Part shown: positions 1-64,000 of the stretch, piece by piece
How the letters are laid out: each line of letters opens with the position of its first letter
How positions within the stretch are numbered: position 1 is the stretch's first letter
Assembly: GCF_006345805.1 (NCBI RefSeq)
Contig: NC_043002.1
Coordinates: 9,176,001-9,240,000 of the forward strand
Direction of reading: 5' to 3'
DNA from: Octopus sinensis
Lineage: Eukaryota
Length of the DNA: 64,000 bases
Made by a program: the position numbers and the translations under genes
Notes under the pieces: generated by a model
The model's database searches: none
The model's input: only the letters and a program-made list of their open reading frames with translations
Told to the model about the DNA's origin: nothing

Positions 1-4
1 ATAT

Positions 5-61
<57 letters not shown>

Positions 62-1224
62 TATTATAAAAGGCAGATTTTATCTGCCTCCCTTTGGGAG
101 TTATACAAATCTACAATATAGGATTTCTTCGATTACAATTTACCTAGCATTTTTAAGAGTACAATGCATCGCGTCATGCCAGGTCCAGTTTTTAAAATTT
201 AAACTCCAATTAAGCAAAATTTACAGAAAACTCACATTCTGGTGTGTGTGTCACATGCTTTTCTTAGTCTGGTTTACACCACACGCAAACGCACACACAC
301 AGTGGGCAACGAATAAAATGAAAGTAAATAGCGACAGAGTGATTTGAGGAAGACTAAACTGAAAGTATTTTAACCACTACTCAAAAAATAAAAAAACACA
401 GCAAACAGAAACAAATAAATACATAACCATTTACTCCTCACACAATTTCTTCAATTAGAATTTAACTAAGATTTTTCAGAGTACTTCAGTGGGTGATGCC
501 ATAAAAAATTTCTTTCAATTTTACCACCAATTAAGACAAAATTCGAGAAAACTCAATATTTTAACCTATCACTCCGAAAGCATTGATGTACATGTGTGCG
601 TGCGTGAGTGTGTGTGTGTCATTCCTCACACACACGCATACACATACATATACAACTACATACAACTACATACACATACAACTACATACAAACACGTGTG
701 TTTGTTATTAGTAAAAAAGGCGCCAAAACTCAACTTACTTATCATTCCAACACATTTGCAAAGACACAAGGACGGACAGAAAAGGTAAATTGGTTTTTAT
801 TTTACTCTGTATATATTTTATTATATAATATTATATATAGATATATGTATATATAATTGCAGTATGAAACAGTGTTTATGTATAAACAGACGACACTTAT
901 ATATAGTTACCAAGCCGCCTGAATTTACCTATTCATATTTAAATGAGAATATCAGAGCAAACCTCTTTAGTACATTCGTGAAAACACGTATTATACTTCG
1001 TAAACACTTCAACTACAGTTTTGTACAAAAATCGAAGTGTAATTTTAATTCCGTGAATTATGGGAGATTTTTTTCCGAAATTTGTTCCTATTGTGTTTTC
1101 AAAATTTGTAATTCTGACAAAAAATGGATACGAATTTCATTATATCAAGCAGCGAGTCAGAATTCGAAGGATTTTCTACTGAAGACCTTCATAAATCTAA
1201 CTCTATGACTGAAAAAAAAAAGCA

Positions 1225-1618
1225 TCTTTATATAAGAGTGAAGTTGTGTGTCTGTCTCCTACGATTAGATTCCTAACTACTCCCACATTTTGCGGTGCAG
1301 TTTAACCAAAAGCGGGTATCTTATAGTCGTGATTCATATCGAGCCCTTCTGGGTATTAGCGTGCGTCTACGATGAGTCTACGATTTTAAAAAAATTTACC
1401 ATCATATTTTTCCATTTTAATGCATTTTTTCCGCTTTTATATAAGGGAAGTAACTCTCTAAAAATATCTACGATGTGTCAACGATTTAAAAAAAAATTTA
1501 CCTTAATTTTTTTTCAATTTTTAATGCATTTTTTTGCTATTTTTTGGCTATAACTCTCTAAAAATGCTTATATAGTTATTTCCCTTACAACCCGAGCAAC
1601 GCCGGGCGATACTGCTAG
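1225..1618 (+). mobile_element. Non-autonomous Helitron
   Basis: A|TC 5' start (atctttatataagag), subterminal hairpin CCCG-agcaacgc-CGGG, CTAG|T 3' end. Confidence 0.8.
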
Positions 1619-1906
1619 TATATATATATATATATATATAAAGTAAAATGGAGAATATACACATAGGATAATCAATTTATTTATTAATTATCATAATCAA
1701 TTGATATTGCCTTCATGGCGTTTCAGTTTGTTGCTCCATTCAAAGTTGTTCATTTAAAGTGCATTTTGAAGTTGAAAGAAAAAAACCTCAAAGCAAATTG
1801 ACTTCTATAGAACTTCCAATATCATTAATTGGTATAGAGTTAAACTGGTATATGCTTGGAAAATTTATCCCTAGGAAAGGACAATTTCTTTCCATACAAA
1901 TATAAA

Positions 1907-2286
1907 TCTCTCTATATATATAAATGGCAAAATGTGTGCGTGCGAGTGTGTGTGTGTGTGTCCTTTATACAAATCCATAATTTTTCAGTTAGAGGGCTCG
2001 CACTTTCTATGGTCATTCAAAACCGTCCAAGGGTGGTCGTGCACGTCTTTACATTTCCCCAGTCACCCCACAAAGCTATTAAAAAATCAATAGAAGTGAC
2101 TTTTTTGTGAATTTTCTATCCAAAACCCAGTCAAAATGCCCAAAACTTGATACGCCAATTGAATGCCAGCTAGCTGTATATGATTGGTTGGAGATTTGGA
2201 CAGTACTCGCGTGTATGTGCACACACACGCAGCTGTATATGCATGCACTAGCACTATGACCTGGCGTTGCTGGGTCATAGTGCTAG
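1907..2286 (+). mobile_element. Non-autonomous Helitron family 2, copy 1
   Basis: A|TC start, hairpin ACTATGACC...GGTCATAGT, CTAG|T end; inverted copy at 36535-36898. Confidence 0.85.
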
Positions 2287-2289
2287 TAT

Positions 2290-3110
2290 AGTATAAAATT
2301 GATAAAAAGTGTGCAGTGAACTTGCCATGAGGAGTGGAAAATCCAACATTTCAGACAGTCCTTCTTCAGGGGTAAAGTAGAAAGGAGAGAAATTAATAAG
2401 AGGCAGCAGAGTTTTACAAGTAGCTGGCTGTAATTGATAAGGGCTGCAGGACCACATGAGCTTCTTATGTGAACAAGAAGAGAAACAATGCAAGACGGAA
2501 AGAATAATGGAATGAAGAAAAGCAGGCAAAATCAAGTGACATGAAAAGAAAAGTTCAAAAGAGAAGGGAGATGAAAGATGAGAAATGGTTTCAGGAATTA
2601 AAGGAGGTGTACAAGTAAAAGGAAAAGCTGTTCATTTATACATATGGTGATAGGGTGCCAAGTTCAACTATGAAATGTTGCTCCATCTGTTTACTTAAGA
2701 ATGTGGATCCATGCCACACACTGATAAGTGTGAAAGAAGAAAGAAGACATGCACCCAACACCAGAGCTGAAGACACTTCCGAAAGGGGGGAGGGCCCCGC
2801 CACGTCAAAACGGTAGAGGAGTAGGGGCCGAAACCGGACGTGGTTCCTCCTGATGATGTCTTGAGCTAACTGGATCCTGTAAAGGAGCTGTTGTGGTCTG
2901 CTACTACGAAACATGGTTGTAATTCCTCCTGGAATAGCCTGTAGTGTTGAAGTGGGCAGGACAGGTTGGCCAAGCATACTTAGCAGGATGCCTCAAATAT
3001 GTTCCTGAGGGCAACCAGAAAGGTGTCGGCCTGTCTCTCCATTGTAAAGTACACTGCAGAGTTTGTTAGGTTAGTCAATGTGCAACAGGAAGTTCTGAGT
3101 AATACAATGT
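2290..3110 (-). mobile_element. Decayed Penelope-like element 3' part (GIY-YIG endonuclease C-terminus, 3' UTR, hammerhead remnant), interrupted by repeat X
   Basis: Minus-strand translation gives CSVLYNGETGRHLSGCPQEH, then AHFNTTGYS, and after the insertion EQHFIVELGTLSP, typical of PLE GIY-YIG. CTGAAGA...GAAA motif at 2341-2372. Confidence 0.75.
2733..2930 (+). mobile_element. Unclassified repeat X, copy 1 (5'-truncated), inserted in the Penelope endonuclease
   Basis: Near-identical to 15640-15963 and 54050-54390; all end at gtaattcctc. Confidence 0.8.
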
Positions 3111-4344
3111 TGTATCTTAGGTTACTCATTCCAACATGACAAGCTGTTCCATCACTCATTTATCTCTTATCAGTTATGATTCATGAAAAGAATACCTGCA
3201 GCTTATATAAACATATTATCATCAATACGATTACACTGGCAGTTATTAGTATCATACAGCTGGTTCTCTTTACTAAAGTACTTATAACTAATAAGCAGAG
3301 CAACAAAAAATTTTGTTGTTATGTGTTTTATTTTTATTATACCCAAAGCAAAAAGGGTATTTATACCCAAAACAAAAAGGAATTATAGAAGACTTAATTA
3401 CCTCCATGTGCACTGAATATGAAAATAAAGAACTACTGTATTCAAAAATTAGTGTCTATCAAGGAGCAAAATAACTTGGTTGCTATCAGTTGTACAATTG
3501 AAGATTAAAACATTAGCTTCTAACTATATATAATTTATCTCTGAAGAGCTTTTATGTCCACGCAAACCTAAATAAGGTCAAAAACATTAAAAAAAAATAT
3601 ATTTAACAACTCACATATTGTTCCCAATGTTTGGGTTTAATCTTTCTTAAAAGTTTCCAGCTGAGATAAACATTTCATATGAGATATCTTACATCAAAAG
3701 ACAACAGCAGAACACCACAAATGGACCATTCGGCAAAGTTATAGAGATTTCCATTGTCTTAAACAAGCTAGCTGTATGTTTAAGCAGCTAACATCTACAG
3801 CAAAAGTATTTTTTACCTATATTCTATGTTAATATATTCCAAGCAGAATGCTTTGTTGTCGTTCATCTCAACCGGAAATATTAATAAAGGCAGTTAGCGT
3901 GTCTAATAACGATCCCCTTGACACGGCTTACTACTCGTGGTTAAGAATATATAAAAAGGACAACTCTGGTCAAGTAGCACAGAGGAAAAATTAAGCATGT
4001 CATTAGTGAATGACTAAGCAACAAAGTGATCTAAACAGGAAAATGTTGCTTACTTGATAGCAATGTCTCTACAGTAATTTCCATCATCATTGTGTCAATT
4101 GATGCCATTAATTAGATGATTGTGGAAAAGAAAAAAAGGGGGAGGATAGTTTCTTCTTATATAAAGTGTTATGGGAAATGAATCTGACACAACTTCCAGT
4201 TAACACACTAGTAACCATTTTGTCATTCATAGTAACATTTTTCTTTGTTTATAGAAAGAATAAATATTTTGCTTAACAAAAATCTCAACAGATATCAGTG
4301 TTCTACTTCATATGGGCTTAATGATTCATATACATGTATATGTT

Positions 4345-5113
4345 CATCATCATCATTTAACGTCCGTCCTCCATGCTAGCATGGGTTGGACGATTCAACG
4401 GGGGACCTGGGAAGCCAGATGGCTGCACCAGGCTCCAGTCTGATTTGGCAGAGTTTCTACAGCTGGATGCCCTTCCTAACGCCAACCACTCCAAGAGTGT
4501 AGTGGGTGCTTTTTACATGCCACCGGCACAGGTGCCAGGCGAGGCTGGCAACGACCACAATCGGATTGGTGCTTTTTACGTGCCACCGGGACGGAAGCCA
4601 GTCAAGGCGGCGCTGGCATCGGCCACATTCGGATGGTGCTTTTTACATGCCACCGGCACAGGTGCCAGGCGAGGCTGGCAATGGCCATGATCGGATTGGT
4701 GCTTTTTACAAGCCACCGGCACGGAAGCCAGTCAAAGCGGCGCTGGCATCGGCCACGTTCGGATGGTGCTTTTTACATGCCACCGGCACAGGTGCCAGGC
4801 GAGGCTGGCAACGGCCATGATCGGATTGGTGCTTTTTACATGCCCCTGGCATGGAAGCCAGTCAAGGCGGCGCTGGCATCGGCCACGTTCGGATGGTGCT
4901 TTTTACATGCCCCTGGCACAGAAGCCAGTCAAGGCGGCGCTGGCATCGGCCACGTTCGGATGGTGCTTTTTACATGCCACCGGCACAGGTGCCAGGCGAG
5001 GCTGGCAACGGCCATGATCAGATTGGTGCTTTTTACATGCCACCGGCACGGAAGCCAGTCAAGGCAGCGCTGGCATCGGCCAATTTCGGATGGTGCTTTT
5101 TACGTGCCACCGA
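4345..5113 (-). mobile_element. RTE-tailed repeat family R with about 10-unit 65-bp VNTR
   Basis: (GAT)n tail, terminal hairpin CGTCC-aaCCCATGCTAGCATGG-..GGACG, ttaggaagggcatccagc body, alternating A/B minisatellite units. Other copies near 10513, 11700, 13425, 16482, 28371, 31720, 32168, 42651, 47719, 54790, 55388, 57100, 57800, 62145, 63540. Confidence 0.9.
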
Positions 5114-5312
5114 CAATTTCTATGTGTCTATGTGACTATCCTGTGTGTACATACTGTTGCAAGTGCATTGTATTTGTGTATATATGTATATAGTAGCAAG
5201 TTGCAATGTGTGTTGGAGAGAGAAAGAGGAGAGAGAGAGACCGGGTAAATGTGTATTAACAAACATATGATATTTAAAACTATATAGTGTCCTGTCGACT
5301 GTCTAGTGGTTC

Positions 5313-5731
5313 TTACTCTCTTTACTCCTTTTACTCTTTTACTTGTTTCAGTCATTTTGACTGCAGCCATGCTGGAGCACCGCCTTTAGTCGAGCAAATC
5401 GACCCCGGGACTTATTCTTTGTAAGCCCAGTACTTATTCTATTCTAGTGTCTCTTTTGCCGAACCGCTAAGTGACGGGGACGTAAACACGCCAGCATCGG
5501 TTGTCAAGCAATGCTAGGGGGACAAACACACACACACACACACACACATACATATATATATATACATATATACGACAGGCTTCTTTCAGTTTCCGTCTAC
5601 CAAATCCACTCACAAGGCATTGGTTGGCCCGGGGCTATAGCAGAAGACACTTGCCCAAGATGTCACGCAGTGGGACTGAACCCGGAACCATGTGGTTGGT
5701 AAGCAAGCTATTTACCACACAGCCACTCCTT
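5313..5731 (-). mobile_element. CORE-like tRNA SINE copy
   Basis: Reverse complement of the 35089-35448 family with an internal (CA)/(TA) tract. Confidence 0.85.
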
Positions 5732-5880
5732 TCTTATTCAAGAAAATTTAAAAACAGGTAGGGTGGTAGGGAATACAAGTGAAACAATCTGAAAGTAGAC
5801 AGGTAAGGAACACAACAGAAGCAAAAACCAGGAAAATTCTCAGAATGCTTGATAATACACCACAGATTGCTCTTTTTCAT

Positions 5881-5979
5881 TTAGCTTCTATGTGAACAGA
5901 TAGATATCTTAAGCATAGTAACGTGTGCCAATTCAACTATCTGAGCCTCTCGACAACTATTTTGATACTCTATTTCTGC
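5881..5979 (-). CDS. Putative terminal coding exon of unidentified minus-strand gene
   Basis: Acceptor ctctgttttccatcag|, AEIEYQNSCREAQIVELAHVTMLKISICSHRS then TAA. Phase 0 matches the 7329-7359 exon. Confidence 0.5.
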   Translation of the reverse strand, partial: AEIEYQNSCREAQIVELAHVTMLKISICSHRS

Positions 5980-7328
5980 CTGATGGAAAACAGAGGCAAT
6001 TAACGATGAAGTCCTAATTATTTTTCTTCTTTTTTATCACGTTTGTCTGTTTTTGAGTAAAAGTAGTAAGAATGCAAAATATATAACAAACAAAAAAACG
6101 AGAAGATTTTGATAGTTTCATGAACATTTAATTGTTCCAACTACAGGCTTTGAGAGCTGCTTTCTTTACTTTGGTCATGCACTCAGAATAGTATAATGAA
6201 TAAATCTCCTTCTTTTGTTTTACCATTTACTTACAAATTGTTATGAGAGTACAAATGACCGAGTAAATTGTTTTAATTGAAAATGTATTGCTGCCTTTGT
6301 TTAGCCTCAAATCAGCAATGAATAAGCCCTATAATCAAAGACATTCCAACAGTGACCAACCCATACTTATTTCAACATAGTGTATCTATGACCACATTAT
6401 TTCAGTGTTTTTCTTTTCAAGATGGTAGGATCTTTGAAGGAAATTTTGGCAGTTGAGGAATGTGTACAGCCTCCTTCTTTGGTTGACTTCGGTCCTTGTT
6501 ACTTTTCAAGCTACTCAGTTCTTCTTATTCAGAGCATATTTTTACCATTAGCAAAACTCAGCCTTAGTTACCGAATACCAAATAACTAACTGAAATGTGT
6601 TTTACTATTAGCTTGCAGAGCAACAGACTGCTGTTCATGTACAAACGATGATGTCTTCCAATTATTTCAGACTATCAAAGCTGAATAAAGTTCTCCTATT
6701 ACACAATATGCTTCTGATATACTTTTAACCCTTACCAAGTTTTTTTCTAGTGATAAAAAATAAATTCTAAAACAGCAATGCTCCCATTTGCTTTAAAGAA
6801 AAATATTGTAGATCTCAGTACATTTTCAAATGAAGTAAATGAACATTTCATATATTTTCTGTTTAAATAAAAATCAAAATAGGAAAGAGGGACTAGATTT
6901 TATTTTGAATTTAAGTTTCAAATTAGGAATTCATATCTATGGAACACTCAATGGGTAATAACCTTAACTGGACCATATCAGAAAATCTGGTACCTTCTTT
7001 GCATAGACACATACATACAATGAGCTTCTATATTATTTCCATCGACCAACTTCACTCACATTGTGCCCTATGCCATTACATGGCTGTGCCATATAGTGGC
7101 ACAGGGCCTGAAGCTACAAGGTTACAAAGTGAACACCATATCCATACAGCCATACCTGTGCTGATTGATTGATTGACTGACTGACTGACAGACGGACAGA
7201 CGGACAGACGGATGGATACTGACTCATGCCAACATCCCAACCTACCATGTATGGTAAACAATGAAAGGAACTGATGCCATTGAATACACTATGCTGCAGT
7301 CTGCCACAAAAGTGATGCCAGCACTTAC

Positions 7329-7359
7329 TCTACCAACATCATGTCCAAACACCATGAAC
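7329..7359 (-). CDS. Putative internal exon (31 nt) of unidentified minus-strand gene
   Basis: Acceptor tttatttttgtttttag|, (K)FMVFGHDVGR, donor AGA|gtaagt. Phase 2 entry matches the 9586-9743 exon. Confidence 0.65.
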
Positions 7360-9253
7360 CTAAAAACAAAAATAAACAAAAAACAGTGTGTGTGTGTGCA
7401 CGCATATGTTCAATTCTAGCTCACAAGTAAAATGTATGTATTTAGGGGATATATAGCACCTGAATATGTTAAAATTCTAAAAAACAGGTGCAATAGCTCA
7501 ACCAACTAATCTTGCCATCTCTAGCAATAGCATATAAACCTAAATAGTACAGGAGGATAGATTTATTATTATATTTTTGGCATTTCATATTCTTTTGGAA
7601 GAGAGTGAAGCAAATGTTTTGATAAACATCAAAACCATTTGACTGTCATTATGGAACTACACCACCACATACATAAAATTAACTTTTCTTTGTGTATGCA
7701 TTGATGCACCAGTAGGTTCATAAACTATATTTATGCCATATGAGAGAGAAAATGAAACTCTCTCTTACTCTTTTACTTGTTTCAGTCATTTGACTGCGGC
7801 CATGCTGGAGCACCACCTTTTAGTCGAGCAAATCGACCCCAGGACTTATTCATTGTAAGCCTAGTACTTATTCTATCGGGCTCCTTTTACCGAACTGCTA
7901 AGTTACGGGGACGTAAACACATCAGCATCGGTTGTCAAACGATGTTGGGGGACAAACACAGACACACACATACATATATATATATATACATATATACGAT
8001 GGGCTTCTTTCAGTTTCCGTTTATCAAATCCACTCACAAGGCTTTGGTCAGCCTGAGGCTATAGTAGAAGACACTTGCCCAAGATGCCATGCAGTGGGAC
8101 TGAACCCGGAACCATGTGGCTTGTAAGCAAGCAACTTACCACACATACACTTTTATTTTTTATTTTTTGTTGTCCTCTGATGGTGTGGAAAACTTCCTTC
8201 CACGGCAACCTCCAATACAGTTTTCAGTTCTTCATACATCCATCTCTTATCCCTGATAATTTCAGTATGTGATGTTGACCCTTGATATCAGTAATGCCTT
8301 TAGACAGATCAAGTATGAGAACATGGCAGCAAAATTTCCCATATAAGAGCTCCCCTGTCTATTACGTCTTCTCTTGGATATTTCTTATCAGATTGTTCTA
8401 TGACAGCATGTATCCACAGTAACCTCTCAAAGCTATATTCCATTAAGTCTGATGTGCCTTTGAGTTCTGTTAGTAAAGCCCTATATCCTTCATCTATTGT
8501 CACTGATCCCTTTATATTCTCTACCTGTTGTTAGTGATCACTTTGCATCCACCATCCCCTATATCCTCCATCTATGATCACTAAATCACACATATCATCC
8601 ATTTATTGTTACCAATTCCACTATATTCTTTATCTTTTATTATTGATCCCTTTGTATTCTCCATCTATTTTTACTGATCCCGAAATGTCCATAATAGTTT
8701 CTTCACTTCAGAACTAACAAATATTCTTTTATCATCCTTTTATCCAACCTAAAACTGCATCAGATGCTTCAATCAAATCTTTAACCCCAGAATGGAAACT
8801 GTCTATAACTCTCTCTCCGTTAACATTATTCTTGCTTAGCTCCCTATTAATTGTATTTGAGCAAAATTTGATTGTAGACATTCAAGCCATAACAATTTGT
8901 TTGGGGTTTGCTTGTTTGTTTCTTTCTTTCTTTTTTTTTTTTCTTCCATCACCAGGACATCTAGAATCATATTTTCTGTGTCCATTATTAAAATGGTTTT
9001 CGCTAATGACATCAACCTGCTGTGATTCAAATTGAATATCTACTTCATCACTTTCACCTGTCTAAGGTGAGATGCAAATGTCATAGGCGCTACCCCTCCT
9101 GACTGGAAAACAATTTAAAAAACAAGAAAAAAAAACAGAAATGAAAGTCATTCCGTGGGCAGAGTTTGTTGTTGATTGTTCCTAAGTCAGTCTTGAAATG
9201 GTCAGTCCTTTGATGAAAGCCTTTCCAGTTGCAACCATCCCATATTTACATAT

Positions 9254-9486
9254 TTAACCCTTTAGTGTTCACATTATTCTGCCAAAATTAGTGCTTCTTC
9301 ATCCACTTTGTTTTCAACTAATCATGCATTATCTTGTTTGTAGCTATGAGATTTTGATGAGGTAGCTGTTGATTTTTTAAATGATATTGTAGGGTTGGTG
9401 TGAGAGACCAGATCTGGCCAGTTTGAACATAAAACAGGCAGAATACTTTTGGCCGGATATGGCCGGTTTAAATGCTAAAGGGTTAA
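9254..9486. mobile_element. piggyBac-like MITE; related copy 63045-63275 and a truncated end at 63504
   Basis: TTAA-CCCTTTAG...CTAAAGGG-TTAA. Confidence 0.8.
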
Positions 9487-9585
9487 AACAGTAGGGTGTA
9501 ATATGAGAGATGTTGCTGCTATTTCTAGCAAGTCTAGCAAGTCAAGCAGCCATACAGAACCACACTTTTTAACTTGTGGACTCAC

Positions 9586-9743
9586 TTTATTGAAAATGTG
9601 TGACCATCATATTTTAGCACTTCACCCAAAACACATGCACCATTATCAGTTATATTAATGTAGTCATGACAAACTGAGTCAAGAATGCAAACGTGGGAGA
9701 GCAGCTCTCCTTTGTAATCTATTATTATATTTAAAATACAACG
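9586..9743 (-). CDS. Putative internal exon (158 nt) of unidentified minus-strand gene
   Basis: Acceptor tttttgtttagcttctgcattccacag|, open frame RCILNIIIDYKGELLSHVCILDSVCHDYINITDNGACVLGEVLKYDGHTFSI(K), donor |gtgagt. Confidence 0.7.
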
Positions 9744-11189
9744 CTGTGGAATGCAGAAGCTAAACAAAAAAAATGTACAAAGCCGATGAGCAAAGTTATG
9801 AAAGATCAGTGGGTTACACAAACCATGTGAGAGACAATAATGAAAATCAGTTGAAATAGAAAGATGAAAAAAAATTTTAACAATAAATTCAGTGGTGTTT
9901 AATTAATCATGTTGCCAATTACAAAGAGTTGTTAGAGAAGTTATTTATCACATGAACAATAACATTTATACTTTTATCATTAAGCAGACAGACACACTTA
10001 ACTGTACTTAGACATCATACTCTTTACTCTTTTACTCTTTTACTTGTTTCAGTCATTTGACTGTGGCCATGCTGGAGCACCGCCTTTAGTCGAGCAAATC
10101 AACCCCGAGACTTATTCTTTGTAAGCCCAGTACTTATTCTATCGGTCTCTTTTGCCGAACTGCTAAGTGACGGGGACGGAAACACACCAGCATCGGTTGT
10201 CAAGCGATGTTGGGGGTACAAACACAGACACACAAACATGCACACACATATATATACATATATACGACGGGCTTCTTTCAGTTTCCGTCTACCAAATCCA
10301 CTCACAAGGCATTGGTTGGCCCGGGGCTATAGCAGAAGACACTTGCCCAAGATGCCACACAGTGGGACTGAACCCGGAACCATATGGTTGGTTAGCAAGC
10401 TACTTACCACACAGCCACATTAACTTTTGTTACAGAAAGAAATGATATTTCTTCATAGCAATAATAACAAGTGCCATAAATAACAGTTGCAGATAACAGC
10501 TTTATATATATATCATCATCATCATCGTTTAATATCCACTTTCCATGCTAGCATGGGTTGGACGATTTTGACTGAGGGCTGGTGAACCAGATGGCTGCAC
10601 CAGGCTCCAATCTTCATCTGGCAGAGTTTCTACAGCTGGATGCCCTTCCTAACGCCAACCACTCCGAGAGTGTAGTGGGTTTTTTTATACATGCCACCAG
10701 CACGGGGGCCAGAGCTCGCAAGATTGCGCCTCTGTAGTGGGAGAAGTCTGAAACATGGTCCTTTGCTATTCGCAAGACCCGCAGAAGAGAAAGCAGGTTG
10801 ACCCCCGACACCGAGAGCATCGACGGATGGATGAATGCGCATCCAAGCTCAGCGGTTGCATAGGAAGTCAGGGACAAGAAACAGGAAGAAAGAGTGAGAG
10901 AAAGTTGGAGCGAAAGAGTACAACAGGGGTCGCCACCACCCCCTGCCAGAGCCTCATGGAGCTTTAGGTGTTTTTGCTCAATAAACACACACAACGCCCG
11001 GTTTGGGAATCGAAACCGCGATCCTCCAACCGCGTGCTTGAGGTGCTCAATCTGTGAGCTAATAATAATATCTATTAAGCTTGAGTTGGTGACGGGAGTG
11101 CCCTCTAGTTACTGCTTGTTCCTAGTTTCAAAGCACAAAGTGGACAAGATAAATTTTCTCTTGTATATGATGCCAATCTATCGCAGGTA

Positions 11190-11330
11190 ATATCTATCTA
11201 GGGCAGGTAAAATTCCCGAGGCCTATGGAGGACTTCTCTCCAGCGGTCCTTGTCCCTCGTCATCACTGCTATGTCCTGCATCTCCCAGAGACCAGGTAAT
11301 ATTTTCAGATGATTTAGTCCCTATTCCTAG
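11190..11330 (-). mobile_element. Short RTE 3' remnant
   Basis: Minus translation MQDIAVMTRDKDRWREVL resembles the RTE C-terminal DRxxWR motif. Confidence 0.5.
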
Positions 11331-11699
11331 TAAGTAGATGAGCGGAAGCAATATACAGAATAAATTTAATCAGTACATTGATTAACTATGTTAGACCTCA
11401 CATAACTATAGGTTCTTGAGAAGGTTTCTAGCGTTATTATTTTAAATTGTTTTTTTCCCCTAAATTTCTATATATTTCTACAATCATTGTAAATCCAGAT
11501 AAACTGGTGTAAGACTATGCTTTGTTGAGGAGTTCTAATAAGACTGGAACAAGTCTGTTGAGTTGACCATACTTACTAAGTATCAAACTTCTTCCCACCG
11601 CATGCTCACCCATCCACACATTCAACTTTTAATCAATTTTAATTTCAAGACTATCTCCTTTGATTTGACAAGAATTATCATTAAAACTGATATTTCTTT

Positions 11700-12092
11700 T
11701 CATGGCTTCTGTGCCGGTAGCACATAAAAAGCACCATCCGAACGTGGCCGATGCCAGCGCCGCCCCGACTGGCTTCTGTGCCGGTGGCACATAAAAAGCA
11801 CCATCTGAACGTGGCCGTTGCCAGCGCCGCCTTGGCTGGCTTCCATGCCCGTGGCACGTTAAAAGCTCCAACCGATCGTGGCCGATGCCGGACCCCCCTG
11901 GCACCTGTGTAGGTGGCACGTAAAAAGCACCCACTACACTCGTGGTGTGGTCAGCGTTAGGAAGGGCATCCAGCTGTAGAAACTCTGCCAGATCAGACTG
12001 GAGCCTGGTGCAGCACCTGGCTTCCCAGACCCCGGTTGAACCGTCCAACCCGTGCTAGCGCGGAAAACGGACGTTAAACGATGATGATGATG
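11700..12092 (+). mobile_element. Family R copy (plus orientation)
   Basis: Same body and (GAT)n tail; opposite orientation to neighbours at 10513 and 13425. Confidence 0.9.
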
Positions 12093-12538
12093 AAAGGATA
12101 CAACTTTAATTAATTCAAATTTTTTTTCTTGGCTTACTACATTAAGTACAATATCCCCCACTGAGGTATGGAATAAATCTTTTTGCACAAAATTACAATA
12201 AAACTGCAAATAATCCCCTCACTCATTTCAAATTTAAAGTCTGTGGGTGGCTCACATGTTTAATGTGTTTGCCAGATTTTTTTTGAGCTATCCAATAACA
12301 ACAACCGACACTATCATAGCTATAATAATTGCCTCTTCTGAAGTGGCCTAGGGGGGACCAAGACAAAGCTGTCAAAGAGGAGCAAATCTGAGATATACAT
12401 CTTTGATTTGATCAGGATTTAATATTCCCTTTAAAATGGTTTTTGTTGTCAGTTTCTAAACAAATAAAAATCATAACGCACAATTAATTAATAGTTTCAT
12501 ACAATTAGTATATTTACAAAAAATTAAATACGTTTCAC

Positions 12539-12585
12539 CCTAACAAGTACAGGAATTGTTTGCTTATTTATTTGTAAGAATTCTT
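12539..12585 (-). CDS. Putative internal exon (47 nt) of unidentified minus-strand gene
   Basis: Strong acceptor (T run)ccacag|, (E)EFLQINKQTIPVLVR, weaker donor AGG|gtgaaa. Phases fit both neighbours. Confidence 0.55.
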
Positions 12586-13424
12586 CTGTGGAAAAAAAAA
12601 AAAATTGCTGATATATAGTCAATATGATTTTATATTCATTAAATAAACACTTCTAAATGAAACTGCAGCCACTTTGAGCATCAAATTACATAGCCATGTG
12701 AAAATGATGAAGTCTTTCAAAGTAGAAGGTGGCCTTAAGAGCAAACAAAGTGTTTATTGGGAGTAATATGTGCTAGAATAGACAGATAGACACAGGGCCA
12801 TGGCTAAGCTGCTGCAACCCCTGCGACCGCAAGGGGCCTCCGCAGTTGCAGGGAGGTCCCATTTTAAGATCAAAGTACATAAATGAATTATCTATTTACT
12901 TTGGTTAAAAAGTTAACTGAAAGTTTCAAGCCATATGAGGGAAAAATACAAGGGTGTACTGTAAATAAATTTAAAAGAAACAAAAAAAGGTAAATGGAAA
13001 AAGCTTGTCAACGAATTCCCTAGGGAGATAAAAGAAGAATGAGAGAAATCCAAAAAGTTCAACTTCAACAAAAAAAAACAAGAAAAAGAAGCAATGGTGA
13101 AAGGTGAGGATGTCTGCTTATACATACATACAAAAATACACACACACAGAGGGTATATACACACACACACACACACACACGGCTGGTAAGTGATAGATAG
13201 TCGTGTACCAAACATACATCTTTCTCTCTCTCTCTCTGTATAGCTGGTCACTTTGTGCCCAGATCAATGGCCTTCAACCTCCTAAGGCAATAAAAATTGA
13301 TGACAAAATTCTTTCTGTACCAAAAACAAGATGTGGGAAGGCATGCACACACACACACACACACACAGAAGTTTGTGTGTGTGTGTGTATGTATATGTGT
13401 CTATCTGTGTGTATATATATATCT

Positions 13425-13887
13425 ATCATCATCATCATCATCATCATTTAACATCGCTTTCCATGCTAGCATGGGTTGGACGATTTGACTGAGGTCTGAC
13501 GAACCAGACTCCAGTCTGATCTGGCAGAGTTTCTACAGCTGGATGCCCTTCCTAATGCCAACCACTCCGAGAGTGTAGTGGGTGCTTTTACCTGCCACCG
13601 GCATGAGGGCTAGTTTGGTGGTACTGGCAACAGCCACACCCAAATGGTGCTTTTTATGTGCACCTGCACAGGAGCCAGTCCAGCGGCACTGGCGACGACC
13701 TCGCTCGAATGTTTCACGTGCCACCAACACAAGTGCTAGTAAGGCGACGTGGTAATGATCACACTCGAATGGTGTGCTTAACATGCCATCAGCACGAAGG
13801 CCAGCTTGTTGCTCTGGCAACGATCTCACTCGTATGGTACTCTTAGCGCTCCACTAGCAACAGATGCCAGTCACCGAGTTTGATTTC

Positions 13888-13890
<3 letters not shown>
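13425..13890 (-). mobile_element. Family R copy
   Basis: (CAT)n, body, VNTR units and the gatttg junction on the + strand. Confidence 0.9.
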
Positions 13891-13929
<39 letters not shown>

Positions 13930-14815
13930 ATATATATATAATATATATATATATATATGGATACAGATATTGTTTGCTCACTGTCACCAAGCATCTCAAT
14001 TCTTCAGTTGTAACTAGTTTGTGGTCTCAAGGTATTTTATTTTGTAAGGTACTATTTTTTACTCAAATTTGTGATTTCAGAGAAATTCCTCAGGTTTTGC
14101 ATCTTAGGTATTCTGACATTATAGTTTGAAGTGTACTATTATCTAACCAATCAAAATATTGCAACAGCTAACAATGAAATATAGAATTAAAAAAAGGCTT
14201 TTTCAACTGTTCTTTTATTCTTTTATTCCTTTACTTGTTTCAGTCATTTGACTGCGGCCATGCTGGAGCACCGCCTTTAGTCAAGCAAATCGAGCCCAGG
14301 ACTTATTCTTTGTAAGCCTAGTACTTATTCTATTGGTCTTTTTTGTCAAACCGCTAAGTTACAGGGAACATAAATACACCAGCTTCGGTTGTCAAGTGAT
14401 GTTGGGGTGGGGGAGACAAACACAGACACACACATACACACACACACACACACAACACACACACTCACACACATACACATATATACAGCAGGCTTGTTTC
14501 AGTTTCCGTCTACCAAATCCAATCACAAGGTCGACTCGAGGCTATAGTAGAAGACACTTGCCCAAGGTGCCACACAGTGAGGCTGAACCTGGAAACCATG
14601 TGGTAGGGAAGCAAGCTACTTACCACACGGTCACTCCTGTTATAAAGTCTTTGAGAACATTCAGGTCTATTTTCCAAAAATATATAAATTGAAATAGTTT
14701 GCGTTTGTATCAGACTGAAATTTTTTTTTGTATTTTAATTCATACAAGTATTTTTTAAAGATTTTTTCTTGGCCCCTACATTTCATCATCTAACACCCAT
14801 TACTTCCTCTATCAC

Positions 14816-14884
14816 CTGAGAGCAGTATAGGTGGTGGCAGCGGCGGCAGTGGCGGTAGTGGTGATGCCCATGAGCTAGGAAGTC
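14816..14884 (-). CDS. Putative internal exon (69 nt), proline-rich, of unidentified minus-strand gene
   Basis: Acceptor aatgtttctag|, (G)LPSSWASPLPPLPPLPPPILLS, donor CAG|gtgata. Phase 1 at both ends; GC-rich island in AT-rich flanks. Confidence 0.55.
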
Positions 14885-14989
14885 CTAGAAACATTAATTA
14901 AATGAGGCCTCTGATAAATATATAACCCACACCATAAAAATAGAAAATAAAAACAGAAAATGGATAGTGTCAAAAGATTCCCCCACTAC

Positions 14990-15192
14990 CACCATTAATG
15001 TACAGCCATTTGCATTCAGAACACACCCTTGATATAATTTGGTACAAAAAGAAGTTATCTACAAACAGATGTATCCTTTCATTGATAACATAAAGCCAAA
15101 AGGTATGGGATAGGTAGTTTCTATTCATTGTTTGTGAAATGTGAACAAAATAGCTTCTTTCACTTCCTTTGACATTATTTACATTCAGCTGT
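14990..15192 (-). CDS. Candidate upstream exon option A (203 nt) of minus-strand gene
   Basis: Acceptor tttttttctcctcag|, 67 open codons (QLNVNNVKG...CSECKWLYING), donor G|gtagtg. Would join the 20132 exon in phase 2 and the 14816-14884 exon in phase 1. Confidence 0.3.
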
Positions 15193-15639
15193 CTGAGGAG
15201 AAAAAAATATTCCTTTCTATGAGATGTTTGTTATGTCCACCCTTTCTCAAATAAGAAAACTCTTAATAAACAGCACTTATGCACTCTCAGGTTTGTCAAG
15301 TCAAAGGTTCTGCTTGCATAGAGTCAAAATTGTTTTCTCTTATGTTTATTCTGATATCCAATGCACTCCCCCCAAAATATACAAGGAGACTGGGTGTTTT
15401 TACACATCAAACTTATTGCAAAATGTTTTTTCCTGCATGGAAAAATCTTTCTCAGAACCATATTAATGGCTGAAGCAGGAAGACCAAAAATGGCTTGAAA
15501 GTCATAACATGCTGGTGGGAAATAACATCACAAAGTGAGACAAGCTGACACTGAATCAGCTTCGCTGACTGACAGGTGACGGTCGTTTAGAGAATGCGAC
15601 TACACGCCTTCACTAGTCAGTTAAGGTGAGACAGTGTCA

Positions 15640-15963
15640 CGTGACAACTTGCTGGGGCTGCCTGCTGGAGCCTGTTGGCAGGTATTTAAAGGGGAAAATT
15701 TGACAAGTCAGTCAGTCACTGGCTGACACTCTCTGACGATACATCAAAGAGGCTAGGGAACAGAAGAAAGAAGAAGAAAGAAGACATGCACCCAACACCA
15801 GAGCTGAAGACACCTCCGAAAGGGAGGGGCCCTGCCACGTCAAAATGGTAGAGGAGTAGGGGCCGAAACCGGACGTGGTTCTTCCTGATGATGTCTTGAG
15901 CTAACTGGATCCTATAAAGGAGCTGTTGTAGTAGCAGACCACAAAACACGGCTGTAATTCCTC
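15640..15963 (+). mobile_element. Unclassified repeat X, copy 2
   Basis: Shared sequence with copies 1 and 3; TATTTAAA followed about 25 nt later by TCAGTC. Left boundary approximate. Confidence 0.8.
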
Positions 15964-16481
15964 CTTCACCACAAAAAGATCTAAGAGGTACAAAGAAACT
16001 CCTTGTAATTATAAGATTCGGTTTACAATCACAAACTGAAAGTGGAATATTTTTGTAAACTATCAGCAATGAAACTTTTGGGAAAAAAAGATGTAAATGA
16101 AGAGAAAAGCACCTCAGAATCATAAGTAATCTCCATATTTTTACACATGAAATCACAGAAAGGAAAAAGGGAATGGGGTTAAAAACCTTGAAACATTTTC
16201 TTTTGATTGTAATAAAAAATCTTTCTGAAGAAATTTGGACATTGCCCAGTCGTGTTGACATTTCCACTTTGAGCTTGAGATCACAAATGAAAGGTGATTA
16301 ACATGCAGTAAAGTAGTGAAAGTAAATTATCCTTAAAAATGAAAAATCTAGGTCTATAATCCTAGTTTCGACAATGATGTGCACCACAACTCAGTTGAGA
16401 CACCCTTCAAGTCAAGTATCCAATCCATGCAGGCATTGAACATGGTGGGAACTAAGACACAACTCTGATGAACCCCAGATA

Positions 16482-16880
16482 TCATCATCATCATCATCAT
16501 CATCGTTTAATGTCCGCTTTCCATGCTAGCATGGGTTGGACGATTTTGACTGAGGGCTGGCGAGCCAGATGGCTGCACCAGGCTCCAATCTTGATCTGGC
16601 AGAGTTTTTACAGCTGGATGCCCTTCCTAATGCCAACCACTATGAGAGTGTAGTGGGTGCTTTTTACGTGCCACTGGCACGGGGGCTAGTCAGGCGATAC
16701 TGGCAATGACCTCGCTCAAATTTTTTTACACATGCTATCAGCACAGGTGCCAGTGAAGCAACGTTGGTAACGATCACGCTTGAATGGTTCCCTTTTACGT
16801 GCCACCAACACGGAAGCCAGTTGGCTGCTCTGGCAATGATCACGCTCAGATGGTGCTCTTAATACCCTACTAGCACAGAC
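16482..16880 (-). mobile_element. Family R copy
   Basis: Same tail, body and VNTR. Confidence 0.9.
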
Positions 16881-16970
16881 AGTTTTCTTTTCATAATTTT
16901 ATTTAAGCACCAAGAAATTTGATAAACACTAAATTATAGGAAAGGGAAAAAGGCAGGTGCAAAAGTTTAC

Positions 16971-17118
16971 CAAAATTTTTTTTGAAGGGGGCAGAGGAAA
17001 GAGTTTCTGGAAAATTAAGTTTTGGATCACACGGCCCACATAAGTCGGAATTTCTCCATTTTGACAAGGATTTTTTCCAATTCTTTTCCAGCACAGTCTT
17101 TAGAATGATGGGAGGCAT
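16971..17118 (-). CDS. Candidate upstream exon option B (148 nt, begins with ATG) of minus-strand gene
   Basis: After a pyrimidine tract and AG, MPPIILKTVLEKNWKKSLSKWRNSDLCGPCDPKLNFPETLSSAPFKKNF, donor G|gtaaac. Phase 1 fits 14816-14884. Lies in homopolymer-noisy sequence. Confidence 0.3.
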
Positions 17119-18344
17119 CTTTTCACACAAAAAAAGGAAAAAACTTTTGAAAATCTATGATGTTTTTTTGGCCAACATTTTTTTTGGTTTTCACTACGCA
17201 CTTAAAACCCGTGAGAGAAACATTTTTGATGGAAAAAAAAAATTAATAATTTCAGAGGAAAATGTGTCATCTAAGGGAGATATAGCTGTTGTTTCTAGCA
17301 CATCCCAAGTCCTCCCCCCCCCCTCATTTCTTTCTCACTCTCACATCTATTAATGTTTTTCAATATTTTTCTCCCCAAAGTCGGTGAGCTGGCAGAAATG
17401 TTAGCATGCTGAGCAAAATGCTTAGCGGTATTTCATCTGTCTTTACGTTCTGAGTTCAAATTCCACCGAAGTCAACTTTGCCTTTCATCCTCTCAGGGGT
17501 CGATAAATTAAGGACCAGTTATGCACTGGGGTCGATGTAATCGACTTAATTCGTGCGTCTGTCCTTGTTTGTCTCTTCTATGTTTAGCCCCTTGTGGGTA
17601 GTAAAGAAATAGGTATTTCGTCTGTCTTTACATTTTGAGTTCAAATTCCACCGAAGTCAACTTTGCCTTTCATCCTCTCGGGGGTCGATAAATTTAGTAC
17701 CAGTTGCATACTGAGGTCAATGTAATCGACTGCCCCCACCAAAAAATTTCAGGCCTTGTGCCTAGAGTAGAAAAGAATATTTTTCTCCCCATAAACACAT
17801 ATTATAGAATGATAATGCCAAAGTAACTCACACATAGTCCATTCCTGGGATATAAGCAAAGAAAAAAAATGGTCATTTAAATTTTTATTCAAACCAAGTG
17901 ACCCCACCACCCACTTCCCACAATCATTGGAAAATGCTTTTATTTCATTGAATGAATTATGGTGACCTCCTACCTAATATGCCACAAAACACTTTTTTGT
18001 CCGGAAAACAGAGGGTGGGGTGGAGTGAAACCCTCGGAAATTTCCCCGGGAGACGCTTTTTCTGAACCACCAAAATGAGGGATTTGGACAAGACTTCCTT
18101 TTGTACCTCACCCAAAACACCCCTCTTTTTTTATTTAATTTTTTTTTTCTACACAAACTCTCGTTTTTGGCTAGAGAATATGAATCTGCAAAAAAATTGG
18201 CAAAAATCGGCATTTTGAAATTACACCCCGCCCCCTTAAATTCTTCCTTCTTAACTTTTTCAGAATTTTTTTTTTTTTTTTAAATATGCGGAAAAAATAC
18301 GGAGATTATGATTCTGAAAAAAATTTCCAAAGATTTTTCTACCT

Positions 18345-18397
18345 GGGGTTAGGGTTAGGGTTTCAGGGTTAGGGTTGAGGTTTTAGGGTTAGGGTTA
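18345..18397 (+). repeat. Interstitial imperfect (TTAGGG)n tract
   Basis: ggggttagggttagggtttcagggttagggttgaggttttagggttagggtt. Confidence 0.8.
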
Positions 18398-18699
18398 TGG
18401 AAAAAAATGAAAAATGAAGAAATTGGGGAGGAGGGAGTAAGGGAGTGCAAAAAATTTCAAAATTCCGATTTTTGGCAATTTTCCGGAATCTCCGTATCCG
18501 GAAACGTGGTTTTTTGGCAAAAAAATTTTTAAAAACAATAATTTTCAAGAAAATGGGGAAGGCACAGGAGGAAGTCTTTCCCGGATTTGCGGCATAGTAG
18601 GTCAGGGAACTTGATTCCACGCGAAAAATCCAAATATTATTATTTTTTTTTTTTTTTTTTTGTAAAAAGCGTGGGGGTGCACTTGTAAAAATTTACCAA

Positions 18700-19300
18700 A
18701 AAAATTTGACTACAGATTTCTTTGTAATCGTAATCTACACCGTTAGAAAGGTATTTGTAAAAAATTTCATCAAAAAATACCAATTTTCCTGAAAGTTATG
18801 AGGGGGGAAATGTTGAGTTGTGTGAATTTTCCGGAAATCCTCTCAAGCCCTCGGAAAAAATTTTTCCAGCAAATCTTTACATACACTCAATCTACAGGAT
18901 CTAAGCGATTATTTGTTGAAAGTTTCGTTAAAAACTATCCATTTTTCTGGAAGTTATGAGGCAACAAAGTCGGGGTGCAGGGTATACAACAGTAGCTGTG
19001 CCGGGAAAAATACACAAAACGAAACTTGAAATTTCGGGAAAATAATTGTCATGTATGTCTGTATGCACGTGTGCATGCACAACAATTTTTATTTTCCCCA
19101 TTAAATTCCGATACAGTGGTAATCGACACCATCTGATAGGTATTTGTAGAAAATTTCCTAAAACAACATCCATTTTTCTCAAAGTTATGAGGAAACAAAG
19201 TCGAATCGTGTAAGTGTGCCGAAAGTCCTTTCCTCCAGCCTTGAAAAGATTGCCAAGATCTTTAACAGCAAATTCCGATGTAATCGGAATCTACATCATC
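18700..19300 (+). repeat. Degenerate tandem of 160-230-bp units, possibly a Helitron-associated internal repeat; related sequence at 32990-33260
   Basis: Recurrent aatctac...gtatttgtagaaaatttc...ccatttttct..aagttatgagg motif at about 18727, 18888, 19120. Confidence 0.55.
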
Positions 19301-19418
19301 ACACACACACACACTCACTCAAACACAAACATACACACACACACACTCACACACACATACACACACGCGCGCGCGCGCCACACATACATACATACATACA
19401 TACACATACATACATACA

Positions 19419-19450
<32 letters not shown>

Positions 19451-19502
19451 CATACACACACACATACATACATACATACATACATATACATACATACATA
19501 CA

Positions 19503-19534
<32 letters not shown>

Positions 19535-19567
19535 CATACATACATACATACATAAATATATACATAC

Positions 19568-19645
<78 letters not shown>

Positions 19646-19652
19646 TATATTT
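19300..19652. repeat. Compound microsatellite (CA)/(TACA)/(TA)
   Basis: Directly visible. Confidence 0.98.
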
Positions 19653-20131
19653 TTACGGCGGCGAGCTGGCAGAAACGTTAGCAGAAATGTTAGTCTCTTA
19701 CGTTCGAATTCCACCGAGGTCGACTTTGCCGTTCATCCTTTCGAGGTCGATAAATTAAGTACCAGTCGACTTAATCCCGTTGTCTATCCTTGTTTGTCCC
19801 CTCAGTGTTTAGCCCCCTGTGGACAATAAAGATATATATATATATATATATATCAATTGTTTTCATATCCATATTCTGATGTAAAATTAGGCAAAACTGC
19901 ATTTTGAACTCATAAAGGAATGGGAGTGATGGAAAGAGAATTGCATGTAAGTAGATACATTGATGGTTAGGTTTATATATAGGTTATTAACAAGTAGCTA
20001 AACCAAAACAAACTCTAAATTACATACATTTCAATATTCAATACATCAGTTAAAAATAAATGCGTATTGAAAATTGAAAATATAAGATTTGTTAGTAAAA
20101 ATAAGCCAAGCTCCAAAATAAAAAGACTTAC

Positions 20132-20160
20132 CTGGTCACAATGAAATGACCAATGACCAT
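20132..20160 (-). other. 3' end of a probable 5' exon of the minus-strand gene (UTR or MVIGHFIVT start)
   Basis: Perfect donor ACCAG|gtaagt with the intron starting at 20131, in unique sequence. Confidence 0.4.
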
Positions 20161-20605
20161 TAATTAGTAGGATCGTTGACTAACAGCAAAAGGACACCAA
20201 AATGAGAACAATGCCAGCATCCAACATCTATTCTTATTTCGGTGAATTGAATTTAATCCTTGTCCAGTGCTCGTCTTGCACGGATGAATGCATGGTGAAT
20301 CACCTACTCTCGCTTAACAGAACATAGGAGAGACATTACATGGCATAACGATTGTTATATGCCTATGTGCGTGTATCTGGAAAGAGGTTTTATGGTGCGT
20401 ATGTGCATGTGTGCATCCGATTGAATGCAAGTGACTGTGTTTACAGTGCTCCTGCTGTTAACAAGATGCATGTTTATGTGCGTGCACACGCACACACGCG
20501 CACACACACAAGTGCGTGCATGGAGAAGGTTCGTTTATTTAAATGTTTACATCTATCAATGCTTGTGACAGAACACGCGCGGATACGCGTGGATTTGGCA
20601 GGCAG

Positions 20606-20613
20606 AGAGACAG

Positions 20614-20694
<81 letters not shown>

Positions 20695-20698
20695 TAGA

Positions 20699-20729
<31 letters not shown>

Positions 20730-20730
20730 T

Positions 20731-20764
<34 letters not shown>

Positions 20765-20793
20765 TAGATAGATAGAGAGATAGATAGATAGAT

Positions 20794-20867
<74 letters not shown>

Positions 20868-20893
20868 AAGAGACAGATAGATAGATAGCTAGC

Positions 20894-20972
<79 letters not shown>

Positions 20973-20976
20973 GCAG

Positions 20977-21017
<41 letters not shown>

Positions 21018-21018
21018 C

Positions 21019-21067
<49 letters not shown>

Positions 21068-21076
21068 TAGATAGAT

Positions 21077-21120
<44 letters not shown>

Positions 21121-21122
21121 GC

Positions 21123-21187
<65 letters not shown>

Positions 21188-21188
21188 C

Positions 21189-21219
<31 letters not shown>

Positions 21220-21270
21220 CAGACGGACAGACGGACAAATGGATAGATGGATAGATGGATAGATAGAAAG
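20606..21270. repeat. Large compound microsatellite (GA)/(GACA)/(GATA)
   Basis: Directly visible; another (GATA)n at 22405-22560. Confidence 0.98.
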
Positions 21271-22133
21271 GAAAGAGAAAAAATAGAAACTAAAGTGTGA
21301 GAAAACTAAACATTTACTTAATGTGTTACTGAAGGCGAATTAAGTTTGTTTTGAAAGCTTCTACGAGGAAAATAAAATAAATGTAAAACAGGGAATTGAA
21401 AGAGGCGGGGAAATAGAAAGATAATAGAAAGACGGACAAATGGACAAACGGACAGATAGATATCGAACCAAAAATATACAAGATGTAAATATAACATGTA
21501 AGCCTCACCTTAATTATACATGTTAATTCTACCGCAGTTATTACTAACAACCAGATCACACAAACAACTGTTCTTTCTTGTGGAAGGAAATTGTAATGCG
21601 TGTAGGTATGATCAAACAGATCGAACTGGATGAGAAGAAAGACATTTTAGTTCGATACAGCAATAATTATTAACTGATTCTCTTAACGATTAATTTAAGT
21701 CATTCAACGACAGTATTCTTTAAAGGATTTTTTTTAAAGAGCCTTTTTTTTATACAACACAAAATTATAAAGAAAAGAAAACATCTATAATTGGATTACA
21801 TATAAATACACACACACACGCGGCGAAATTTACACACACACTCTCTCTCTCTCTCTCTCTCTCTCCTTCTTCCTTTCAAGTGTTTATTAAATTCCAACTC
21901 CGTCTGACCCCCACGGAACTTTTCGAGCTGTCAAATCTTTCAATACACATTTGCAAACCTGACCCTTTTTTGCAGCACACTTCCTACTAATTGAACAATA
22001 CAACACTGCTTCTATCTTCTTTCTCTTATACATGTATTGAGTATATTTTCACAAACATTTCCGTGTGTACAAGTCAATCTGCCTGACCATGTGCGTGCGC
22101 GTGTGTGTGTGTGTGTGTGCGCGCGCGCGTATA

Positions 22134-22179
<46 letters not shown>

Positions 22180-22431
22180 ATATATATATAAAAATTAAAA
22201 TTAAAATGAGGGTGCAAAATTGGATATTAATTTGACAACATCAATTTTAACACCAGTGGTCTAGAATATAAAAAAAAATGAGATTCAGTAAATAGTATTT
22301 CATACATAAATATAAGAGGGAATTTTTTTTAACCACTATGTGGAAACCCTTATGCTAGAAGAAGATCCGCTATGGTCTCAACCACTAAGAATTTATATAT
22401 ATACAGACAGACAGACAGACAGACAGATGAC

Positions 22432-22495
<64 letters not shown>

Positions 22496-22498
22496 GAT

Positions 22499-22558
<60 letters not shown>

Positions 22559-22689
22559 TATGATTTATATAAAATATATGGACAGGGAGAGAGGCCGAAA
22601 GAATGCCTGTGTATGCGTAACTAGATAGGTGTGTAAAATAAAAGTGTATGTATGTCACCGTGTTTTGTATTAATCTCTCTTGATACGTT

Positions 22690-22865
22690 GCTGATAAACC
22701 CCAAATCGACCCAGATCCAACAGAGGCTATGATCAAAGGCATTCCCCATACAAGAAGTGGATGATATACATGGTCTTCTTTTTATGTCAGTAGAGTGTCA
22801 TTTGAGGAAGACCTGACCGCTATTTCTAGCAGGTTTAGTAATCGTGTTGAAGCTCCTTCGTTGTT
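22690..22865 (+). repeat. Dispersed old repeat marked by gctatttctagcag; decayed copies near 6290, 9500, 23610, 33900, 48975, 52310, 52820, 53760, 60120, 62720
   Basis: Shared ctatgatcaaaggcattcc...gatttgagg...gctatttctagcagg motifs. Confidence 0.65.
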
Positions 22866-23181
22866 CGTTTATTTCAGTGTGTATACATACTGCCGTTAAG
22901 GAATTCCTTAATATCTACCAAATTTGTTCGTTTATGTCATGTGGAAACCTTAATTATTTAAGCAGCTTTAGTACTTATTAATCCCCATTCTTAAGCGAAT
23001 GTGTGTGAGTTATCGTATTTAATACAAGTGTACGTATAAATCTTCTCTCATTAAGTCCCCAAATGCTTGTAAGTATTTTTAGTATAGTCACCTATTGTCA
23101 AGTGTATACACAGACCTGCATCTGTCTGTATGTATGTACCCTTAATTCGCATATACAATCCATAACCACCCTGTTTTTTGT

Positions 23182-23580
23182 TTACTCTTTTACTCTTTTA
23201 CTTGTTTCAGTCATTTGACTGCGGCCATGCTGGAGCACCGCCTTTAATCGAGCAACTCGACCCCGGGACTTATTCTTTTGTAGGCCCAGTACTTATTCTA
23301 TCGGTCTCTTTTGCCGAACCGCTAAGTAACGGGGACGTAAACACACCAGCATCGGTTGTCAAGCAATGCTTGGGGGACAAACACAGACACACACACATAT
23401 ATATATATACATATATACAACGGGCTTCTTTCAGTTTCCGTCTACCAAATCCACTCACAAGGCTTTGGTCGGCCCAAGGCTATAGTAGAAGACACTTGCC
23501 CAAGGTACCACGCAGTGGGACTGAACCCGGAACCATGTGGTTGGTAAACAAGCTACTTACCACACAGCCACTCCTACGCC
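23182..23580 (-). mobile_element. CORE-like tRNA SINE copy
   Basis: Same family. Confidence 0.85.
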
Positions 23581-24270
23581 TGTTTAATTTTCTTCTCTTT
23601 TTTTTTTTTTTGTATATCTGGAACTCCATTGTCCGCTGTATCCTTTATTTAAGACGGTAGATTTGACAGCTATTTCTAGCAAGTCGACTGCTCATGGGGC
23701 ACCGTCGTGTTATTTAAACAACTAAACAAGCTATTTTTTAAAAGCTTTTTTCTTTTTTAATGTGAGAAAACACAAAAATGTGCCAGTGAAGGCTAAAGAA
23801 CTATGAGCTGTGTGCAAGGAGACTTTCGTGACAAAAACTCTATTAACTCTACGGCGGTGTCCTTTTAAGAGACATCCAGATTTTTAATTGTAATTTGTCG
23901 GTAGGAGTAGATCTAGAAAACCATGTCACATCTGATAACAATGACGCCCGTTTATTTCCATTATTTTACTAATACAGTAAATAATTTCCATTTAGTATTT
24001 ATTTAGCTTTCTTTTACAAATGCTATTCTAAAAGATTGCAAGAAAAACTAAACTATTAAATGATAATAAGAAATCTTTTTACGCATAAATTTCATATAAT
24101 TCATGACTAACAATAAATTGAACATCTCAGAGCAGACGTTAGAAAAGAAACAGTAAATAGGAGCTTAAAGAACAACTTCAAAAAGCACCAACACTTGACT
24201 GAATAAGGTTCTAGAAATCGAAGGTGATCAGAAAAATTACAGCTCAGTGGCCCTGCTACTGAACCAACAG

Positions 24271-24593
24271 TGGAGGCGCAATGGCCCAGTGGTTAGGGCA
24301 GTGGACTCGCGGTCGGAGGATCGCGGTTTCGATTCCCAGACCGGGCGTTGTGTGTATTTATTGAGCAAAAACACCTAAAGCTCCACGAGGTTCCGGCAGG
24401 GGGGGGGCGATCCCTGTTGTACCCTTTCGCTCCAACTTTCTCTCTCTCTTTCTTCCTGTTTCTTGTCCCCGACTTCCTACGCAACCGCTGAGCATGGATA
24501 CGCATTCATCCATCCGTCGATGCTCTCGGTGTCGGGGGTTGACCTGCGGGTCTTACGAATAGCAAAGGACCACGTATCGGACGTATCGTATCA
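24271..24593 (+). mobile_element. Third tRNA-derived SINE (tRNA-Arg-like head, possibly OR1-like); inverted copy 10740-11032; related head at 49168-49370
   Basis: TGGCCCAGTGGTTAGG A box, GGTTTCGATTCC B box; 13-bp TSD ACTGAA(C/A)CAACAG. Confidence 0.8.
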
Positions 24594-25288
24594 GACTGAA
24601 ACAACAGTATATGAAATTTCGGATGCGGGAATCACAGGAACAACAAAATTCATGAAACTCAATGATCTTCATTAATGGTTTACTTCGACCAAGGATGAAC
24701 TCCTACATTGGATCCTTAAAGGTTTTTCAGAGTGTCCACATTAAAACAGTATACAATATAGATATATTGTTCAAAGGGTCTTTTCACAATCCAGAAAAGT
24801 AATTGGTGAAGTATACGATCGGGAATAGATAGAGGACTCAAAATCTAGTTCTGTTTACTGCGTTGTTCACAGGTTTTCCTTTTTCCAACATCAACTGCAG
24901 TACCAGTTCTGGTGGGGATGTTAACAAAAATCTCACTGTAATTCAAAGGCAAGAAAATTTTGAAGATCAAAGAACAACTTTTCTCGCAAGAGAGCGTGGT
25001 TTAACCTTAAGACTCAAGGCCGAATAGACCAAAGGTACTGGATGCAGCCGCATGTTTGTGCGTAATTTCAATGATACGCAGATGAGCAGCAGTTCATAAT
25101 CTTAGCTTTCAGAGAAGACTAAAATTTTTGGATAAAAAAATATCAGCAAGTATTCCAGTTTGTTAGAATTCTTTCTTTTATTCTGTTTTAGTCATTGGAC
25201 TGCGGCCATGTAGCGGCACTGTCTTGAAGGTTTTGATTGATCAAATTGACCCCAGGATTTAGGTTAAGTTTGTACTTATTCTATTGGT

Positions 25289-25853
25289 GGAAGAAGTTTC
25301 GTGGGAATATGTGGATTTCACAAGCGGTCCCCAACAATCCCGCATGTAGAGACATCCTGTTTGCCGCAGATTGTCCGCAGACGCAGGACAGAACGACAGA
25401 GGAGCCGCCGGTTGCCGAAGTAGACACTCCGAGGATTTTCACCAGAGCTGGGTTCTGCTGGGTTGTGGCCCTAATACCACTCGGTGTCAGACCAATCCAC
25501 CTTGGGTGGCCCTACCAGGAACCGAAGTTCCCGATGGCATAACTCTGACACTACCCGTTGCCAGCGTCCCCACCACGGTGAGGAGGGGATGGACTTTAGG
25601 GAGCCGTGATGTCCTTCTCCCAACTCCACTTCGGGCAGCTGAAGACCTGGGTTACGACGATCAAGGAGGACCTCTCACGGGACCACAGGTGGTCAGCCTT
25701 CGCCGATGGAACCGTGACTGGCTCGATATCTCCAGTGAACTGGCGCAGGACCGTCGTGCGTAGGCTGCCATGGTTCGAGATGCCTCGAGGGTGGTAGAAG
25801 AAGCCGACTCAACCCACCCAGGGTAAATGTCGCCACAAGTACAAATAAGTAAG
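25289..25853 (+). mobile_element. Internally deleted (bipartite) RTE element inserted in a decayed SINE
   Basis: 13-bp TSD TTATTCTA(T/C)TGGT at 25276 and 25854; RTE C-terminal remnants (KTWVTTIKEDL, LAQDRRA); CAAGTA-type tail; 5' part resembles an RTE 5' UTR. Confidence 0.75.
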
Positions 25854-26917
25854 TTATTCTACTGGTCTCTTTTTACCAATTTTTTCCAATACTGGTTATC
25901 AATCTGTGAGAGATAAACACAAGGATGCATGCATACACACGACGAGCTTCGTGCAGTTGCCATCTGCTAAATTCACTCACAAGGCAGTGATCGATTTGGG
26001 ACTACAATAAAAGACAATTGCCCAAGGTGGAGCACAGGGCACCTGAAACCACATGGTAGCGAAGTGAGCTTCTTAAACACAAAGTCATGTGCCTCTTCGT
26101 TAAATTTCAACTATTTCTTTCCATGAAACAATACGAAAATAGTATCTAGGGTTCCTTCATATTTACCTATGTCGAAATTAAAGGGATCTTTTCGGTTTGA
26201 ACGGCAGTTTTTTTTCTAGCGGTGTCATATGAAATTGTCACCCATAATTATAACCCTAGTATCGATCTATTGCATTTCAATCTGGGTTAGGGTTAGGGGT
26301 GGGAGGAAGGGTAGCTTTTTTTTCTTCAGAAATGTAAATAAACCCAATCTGTTTCTTAAACGAGGGACATATTCATACGGCACAGAATGTTTTCACCTCA
26401 ATAGACGTCATTGATTGGTTGAAATTGCAGAAATTGAAGAAAAAAAGCAACAAATATCTTACAAACTATAGGATTTTCTCAATAAAGCCAAGAGAAAAAG
26501 ATGTTTTATAAACACATTCTTCAAGTATACGAAGTTTAAAAGTGTTTAGTTACGTAGAAATTATTTTTAAAAACTGTCATTCAAAACGAAAAGATCCACT
26601 ACTAGCGAACAGTGGTCCCGGTGCGCGCAGTCGCGCATCCGCGCTAGATAGTCGTGACTAGTCGATCCTACAACGACTACCTAGCAAAGTAAATAAAACA
26701 CAAAATAAATCATTTTTTTACACCAAGTAAATAATTTTTTAAACAAATCAAATAAAACACAAAAACACAAAGGATCGACCAGTCATGACTAGCTAGCGCG
26801 GATGCGCGACTAGGCGAGTGCGCGCACCGGGACCGCTGTTCTCATGTAGTACCCACACTATATATTTTTTCTTCACTCGTTTATTACTCTTTTTTTTTTA
26901 TTTTAACTCATGTCCAC

Positions 26918-26963
26918 TGTCCGGAAATCTTTCGTCACACATCTGTGACCTCTTCAGCGACAC
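26918..26963 (-). ncRNA. Minimal hammerhead ribozyme motif, Penelope-type
   Basis: TGTCG-CTGAAGA-G-GTCACA(GATG)TGTGAC-GAAAGATTTC-CG(G)ACA; AATAAA downstream. Confidence 0.55.
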
Positions 26964-27155
26964 TTTTCGTTTTCGTGCGTGTTTTTCTTACTCCATTCTG
27001 TTCTTCTAATGTGTGTATCCTTATGTACGCATGCGTTTGTGTCCTTGTTTGTGTGCGTGCGTGTGTGTGTGTGTCATAGTTTTAGTAGCAATGTGGCCTT
27101 CCCCTCAGCAGCCCCATCCTCTCACCCCATTGTGCTGCTGCTGTGTGTGTATATA

Positions 27156-27242
<87 letters not shown>

Positions 27243-27669
27243 ATATGAATGAGACATTCAAATTAAAAATATTAAATTGAATTACTCTCAATAATTCATA
27301 TAAATCAAAATATTGTAAAAGATAGAAACACCCACAACTTCATCAACTCCAAACGAAAATAACTCAACCAAGCCATAAAATGTCAAATATTATACTTACT
27401 ATTTATATTCATAATCCCAAAATTTTCCATAATACGGACTACACCTGTTTCATGAGGGTAAGTATGGTATTGTTAAGACACAAAGTCTCATTCAAAAACT
27501 CATTATGTTTACGCACTCCCAATCGTCAGGTCTACTTTCCCCACATTTATAAATATAACTACTCCTTATATATCACTATGTTTGTCAAAATAAATTACAA
27601 GTATATAAGTATAAATAAGTTAATAAATAAATAAGATTATTTACTTAAATATATATATATGCAAATATA

Positions 27670-27703
<34 letters not shown>

Positions 27704-27723
27704 ATTTATAAATATATACATAT

Positions 27724-27810
<87 letters not shown>

Positions 27811-27980
27811 AAAGTAAGATATGGGGTTATGGGTGTAACCCACTATGAGATATCATTTATCCAATATACTGTTGGTAAAGTACCCAAATTCTTAATACAT
27901 AAATGTTTTTAATTGCAATGCAATTAATTCATTTATTGTATTAAACGGGTGAAGGTAAAGAAATATTTTTACCGTAAATT

Positions 27981-28356
27981 TATAATACAAATAAGAAAAT
28001 GGAGAACAAATTTGGTTTGTTCATCAACTTATGGATATTATAATGTTGGATTATTTATTCATTTTACAAATGAGAACATCAAAAGCATACAAAAACATTA
28101 TATAAATCAATAGAAAAGATAATAATACAAATACAGATTTTAAAAGTCATATTATAAATTAATGAAATCCTTCAATAATTTATAATATGACATTTAAAAT
28201 CTGTATTAGTATTATTATCTTATCTATTGATTTATATAATATTTTTTATGCTTTTGATGTTCTCATTTGTAAAATGAATAAATAATCCAACATTATAATT
28301 TCAGTAAGTTGATGAAGAAACCAAATTTGTTTCTCCATTTTCTTATTTGTATTATA
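27981..28356. repeat. Near-perfect AT-rich palindrome (about 185-bp arms)
   Basis: tataatacaaataagaaaatggagaac... mirrors ...ttctccattttcttatttgtattata; centre tgaa-atcc-ttca near 28163-28174. Confidence 0.92.
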
Positions 28357-28370
28357 TATATATATTTATA

Positions 28371-30525
28371 TCATCATCATCATCATCATCGTTTAACGTC
28401 CGCTTTCCATGCTAGCACGGGTTGGACGATTTTGACTGAGGGCTGGCGAACCAGATGGCTGCACCAGGCTCCAATCTTCATCTGCCTGAGTTTTTACAGC
28501 TGGATGCCCTTCCTAATGCCAACCACTCCGAGAGTGTACTGGGTGCTTTTTAGGTACCACCACAGCATGGGGGCAAGTCAGGCGGTACTAGCAATGACCT
28601 CGCTCGAATCTTTTTACACATTCCACCGGCACAGGTGCCAATAAGACAATGCTGGTAACAATCACGCTCAAATGGTGCGTTTTACGTGCCACCGGCATGG
28701 AAGCCAGTTAGCCGCTCTGGCAATGATTACACTCGTGTGGTACTCTTACCACCCTACTAGCATATGGCTCAAGTGCCAGTAAGGCGACGCTGGTAACGAT
28801 CACACTCAAATGGTGCGTTTTATGTGCCACCGGCATGGATGCCAGTTAGCCGCTCTGGCAACGATCACACTCATATGATGCTCTTTGCAGCCCACTAGCA
28901 CAGACACCAGTCATCAAATTTGATTTTGATTTTGATTTCACTTGCCTCAACAGGTCTTCGCAAGCAGAGTTTAGTGTCCAAAGAAGGAAAAGGTACGCAT
29001 AAGTGGGCTGGTTCGCCCCTGGCATAGGCCACGAGATTATGGTCTCATTTGGTTTGCCGGGTCTTCTCGAGCACAGCATATTTTCAAAAGTCTCGGTCAC
29101 TAGTCATTTCCTTGGTGAAGCCTAGAGTTCAAAAGTCGTGCTTCACTACTTCATCACAAGTCTTCCTGAGTCTACCTCTTTCATAGGTTCCCTCAACTGC
29201 TAGGGTGTGGCACTTTTTCACACAGCTATCCTCATCCATTCTCGCCACATGACCATACCAGCGCAGACGTCTCTCTTGCACACCACATCTGATGCTTCTT
29301 AGGTCCAACTTTTCTCTCAGGGCACTAACACTCTGTCGAGTATGCACAGACATTACACATCCATTGGAGCATGCTGGCTTCATTCCTTGCGAGCTTACAC
29401 ATGTCCTCAGCAGTCACGGCCCATGTTTCACTGCCATGTAGCATGGCTGTTTGTACACATGCGTCATACAGTCTACCTTTTACTCTGAGTGAGAGGCCCT
29501 TTGTCACCAGCAGTGGTAAGAGCTCTCTGAACTTTGCCCAAGCTATTCTTATTCTAGCAGCTACACTTTCAGTGCACCCTTCTCTGCTACTGACCTGGCC
29601 ACCTAGGTAACGGAAGCTATCAACTACTTCTAGTTTTTCTCCCTGGAAGGAGGTGGAAGTTGTTCTCTGCACATTTTCAGTGTTTATTGCTCCCGAGCAT
29701 CTGCCACAAATAAAAAACTATCTCCCCAGGTAGCCTTCCTTTGATATTGCTGTACCTCTTATGTGTCCATAGCTTACACTGGGTACATTTTATAGAGTTT
29801 CTACCTATGCCTTTTCTACAGATCGAGCAGGGCCACCTACCTGAAGGTAGATGTTTGGTTTGTCTGCCTTCCTACTTATTAGGACTTTTGTTTAGCTAGG
29901 TTGACTCTAAGGCCCTTCGATTCTATTCCTTGCTTCCACACCTGAAACTTATCCTCTAGTTTTAATAGTGACTCAGCAATTAGGGCAAGGTCATCAGCAT
30001 AGTGGAGCTCCCAGGGGCATCCTGTTTTGAATTCCTCTGTTATTGCCTGGAGGACTATGATAAATAGGAGGGGGCTGAGGACTGAGCCTTGGTGGACCCC
30101 TACCTCTACCCGGAATTCTTCAGTGTACACGTTACCAACCCTCACTTTACTCACAGCCTCCCTGTACATGGCTTGCACGGCTATCACTAACTATTCATCT
30201 ATCCCTTGTTTCCTCATTCACCACCAGATAAGGGATCGGGGGACCCTGTCAAAGGCTTTCTCCATGTCAAAGAAAGCCAGGTACAGGGGTTTAACTTTGA
30301 CTAGGTATTTCTCCTGCAGCTGTCTAACCAGAAATATAGCATCAGTGGTGCTTTTCCCTGGCATGAAACCAAATTGCATCTCATCCAAACTGACTCTCTC
30401 CCTAATTAGTTGGGCTATGACCCTCTCCATGACCTTCATTACCTGATCCAACAGCTTGATACCTCTGTAATTATTTGTATCTAAAGTGCCACCCTTACCT
30501 TTGTAGCAGTTGACTATGGTGTTGC
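28371..30525 (-). mobile_element. 5'-truncated RTE LINE (RT C-terminal part), contiguous with family R sequence as its 3' end
   Basis: ORF fragments EMQFGFMPGKSTTDAIFLVRQLQEKY, GVHQGSVLSPLLF, LHYADDL, RLRWYGHV; then 3' UTR, (AAATC)n, VNTR, (GAT)n. Confidence 0.92.
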
Positions 30526-30549
30526 TCTCTCTCTCTCTCTATATATATA

Positions 30550-31425
30550 TAGTGAAATTTATATGTCAAAAGAATGTGGCAGTCCTATAAAGGATGATGT
30601 TACTGGTGTTTTAGTCCTAGGAAAACATCTTTTCCAGCTGGTTATCGATACACAGTCTGTGTCCGTATAGCATTTGCAAGGGAGGTCATCACTCCTATCT
30701 CTAGCCTTATGTGATACTCACAGACCCAGGTTTCTGAGTGGTTACCCATCCTCAGTGTGAGAAAACCACAAGCTAGCAGCAAAAGCTCTCTCCACTTGCA
30801 AATATTATATATTCTTTAAGCAATCCACAGTCGCTGATCTCCTACAGAGAAAAACAATTTGTTTAAAACTCAGAACAAGAGATATACACTAAAAGTACTG
30901 AATAGTAAAATTTATATGCCAACAGAATGTTGCAGTCTTATGGAAAACAATGTTACTGTTGTTTTACTCCAGGAAAACATCTTTATAGTACTGCAACATT
31001 CTGTTGGCATATAAACTTTACTATCTGGTACTGTTAGTGTATATCTCTCACTCAGAGATTTAAACAAATAGTTTTTTCTCTACAGGAGATCAGCGACTGT
31101 GGGTTGGTTAAAGAGTATATAGTATTTGGAAGTGGTGGAGAGAGCTTTTGCTGCTAGCTTGTGGTTTTCTCACACTGAGGACGGGTAACCACTCAGAAAC
31201 CTAGATCTGTGAGTATCACGTAAGAGATGGGAGCAATAACCTCCCTTACAAATGCTATACGGACACAAACTGTGTCGACAGCCAGCTGGAAAAGATGTTT
31301 TCCTGAGACTAAAACAACAGTAACATCATCCTTTATAGGACTGTCACATTCTGTTGGCATATAAACTTTACTATTCGGTACTGTTACTGTATATCTCTCA
31401 CTCAGAGATTTCAAACAAGTTGTTT
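30550..31425. repeat. Head-to-head inverted duplication of a roughly 345-bp tandem unit
   Basis: About 1.25 units forward then about 1.25 units reversed; inversion point near 30985. Confidence 0.88.
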
Positions 31426-31437
31426 ATATATATATAT

Positions 31438-31638
31438 ATAATCAAAATAAGCAACAAGGATATCCAAGATAGTGTAGTACAATATTGTTTCATGCTACTT
31501 CATTTTATTAAACACGTGGCTGAAGATTGCTCGACATTTTAAAACTGATGTAATACTTACAGTGTTTAATAAAATGAAGTAGCATGAAACAATTGTACTA
31601 CTCTACCTTGGATGTACTTGTTGCTTATTTTGATTATA
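31438..31638. repeat. Fold-back with about 78-bp arms and a 46-nt spacer
   Basis: taatcaaaataagcaacaag...ttttattaaacac mirrors gtgtttaataaaa...cttgttgcttattttgatta. Confidence 0.88.
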
Positions 31639-32320
31639 ATCACCCCATTTGATTTATATGGATAATACCATACAAAATTCTGGTGCCTTTAACTTAAGTA
31701 CCATATTCATCTGAATCTATCATCATCATCATCATCATTTAGCATCCGCTTTCCATGCTAGCATGGGTTGGACGGTTCAACTGGGGTCTGGGAAGCCAGA
31801 AGGCTGCACCAGGCCCAGTCTGATCTGGCAATGTTTCTACGGCTGGATGCCCTTCCTAACGCCAACCACTCCGTGAGTGTAGTGGGTGCTTTTGCATGCC
31901 ACCGGCACAGGTGCCAGACGAGGCTGGCAAACGGCCACAATCTGATGGGATTCAACTAATCCAATGGTACTCATAAAAAAACCTCCTCAACATATCATTC
32001 TACAAAATGTAGAATACATAGTACAATGCAAAAGAGAATATAAGGAGTGTATAAAATTATATATAATAAGAAATATACTTAGATAAAATTTATTCTACCA
32101 CTGGAAATTCTTATATGACAATTAATTGTTCCACGGCTTAATAAACATTTATTGATATATATATATATGGCGTTAGGAAGGGCATCCAGCCGTAGAAACA
32201 CTGCCAGTTGAACCGTCCAACCCATGCTAGCATGGAAAACGGACGCTAAATGATGATGATGATGATGATGATATACAACCTTTAATATATATATACATAA
32301 TTAATATGTCTGCATTAATA

Positions 32321-32373
<53 letters not shown>

Positions 32374-33262
32374 CTTTAACTTAATGTAAGTACTAAGCTA
32401 GCTCTTCAGGTTAAAAGAAATTCCTGTGTCTTCTACTATAGCTTCAAGCTGACCAATGCCTTGTGAGTGGATTTGGCTGACGGAAACTGAAAGAAGCCCG
32501 TTGTATGTGTGTGTCTTTGTGTTTGTCCCCACCACCGCTTGACAACCGATAGAATAAGTACCAGGCTTAAAAAGAAAATAACTACCGGAGTCGAGTAGGC
32601 GGTGCTCCAGCATGGCCGCAGTCTAATGACTGAAACAAATAAAAGGTATAAAATATATATTTCTTTATTGCCCACAAGGGGCAAAACAAGGACAGACGAA
32701 CGGATTAAGTCGATTACAGCGACCCCAGTGCGTAACTGGTACTTAATTTATCGACCCCGAAAAGATGAAAGGCAAAGTCGACCTCGGCGGAATTTGAACT
32801 CAGAACTGAGGTATAATAACATGAAGAATCATGCAAAGGGGGTGGTTGCGAGATCTATGAGGAGAGGTTGAGTGGACTGGATGAGGACCCAGGTAGAGTG
32901 TTTAGGCAGACGAAATACGGCTACGCATTTCGCCCGGCGTGCTAACGATTCTGCCAGCTTGCCGCCTTAAAAGGTATAAAATATAAATCGTAATCTACAT
33001 GATCTGAAAAGTATTTCAGGTGGAAATTTTCTTTAAAAAATACCCATTTTTCTGATATCTATGAGAAAACAATGCTGGTTCGTGTGAAATTTTCGAAACT
33101 CCTCTCCTCGCCCTGGGAAAAAAAAAAATTGGCTACAAATATCGACATAATTGAAATCTCTACCATCGGAAGCGTTTTTGTAGAAAATTCCATTAAAGAA
33201 TAGGTTTTCTTTTTTTTATGGAAGTTATGAGGAAACGAAATTGGGGTTGGGTGTACACCTGT

Positions 33263-33582
33263 GGGTACTACTAGCGAACAGTGGTCCCGGTGCGCGCGCG
33301 CGTACTCGCGTATTCGCGCTAGCTAGTCATGACTAGTCGATCCTTACTTTGTGTTTTTGTGCTTTATTTACTTAGTTTAAAAAATTTTTACTTTGTGTTT
33401 TTGTGTTTTATTTACTTTGTTTAACAAAAATTATTTACTTTGTGTAAAAAAAAATTATTTATTTTGTGTTTTATTTACTTTGCAAGTTAAGTCGTTGTAG
33501 GATCGACTGGTCATGACTAGCTAGCGCGGATGCGCGACTATGCGTGTGCGCGCACCGGGACCACTGTTCGCTAGTCGTTCCC
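33263..33582. mobile_element. Fold-back TIR element (GGGTACTACTAGCGAACAGTGGTCCCGGTGCGCGC ends); copy 26598-26854, half copy 51328-51400
   Basis: About 80-bp GC/CpG-rich inverted arms around an AT-rich tttgtgtttt spacer. Confidence 0.85.
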
Positions 33583-35088
33583 ACTTGTGTAGGTATTCCG
33601 ATATGTGTGTGTGTTGTCAATAAGTAGGAAGGGGAGACAAGTCAAGCAATAACCACGTACACCAACGCATACATACAAGCACGCACACACACACACATAC
33701 ACATGACATACCTATGTCTAATTATGTGGGGGGGGGGCGGAAGAAGGCCCCGTACAAGAAATACAGGTATACTTAGTATACATAAAGTCAATTAAGGCAA
33801 CTAGAAAGACCCCTGAACTGTAGAAGTCAGCATTTGTTTCTTGATAATCCCAACAGAAAAAACATTAAATCAATGACTTCTCTTTCGAGTCAAAGGGAGT
33901 TTATACGTGGTTGCTCGACCTGCTGGAAATAGCAGCCAAATCGCCCACGAAAAATGCTACCACCTTAAATAAAAGGAAACAATTGCTAATGCAATTCTGG
34001 ATATTAAAGAAAGACGGGGTCAGTATATTTTTGATCATACGTCTACTTGATCAACTCTGACCCGGGGCCAAACAACAATTATTATGATTTCAGAATTTAT
34101 TAAAGATTTCTACATTTTAAGGAGAGACTGTATTTAATTTCTAACAGTTTTCTAATATGGTTTATTATATTTATGGGATTATATGTAAGTTTTTATTTTC
34201 GTGGATTTACCAGGTTTTCTCGTGGGATCTTATACGTTTCGGTTACAGGGACTTTGTCATTTTTTTTTTAATCCCAAGAAAAGGATTCCTGCAATCTTGT
34301 TTAAAAAAATAATACATGTATATTTTACAAAGATTTAGTACTTACTCTGTTTAGTAAACAAACAACGTTGGTGGAAATAGTTTTGTGACCGGCGAATAAA
34401 CAGGAGCTGAGACCCCAGTTTAACACGAATTGTGTGTTCCGTGTTGTCCAGGTATGTATTTACACCTGCGAGTATGTGTATTCCTTTACCTGTCCTGTCT
34501 GTCTGCCTCCCTACAGATTGTATGGTGGATAAGAAAACGGGGGTGTAGAGGTAAACCTGGCTTTCTTCCGTAGTGGACTTGACAGTAGCAAAAATGAGAG
34601 GGGGGGTATCGTAGTCAAAGTATTTCAATACAATCGTGCAGTCACATACCTAGACACACACATGTTAACGATTCCAGACGCACACACTTAACACACAATG
34701 GCAAAAAAATTTACGCTGAAAAACCTCCACTCCATATGTGATTGCATTTACGTTAACTTCCCGGTATAATTATTTACATGTGTAAATGTGAATAAAAATT
34801 TCAAAAGCCAAAAATAAATTCTCTCCCACTATTCTTCAAATATAATAAGAACATTATATATATATATATATATTTTTTTTTTTTTTCTTTATTGCCCACA
34901 AGGGGCTAAACATAGAGGGGACAAACAAGAACAGACAAAGGGATTAAGTCGATTATATCGACTCCAGTGCGAAACTGGTACTTCATGTATCGACCCCGAA
35001 AGGATGAAAGGCAAAGTCGACCTCGGCGGAATTTGAACTCAGAACGTAACAGCAGACGAAATACGGCTACGCATTTCGCCCGATATAT

Positions 35089-35448
35089 AGGCGCAGGAGT
35101 GGCTGTGTAGTAAGTAGCTTGCTTATCAACCACATGGTTCCGGGTTCAGTCCCACTGCATGGTACCTTGGACAAGTGTCTTGTACTATAGCCTCAGGCAA
35201 GTGGTTTGGTAGACGGAAACTGAAAGAAGCCCATCGTATGTATATGTTTGTGTGTCTTTTTGACCCCTCTCCCCAACATCGCTTGACAACCGTTTACGTC
35301 CCTGTAAACTAGCGGTTCGGCAAAAGAGAACGATAGAATAAGTACTAGGCTTATAAAGAATGAGTCCTGTGGTTGATTAGCTCGACTAAAGGCGGTGCTC
35401 CAGCATGGCCGCAGTCAAATGACTGAAACAAGTAAAAGAAATAAGAGA
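35089..35448 (+). mobile_element. tRNA-derived SINE with CORE-like box (probably Octopus OR2-like), full copy
   Basis: A box GGCTGTGTAGTAAG, B box GGTTCAGTCC, CORE-like ggtaccttggacaagtgtctt, AAAGAG-type tail. Other copies: 5313-5731, 7758-8145, 10019-10358, 14217-14640, 23182-23580, 48127-48514, 53236-53635 (all -); partial at 32425-32645 and 39590-39745 (+), 41700-42325 (-). Confidence 0.85.
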
Positions 35449-35677
35449 ATATGGATACTTAGAAATGTGATGCGGCACCCAACACATTAATATATTGTGC
35501 CTCCAGGCACATGAGTCGAGGGGTGACTATGAATATATGTAGAGAGAGAGAGGGGTTTCTATACATATACTTTTACCTTTTAATCATTTGCCATTGGACT
35601 GCGGCCATGCTGGGGCACTTCCTTCAAGGGTTGAGTCGAATAAATCGACCCCAGTACTCTTTTTTTTAAAAGTTTGG

Positions 35678-36095
35678 GGATCTTTTCGGTTTGACCGGCA
35701 GTTTTTAAAAATAATTTCCACGTAACTAAACACTTTTAAACTTCGTATACTGGTAGAATGTGTTTAGAAAACATCTTTTTCTCTTGGCTTTATTGAGAAA
35801 ATTCTATAGTTTGTAAGGTATTTGTTGTTGTTTTTCTTCAATTTCTGCAATTTCAACCAATCAATGACGTCTATTGAGGTGAAAACATTCTGTGCCGTAT
35901 GAATATGTCCCTCGTTTAAGAAACAGATTGGGTTTATTTACATTTCTGAAGAAAAAAAATATACCCTTCCCCCCACCCCTAACCCTAACCCTAAAACAGA
36001 TTGAAATGCAATAGATCAATACTAGGGTCATAATTATGGGTGACAATTTCATATGACGCTGCTAGAAAAACCTGCCAGTCAAACCGAAGAGATCC
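35678..36095. mobile_element. GGATC-ended TIR MITE carrying (TTAGGG)-like repeats; copies 26184-26597 and 50872-51290
   Basis: About 28-bp TIR GGATCTTTTCGGTTTGA.CGGCAGTTTT; perfect 8-bp TSD AAGTTTGG at 35670 and 36096. Confidence 0.85.
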
Positions 36096-36534
36096 AAGTT
36101 TGGTGCTCTTTCTATCGGTGTCTTTTGCCAAACTGCTAAGATACGGTGACGAAAACAAACCAATGCCGTTTATCAAGTGGTGGGGTGGGACAAACACAAC
36201 ATAAAACACTCACAGACACACCAGGCTTACTCACAGTTTCCATCTACTGAATAAAAAATATTTGCTCAAAATGTCTTGCAGTGGGACATGTGATCTTAGG
36301 TCGACAACCACTGTTGGTTTGTTTACGTCCTGTCAACTTAGCAGTTCAGCAAAAGACACTAATAGAATAAGCACCAGGTTTAATAATATGTAGTGATGTC
36401 AATTTGTTTGATTGAACCCTTCAAGGCAGTGCCTAAACATGGTCGCAGTCCAATGACTCAAACAAGTAAAGTTTAAAAGATATGGAAAAAAGTTTTAAAC
36501 ATGATGATGACATATTTGGGAAAATATATATATA

Positions 36535-36898
36535 CTAGCACTATGACCTGGCAATGCCGGGTCATAGTGCTTGTGCATGCATATATAGCTGAGTGCGTGC
36601 GCACATACACGCGAGTACTGTCCAAATCTCCGGTCAATCACACACAGCTAGCTGACATTCAATTGGCGTATCAAGTTTCGGGCATTTTGATTGGGTTTTG
36701 GATAGAAAATTCACAAAAAAGTCACTTCTATTGATTTTTTAATGGCTTTGCGGGGTGACTGGGGAAATGTAAAGATGTGTACGACCACCCTTGGACGGTT
36801 TTGAATGACCATAGAAAGTGCGAGCCCTCTAACTGAAAAATTGTGGATTTGTATAAAAGACACACACACAGACATTTTGCCATTTATATATAGAGAGA
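36535..36898 (-). mobile_element. Non-autonomous Helitron family 2, copy 2
   Basis: Reverse complement of 1907-2286 with the same termini. Confidence 0.85.
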
Positions 36899-36899
36899 T

Positions 36900-39555
36900 G
36901 TAAGTGTCTGTGTGTGATGTGTTATAGTGTTAGCATTTGAGGAAGAAGTGGTGAGGGTGATTTGTGGGTATGGTCCACAAAGTGGAAGAGGGATCACTGA
37001 GAAAGAGGTTTTTAAGGGTGTGCATGGGGGAAACGGAATTAGAGAGAGAAATGTTGAAGGAATTATGCTGTTGGAGTTTTGTGATGAGAAAGAGTTGTGT
37101 GTGGCAAACACGTGGTTTAAGAAAACAGAGAAAAGGAAGATGACATTCAGTGCAGGAGGGAATGAGACAGATTGATTTCGTGTTGGTTGGCAGGAAAAAC
37201 AGAAAGTATCTGAGAGATGCGAAGACAATACCAGGGGAGTTGCAGCACAGACTGGTGGTTGCTGATTTGGATAAGAGGAAAGTTTAAAAGTGTGTGAGAG
37301 GGGGAAACAGTTGGGAGGAGAAAGGTGTGCAAACTGAAGGAAGAAGAAACAAGAGCAAGGTTTGAGGAGCTGGTAAGCATTGATGCACCGGATTTGTGGA
37401 AGTCTTTTAAAGAAGGGGTACTAAAGGGATGTGACGAAGTGTGTGGAAGGACGAAAGGTAGGAGAGATCAAGGAGGTGAGGGATGCGATAGTGAGGAAGA
37501 AAGAGGCGTGTAAAGCTTTGTGTAATAATAGGACTGAGGTATAATAACATGAAGAATCATGCAAAGAGGGTGGTTGTGAGATCTATGAAGAAGGAGGCTG
37601 AGGAGAGGTTGAGATAGCTGGATGAGGACCCAGGTAGAGTGTTTAGGTTTATTAAATCAATGGAAAAAGATGGAATAGATGTTGAGGGAGGAAGATGCAT
37701 GAGGGGGAGTGATGGAAGGGTGAATTTTAGTGAGAAGGACAGGGGAGGAGTTTGGAAGGAGCATATGGAGGGAATTATGAATGAGGAAAATGAATGAGAT
37801 CAGAGGGTGGAAGTTGTTGTAGTGGAGGGGTCAGTGGAGAGGGTTAGTCAGGAAGAAGTAGTAGAGGCAATGAAGGAAATGAAAATGGGAAAGGGCAGCT
37901 AGTCCAGCAGAAGTAAATGTGGAAATGATAATTGCAAGTGGAGAGATAGGGATTGTTGTGATGATGGAGCCTTGCCAGGGTGCGGTGGATGGAAGAGGAA
38001 TGCCAGGGGATTGGGCACAAAGTGTTGTGGTACCGATCTTCAAGGGGAAAGGGAGATGTGATGAGTTGTGGGACATATAGGGGAGTGAAGTTATTGGAGC
38101 ATGCAATGAAGATAGTGGAAAGGGTGTTGGAGAGGAAAATTCGGAAAGGGGTGGATGTGGATGAGATGCAATTTGGTTTTATGCCAGGTAGGGGGACAAT
38201 AGATGCAGTGTTCATTGTAAGGAGATTGCAAGAGGAACACCGGGATAAGGAGAAGTTGTACATGTGCTTTGTTGATCTGCAGAAGGCATTTGATAGGGTT
38301 CCAAGGAAGGTGATTGAGTGGGCATTGAGGAAAAGAGGTGTACTAGAGGTAATAGTGAGGGCAGTGATGAGTTTGTATGAGTGGGTAAAGGCAGATGTTA
38401 GAATTGGATCAGAGCTGTTGGAGGAGTTTGTGATGAAAGTTGGTGTGCATCAGGGATCTGTGTTGTTGCCATTGTTGTTTGCAATAGTGGTTGATGTGGT
38501 GATGGAGAGTGCAAGAGAGGGATTGATAATAATGGAGATGCTGTATGTGGATGACCTTGTTCTGATGAGTGAGACGATGAAAGAATAGAGGGAGAAGTTT
38601 TGGAAATGGGAGGGGGCATTTGAAAGCAAGGGTTTGAAGGTAAACCTCTGGAAGACAAAAGTGATGGTGAGCGGGGTGGAAGGAGAAGTGTTAGTGAGTA
38701 AGGTGGACCCATGTGGTGTGTGTGGGAGGAGGGTAATGGCAAATGCGGTGTTGTGTACGAGATGTGAGAAATGGAGTCCCAGAAGATGTACGAAAATGAA
38801 GAAGGTGACCCCAAGACTGGCGACAGAGTTTGATTGTGGAAGATATGAGAAAGAAGCTGGAGGGCTGGCGGAACCAGTGGAAATGTTATGTGACGAGGTG
38901 GAAATGGTGAGAGGGTTTTGTTATTTGGGAGATAGGGTAGATGTAAGTGGTGGGTGTGAAGAAGCTGTGACAGCAAGAGTGAGACTTGGCTGGGAGAAGC
39001 TCAGGGAATGTGGAGTGCTTTTATGTGGGAAAAGGTTCTCATTAAAGATGAAAGGAAGGGTCCATAAGAGTTGTGTGAGAGCTGCAATGCTGTTTGGGAA
39101 TGAGAATGATGTCTGAGGGGGAGAGAGATGGTAATTTTGAGAAGGACTGAAAGAGCAATGGTGAGAGAAATGTGTGGAGGGAAGTTGTTTGATAAGAGGA
39201 GGACTGAGGATTTGATGGGATTGCTGGGGTTGGAGGAATTGGTGGAATGGTTGGTAAGGGTGAATGGAGTGAAGTGGTATGGGTATGTGTTGAGGAGGGA
39301 TGAAGAGCATGTCCTGAGGAAGGTGATTGCATTTGAGGTAAATGGAGTACGAAAGCAAGGTAAACTGAAGAAAATGTAGAGGAGACAGGTGGAGGGAGAG
39401 ACTGGGAGGGTTGGCTTGAAAAAGGAGGACACACAAAACCAGGCAAGATGGTGTGAGGGTAGTAGTTGCTATGGCACTGAGGTTGATCTGGCCACCTCCA
39501 TTAACAGAGACAAAACCCAGATTTAAAACACTGGATTATGATGATGATGATGATG
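36900..39555 (+). mobile_element. Decayed RTE LINE of a second, purine-rich family (endonuclease C-terminus, RT, (GAT)n tail)
   Basis: VICGYGPQSG, NGIRERNVEG, VANTWFKK, EMQFGFMPGRGTIDAVF, GVHQGSVLLPLLF, YVDDL, VKWYGYV; many stops and frameshifts. Confidence 0.92.
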
Positions 39556-41537
39556 ATATATGTGTCATATATGAGAAAGAGAGTAGCTTCAGGTGTAGGT
39601 GTGTAGTTAAGAAGTTTGCTTCCCCACCACACGGATTCAGGTTCAGTTCCACTGCATGGCACCTATGGCAAATCTCTTCTACTATAGTCATGGGCTGACC
39701 AAAGCCTTGTGAATGGGTTTAGTAGCGAGAAACTGAAAACACTCCATTTTACACATATATGCATAGTATCGGAGATACCCGGCATTGCCCATGTTACATG
39801 CAACTGAAGAATTAGACTTTTCTGTTATATTTTCTGAAATGAACTGGAATATCTATGTTTCGAATTTCATCAAAATTGCAGTTGAGGCTTCTTTCCCTCT
39901 GTACACACCCTAAAAAAATTGTAAACGTGTCACATGTATCCCATACTCCTGATTTTTATGCGCATATTCCAAAATTCCAGTCTTATTGAACATGTTAAGA
40001 GGATTTTGTTCCTGAAAAATGGAGGTTATGGAGCTCTAAAATGTGAGAGTTAAGGCCCCTGTTGGTGGTGGGTGTCTTAATGTCAACCAGAGAAGTTGAA
40101 TTCTTGAGAATCTTTTTAACTTGGTTCTTATATCTATTGTTTGAATTTCTTTGAAATAGGAAATATATGTTCACTGGGTTTGTAAAAGAGAGCAAAGCTA
40201 CAGGAAACCAAAAGACGAATGATTACAATAAGCAGTCAGCTACCCTAACCCAGTCGTTACCACTCCCAATGTAGGATTCCTCACCATCCAGGTGACAGGC
40301 ATAAGATGCATTACGAATCTATAGCAATTGGAAGGGTGTGACCCAACTGAAATAAACATTAACAACTGTGTGACGTGAGGGCTAAGGAAAAATGAAAGTG
40401 TCACCTCTGGAGTTTGTAAATGACCACTATACTGATATGTAACTGGACAGAATAAATTTACAATCTATAAATGTCTTTGAATAACCAGTCACTCATCTGG
40501 GAAGGCCTTGAAATCAATGTTACCATCTGTGGACTATGTGTGACTCCGTGATAATAAAAAGATTGAAAGGAGATCTGCAACCAAATAACTTTACTCAATA
40601 CTTTGCAACTGAATCAGTGGAGGCAAAGATGCCTCTCATTTACTTAACAATTTATGCACCACATTGCAGAAATCACAATGCAAGTATATGTCAAAGCAAA
40701 CTCTTACACTGTTGTACCATTGAATTACAAATAATGCTCATCTTTTATGCTCGGGTAACCCTACAGCTTCCAAGAGCACAACTGTATTTGTTTTTGCTTA
40801 GATAAAGTGACAAAATTGTGGGTGTTAAGTCCCCATGGAGGGGTCTTTCTAACTTTGTAAGAAGATGAAATTTTATAAATATTAATTCATTTGTGTCTAA
40901 TAACTATGGTTAAAATTTCATCAACAGCAAAAATATATGAATTGTCATGGGGATTATGGGCCTTATGCATAGAATATAATTTCCAAATTTCGTAAAGATC
41001 CATTCAGTACTTTTGACCTAGTTTTGGATCATAAAAGAAATGACTAAAATTTGAGAGTTAAGGCCCCCATTAGGGTGTCTTATAATCCTCATGTGAAGTG
41101 GAAACTTTGAGAATACTTCTTGATTTGTGTCAATTACCCATGGTTGAAATTTCATCAACATCAAAAATTTATGAATTTTTATGGAGGTTCTGCCCCCTTT
41201 AAGCCATCTGAAATTCAAACCAAACATATTGCATTATACCTGCCCTTATGCATTGAATCTAAGTGTCAAATATCATAAGAATCCATTCAGTAATTTTGGT
41301 CCATGAAATTGTATGAAACACACAGCATTACCCTTCTCCCTACACTTGGATTTTGTGTTCCTAATTCATTATGATCAGTGCAGCAGTTTTCAAATGTGTA
41401 AGTAACACACGAACACACAAAAAGACATTGACTTTGATATAATAGATATGAATATGCACATATACATACATGTATATATATATATATGTGTGTGTGTGTA
41501 TTTGTCTGTGTCTGTGCATGTATGTATGTGTGTGTAT

Positions 41538-41606
<69 letters not shown>

Positions 41607-42415
41607 ATATACATATATATACATACATACATATATATGTGTGTGTGTACATACACACAAAGATAAATTGATAGATACAACTGAGTGGACAAACAAAAAT
41701 ATGAGACACAGCCTAGTGCTTCTTTTTATGTGATTAGCCTGGTACTTACTCCATTAGTATCTTGTGAAACCAGTAAGTTATGGGGATGTAAATAAATGAA
41801 CAGCAGTTGTGAAGCAGGGATGAGGGCGAAACACAGAGATGAAGACACACACATACACTTATAGATTTATATACGATTGAGTTCTTTTAGTTTCTGTCTA
41901 CGAAATGCATATATATATATATGTATACACATATACACAAGATAAATTGATAGATACAACTGAGTGGGCAAACAAAAATATGAGACACTGCCTAGTGCTT
42001 TTTTTTTTATTTTGATAAGCCTGGTACTTATTCTATCAATTTCTTCTTGTGAAACCAGTAAGTTATGGGAATGTAAATAAACGAACACCAGTTGTGAGGC
42101 AGTGATGAGGGAGAAACACAAAGACACACACATAGGCTTACATATATACATACATATACAAACAATTGATTTCTTTCAGTTTCTGTCTACAAAATCCACT
42201 GACAAGGCTTTGGCTAGTCTGAGGCGATAGCAGAAGACACGTGCCAAGTCACCACATAGTGGGACTGAACCCAGGACTATGTGTTTTGGAACCAAGTTTG
42301 TTACCACACAGCCACACCTGCACCTATGTATATGTGTGTGTTTGTGTATGTGTGTATATATGTATGCATGTATATATGTGTACATATTACATGTACATCT
42401 TTATATATATATATA

Positions 42416-42446
<31 letters not shown>

Positions 42447-42650
42447 CTGCCTCTAATGGAATTATCTCCAATATTTCATGAGTATAACCTCACCCACTAA
42501 GATGTCTAGAGAACTCATATGTATTTTAGCTGATGAGTACGGGACACTTTTATCTGCTGCAATTTTTGCTACTTGTAATAAAGCCTGTCTTTGTATGAAA
42601 CAATTGTACTAAAAACTAATCCATTCTTGTTGCTTCTTTCTCGTATATAT

Positions 42651-45600
42651 ATCATCATCATCATCATCATCATCATTTAACGTCCGCTTTCCATGCTAGC
42701 ATGGGTTGGACGGTTCAACTGGGGTCTGGGGAGCCCGAAAGCTGCCCCAGTCCAGTCAGATCTGGCAGTGTTTCTACAGCTGGATGCCCTTCCTAACGCC
42801 AACCACTCCGAGAGTGTAGTGGGTGATTTTATGTGCCACCGACACAGGTGCCAGACGAGGTGGCAGACGGCCACGCTCGGATGGTGTTTTTTATGTGCCA
42901 CCGACACAGGTGCCAGACGAGGCTGGCAGACGGCCACGCTCGGATGGTGTTTTTATGTGCCACCGACACAGGTGCCAGATGAGGCTGGCAAACGGCCACG
43001 ATCGGATGGTGTTTGTTACGTGCCCACAGCACGGAGGCCAGTCGATGCGGTACTGGCTACGGCCACGTTCGGATGGTTTTCTTGTGTGCCACGTGCCACC
43101 GGCACTGGTACCACAAAGATACAAATTCCATTGATGTTCATCTATTTTGATTTGTTTTGATTTTCACTTGCCTCAACAGGTCGGTAAGCACAGGTGGACT
43201 GACTACGTCCCAGGTAAGGCCACGGGTTATGGCCTGACTAGTCTTGCCGGGTCTTTGGATGGTGTTTTTATGTGCCACTGACACAGGTGCCATATGAGGC
43301 TGGCGAACGGCCACGATCGGATGGTGTTTGTTACGTGCCCACAGCACGGAGGCCAGTCGATGCGGTACTGGCTACGGCCACGTTCGGATGGTATTCTTGT
43401 GTGCCACCGGCACTGGTACCACAAAGATACAAATTCCATTAATGTTCATCTATTTTGATTTGTTTTGATTTGATTTGATTTGATTTTGATTTTCACTTGC
43501 CTCAACAGGTCTTCACAAGTGTCACAAGAAGGAAGGTATGCACAGGTGGACTGACTACGTCCCAGGTAGGGGCCACAGGTTATGGCCTGACTAGTCTTGC
43601 CGGGTCTTCGGATGGTGTGTTTATGTGCCACTGACACAGGTGCCAGATGAGGCTGGCGAACGGCCACGATCGGATGGTGTTTGTTACATGCCCACAGCAC
43701 GGAGGCCAGTCGGTGCGGTACTGGCTACGGCCACTTTCGGATGGTTTTCTTGTGTGCCACCGGCACTGGTACCACAAAGATACAAATTCCATTGATGTTC
43801 ATCTATTTTGATTTGTTTTGATTTGATTTTGATTTTCACTTGCCTCAACAGGCCTTCACAAGTATCACAAGAAGGAAGGTATGCACAGGTGGACTGACTA
43901 CGTCCCAGGTAGGTGCCATGGGTTATGGCCTGACTAGTCTTGCCGGGTCTTCGGATGGTGTTTTTATGTGCCACCGACACAGGTGCTAGATGAGGCTGGC
44001 GAACGGCCACGATCGGATGGTGTTTGTTATGTGCCCACAGCACGATGGCCAGTGATGCGGTACTGACTACGGCCACGTTCGGATGGATTCTTGTGTGCCA
44101 CCGGCACTGGTACCACAAAGATACAAATTCCATTGATGTTCATCTATTTTGATTTGTTTTCATTTTCACTTGCCTCAACAGGTCTTCACAAGTGTCACAA
44201 GAAGGAAGGTATGTACAGGTGGACTGACTACGTCCCAGGTAGGGGCCACGGGTTATGACCTGACTAGTCTTGCCGGGTCTTCGGATGGTGTTTTTATGTG
44301 CCACTGACACAGGTGCCATATGAGGCTGGCGAACGGCCACGATCGGATGGTGTTTGTCATGTTCCCACAGCAAGGAGGCCAGTCGATGCAGTACTGGCTA
44401 CGGCCACGTTCGGATGGTTTTCTTGTGTGCCACAGGCACTGGTACCACAAAGATACAAATTCCATTGATGTTCATCTATTTTGATTTGTTTTGATTGATT
44501 TTCACTTGCCTCAGCAGGTCTTCACAAGTGTCACAAGAAGGAAGGTATGCACAGGTGGATCGACTACGTCCCAGGTAGGGGCCACGGGATATGGCCTGAC
44601 TAGTCCTGCCGGGTCCTCTCATGCACAGCACACTTCCATAGGACTCGGTCTTTAGTCATTTCCTTGGTGAGACCTAAAGTTCGAAGGTCGTGCTTCACCA
44701 CCTCGTCCCAGGTTTTCCTGGGTCTACCTCTTCCACAGGTTCCCTCAACTGCTAGGGTGTAGCACTTTTGCACACAACTATCTTCAGCCATTCTCATCAC
44801 ATGACCATACCAGCGCAGCCGTCTCTCTTGCACACCACAACTGACACTTCTTAGGTTCAACTTTTCTCTCAAAGTACTTACACTCTGACGATTATGAACA
44901 CTGACATTACACATCCATCGGAGCATACTGGCTTCATTTCTTGCGAGCTGACGCATATCCTCAGCAGTCACGGCCCATGTTTCACTACCATGTAGCATGG
45001 CTGTACGTACACACGCATCATATAGTCTGCCTTTTACTCTTAGCGAGAGGCCTTTTGTCACCAGCAGGGGTAAGAGCTCTCTAAACTTTGCCCAGGCTAT
45101 TCTTACTCTAGCAGTTACACTTTCAGCACACCCACCCCCGCTACTGACTTGGTCTCCTAGGTAGCGGAAGCTATCAACTACTTCTAGTTTGTCTCCCTGG
45201 AACGTGGTAGAAGTTGGTCTCTGCACATTTCCAGTGTTTATTGCTCCTGAGCATCTGCCACAGACAAAAACTATTTTCTTAGTTAGCCTTCCTTTGACAT
45301 TGCTGCACCTCTTATGTGTCCATAGCTTACACTTGGTGCACCTTATAGAGTTTCTACCTACACCTTTTTTACAGATCGAGCAGGGCCATCTACCTGAAGT
45401 CGTTTGTGATTGGTCCACCTTCCTACTTATTAGGACTTTGGTTTTGGCTAGGTTGATTCTAAGGCCCTTCGATTCTAATCCTTGTTTCCACACCTGAAAC
45501 TTCTCCTCCAGTTCTGATAGTGACTCAGCAATTAGAGCAAGGTCATCAGCATAGAGGAGCTCCCAGGGGCATCCTGTCTTGAATTCCTCCGTTATTGCCT

Positions 45601-45665
45601 GGAGGACTATGATAAATAGGAGGGGACTGAGGACTGAACCTTGGTGGACCCCAACCTCTACCCGG
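42651..45665 (-). mobile_element. 5'-truncated RTE LINE with tandemly amplified 3' region
   Basis: GVHQGSVLSPLL, LLYADDL and a 297-aa ORF (44600-45493) ending RLRWYGHV...RTRQD*; followed by about 4.5 tandem 310-350-bp units and a family R terminus. Confidence 0.93.
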
Positions 45666-45679
45666 ATATATATATATAT

Positions 45680-46230
45680 ATATTTATATATTAGAAGGTT
45701 TGGAGATGATGTACAGGTATTTTTATATTAGAAGAAATGAGGTATTCAGAAATTCGGATGGTTTTATATTTACAGATATTTATTTGTATATTACATGTTT
45801 TTATACATCATATAACTTATATCATATATCATATATTAGCGCTTTTGTCCATTCTAGTGGAGTTTTCAAATTGAACTAAGTTCTTGGGGAAAATTTGACT
45901 ATTTTGGTTGATATTTCCTGTTGAAGGAATGCAAACAAATACCCTTCAAAGTGGGAAATAGTAATCTGGTTGTTGGTCCATGACAGACTGCTTTGATGAT
46001 CAATGTCACTATCATCTTGGAGCTTTCTACTAACATATATCCATGCATGGTCTTCTGCTCATATATACTCATCCTTTCATATGATGATTTGTTGCAGTAG
46101 AGTTGTGTGACTTCTTTGAGCATGTATTTAAGGTCATCAGGCAAGGAGCTGCCTTCCAAGTCTGATGATGTTATCAGCCTCATGTATGGTGGGCAGGTGG
46201 GCAGGCCAAATTTTGTTTGAAACATATCTA
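45680..46230 (-). mobile_element. R4/Dong-like non-LTR retrotransposon fragment
   Basis: Frameshifted KTMHGY...DIDHQSSLSW...SHFEGYLFAFLQQEISTK resembles the post-RT HG...SxxW...EGxxxAxQxQxIxT motif of R4-clade elements. Confidence 0.6.
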
Positions 46231-46269
46231 AGTTATATGCTTACATTTCAGCCAAAAATTGGCCCAGAC

Positions 46270-46680
46270 CATGTGTAATTTAATAGCACCACTTGATAGA
46301 ATCTATTAAGTTATTTTTAAGTCATATTTTGTGATATCATGGTCAATTCACATAAGTAGTAGTTCACTGTGATGTATTGAAGAATAGGTGGCTTGCCTGG
46401 GTAACATTTGAAGAAATTTGTCCAGATATCATTTGAAAGGGCTGGAATCTTTTTCTTTGATTTGTTTTGGGATAATCTTAAATAGAGCAGAGCCTGATGA
46501 GGAAAAGTAATTGTGTTACAGTGTATTTGTGTAGGGAGTCTGAATTGTGTAAGAGATGCACTGTATGGGGTGCATCTCTTAGATGAATTCTGAATTTGAT
46601 GTTAAGATCATTTGGGCCATAGTGTGGTATACTCTCCACATTGTGCAAATGATGTAGTGCTCAGAGCAGCATTGGAGAGA
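46270..46680 (-). mobile_element. Decayed CR1/L2-group LINE 3' coding remnant
   Basis: HNYFSSSGSALFKIIPKQIKEKDSSPFK*YLDKFLQMLP resembles the GPxLFNxLP...FKxxLDKFL C-terminus. Confidence 0.6.
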
Positions 46681-46684
46681 ATAA

Positions 46685-46915
46685 ATTTAAAATAATAATA
46701 ATGAAATTATTGTATACAGTGCTCAGGTGCACCACAACTTGTCAGAGTATATGCAGTAATGTACAAATGTCTGGAAAGCGAACAATGCATGAGTCAGATA
46801 CATGCTTGTGTGTGTATGGAGGGGAGAAAATCAGGTGTAGTGTTGGCGAATCTCAGAAAGCATGGAAGTTTTGAAGGATGCGGTGCTCCGACAACTAACA
46901 ACTGATGCCGGCATT
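46685..46915 (-). mobile_element. (ATT)n-tailed retroposon 3' end; second copy at 57555-57780 (+)
   Basis: Two inverted copies sharing gacaagttgtggtgcacctgagcac..tatacaataatttc(att)n. Confidence 0.8.
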
Positions 46916-46984
46916 TCAATGTTTTAAGGCAGCTCCAATAACACAGTGCATGTCAAGTGCTTTGCGGGCACCAATGCAGCCAAT

Positions 46985-47141
46985 GCGTGACCCTTAATTG
47001 ATAACAGTGTCAGCCAGGGAGTTTGACTGGGGCAGCATGTCTCTCAAATGGTTACACAGGTATCCCAAGGCAAGCTCAGCGTGGATGGAAACCACACATC
47101 AAGGAAAGGAGCAAAAGCTTGCTCTATCTTGACAAAAAAAA
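46985..47141 (+). pseudogene. Decayed 28S rRNA fragment (domain V) with short A tail
   Basis: GGGAGTTTGACTGGGGC...CAAATGGTTACACAGGTATCCCAAGGCAAGCTCAG...GCAAAAGCTTGCT..ATCTTGA follows the conserved LSU sequence with many C>T and G>A changes. Confidence 0.8.
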
Positions 47142-47717
47142 GAGATCAACTGGATGAGTTTCAATCCTCTCTTGGGATATCATCAGCAATTTAGTATTTA
47201 AACTGGATAAACTATAAAAATGGTCTATCCAGTTTATTTAAGCCCATCACTAATAGTGGGTTTATTAGCAATGTCTCTGTGAACAATAATATAGGATCAT
47301 TCTATTTCTGGTGAAATCCAGATACAGGATTGATTGTAGTCTAAATGATCCCGCTTTTTCTGTCCACAATGAGACTATGTAATAGTCTATACATATAGTG
47401 TTGACTAAAAACTATACAATCTGGGATACAGTCTAACTCTTTGCTCTAAGGGAGATAATTCATTCACTAGTTATTTTATTTGTAATTTTTGTAATATAAA
47501 ATACCTGAAATAAAAAAAAATTAAATTAATATTGCCTTCGATATCAATAAAATTCAAATTTTTTTCTTCTCAGGAATAAAAATGTGAAATTGCTAATTGA
47601 GGTTGAGCTTACATGGAATTCAAAAAAAAAATTAAATGATTGTAACTATAAGTAAAATTCCTAAAGTATATAACTAAAGTAGCTGGCATTTTTCATGATA
47701 TACAAAATGTTATATAT

Positions 47718-47756
<39 letters not shown>

Positions 47757-48789
47757 GTTTAGCGTCCGTTTTCCGTGCTAGCATGGGTTGGACGGTTCGA
47801 CCGGGGTCTGGGAAGCCAGGAGGCTGCACCAGGCTCCAGTCTGATCTGGTAGTGTTTCTACAGCTGGATGCCCTTCCTAATGCCAACCACTCCGTGAGTG
47901 TAGTGGGTGCTTTTTATGTGCCACCGGCACAGGTGCCAGGGGAGGCTGGCAGCATAGTTTCTATAAAAATTAAGTTTGTAACAAAAGCAAACAAAAATAG
48001 TTGGGGCAAGGATTTTTTTAAAATTATATACTCATTTTTTTTATTTGTCAGGTAGCATTCACACATCTGGAGATTATTGACCAGAGTGGTGTGTGGAAAT
48101 CTCAAAATAAGCAAATCTAGTACACTCTCTTTTTTTACTTGTTTCAGTCATTTGACTGTGGCCATGCTGGAGCACCGCCTTTAGTCAAGCAAATCAACCC
48201 CGGGACTTATTCTTTGTAAGCCCAGTACTTATTCTATCGGTCTCTTTTGCCGAACCACTAAGTGACGGGGACGTAAACACACCAGCATCGGTTGTCAAGC
48301 AATGCTAGGGGGACAAACACAGACACACGAACACACACACGCTTATATATACATATATACGACGGGCTTCTTTCAGTTTCCGTCTACCAAATCCACTCAC
48401 AAGGCTTTGGTCGACCCGAGGCTATAGTCGAAGACACTTGCCCAAGGTGCCACACAGTGGGACTGACCCCGGAACCATGTGGTTGGTTAGCAAGCTACTT
48501 ACCACACAGCCACTCGTGAAAACCATTAGGATAATGGTGTTATGGTGATAATGATGATGATAATGTAGTAGTGGTGATGATGATGATGATGATGGTTTGC
48601 TTATTTTCCCTTGGCTTTTCAATTTCGATAACACGCAGAAGCCACTTATCATAACAAAGAGGAACAAGGTCACCTGTTAGGTAACAATGACTGCCAGGTA
48701 ACAAAAGATCAGTCACTCGGCTTTGCCTACCTTAGCAAGTGGCTTTGTAATAAATATATTTAAATTACAACTGCCACAACTATAGCCAT

Positions 48790-48841
48790 ACTACTACTAC
48801 TATACACAACATACTACTGCTACTACTACTACTCCTAATAC

Positions 48842-48895
<54 letters not shown>

Positions 48896-48930
48896 CAGCA
48901 GTAGTAGTAGTAATAGTTGTAGTAGTAGTG
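48790..48930. repeat. (CTA)n / (TAG)n inverted trinucleotide tracts
   Basis: (CTA)n at about 48790-48840 followed by (TAG)n to 48930. Confidence 0.9.
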
Positions 48931-49372
48931 TGTATAGAAAGACATGTTACTGAAGGAACCTCTACATTGTTGTTCAGCCTGCTAGAAGAAGCAGCGAAAT
49001 TTAACTTTAACTTACACACCATTGTCTTAAAAGGGGAAAGGCACATTGGATAGTGTAGCTCTAGATAGACTATGCTTGCAAGAAGGATGAGATGGTTATG
49101 GCAGAAGTACTTTTGAGCATACACCAAAATTAGCATGGACTTGGAGCTAAACAACTGCTATATAATGTGGAGGCGCGTGGCTTAGTGGTTAGGGTGTCAG
49201 CACCATGATCATAAGATTGTGGTTTCGATTCCTGGACTGGGCAACGCCTTGTGTTCTTGAGCAAAACACTTCATTTCACGTTGCTCCAGTCCACTCAGCT
49301 GGCAAAAATGAGTAATGCTGCAATGGACTGGCATCCCGTCCAGCTGGGAAACACATACGCCATTGAATAAGG

Positions 49373-49765
49373 CGGCGAGCTGGCAGAAACATTAGCACGC
49401 CGGGCGAAATGCGTAGCCATATTTCGTCTGCCGTTACGTTCTGAGTTCAAATTCCGCCGAGGTCAACTTTGCCTTTCATCCTTTCGGGGTCGATAAATTA
49501 AATATCAGTTACGCACTGGATTTGATGTAATCGACTTAGTCCGTTTGTCTGTCCTCTTTGTGTTTAGCCCCTTGTGGGTAGTAAAGAAATAGGTATTTCG
49601 TCTGCCGTTACATTCTGAGTTCAAATTCCGCCATGGTCGACTTTGCCTTTCATCCTTTTGGGGTCGATAAATTAAGTACCAGTTATGCACTGGGGTCGAT
49701 GTAATCGACTTAATCCGTTTGTCCTCTCTGTATTTAGCCCCTTGTGGGTAGTAAAGAAATAGGTA
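49373..49765 (+). mobile_element. Tandem dimer of the second SINE family (full copy plus headless copy); same arrangement at 17381-17780
   Basis: Second unit restarts at ggtatttcgtctg immediately after the aaagaaata tail. Confidence 0.85.
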
Positions 49766-50087
49766 CTACTACTACTACTACTACTATACCAGATAACATA
49801 CTATTGCTATTACTAATACTTAATATTATTATTCCCCTTTAGACTTAAAACTCTTATAATTTTTATTTCATTTATTTTTAATTTTGCTATTTCTAAAGAT
49901 AGGTTTAATCCATACTGAAGGATTATCGCCTGGAGAGGAGTAAAAAGTAAAATGAAACCCAGGCAGGAATGAAATGGAAAATTAAAATCTGGATAATTTG
50001 ACCCTGTATTCTGTCTCATAAATATGTGTATGTATATGCATGTATGTATTTATGTACGTACGTATGTATGTATGTATGTATGTATGT

Positions 50088-50628
50088 GTCAGGTTACTTT
50101 CGAGTGCTACTGGTAACATGTAACCCAGTACAACCTGTTCCATGGTCGGGTCGTCGGCAACTAAACCGGCAACCCCACCAAGCTTGCTTGGTGAGGAGGG
50201 TGTTTATTGGACACCCTGCGGGATGAAAAACAAAACCCGTCAAAGGGCGGAGGAACTCTTGAGAGTCAACAGCCATCCAATAAATGTCTTAAGGCTGTAT
50301 CATGCGCGGGGACATAGAAATAATCGGACTGAATACCCGATCGACTCCTAGCCTTTGTTAGGGCATCCTTCTAGGAGAAGGTAACTCAGGTAACTGGGAT
50401 AACTCTGACATAAAACCTGCGGCTCAGTGGTCACCGATGATGCTGACTTGTTCTTCTTTTCGGATTATATCTGCTGTTGCTTAGTGAGTGGGATTGACTC
50501 AGTGCACAGCTTTTCCTCACTTTAAAAAAAATCTTCTTGCACAGGCATTGCACGATAACAACATTGATTAAGCTTCGTGCAATGGCCATACTCGATAACG
50601 AGGGGATAGCCACCATATATGTATGTAT
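50088..50628 (+). mobile_element. Probable non-autonomous RTE-related element embedded in (TATG)n
   Basis: RTE-5'UTR-like gggcatccttctaggagaaggtaactc, terminal hairpin CTCG-ATAA-CGAG, (TATG)n on both sides, no coding remnant. Confidence 0.5.
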
Positions 50629-51493
50629 GTAGAGGATCATAGCTCAACTAATTAGGAAAAGAGTTAGACTCGATGAGATGCAATTTAGTTTTGTGCCTTG
50701 GAAAAGTACCGGATTTTTTCTGTTTGGCTGCCAGCATCAGTTTTTGTTCAAATTGATTTCATATTCAGTGTAATTATACACTTTTATAGGCTAATGAATG
50801 CCATGAAAATCATTTTTGCTATGAATCAATAAGTCCACATTCAACCCCAGTGCTTAACTATTACAAATTGTGGATCTTTTTGGTTTGAATGGCAGTTTTT
50901 TAAAATAATTTCCACGTAACTAAACACTTTTAAACTTCGTATACTGGTAGAATCTGTTTATAAAACATCATTTTCTCTTGGCTTTATTGAGAAAATTCTA
51001 TAGTTTGTAAGAAATTTGTTGGTTTTTTTCTTCAATTTCAACCAATCAATGACGTCTATTGAGGTGAAAACATTCTGTGCCGTATGAATATGTCCCTCGT
51101 TTAAGAAACAGATTGGATTTATTTACATTTCTGAAGAAAAAAAAGATACCCTTCCCCCCACCCCTAACCCTAACTAACCCTAACCCTAAAACAGATTGAA
51201 ATGCAATAGATTGATACTAGGGTCATAATTATGGGTGACAATTTCATATGACACCGCTAGAAAAAACTGCCGTTCAAACCGAAAAGATCCAGTTATTTTT
51301 ATAAACAAACAAGGGTTAGGGTTAAAAAGTCGTAGAATCGACTTCTTACGACTAGCTAGAGCGAGTGCGCGCACCGGGACCACTGTTCGCTCGTAGTACC
51401 GATGCTTTGAGTGTCATTTGTTCTCTGTATGTAGAAAGATTAAAAATTGCGTCGTATGAAGCATTCACTCATAGAATACGTATTCTGCTACAA

Positions 51494-51717
51494 AGGGCGG
51501 TGAGCTGGCAGAAACGTTAGCACACCGGGCGAAATGCGTAGCCATATTTCGTCTGCCGTTACGTTCCGAGTTCGACTTTGCCTTTCAGCCTTTCGGGGTT
51601 GATTAAATAAGTACCAGTTACGCATTGGGGTTGATCTACTCGACTTAATCCCTTTGTCTGTCCTTGTTTGTCCCCTCTGTGTTTAGCCCCTTGTGGGCAG
51701 TAAAGAAATATATAAAA
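51494..51717 (+). mobile_element. Second tRNA-derived SINE family (GGCGGYGAGCTGGCAGAA head) with 15-bp TSD
   Basis: TSD CGTATTCTGCTACAA at 51479-51493 and 51718-51732. Central gcctttcatcctttcggggtcgataaa motif resembles the Meta/Sauria-type domain. Other copies: 17381-17780, 19655-19830, 49373-49760 (+); 32670-32970, 34880-35083, 58840-59070 (-). Confidence 0.88.
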
Positions 51718-51732
51718 CGTATTCTGCTACAA

Positions 51733-51929
51733 GCTTCTTCCCCCTCCCCTCCTTTGCTTCCCTTCAAAACAATTAAGCGATAGTCTCATTCAGGGGAGAT
51801 AACCATGGGGAGCACTTGTCCGGACCACTTTCATTTTCACCGCTTCATCCTCAAGTGTCATCTCTCTTCTCGATGTCTATTCATGTGTTCTGTTGTTTCT
51901 CTTTTTCCCCCACCACTGATTAAGGAAAC
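51733..51929 (+). promoter_or_regulatory. Probable NPRL2 proximal promoter / 5' UTR
   Basis: Unique, pyrimidine-rich sequence directly upstream of the ATG; TSS cannot be located from sequence. Confidence 0.4.
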
Positions 51930-52007
51930 ATGTCCACTGCCAACCAGATTAAAGGGATTTTCTTCTGTGAATTCCATCCGACCCAAGGACCAATCATAGC
52001 TTATCAG
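51930..52007 (+). CDS. NPRL2: NPRL2 (GATOR1 complex subunit) coding exon 1
   Basis: ATG at 51930 gives MSTANQIKGIFFCEFHPTQGPIIAYQ, then donor CAG|gttggt. Matches the NPRL2 N-terminal motif IFFxEFHPTxGPxIxYQ. Confidence 0.96.
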
Positions 52008-52497
52008 GTTGGTAAGATTAAAATGCTACATTTTTATACTCAATGAATAAATTTAGAAAAGAATGGAAGCTTGCTCCAAGTATTCCATTTAAGATCCTTT
52101 AAAATCGATCCTAAATATTTTTCTTCCGTTTTTTCTTTTTTTTATCTTATGGAATTATGTGATGTGCGAACTCTGGCCGTCGAATATTGATTTCTATCAG
52201 AGGCACAAGGTATAGGTACCGTAGCCGCCTCAAGATGGGGAAACTGTTACGCCCATGCCTTTCTTGGAACTAGTAGCGATGAAAAGGAAGTGAAATTGCT
52301 ACTTAAAGGGAAGTTTAGCCCCAAGTCAGCTCTGATTGAACACATGATGAAAAACGGTTCGGCTAGGATCATCCCATCTTTTTCTTTTTATATATTAAAG
52401 ACGACTTAATTCAGTGTATCTTCCCTTTGAACGAGATGAGGCTGCTATTTCTAGCAGTTCGAATGATCGCATATAAGCTCCTTCATTTATATATATG

Positions 52498-52553
<56 letters not shown>

Positions 52554-53235
52554 ATAACTAGTAATATACTGCTCGACGAGATATAAAAATATAACCACCC
52601 TATTACTCAAATTGAATATACTATTTTTTTTCTCTTATGTATAGACAACAAACTGATAAGATGATAGATAGATAGATAGATAGATAGGAAGATAGATAGA
52701 TAGATAAATAGATAGATAGATAAATAGAAAGATAGATAGAATAATTAGCGCATATTACACATAAGTACATATATATATATGAATAAATACGCCAGTTATG
52801 ATTAAAATTCGCTACAGTTCTATTATGAAAGTTGTTCAACGTCCAAGTCGGGTTCTGTTGAAGTGGACCTATAATCAAAAGCTTTCCAGCCTTGAACATC
52901 CTGCCTTTTCTTTTGTGCCAGGAATGTATCAGTTTTTAAGCTGGTGAGATATGATTTAAGAGAGAGCTGGTTGCTATTTCTAGCAGCTCGGGTGATCACG
53001 TAGTGTTGTTTGTTTTAGTGGGTCGTGTTCTTAGTATTGTTCTTGATTCATACTAGTCACTCTGTCATGTTTGTTGGTGCTTTTGTTATTATTGATCATA
53101 AACGATATTAGCTTTGGAGTATCCGACTGGCCTTGTACCGTTTTTGGATGTAAGAGGCGTAACTTCGGTATAGGTACCGGAAGTACCGGATACATTTCAA
53201 GAAAGTGTTTTATGTAAGTGGTACATTAGACAGTC

Positions 53236-53635
53236 TCTTTTACTCTTTTACTTGTTTCAGTCATTTGACTGCGGCCATGCTGGAGCACCGCCCTTAGTCG
53301 AGTAAATCGACCCAGGACTTATTCTTTGTAAGCCTAGTACTTATTCTATCAGTCTCTTTTGCTGAACCGCTAAGTTACGGGGACGTAAACACACCACCAT
53401 CGGTTGCCAAGCAATGGTGGGGGGACAAACACAGACACACAAACATATACACACATACATATATATACATATATACGACGGGCTCCTTCCAGTTTCCGTC
53501 TACCAAATCCACTCACAAGGCTTTGGTCGGCCCGAGGCTATAGTAGAAGACACTTGCCCAAGGTGCCGCGCACTGGGAATGAACCCAGAGCCATGTGGTT
53601 GGTAAGCAAGCTACTTACCACACAGCCACTCCTGC
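53236..53635 (-). mobile_element. CORE-like tRNA SINE copy in NPRL2 intron 1
   Basis: Same family. Confidence 0.85.
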
Positions 53636-53984
53636 GTCGGCCCGGTTTGCTCTATTACTTGTTTTGAGTTACATTATAAGCAGTGGTCATTTCTCAGTAA
53701 ATCAAATTTATCACCTGGTTTCAATTTTCAGTTGATTTATCTAATGTTGTTACTGCCCTCCCCCCCAATCAAGCCTTATCAAGTTGTTCTATGGTCAAAG
53801 GTATCCTGTTCATAACAATCTCATTCTATTTTTCAGACATTGCATGTCTAGAATTGCATTATCCAAACATGTCCTGTCTTTTTGAAGACAATAAGGTATG
53901 ATTTGAGTGAAATTTGGCTATTTCTAGAAGCTGAGCAACATAGAGATTCCCTCGTTAGCTCAGTTTGTACAATTTTTGAAAAAT

Positions 53985-56150
53985 GTAATTAATAGCGACA
54001 GAAGTATCAATACCAAAAGGTAATCTTGTTCTCCAACTTAATATGGAGGCTGTGGTAGGAGCCTAGTGGCAGGTATTTAAAGGGGAAAATTTGACAAGTC
54101 AGTGCTGGAGCCTAGCAGCAGGTATTTAAAGGGAAAGATATGACAAGTTAGTCAGTCACTGGCTGACACTCGCTGACGATACATTGAAGAGGCCAGGGAA
54201 CAGAAGAAAGAAGACATGCACCCAACACCAGAGCTGAACACACCTCCAAGGGGGGGGGGGGGCACATCAAAACGGTCAAGGAGTAGGGGCCGAAACCAGA
54301 CGTAGTTCCTCCTGATGATGTCTTGAGCTAACTGGATCCTATAAAGGAGCTGTTGTGGTAGCAGACCACGAAACACGGTTGTAATTCCTCAGAATACTGC
54401 ATTATTTACCTTCGGAGGACTTATCATAAGGATTTGTGGTGCATAAAAGCTCTTGTAATTATATTGTTGACAGACAACAATCATTTGCTATGGCCACCAG
54501 AACTGTCAGATCACAGGATTTCACCTTTCTAGGGGTTCTTCCATAACAGATGTTCTGCAGCACAATAACAACTGAATCTCTATCATTTATGTATAGAGGG
54601 AAATAAGATGCGACAGGATGCATAGAACCTTGGTGTCTATTCAGGAACTGGTGTCACAAATAGCTCATTAAGAAATAATAGTGACGGAAGCAGTGTTAAT
54701 ACCTAAAGGTAACCTTGATCTCTACCTTAACATGAAGGTTGTGACAGGATCTCTTATAAGGACCTGGGGTGCATAAAAACACTCATAAAATGTGCCGGTG
54801 GCAGGTAAAAAGCACCAACCGATCATGGCCGTTTGCCAGCCTCATTTGGCACGTAAAAAGCACCCGCTATACTCACTGAGTGGTTGGCATTAGGAAGGGC
54901 ATCCAGCTGTAGAAACACTGCCAGATCAGACTGGAGCCTGGTGCAGCCTCCTGGCTTTCCAGACCCCGATCGAACTGTCCAACCCATGCTAGCATGGAAA
55001 ACGGACGTTAAACGATGATGATGACAGACAAGAATTATTAGCAATGACCACCAGAACTGCCAGATCACATGATTTCACTCTGCTACAGGCTCCTCAATGA
55101 CAGATATCTAGCTGCATGATAACAATATATAGAATATCAGTGTCTATTCATGCACTGGTGTTGCAAATAGCCAGTGGGCTTATTAATAATAATTAATAGC
55201 GATAGAAGTTGTTTTAATACCAAAAGGTAATCTTGCTCTCCAACTTAACACAGAGGGTGTGTCAGAACACAGAATGCTGCTTTACCTTGAGAGGACCTCG
55301 TGGTACATAAGAACACTTGTAATTATATCATTGATGCACCACCAGTGGCTGAATAGACATTGAGAGTCTATATATTGTTGATGGCAGATTCGATGACTGG
55401 CATCCGTACTAGCGGGGTGCCAAGAACACCATCCAAGCGTGATCATTGACTGAGCGGCTAACCAGCTTCCGTGCCAGTGGTACATAAAAGGCACCATTCG
55501 AGTGTGATCATTACCAGCTTTGGCTTACTGGATCTTGTGCCCCGTGCTAGTAGGGTGCTAAGAGCACCATCCAAGCGTGATCATTGCCAGAGCAGCCAAC
55601 TGGCCTCCGTGCCGGTGGCACATAAAAGGGCACCATTCAAGCGTGATTGTTACCAATGTCGCCTTACTGGCACCTGGGCTGGTGGCACGTGTAAAAATAT
55701 TTGAGTGAGGTCATTGCCAGTACTGCCTGACTGACTCTGTGCCAGTGGCACATAAAAAGCACCCACTACACTCTCAGAGTGGTTGGTGTTAGAAAGGGCA
55801 TTCATCTGTAGAAACTCTGCCAAATCAAGATTGGAGCCTGATGCAGCCATCTGGTTTGCCAGCCCTCAGTCAAAATCGTCCAACTCATGCTAGCATGGAA
55901 AGCGGACGTTAAACGATGATGATGATGTGCTGCTGGGCATCTATCACTGAGGAACCCATAGCAGGGTGAAAGCACATGTTCTGGCAATTCTGATGGCTGT
56001 AGCAGATGATTCTCATCTGCCAATGATATAATTATGAGTGTTTTTATGCACCATGAGTGCTTATGAAAGATTCTCTCAAGGTAAATAGCACAATATTCTA
56101 AATTCTAACATAACTCCATATTCAGTTAGAGATCAAGATTACCCAGGAGA
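53985..56150. repeat. Old degenerate tandem repeat (roughly 370-400-bp unit) in NPRL2 intron 1, last unit inverted
   Basis: taatagcga.agaag...atacc.aaaggtaatcttg.tctc.aacttaa recurs at about 53990, 54677, 55190 and as reverse complement at about 56100-56145; interrupted by repeat X and family R. Confidence 0.7.
54050..54390 (+). mobile_element. Unclassified repeat X, copy 3 (NPRL2 intron 1)
   Basis: Same body and right end; internal duplication of the ggagcctag..caggtatttaaaggg..tgacaagt segment. Confidence 0.8.
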
Positions 56151-56295
56151 AATGTCCGATTTCACTACTTCTCAGACTAAAGTTTTGCAATTTTTACCTT
56201 CATCTTTCTTTATAATGATTTCATATGCTGCCGAAAGTTCACATTGTCTTTTGGCTTTCCAAAAGATTGGTAAAATATGTGTGGAATCAACTCCA

Positions 56296-56521
56296 TTAAC
56301 CCTTTCATTACTGTATTTATTTTGAGATGCTCTGTGATTTTCAATTATTTTAAATGTAACAAAGAATTTAGTAAAATAATTTAGTTCTCATTAACCTAGT
56401 GTTAGGAACATAAATTGTGACTAAGGTTTGGTGGAAGAATTTAACTCAAAACTTATGAAAACAAGACATTTGTACTCAGAGCCAGAGTCAGTTTCAGCTG
56501 GGTTAGTATTGAAAGGGTTAA
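56296..56521. mobile_element. piggyBac-like MITE, second family
   Basis: TTAA-CCCTTTCATTACT...AGTATTGAAAGGG-TTAA. Confidence 0.8.
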
Positions 56522-56809
56522 CTGCACTACATTTTTGTAAAAATTGGCATTGTTCATTTGATTAACATTTACTCAACAAATGGGTAAGAACCCTTTATAC
56601 ATTTTTGATTGACCTACTCAATGTATCGTTGAAAACACCCTCAACCAATCTTTCAAGTATTTTCTAAATCTGAGGGGACATGTTCTAAATCATGAGAAAT
56701 CATTCCATAGCTAGATATGCAAAATTGGATATTTTGTTCATGATTCTACTAAATTGGAGTTGACCATTCTTAACCAAAGATAACAACTTATTTCTTGTTT
56801 TTATTTCAG

Positions 56810-56901
56810 ATACCAGAAGATCTGATTAAAAAAGAAACTTTTGATGCTCTTCATATTTACATCATTCCTAAAAAAGAGTTATTTGAGCGTGATATTACAG
56901 T
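56810..56901 (+). CDS. NPRL2: NPRL2 coding exon 2 (92 nt)
   Basis: Acceptor ttttatttcag|, IPEDLIKKETFDALHIYIIPKKELFERDIT(V), donor |gtgagt. Resembles [24 protein letters not shown] of vertebrate NPRL2. Confidence 0.95.
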
Positions 56902-58582
56902 GTGAGTAATTATGGTCTCTCATTTCAAATTGATTTACTAATTGTTCGTTGCTTTTAATGATACAGGTTCTGAAGTTTGAAGTATCTACTACATGAGTTC
57001 AAATTTCACCACAGTTTACTACTGAAAAAAAAACTCAATTATTGTTTGCTTACAATAATTTTTTGGCTTTTTTACAGTAAAGAGGTTACGAGTAAAAAGG
57101 ACATCCAACTGTAAAAACATATATCCAAAGCACCAACCGATCATGGCCGCTGGCACCTGTGCCGGTGGCACGTAAAAAGCAACCACTATACTCATGGAGT
57201 GGTTGGAGTTAGGAAGGGCATCCAGCTGTAGAAACACTGCCAGATCAGACTGGAGACTGGTGCAGCCTTCTGGCTTCCCAGACCCCGGTTGAACCATCCA
57301 ACCCGTGTTAACACGGAAAACGAACGTTAAACAATGATGATGATGATGATTTCATAATGACACTGAAAATTGGATGTGAAACAGTAAAAGAAAATTGATG
57401 TGAATCTTATCAACTTTTCCTCAGACATTGTATTGAAGATATAAGCATTACTTGTTATTCTTGTCTATCTAACTAGAAAGATTAGTCTCTCACAGTTAAA
57501 CTTCTAGACAAATATACATATTTTCTGGCTCATCAAACTAAAATAAACACAACTTCCCTACATTCGGAGCACTGCATCCTTCAAAACTTCCATGCTTCCT
57601 GAGATTCGCCAACACTACACCTGATTTTCTCCCCTCCATACACACGCAAGCATGTATCTGACTCATACACTGTTCGCTTCCCAGACATTTCTACATTACT
57701 GCATATTCTTTATATGCACTTTCTGACAAGTTGTGGTGCACCTGAGCACCGTATACAATAATTTCATTATTATTATTATTTTTAAACTTCCATCAAACTC
57801 AGTGATTGGCATCTGTTGCTAGTGGAGCACTAAGAGTACCATACGAGTGAGATCGTTGCCAGAACAACAAGCTGGCCTTCATGCCGATGGCACGTTAAAC
57901 ACACCATTTGAGCGTGATCGTTACCGTGTCACCTCACTAACACTTGTGCTGGTGGCACATGAAACATTCGAGCGAGGTCGTCGCCAGTGCCGCTGGACTG
58001 GCTCCTGTGCAGGTGGCACATAAAAAGCACCATTTGGGCGTGGCTGTTGCCAGTACCACCAAACTGGCCCTCATGCTGGTGGCACACCCACTACACTCTC
58101 AGAGTGGTTGGCCACCAAACTGGCCCTCGTGCCAGTTCGGTGGTACTGGCAACAGCCATGCCCAAATGGTGCTTTTTACATGCCACCTGCACAGGAGCTA
58201 ATCCAGCGGCACTGGTGACGACCTCCCTTGAATGTTTCACATGCCACCAGCACAAGTGCTAGTAAGGTGACGCCAATATTTGTTTTTTTTTTCAATGCAT
58301 TTATGTAAAATCGGGTAACATTCCCATATGATTTCATATTAATTCCTGACTGCTAAGTGAAGTGAGGCATGTAGAATTAAGTCTAGTGGTTAGTCCAAAG
58401 TCATATCATTTCACCATTTTACTTCTACACATCTATGCTATTTGCATTCAATCTTATCATGATTTTTATTTAGCTATCCAACATTCTTGTTCAAATTTTT
58501 TTTTCCCCCAAATTTTTTCAATTGTTTTTTTTTTCACCCAGCTTTTATTTTTAACAATATTTTTCGTATTTTATATTTTCAG

Positions 58583-58751
58583 AAATGCACTTGGCCATAA
58601 AATCCTTGGTTACCCTGTTCACATTGATAGTCCTAAATATGCCCGCAATGCCCTTATATTCAACCTGTGCTTTGTTTTTGACCAACAAACATGTACAACA
58701 GACTATGAACCTGTGGTTAAGAAACTTTCTGCTTACTTGACTCAGTTAGAG
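58583..58751 (+). CDS. NPRL2: NPRL2 coding exon 3 (169 nt)
   Basis: Acceptor tattttcag|, NALGHKILGYPVHIDSPKYARNALIFNLCFVFDQQTCTTDYEPVVKKLSAYLTQLE, donor |gtagtg. Contains the diagnostic KYxRNALxFNL and EPxVKKLxxYLxxLE motifs; phase matches exon 2. Confidence 0.97.
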
Positions 58752-60670
58752 GTAGTGTATTAAATACTACATTCCATTATTAATATTTCTTTAAGCTTTT
58801 AAAAATTTTGTTTTTATCTAAATATTTTATGATTACCTATTTCTTTACTACCCACAAGGGGTTAAACACAGAGGGGACAAACAAGAACAGACAGACGGAT
58901 TAAGTCGATTACATCGACCCCAGTGCGTCACTGGTACTTATTTAATTGACCCCGAAAGGATGAAAGGCAAAGTCGACGTCGGCAGAATTTGAACTCAGAA
59001 TGTAGCAGCAGACGAAATACAGCTAAGCATTTCGCCCAGCGTGCTTACGATTCTGCCAGCTCGCCGCCTTATCTTTTAACACCTATCTATACTGGCATAG
59101 GTTGAATGGTTTGACAGAATCTGATATGTCGGAGGACTGTATCATGCTCCAAAATCTGCTTCGGCCTGGTTTTCTACAACTGGATGCCTTTCCTAATGTC
59201 AGCTACTTTACAGTGTGTACTGGATGCTTTTTTAATCTTTTTCCATGGCACCAGCACTAGCGAGTTCATGCCACTTGCAAAACTAAGATCCCTTAAGTGG
59301 AGCTACGATAGAGACAGAGATGGTTTTATGCTAGGTGATGAGAGGTCAGGATAGATTTCTTACTGTAGAAAAGCTACATGGCTACTCACATTTTATACCT
59401 AGGTGAGAATTTATTATTATGGATGATGGGTATAAGAATCGGTGCTAGGTTTGACATAATAACTGTTCAAGAAAATTTGTACCGTGTGCCCAAGTTAGAA
59501 ATCATCTATATTATTCTACTTGTCCCAGCCTTAATTATTGAACAAAATCAAAGACATAATCAAAATCTTTAGCATAATAAAGCAAAGTTATGAAGATTTA
59601 TAAACTTAAGCCTCAAAATAAGAACATTTATAAAACATGGAATTTCCATAGATCCTGCTAGACTATCATCATCATCATCTCTAGGATTAACTTCATTACT
59701 GGATATTTTTTAATGCCTGATATGAGAATAAATGTTGTGTATGAAAGCTTATAACCATCTTAACCATCAATTTGAAGTAATTATGACATGAATAGATTCT
59801 ACAACGTTCGGTAGCATTGTATGCTATGCCTTATCAGTTTTAAATAGTAGAACTTTAACAGTGGTAATCTTTGATTGTCATAGAGACTGAATGAAAAAGT
59901 TTGTCTGGATAGCAGTTTCACAATTTCTTTATATTAAAACGTAATAATTAATGCACAAGTGTCAACTTTGTATGATGGCCAAATATATAAATATCACTAT
60001 AATGTGAAGGAATTTTCGTTTAAGTTTCTTCTTGTTTTTTTTTTATTTGGTGGGGTGGGGTTAATTTTTTAATATTTGTAATAAGAACTAAGGGAATATC
60101 ATATCACATTTTAAGTTCAGGTCCATTGCAGATGTTTTGTTAATTAGCACCTGTGTAGACATTCCATCTTTTTCTATAACTAGGATTGCATTATCCAACA
60201 TATCTTACCTTTTTTAAGACTGATAGATGTGATTTGAGAATTCAGTTTTTATTTCTAATCAAGGGACTTTCTGCTTCTTGACTGTATACCAATTCTATAT
60301 TGTCTCAGTTTTGCAAATTTTTGGCAATACTTAACAGACCTTTTGAGAAAGGCTCAAAGGAATTGATCATCCATTGATACATACCTCTGTATACAAAGAA
60401 CCAATTGATTACTTGACCTGCTAGAAAAAGCAACCAAATTTCACTTTCTCTTTTGAATTATATAGACTGTTTTGGGTGTCTTTTTTAATTATGTTAATTA
60501 TTGTTCTGATTGTAACTTCTATTTAATTTAATTATTTTGTTTTAAAGCTAACTGGTGATTACTTATCAGATCGAATCATAGCAACTGTTGACTATTTTAA
60601 AATTTATTCAGTTATTTATTTGATTTTCTAATTAATGAGTATAAATCTAATTTAATTTCTTTATATACAG

Positions 60671-60779
60671 CTTGAGAGCGGTTATTTATCAAATGAAGAA
60701 TCCAGAAAAGAAATACCAAAATTAATGCAAGATGTCCTCCAAGCTTTAAATACACACGGAATGTGCCATGTGCCAATGA
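60671..60779 (+). CDS. NPRL2: NPRL2 coding exon 4 (109 nt)
   Basis: Acceptor ttatatacag|, LESGYLSNEESRKEIPKLMQDVLQALNTHGMCHVPM, donor A|gtaagt. Phase-compatible with exons 3 and 5. Confidence 0.95.
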
Positions 60780-61059
60780 GTAAGTGAGAAACTAGTTTGT
60801 AAGTTCAAGTCTTCTGCAGGTATTTAACTATGTGATCTTAGTTCATGTTCCTCTCAAGAATAAGTATCATATTACCTATTGGACTTTTAGATTTCACTCA
60901 AAGGATATTGGAATAATACATATATATACCATTATGCCTATAAAACAGATTTATGAACTCAATAACCATACATATCTTACATCTATTTTCTTTCCTCCAC
61001 CTCACTCTCTATTTGTATCACATCGAAACTAACTATGACTTAATTTTTCCTCTCACACC

Positions 61060-61114
61060 GTCTCCGATGAAGGGATATTATTATTAATTAATATTCTAGA
61101 AACAGCTGTAAGAC
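61060..61114 (+). ncRNA. Minimal type I hammerhead ribozyme motif (U4C variant), Penelope-type
   Basis: Stem I GTCT/AGAC; core CCGATGA; stem II GGGATATT/AATATTCT; GAAA; palindromic stem III ACAGCTGT; GUA cleavage triplet. Confidence 0.6.
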
Positions 61115-61214
61115 CTTCTATCTATAAATGCTCTAATATCTATACAGCCCTTGGTCTTTTTATCTCATTACGCAAAAAATTCATATATCATATTACCTAG
61201 GAATATTACTTATT

Positions 61215-61673
61215 GTAGACTGACATCTTGCCCAAGGAGAGACTTATCTCTCATCCAATTCTACTATATGGCTCAGAAACCTGGACATTATCAAAGAAGC
61301 TTGAGAGGCAGTTGGATGGAACTTACACTCGCCTCCTTATGAGAGCTCAAAATCTCTCGTGGAAGCGTCATCCAACCAAAGTACAAATATATGGGAAATT
61401 ACCACCTGTGTCATCTCTTGTAGAAGGTAGGAGAGTCCAGTTTGCTGGACATTGTTGTAGAGCTGAGAACGAGGTAATTTCTACTCTTCTCCTCTGGAAG
61501 CCATCTACTCGCAATACCAGAGGGTGCACACTCTCCTACCCTGATGTAATCTCCAGGGATTCAGGCATCCAGCAACAGGACCTCCGTAATGCCCTGATGG
61601 ACCGTGAAGTCTGGCGTAGCATAGTAAATTCCATTGTCTCGACCACAGTCAAACAATGATGATGATGATGATT
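61215..61673 (+). mobile_element. 5'-truncated RTE LINE 3' fragment (third family)
   Basis: ILLYGSETWTL, RRVQFAGHC, DREVWR motifs and a (GAT)n tail. Confidence 0.9.
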
Positions 61674-63350
61674 TCTCATCCGTTGCACACTCTGGAACCA
61701 GAGCTAAGAATCAGCTCCCAAACATAAGGGTCTCTGATCATAGACTTGCTCAATCAAGGCTGACTCGGTGCTAAACAACTGTAACAACCAAAAGGACCTT
61801 CCTAACTTAGAAGACATTTACTTTGTTATGGATACACTAATACACAGGTTGAGTGTTTATCACACACACACGTTAATGCATTGTTTGGCTTTTCAGAATT
61901 AACAGCAACCATTCTTCAGTGTTCGGTGCTAACAATTTCAGGGACTGAAGAAATATGAGTTATGACTTTCATGGTTTGCTCAAATGTATTAATCACAAAT
62001 TGAAATAGTTACAATGAGAATCAAACCTTTCATTCACCAGGAGCTCGCAGTTATTCTGCACTGCACTGCCTACCACCTCCAATATATAAGTGTAAATAAT
62101 AAGTCAAATCCATCTCTCAGATTTTATTTTCTAGTAATATGAAATCAAAATCAAAACCAAAATCAATTCAATGACTGGCATCCGTGCTAGTGGAGTGCAA
62201 AGAGCACCATACAAGTGTGATCGTTGACAGAGCAGCTAACCAGCTTCCGTGCCAGTGGCACATAAAAGGGCACCATTCGAGTATGGTTGTTACCAGCGTC
62301 GCCTTAGTGGCACTTGTGCCCATGCTAGTAGGGTGCCAAGAGCACCATCCATGCGTGATCATTGCCAGAGCAGCCAACTGGCTTCCATACCTGTGGCACA
62401 TAAAAGGGCACCATTCGAGCGTGATCGTTACCAACATTGCTTCACTGGCACGTGTAAAAAGGTTCAAGCGAGGTCGTTGCCAGTACCACCTGACTGGCCC
62501 CCATACTGGTGGCACGTAAAAAGCATCCACTAGACTCTCGGAGTGGTTGGCATTAGGAAGGGCATCCAGCTGTAGAAACTCTGCCAGATCAAGATTGGAG
62601 CCTAGTGCGGCCGTCTGGTTTGCCAGTCCTCAGTCAAAATCATCGAACCCATGCTAGCATGGAAGGCAGACGTTAAACGATGATGATGATGATGATGATG
62701 ATGAAGTGTCTAGTTTGAGGGATATTTGACTTCCATTTCCAGCAGGTTGAGAACCATATAGAGTTTCCTCCATTAGCTCTTTTCATTTGCTTGTTTACTC
62801 AAGTTATTAAAAGTAGTTTTCAGAGCTGTTGTGAAGATAAGTTGCATGGTCAAAATTTCAAATCTTACTACAGATAACTCTGTTTATTCTAGTTTTCCAA
62901 ACATAGAACAGGTTCTGCCTCTAATTCATAGCCACATAGTTACTATTAGTAAAAACTATTCATCTCTAAAACAATTACTTTCATGAAATTCACTCCAGTC
63001 ATATAATCATGAGCAAATGGATGTAACAGCATGGACAACAAACGTTGACCCTTTAGCATTTAAACTGGCCATATCCAACCAAAAGTATTCTGCCTGTTTT
63101 ATGTTCAAACTGGCCAGATCTGGTCTCTCACACCAACCCTACAATGTTGTTTTAAAAATTAACAGCTACCTCATCAAAATCTCATAGCTACAAGATTAAT
63201 GCCCGATTAGTTCAAAACAATGTGGATAAAAAAGGATTAATTTTCGCAGAATAATGTGAACACCAAAGGATTAAATGATGATGATTATGATGAATAATGA
63301 TGAGTTTGGTTACTTTTTTTTTAATGTATGTTTTTTTTATATCATTCTAG

Positions 63351-63481
63351 GCAAATCAACCACAATACATTTGAAAGTCACATCCCGGATTACAATGCCT
63401 CCCGCAGTTGCTGATCATGATGTGCCTATTTTGGTCAAAGACTCTGGTTCAATTTCTGAATGGGATCTTACTACAAAACAG
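63351..63481 (+). CDS. NPRL2: NPRL2 coding exon 5 (131 nt); gene continues beyond window
   Basis: Acceptor atcattctag|, (S)KSTTIHLKVTSRITMPPAVADHDVPILVKDSGSISEWDLTTKQ, donor CAG|gtgagg. Contains TIHLKV, DVP and WDLTTxQ motifs. Confidence 0.96.
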
Positions 63482-64000
63482 GTGAGGTTGCGCCAGTAAT
63501 CTGTTTAACCCTTTAGCGTTCAGATTATTTTTTCAGATAAACATCAATGGAATTTGTAGTTTGGTGGTACCAGTGCCGGTGGCACATAAGAAAACCATCC
63601 GAACGTGGCCGTAGCCAGTACCGCATCGACTAGCCTCCGTGCTGGTGGCACATAACAAACACCATCCGATAGTGGCCGTGCCAGCCTCACCTGGCCTCCG
63701 TGCCGGTGGCACGTAAAAAACACCATCCAAGCATGGCCGTTCGCCAGCCTCGTCTGGCACCTGTGTCCGTGGCACATAAAAAGCACCCACTACACTCACA
63801 GAGTGGTTGGTGTTAGGAAGGGCATCCAGCTGTAGAAACACTGCCAGATCTGACTGGCCTGGTGCAGCCTCCATGGCTTCCAGACCCCAGTTGAACCGTC
63901 CAACCCATGCTAGCATGGAAAGCGGACGTTAAACGATGATGATGATGATGAATATTCATTTATTTACACCATTTTCAATTAATCCTGCATTATTTTGTAG

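What the first reader, a model, noticed from the sequence alone, without database searches (positions are those of the whole stretch)
60865..61199. Textbook minimal hammerhead in NPRL2 intron 4, sense to the pre-mRNA, with a U4C core change
Seen: all three stems and the core are present at 61060-61114 (predicted cut after A61110), in a roughly 310-bp segment bracketed by a 14-bp direct repeat TATCATATTACCTA (60865 and 61186), 280 nt after exon 4. Known: PLE minimal hammerheads have a palindromic stem III and act as dimers; U4 is a conserved core base. Inferred: an inserted ribozyme that would cut NPRL2 pre-mRNA was neutralised by the U4C change, or it remains a weak or trans-activatable cleavage site.
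Basis: partly seen in the sequence, partly recalled or inferred. Interest (0 to 1): 0.7.

Follow-up and report, generated by a model that had tools for sequence, protein, structure and literature searches.

The report
Decayed hammerhead relic in octopus intron
A roughly 307-bp mobile-element insertion in intron 4 of the Octopus bimaculoides NPRL2 gene carries a damaged copy of the small "minimal hammerhead" self-cutting RNA motif typical of Penelope-like retroelements; it is an ordinary transposon relic, and nothing shows that it cuts or regulates the gene.

Summary
At 61060-61114 (+) there is a type-I hammerhead layout: helix I GUCU/AGAC, core box CCGAUGA (U4C), a 9-bp helix II, GAAA, the palindrome CAGCUG, then UA with the predicted cut after 61110. 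It lies in a 307-bp, 30% GC segment flanked by a perfect 14-bp direct repeat. That segment sits 281 nt into intron 4 of Octopus bimaculoides NPRL2, on the sense strand.

"Textbook" overstates it. Positions 10.1/11.1 are an A·A mismatch instead of the conserved G-C, so the core has two defects.

Core plus minimal stems alone is at chance level, about 0.5 hits per window. The added long helix II and palindromic helix III are expected about 0.001-0.004 times per window. The window also holds four perfect-core hammerhead motifs against about 0.015-0.05 expected, some in Penelope-like inverted arrangements.

The best reading is a solo, 5'-truncated Penelope-like or retrozyme-type insertion whose minimal hammerhead is decayed.

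Published single minimal hammerheads of this type show no detectable cleavage. No dimer partner exists in the visible pre-mRNA. An intact-core motif sits sense-oriented in intron 1 of the same gene.

The family consensus could not be tested because no octopus DNA was reachable.

The parts
60865..60878 (.). Left copy of the 14-bp direct repeat TATCATATTACCTA (putative target-site duplication)
   Evidence: (D2, 100% identity)
60879..61185 (+). 307-bp inserted segment, 30% GC, no other copy in the window. Read as a solo 5'-truncated Penelope-like or retrozyme-type element with the hammerhead motif 75 nt from its 3' end.
   Evidence: No tRNA-like head. No (ATG)n tail, unlike the window's SINE and LINE copies.
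61060..61063 (+). Helix I, 5' strand (GUCU)
61064..61070 (+). Core box CCGAUGA; the consensus is CUGAUGA, so position 4 is C61065 instead of U
61071..61098 (+). Helix II hairpin: an A61071·A61098 mismatch at 10.1/11.1, then 9 bp (61072-61080 with 61089-61097; G·U, G-C, G·U, then six A-U pairs) and an 8-nt loop
   Evidence: It partly overlaps an AT-rich period-10 repeat at 61077-61095.
61099..61102 (+). Core box GAAA (G12 A13 A14 A15.1)
61103..61108 (+). Palindromic helix III and loop 3, CAGCUG. With A15.1 and U16.1 it forms the self-complementary 8-mer ACAGCUGU.
61109..61110 (+). U16.1 and A17; the predicted scissile bond is between 61110 and 61111
   Evidence: prediction from the motif only; no cleavage data
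61111..61114 (+). Helix I, 3' strand (AGAC)
61186..61199 (.). Right copy of the 14-bp direct repeat
60671..60779 (+). NPRL2 exon 4 (context); intron 4 is 60780-63350, GT...AG
61228..61673 (+). Neighbouring, separate 5'-truncated LINE fragment: a reverse-transcriptase C-terminal ORF ending in an (ATG)n tail. Context only, not part of the element.

Best explanation
The 307-bp segment at 60879-61185 is a solo retroelement insertion of the hammerhead-bearing kind. It is either the 3' end of a heavily 5'-truncated Penelope-like element or a single unit of a non-LTR retrozyme. It entered intron 4 of Octopus bimaculoides NPRL2 and duplicated 14 bp of target.

It carries, in the element's sense orientation and 75 nt from its 3' end, a minimal type-I hammerhead of the Penelope-like-element type. 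That type has a short helix I, a long helix II, and a palindromic helix III that can only be completed by pairing with a second copy.

In the element's life cycle such motifs are thought to process multimeric element transcripts. That is inferred from the literature and not shown here.

This copy is most likely catalytically dead, for three reasons:
- U4 of the CUGA turn is C.
- The G10.1-C11.1 pair is replaced by A·A followed by G·U.
- It is a lone copy with no dimer partner.

The defects are most simply explained by neutral decay or by a defective source copy.

Shown here: the anatomy, the repeat, the gene context, and the excess over chance. Inferred: the insertion mechanism, the element class, and the inactivity.
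For: **Anatomy and flanking repeat:**

**Agreement with published hallmarks of minimal hammerheads in metazoan Penelope-like elements (PMC4209133):**
- type I topology
- helix I of 4-5 bp (here 4)
- helix II longer than usual (here 9 bp)
- palindromic 15.2-16.2 and loop 3 (here CAGCUG)

**Agreement with published non-LTR retrozyme features (PMC7229834; bioRxiv 10.64898/2026.07.22.740005):**
- unit of about 300 bp (here 307 bp)
- low GC (here 30%)
- target-site duplications longer than 4 bp (here 14 bp)
- monomer copies common, and about 44% of Xenopus copies intronic

**Agreement with Penelope-like element structure (PMC8557442):** insertions are heavily 5'-truncated and the hammerhead lies near the 3' end.

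**Excess over chance:**
- The combination of a long helix II and a palindromic helix III is expected about 0.001-0.004 times per window.
- The window has four perfect-core motifs against 0.015 per decoy.
- GAAACANNTGTA occurs 4 times against 0.25 expected.
- Dual opposite-strand motifs sit on the arms of an inverted duplication at 30549-31374, the arrangement described for Penelope-like elements.

**Dimer fold:** the in-silico homodimer gives the double-hammerhead fold at -27.3 kcal/mol.

**Inactivity:**
- A single minimal hammerhead from S. mansoni showed no detectable cleavage.
- Single mutations in the CUGA turn gave low activity (PMC9901934).
- There is no second ACAGCTGT in the window.
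Against: - No other copy of the 307-bp segment is in the window and none could be fetched from elsewhere. Family membership, the family consensus at position 4, and the link to a Penelope-like reverse transcriptase / GIY-YIG ORF are all untested.
- Among the ORFs scanned against Pfam, the only reverse-transcriptase match is generic RVT_1 and no GIY-YIG domain was seen.
- Two hallmark features are not met: the core U4 and the G10.1-C11.1 pair.
- Helix II is made from AT-rich low-complexity sequence, a kind of sequence that forms hairpins easily.
- Core plus minimal stems alone is at chance level.
- No Rfam hammerhead model matches.
- The strand of the inserted element is not independently established.
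- The second direct-repeat copy lies only about 15-30 nt from a truncated LINE fragment. The history of the site may be more complex than one clean insertion.
Confidence: 0.68

Rival explanations
1. Chance look-alike. An AT-rich hairpin happens to lie between a near-match to CUGAUGA and a GAAA-palindrome-UA string, inside an insertion of some unrelated kind. There is no descent from any ribozyme.
For: - Hits with <=1 core mismatch and a free 10.1/11.1 pair occur about 0.45-0.58 times per window by chance.
- The motif needs two departures from the core consensus.
- Helix II overlaps a low-complexity AT repeat.
- The monomer hammerhead fold is not the minimum free energy fold, and the region's folding z-score is about 0.
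- No Rfam hammerhead match.
- No family copies are available to show conservation.
- A first-stage reader scanning many windows will meet rare chance hits.
Against: - The joint occurrence of a >=7-bp helix II and a perfectly palindromic helix III appeared once in 719 decoy scans of the real sequence.
- The window is demonstrably enriched in hammerhead motifs carrying the same GAAACANNUGUA signature.
- The motif sits inside a repeat-flanked insert of retrozyme-like size and GC content.
Confidence: 0.18
2. Selected neutralisation. The element arrived with an active ribozyme that cut NPRL2 pre-mRNA, and the U4C change was fixed because it removed that harm.
For: - The motif is sense to the pre-mRNA.
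- U4 lies in the CUGA turn, where single mutations gave low activity.
- Non-LTR retrozymes are depleted from introns relative to intergenic DNA in Xenopus.
Against: - A single minimal hammerhead of this type showed no detectable self-cleavage even with an intact core, so a solo copy exerts little or no harm to select against.
- The second defect at 10.1/11.1 fits general decay.
- The perfect 14/14 repeat bounds divergence only loosely, so one or two hits among about 15 critical positions need no selection.
- A perfect-core motif persists sense-oriented in intron 1 of the same gene.
- About 44% of Xenopus retrozyme copies are intronic.
Confidence: 0.05
3. Live, conditional ribozyme. The motif remains a weak or trans-activated cleavage site in NPRL2 pre-mRNA, completed by pairing its ACAGCUGU with a second hammerhead RNA of the same family. 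This would be loosely analogous to the conserved intronic hammerheads of amniotes.
For: - The homodimer folds in silico into a complete double hammerhead.
- Conserved sense-intronic hammerheads exist in amniote genes such as RECK and DTNB (PMC6155905).
Against: - Two core-adjacent defects.
- No partner sequence in the 12 kb of NPRL2 visible here.
- Even intact minimal hammerhead dimers cleave poorly in vitro.
- No conservation data.
- The segment looks like a lineage-specific transposon insertion.
Confidence: 0.03

Closest known systems
Minimal hammerheads (min-HHRs) in the flanking repeats (pLTRs) of metazoan Penelope-like elements (Cervera & de la Peña 2014, PMC4209133)
   Same: - Type I topology.
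- Short helix I (4 bp).
- Long helix II (9 bp).
- Palindromic helix III and loop 3 that gives an extended helix III only in a dimer.
- Mostly found as single, dispersed, heterogeneous copies thought to come from truncated elements.
- An extra nucleotide follows A9.
   Different: - U4 is C.
- The conserved G10.1-C11.1 pair is absent (A·A, then G·U), with an extra A also on the 3' side of helix II.
- No Penelope-like ORF or second flanking repeat is nearby.
- No family alignment is available to show covariation.
Non-LTR retrozymes of animals (Cervera & de la Peña 2020, PMC7229834; Li et al. 2026 preprint, 10.64898/2026.07.22.740005)
   Same: - Unit of about 300 bp.
- GC below 45%.
- Type I hammerhead.
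- Target-site duplication longer than 4 bp.
- Monomer derivatives are common and often intronic.
   Different: - Only one unit is present, not a tandem array.
- The hammerhead is defective.
- circRNA expression is unknown.
- These retrozymes usually carry canonical type I hammerheads with loop-loop contacts rather than the minimal form.
Conserved intronic hammerheads of amniotes (HH9/HH10 in RECK, DTNB and others; reviewed in PMC6155905)
   Same: A hammerhead motif in an intron, sense to the host pre-mRNA, probably of retroelement origin.
   Different: - The amniote motifs have intact cores and stable helices, and are ultraconserved across species.
- This motif has a damaged core and lies in what looks like a lineage-specific insertion. 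No conservation could be tested.
Schistosoma Sm-alpha SINE-like elements with hammerheads (Ferbeyre et al. 1998; cited in PMC4209133)
   Same: A short (about 330 bp), dispersed, non-autonomous retroelement carrying one type I hammerhead with a labile helix III.
   Different: - Sm-alpha hammerheads have an intact core, a 6-bp helix I, and loop-loop tertiary contacts, and they are active.
- There is no sequence similarity to this motif, and Rfam Hammerhead_1 does not match it.

Membership tests
Hammerhead ribozyme (general) | Conserved core: C3 U4 G5 A6 N7 G8 A9, G12 A13 A14, A15.1-U16.1, H17 | tested here: not met
   12 of 13 positions fit; position 4 is C61065. Single mutations in the CUGA turn gave low activity (PMC9901934).
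Hammerhead ribozyme (general) | Three helices radiating from the core | tested here: met
   - Helix I is 4 bp and helix II is 9 bp.
- Helix III is 2 bp as a monomer or 8 bp in a homodimer.
- The monomer fold is -5.7 kcal/mol against a minimum free energy of -6.8.
Hammerhead ribozyme (general) | Site-specific self-cleavage 3' of H17 | not testable with these tools
   No RNA or biochemical data are available.
Hammerhead ribozyme (general) | Match to a curated Rfam hammerhead covariance model | tested here: not met
   No hit at the gathering threshold, nor at E<=10 in 701-nt or 101-nt searches. This test is weak, because a perfect-core motif at 30717-30761 is also missed.
Minimal hammerhead (min-HHR) of Penelope-like elements | Type I topology with short helix I (4-5 bp) and long helix II (6-8 bp or more) | tested here: met
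   Helix I is 4 bp and helix II is 9 bp. Criteria from PMC4209133.
Minimal hammerhead (min-HHR) of Penelope-like elements | Palindromic 15.2-16.2 and loop 3, allowing a dimeric extended helix III | tested here: met
   CAGCUG is a perfect palindrome, and the dimer fold forms an 8-bp helix III.
Minimal hammerhead (min-HHR) of Penelope-like elements | Highly conserved G10.1-C11.1 pair | tested here: not met
   A61071·A61098 sits next to the core, and the first pair is G61072·U61097.
Minimal hammerhead (min-HHR) of Penelope-like elements | One unpaired nucleotide between A9 and 10.1 | tested here: inconclusive
   A61071 occupies that place, but it is mirrored by an extra A61098 before G12, which the consensus lacks.
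Minimal hammerhead (min-HHR) of Penelope-like elements | Belongs to a genomic consensus family with covariation; some members lie in the flanking repeats (pLTRs) next to a reverse transcriptase / GIY-YIG ORF | not testable with these tools
   No other copy in the window. No octopus DNA in the reachable collections. Among the ORFs scanned against Pfam, the only reverse-transcriptase match is generic RVT_1 and no GIY-YIG domain was seen.
Non-LTR retrozyme | Unit of about 170-400 bp, low GC, flanked by a target-site duplication longer than 4 bp | tested here: met
   307 bp, 30% GC, 14-bp perfect repeat. Criteria from PMC7229834.
Non-LTR retrozyme | Tandem head-to-tail copies (two or more hammerheads) able to release a unit RNA that circularises | tested here: not met
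   Single unit and single motif; no tandem array at the site. It would count at most as a 'monomer derivative'.
Conserved intronic hammerheads of amniotes (HH9/HH10) | Intact core and cross-species conservation at an orthologous intronic site | tested here: not met
   The core is defective and there is no Rfam HH9/HH10 match. Conservation could not be tested.

The most novel reading that the evidence does not exclude
The U4C, A·A-closed minimal hammerhead is not dead. It would be a conditionally active, sense-intronic cleavage module in NPRL2 pre-mRNA (NPRL2 is a GATOR1 / nutrient-sensing gene). It would be switched on only when abundant RNAs of the same element family supply the second half of a double hammerhead through the ACAGCUGU palindrome. 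That would be a transposon-RNA-dependent control of a host transcript in a cephalopod.
Probability: 0.03. Interest if true: 0.6.

Novelty: new member of a known kind. Interest (0 to 1): 0.2.

Why it matters
As it stands, it matters little. It is one more degenerate copy of a class of transposon-borne minimal hammerheads that are known to occur by the thousands in invertebrate and lower-vertebrate genomes, often in introns.

Two things are modestly useful:
- This stretch of the Octopus bimaculoides genome is rich in Penelope-like-element-style hammerhead motifs that Rfam models do not detect. Cephalopod hammerhead counts based on Rfam, such as the 235 Hammerhead_1 hits reported for the giant squid (PMC6962438), are therefore probably underestimates.
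It needs the whole genome, not this one locus.

Tried and rejected
**Searches that found nothing**
- Rfam scans: the whole window at the gathering threshold, and E<=10 scans of 60700-61400, 61035-61135, 30300-32000 and 30700-30785. There was no hammerhead hit anywhere, including at perfect-core motifs, so Rfam is uninformative for this motif class.
- Other copies of the 335-bp segment in the window, by blastn with word size 7: none.
- Family copies outside the window:
  - exact-product look-up of the neighbouring ORF and of the UniRef NPRL2 fragment P0001: not on record
  - six-frame translation of the 307-bp insert as one protein query: 3,282 word candidates, none with E<=10
  - gapped DNA pattern against metagenome contigs: 0
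- I conclude that octopus genomic DNA is not in the reachable collections. The third protein search was not spent.
- tRNA-like SINE head in the insert: none.
- Pfam on the neighbouring 143-aa ORF: no family. By eye it is the C-terminal part of a LINE reverse transcriptase ('LLYGSETW').

**Ideas considered and rejected**
- The 14-bp repeat as the target-site duplication of the adjacent LINE fragment. Both copies lie 5' of the LINE, and nothing similar follows its (ATG)n tail at 61673.
- Motifs 42530 and 31520 as closely homologous elements. A MAFFT alignment gives 68% identity, but blastn supports only a shared 17-mer. By eye there is also a nearby shared 10-mer. I treat them as the same motif family, not as well-aligned copies.
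- The perfect-core motif at 55947 as strong support. Its two sister copies in the window have broken cores and its helix III is weak. It is used only as a counter-example to 'sense-intronic copies must be neutralised'.

Full report
**1. What is in the sequence**

- GUCU (61060-61063) can pair with AGAC (61111-61114).
- The core box is CCGAUGA (61064-70). It matches CUGANGA except for C at position 4.
- A hairpin follows at 61071-61098.
- Then come GAAA (61099-61102), the palindrome CAGCUG (61103-08), and U61109-A61110. The predicted scissile bond follows A61110.
- The 14-bp direct repeat TATCATATTACCTA at 60865 and 61186 is exact. It is the only perfect repeat in the 1.2 kb around the site. 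It brackets 307 bp of 30% GC, against 39% for the window and the intron.

**2. Gene context**

- A tblastn with human NPRL2, recalled from memory and used only as a probe, finds five exons on the + strand. They lie at 51930-52010, about 56790-56902, 58587-58754, 60671-60779 and 63351-63484.
- The joined exons are 100% identical to UniRef A0A0L8FQ07 of Octopus bimaculoides, Pfam PF06218.
- Intron 4 is 60780-63350, GT...AG.
- The motif starts 281 nt into it, sense to the pre-mRNA.

**3.

- The two bases flanking the core in helix II, A61071 and A61098, cannot pair. The helix begins only with G61072·U61097.
- The G10.1-C11.1 pair is called highly conserved in both canonical and Penelope-like-element minimal hammerheads (PMC4209133). 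It is therefore absent here.
- In the alternative register, with A61071 as the known bulged base after A9, helix II does not form.
- The motif thus has two defects at or next to the core.
- The monomer does not adopt the hammerhead fold as its minimum free energy structure (-5.7 against -6.8 kcal/mol). Only helix II is predicted.
- The folding energy of the region is indistinguishable from shuffles (z about 0).

**4. Is it more than chance?**

I wrote a type-I descriptor with these settings:
- helix I >=4 bp and helix II >=4 bp
- helix III of at least one inner pair
- G·U pairs allowed
- <=1 core mismatch
- 10.1/11.1 free

Results:

| Test | Hits per window |
|---|---|
| 100 dinucleotide shuffles, any hit | 0.58 |
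| 719 permuted decoy cores on the real sequence, any hit | 0.45 |
| Decoys, helix II >=9 bp | 0.0028 |
| Decoys, perfectly palindromic helix III | 0.0014 |
| Decoys, palindromic helix III and helix II >=7 bp | 0.0014 (one case) |

- On core and minimal stems alone the candidate is unremarkable.
- CTGANGA is about 2.5 times commoner than the mean decoy, so these rates rise to about 0.004.
- Of the 19 'GAAA + 4/6/8-nt palindrome + UH' sites in the window, only three have an upstream core box with a helix I of >=4 bp: 31586, 42597 and the candidate.
- The real core gives four perfect-core hits in the window: 30755(-), 31520(+), 42530(+) and 55947(+). The expectation is 0.015 per decoy and 0-0.01 in shuffles.
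- GAAACANNTGTA occurs 4 times against 0.25 expected.

This genome region clearly carries a population of hammerhead motifs, and the candidate shares their signature. I put the probability that it descends from a real hammerhead at about 0.8.

**5. What kind of hammerhead, and what kind of insert**

PMC4209133 describes minimal hammerheads in the flanking repeats (pLTRs) of metazoan Penelope-like elements:
- type I topology
- helix I of 4-5 bp
- helix II of 6-8 bp
- a base between A9 and 10.1
- G10.1-C11.1
- palindromic 15.2-16.2 and loop 3
- action as dimers
- mostly dispersed single copies from truncated elements

The candidate meets the topology, helix-length and palindrome criteria. RNAcofold of two copies gives exactly the double hammerhead, with an 8-bp ACAGCUGU helix III and swapped helix I strands, at -27.3 kcal/mol.

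Other published features also fit:
- Penelope-like insertions are heavily 5'-truncated, carry the hammerhead near the 3' end, and often have an adjacent inverted truncated copy (PMC8557442).
- Animal non-LTR retrozymes are low-GC units of about 300 bp with target-site duplications longer than 4 bp (PMC7229834). They are reported to derive from the flanking repeats of Penelope-like elements. Monomer copies are common, and about 44% of Xenopus copies are intronic (preprint 10.64898/2026.07.22.740005).

The 307-bp, 30% GC, 14-bp-flanked insert with the motif 75 nt from its 3' end fits either description. It has no tRNA-like head. It also lacks the (ATG)n/(GAT)n tail that ends the window's SINE and LINE copies, so it is unlikely to be a passenger of that LINE.

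Elsewhere in the window, an inverted duplication at 30549-31374 carries a hammerhead motif on each arm, on opposite strands about 400 bp apart. A second palindrome at 31437-31638 contains another. These are the arrangements described for Penelope-like elements. Cephalopods are reported to harbour such elements and Rfam-detectable hammerheads (PMC8557442; PMC6962438).

**6. How it most likely works, or fails to**

In the element's life cycle the motif is thought to cut multimeric element RNA. This comes from the literature and is not shown here.

At this locus it is a solo copy:
- A single minimal hammerhead from S. mansoni showed no detectable cleavage, and dimers cleaved only weakly.
- Single mutations in the CUGA turn gave low activity in comprehensive mutagenesis (PMC9901934).
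- The closing G-C pair is missing.
- No second ACAGCTGT occurs in the window, which includes the first 12 kb of NPRL2.

I therefore consider it an inert relic.

The perfect 14/14 repeat bounds post-insertion divergence only loosely. One or two hits among about 15 critical positions are therefore compatible with neutral decay or with a defective source copy.

As a small counter-example, a perfect-core motif lies sense-oriented in NPRL2 intron 1 at 55947-55990. It has a weak helix III, and its two sister copies have broken cores.

**7. What could not be done**

None is in the window, and the reachable collections hold no octopus genomic DNA:
- exact look-ups failed
- a six-frame protein query of the insert found nothing
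- a gapped pattern scan of metagenome contigs found nothing

Rfam is blind to this motif class here. It misses even the compact perfect-core motif at 30717-30761 in an 86-nt search.

**8. Verdict**

- The functional part, neutralised by selection or still trans-activatable, is unsupported.
- It is a new, degenerate member of a known kind and of low interest by itself.

Noticed in passing
window 30549-31374 (motifs at about 30717-30761 on the - strand and about 31162-31206 on the + strand): An inverted duplication of about 410 bp per arm, 85-96% complementary.
- It carries a compact perfect-core hammerhead motif on one arm: CUCACA-CUGAGGA-UGGGU/ACUCA-GAAA-CCUGGG-UC-UGUGAG.
- The other arm carries a twin with two changes.
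- The two motifs lie on opposite strands about 400 bp apart, and the structure is flanked by (TA)n.
- This resembles the inverted 5'-truncated copies described for Penelope-like elements.
- Rfam does not detect it.
   Followed up: partly
window 31437-31638 (motif 31516-31601, + strand) and 42524-42614 (+ strand): Two perfect-core type-I hammerhead motifs with about 60 nt between the core boxes and a palindromic helix III (CAAUUG).
- They share the 17-mer ATGAAACAATTGTACTA, and CTTGTTGCTT about 20 nt after the predicted cut.
- The first lies inside a long, nearly perfect hairpin with 32-nt arms that are 100% complementary. That hairpin also draws spurious Rfam microRNA-precursor matches.
   Followed up: partly
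window 55928-56100 (+), 54391-54564 (-), 55022-55116 (-): A repeat of up to 175 bp, in three copies, each directly following the (GAT)n tail of a SINE copy.
- The 55947-55990 copy has a perfect hammerhead core and a 6-bp helix I. It is sense-oriented in NPRL2 intron 1.
- The other two copies have UGGAAGA and UUGAGGA in place of CUGANGA.
- It is unclear whether this is a decaying hammerhead family or a near-miss by chance.
   Followed up: partly
window 27437-27532 (- strand): Another hammerhead-like arrangement: CUGACGA, about 70 nt, then CAUGAAACAGGUGUA.
- Helix I has only 3 bp.
- Helix III is one base away from the candidate's CAGCUG palindrome.
   Followed up: no
window, many sites (for example 42644-43000, 31705-31949, 62168-62706, 63533-63959, 4324-4829, 55500-55927): At least 15 copies of a SINE-like repeat of about 350 bp, ending in a (GAT)n microsatellite.
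- Some copies contain an internal duplication of about 138 bp (62185-62433).
- The truncated LINE fragment at 61228-61673 ends in the same kind of (ATG)n tail, which suggests a SINE-LINE partnership.
   Followed up: partly
window 37980-39116 (+), 44600-45493 (-), 29325-29672 (-): Fragments of non-LTR retrotransposon ORF2: Pfam RVT_1 at 37980-38588, and a PHD/zinc-finger-like C-terminal region at 44600-45493. They belong to a different LINE family from the fragment next to the finding.
   Followed up: partly
window 19214-19760, 20474-21240, 22350-22740, 41287-41710: Long compound microsatellites and low-complexity tracts of the (TA)n, (CA)n and (TATC)n-like kinds. They generate long spurious ORFs.
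   Followed up: no
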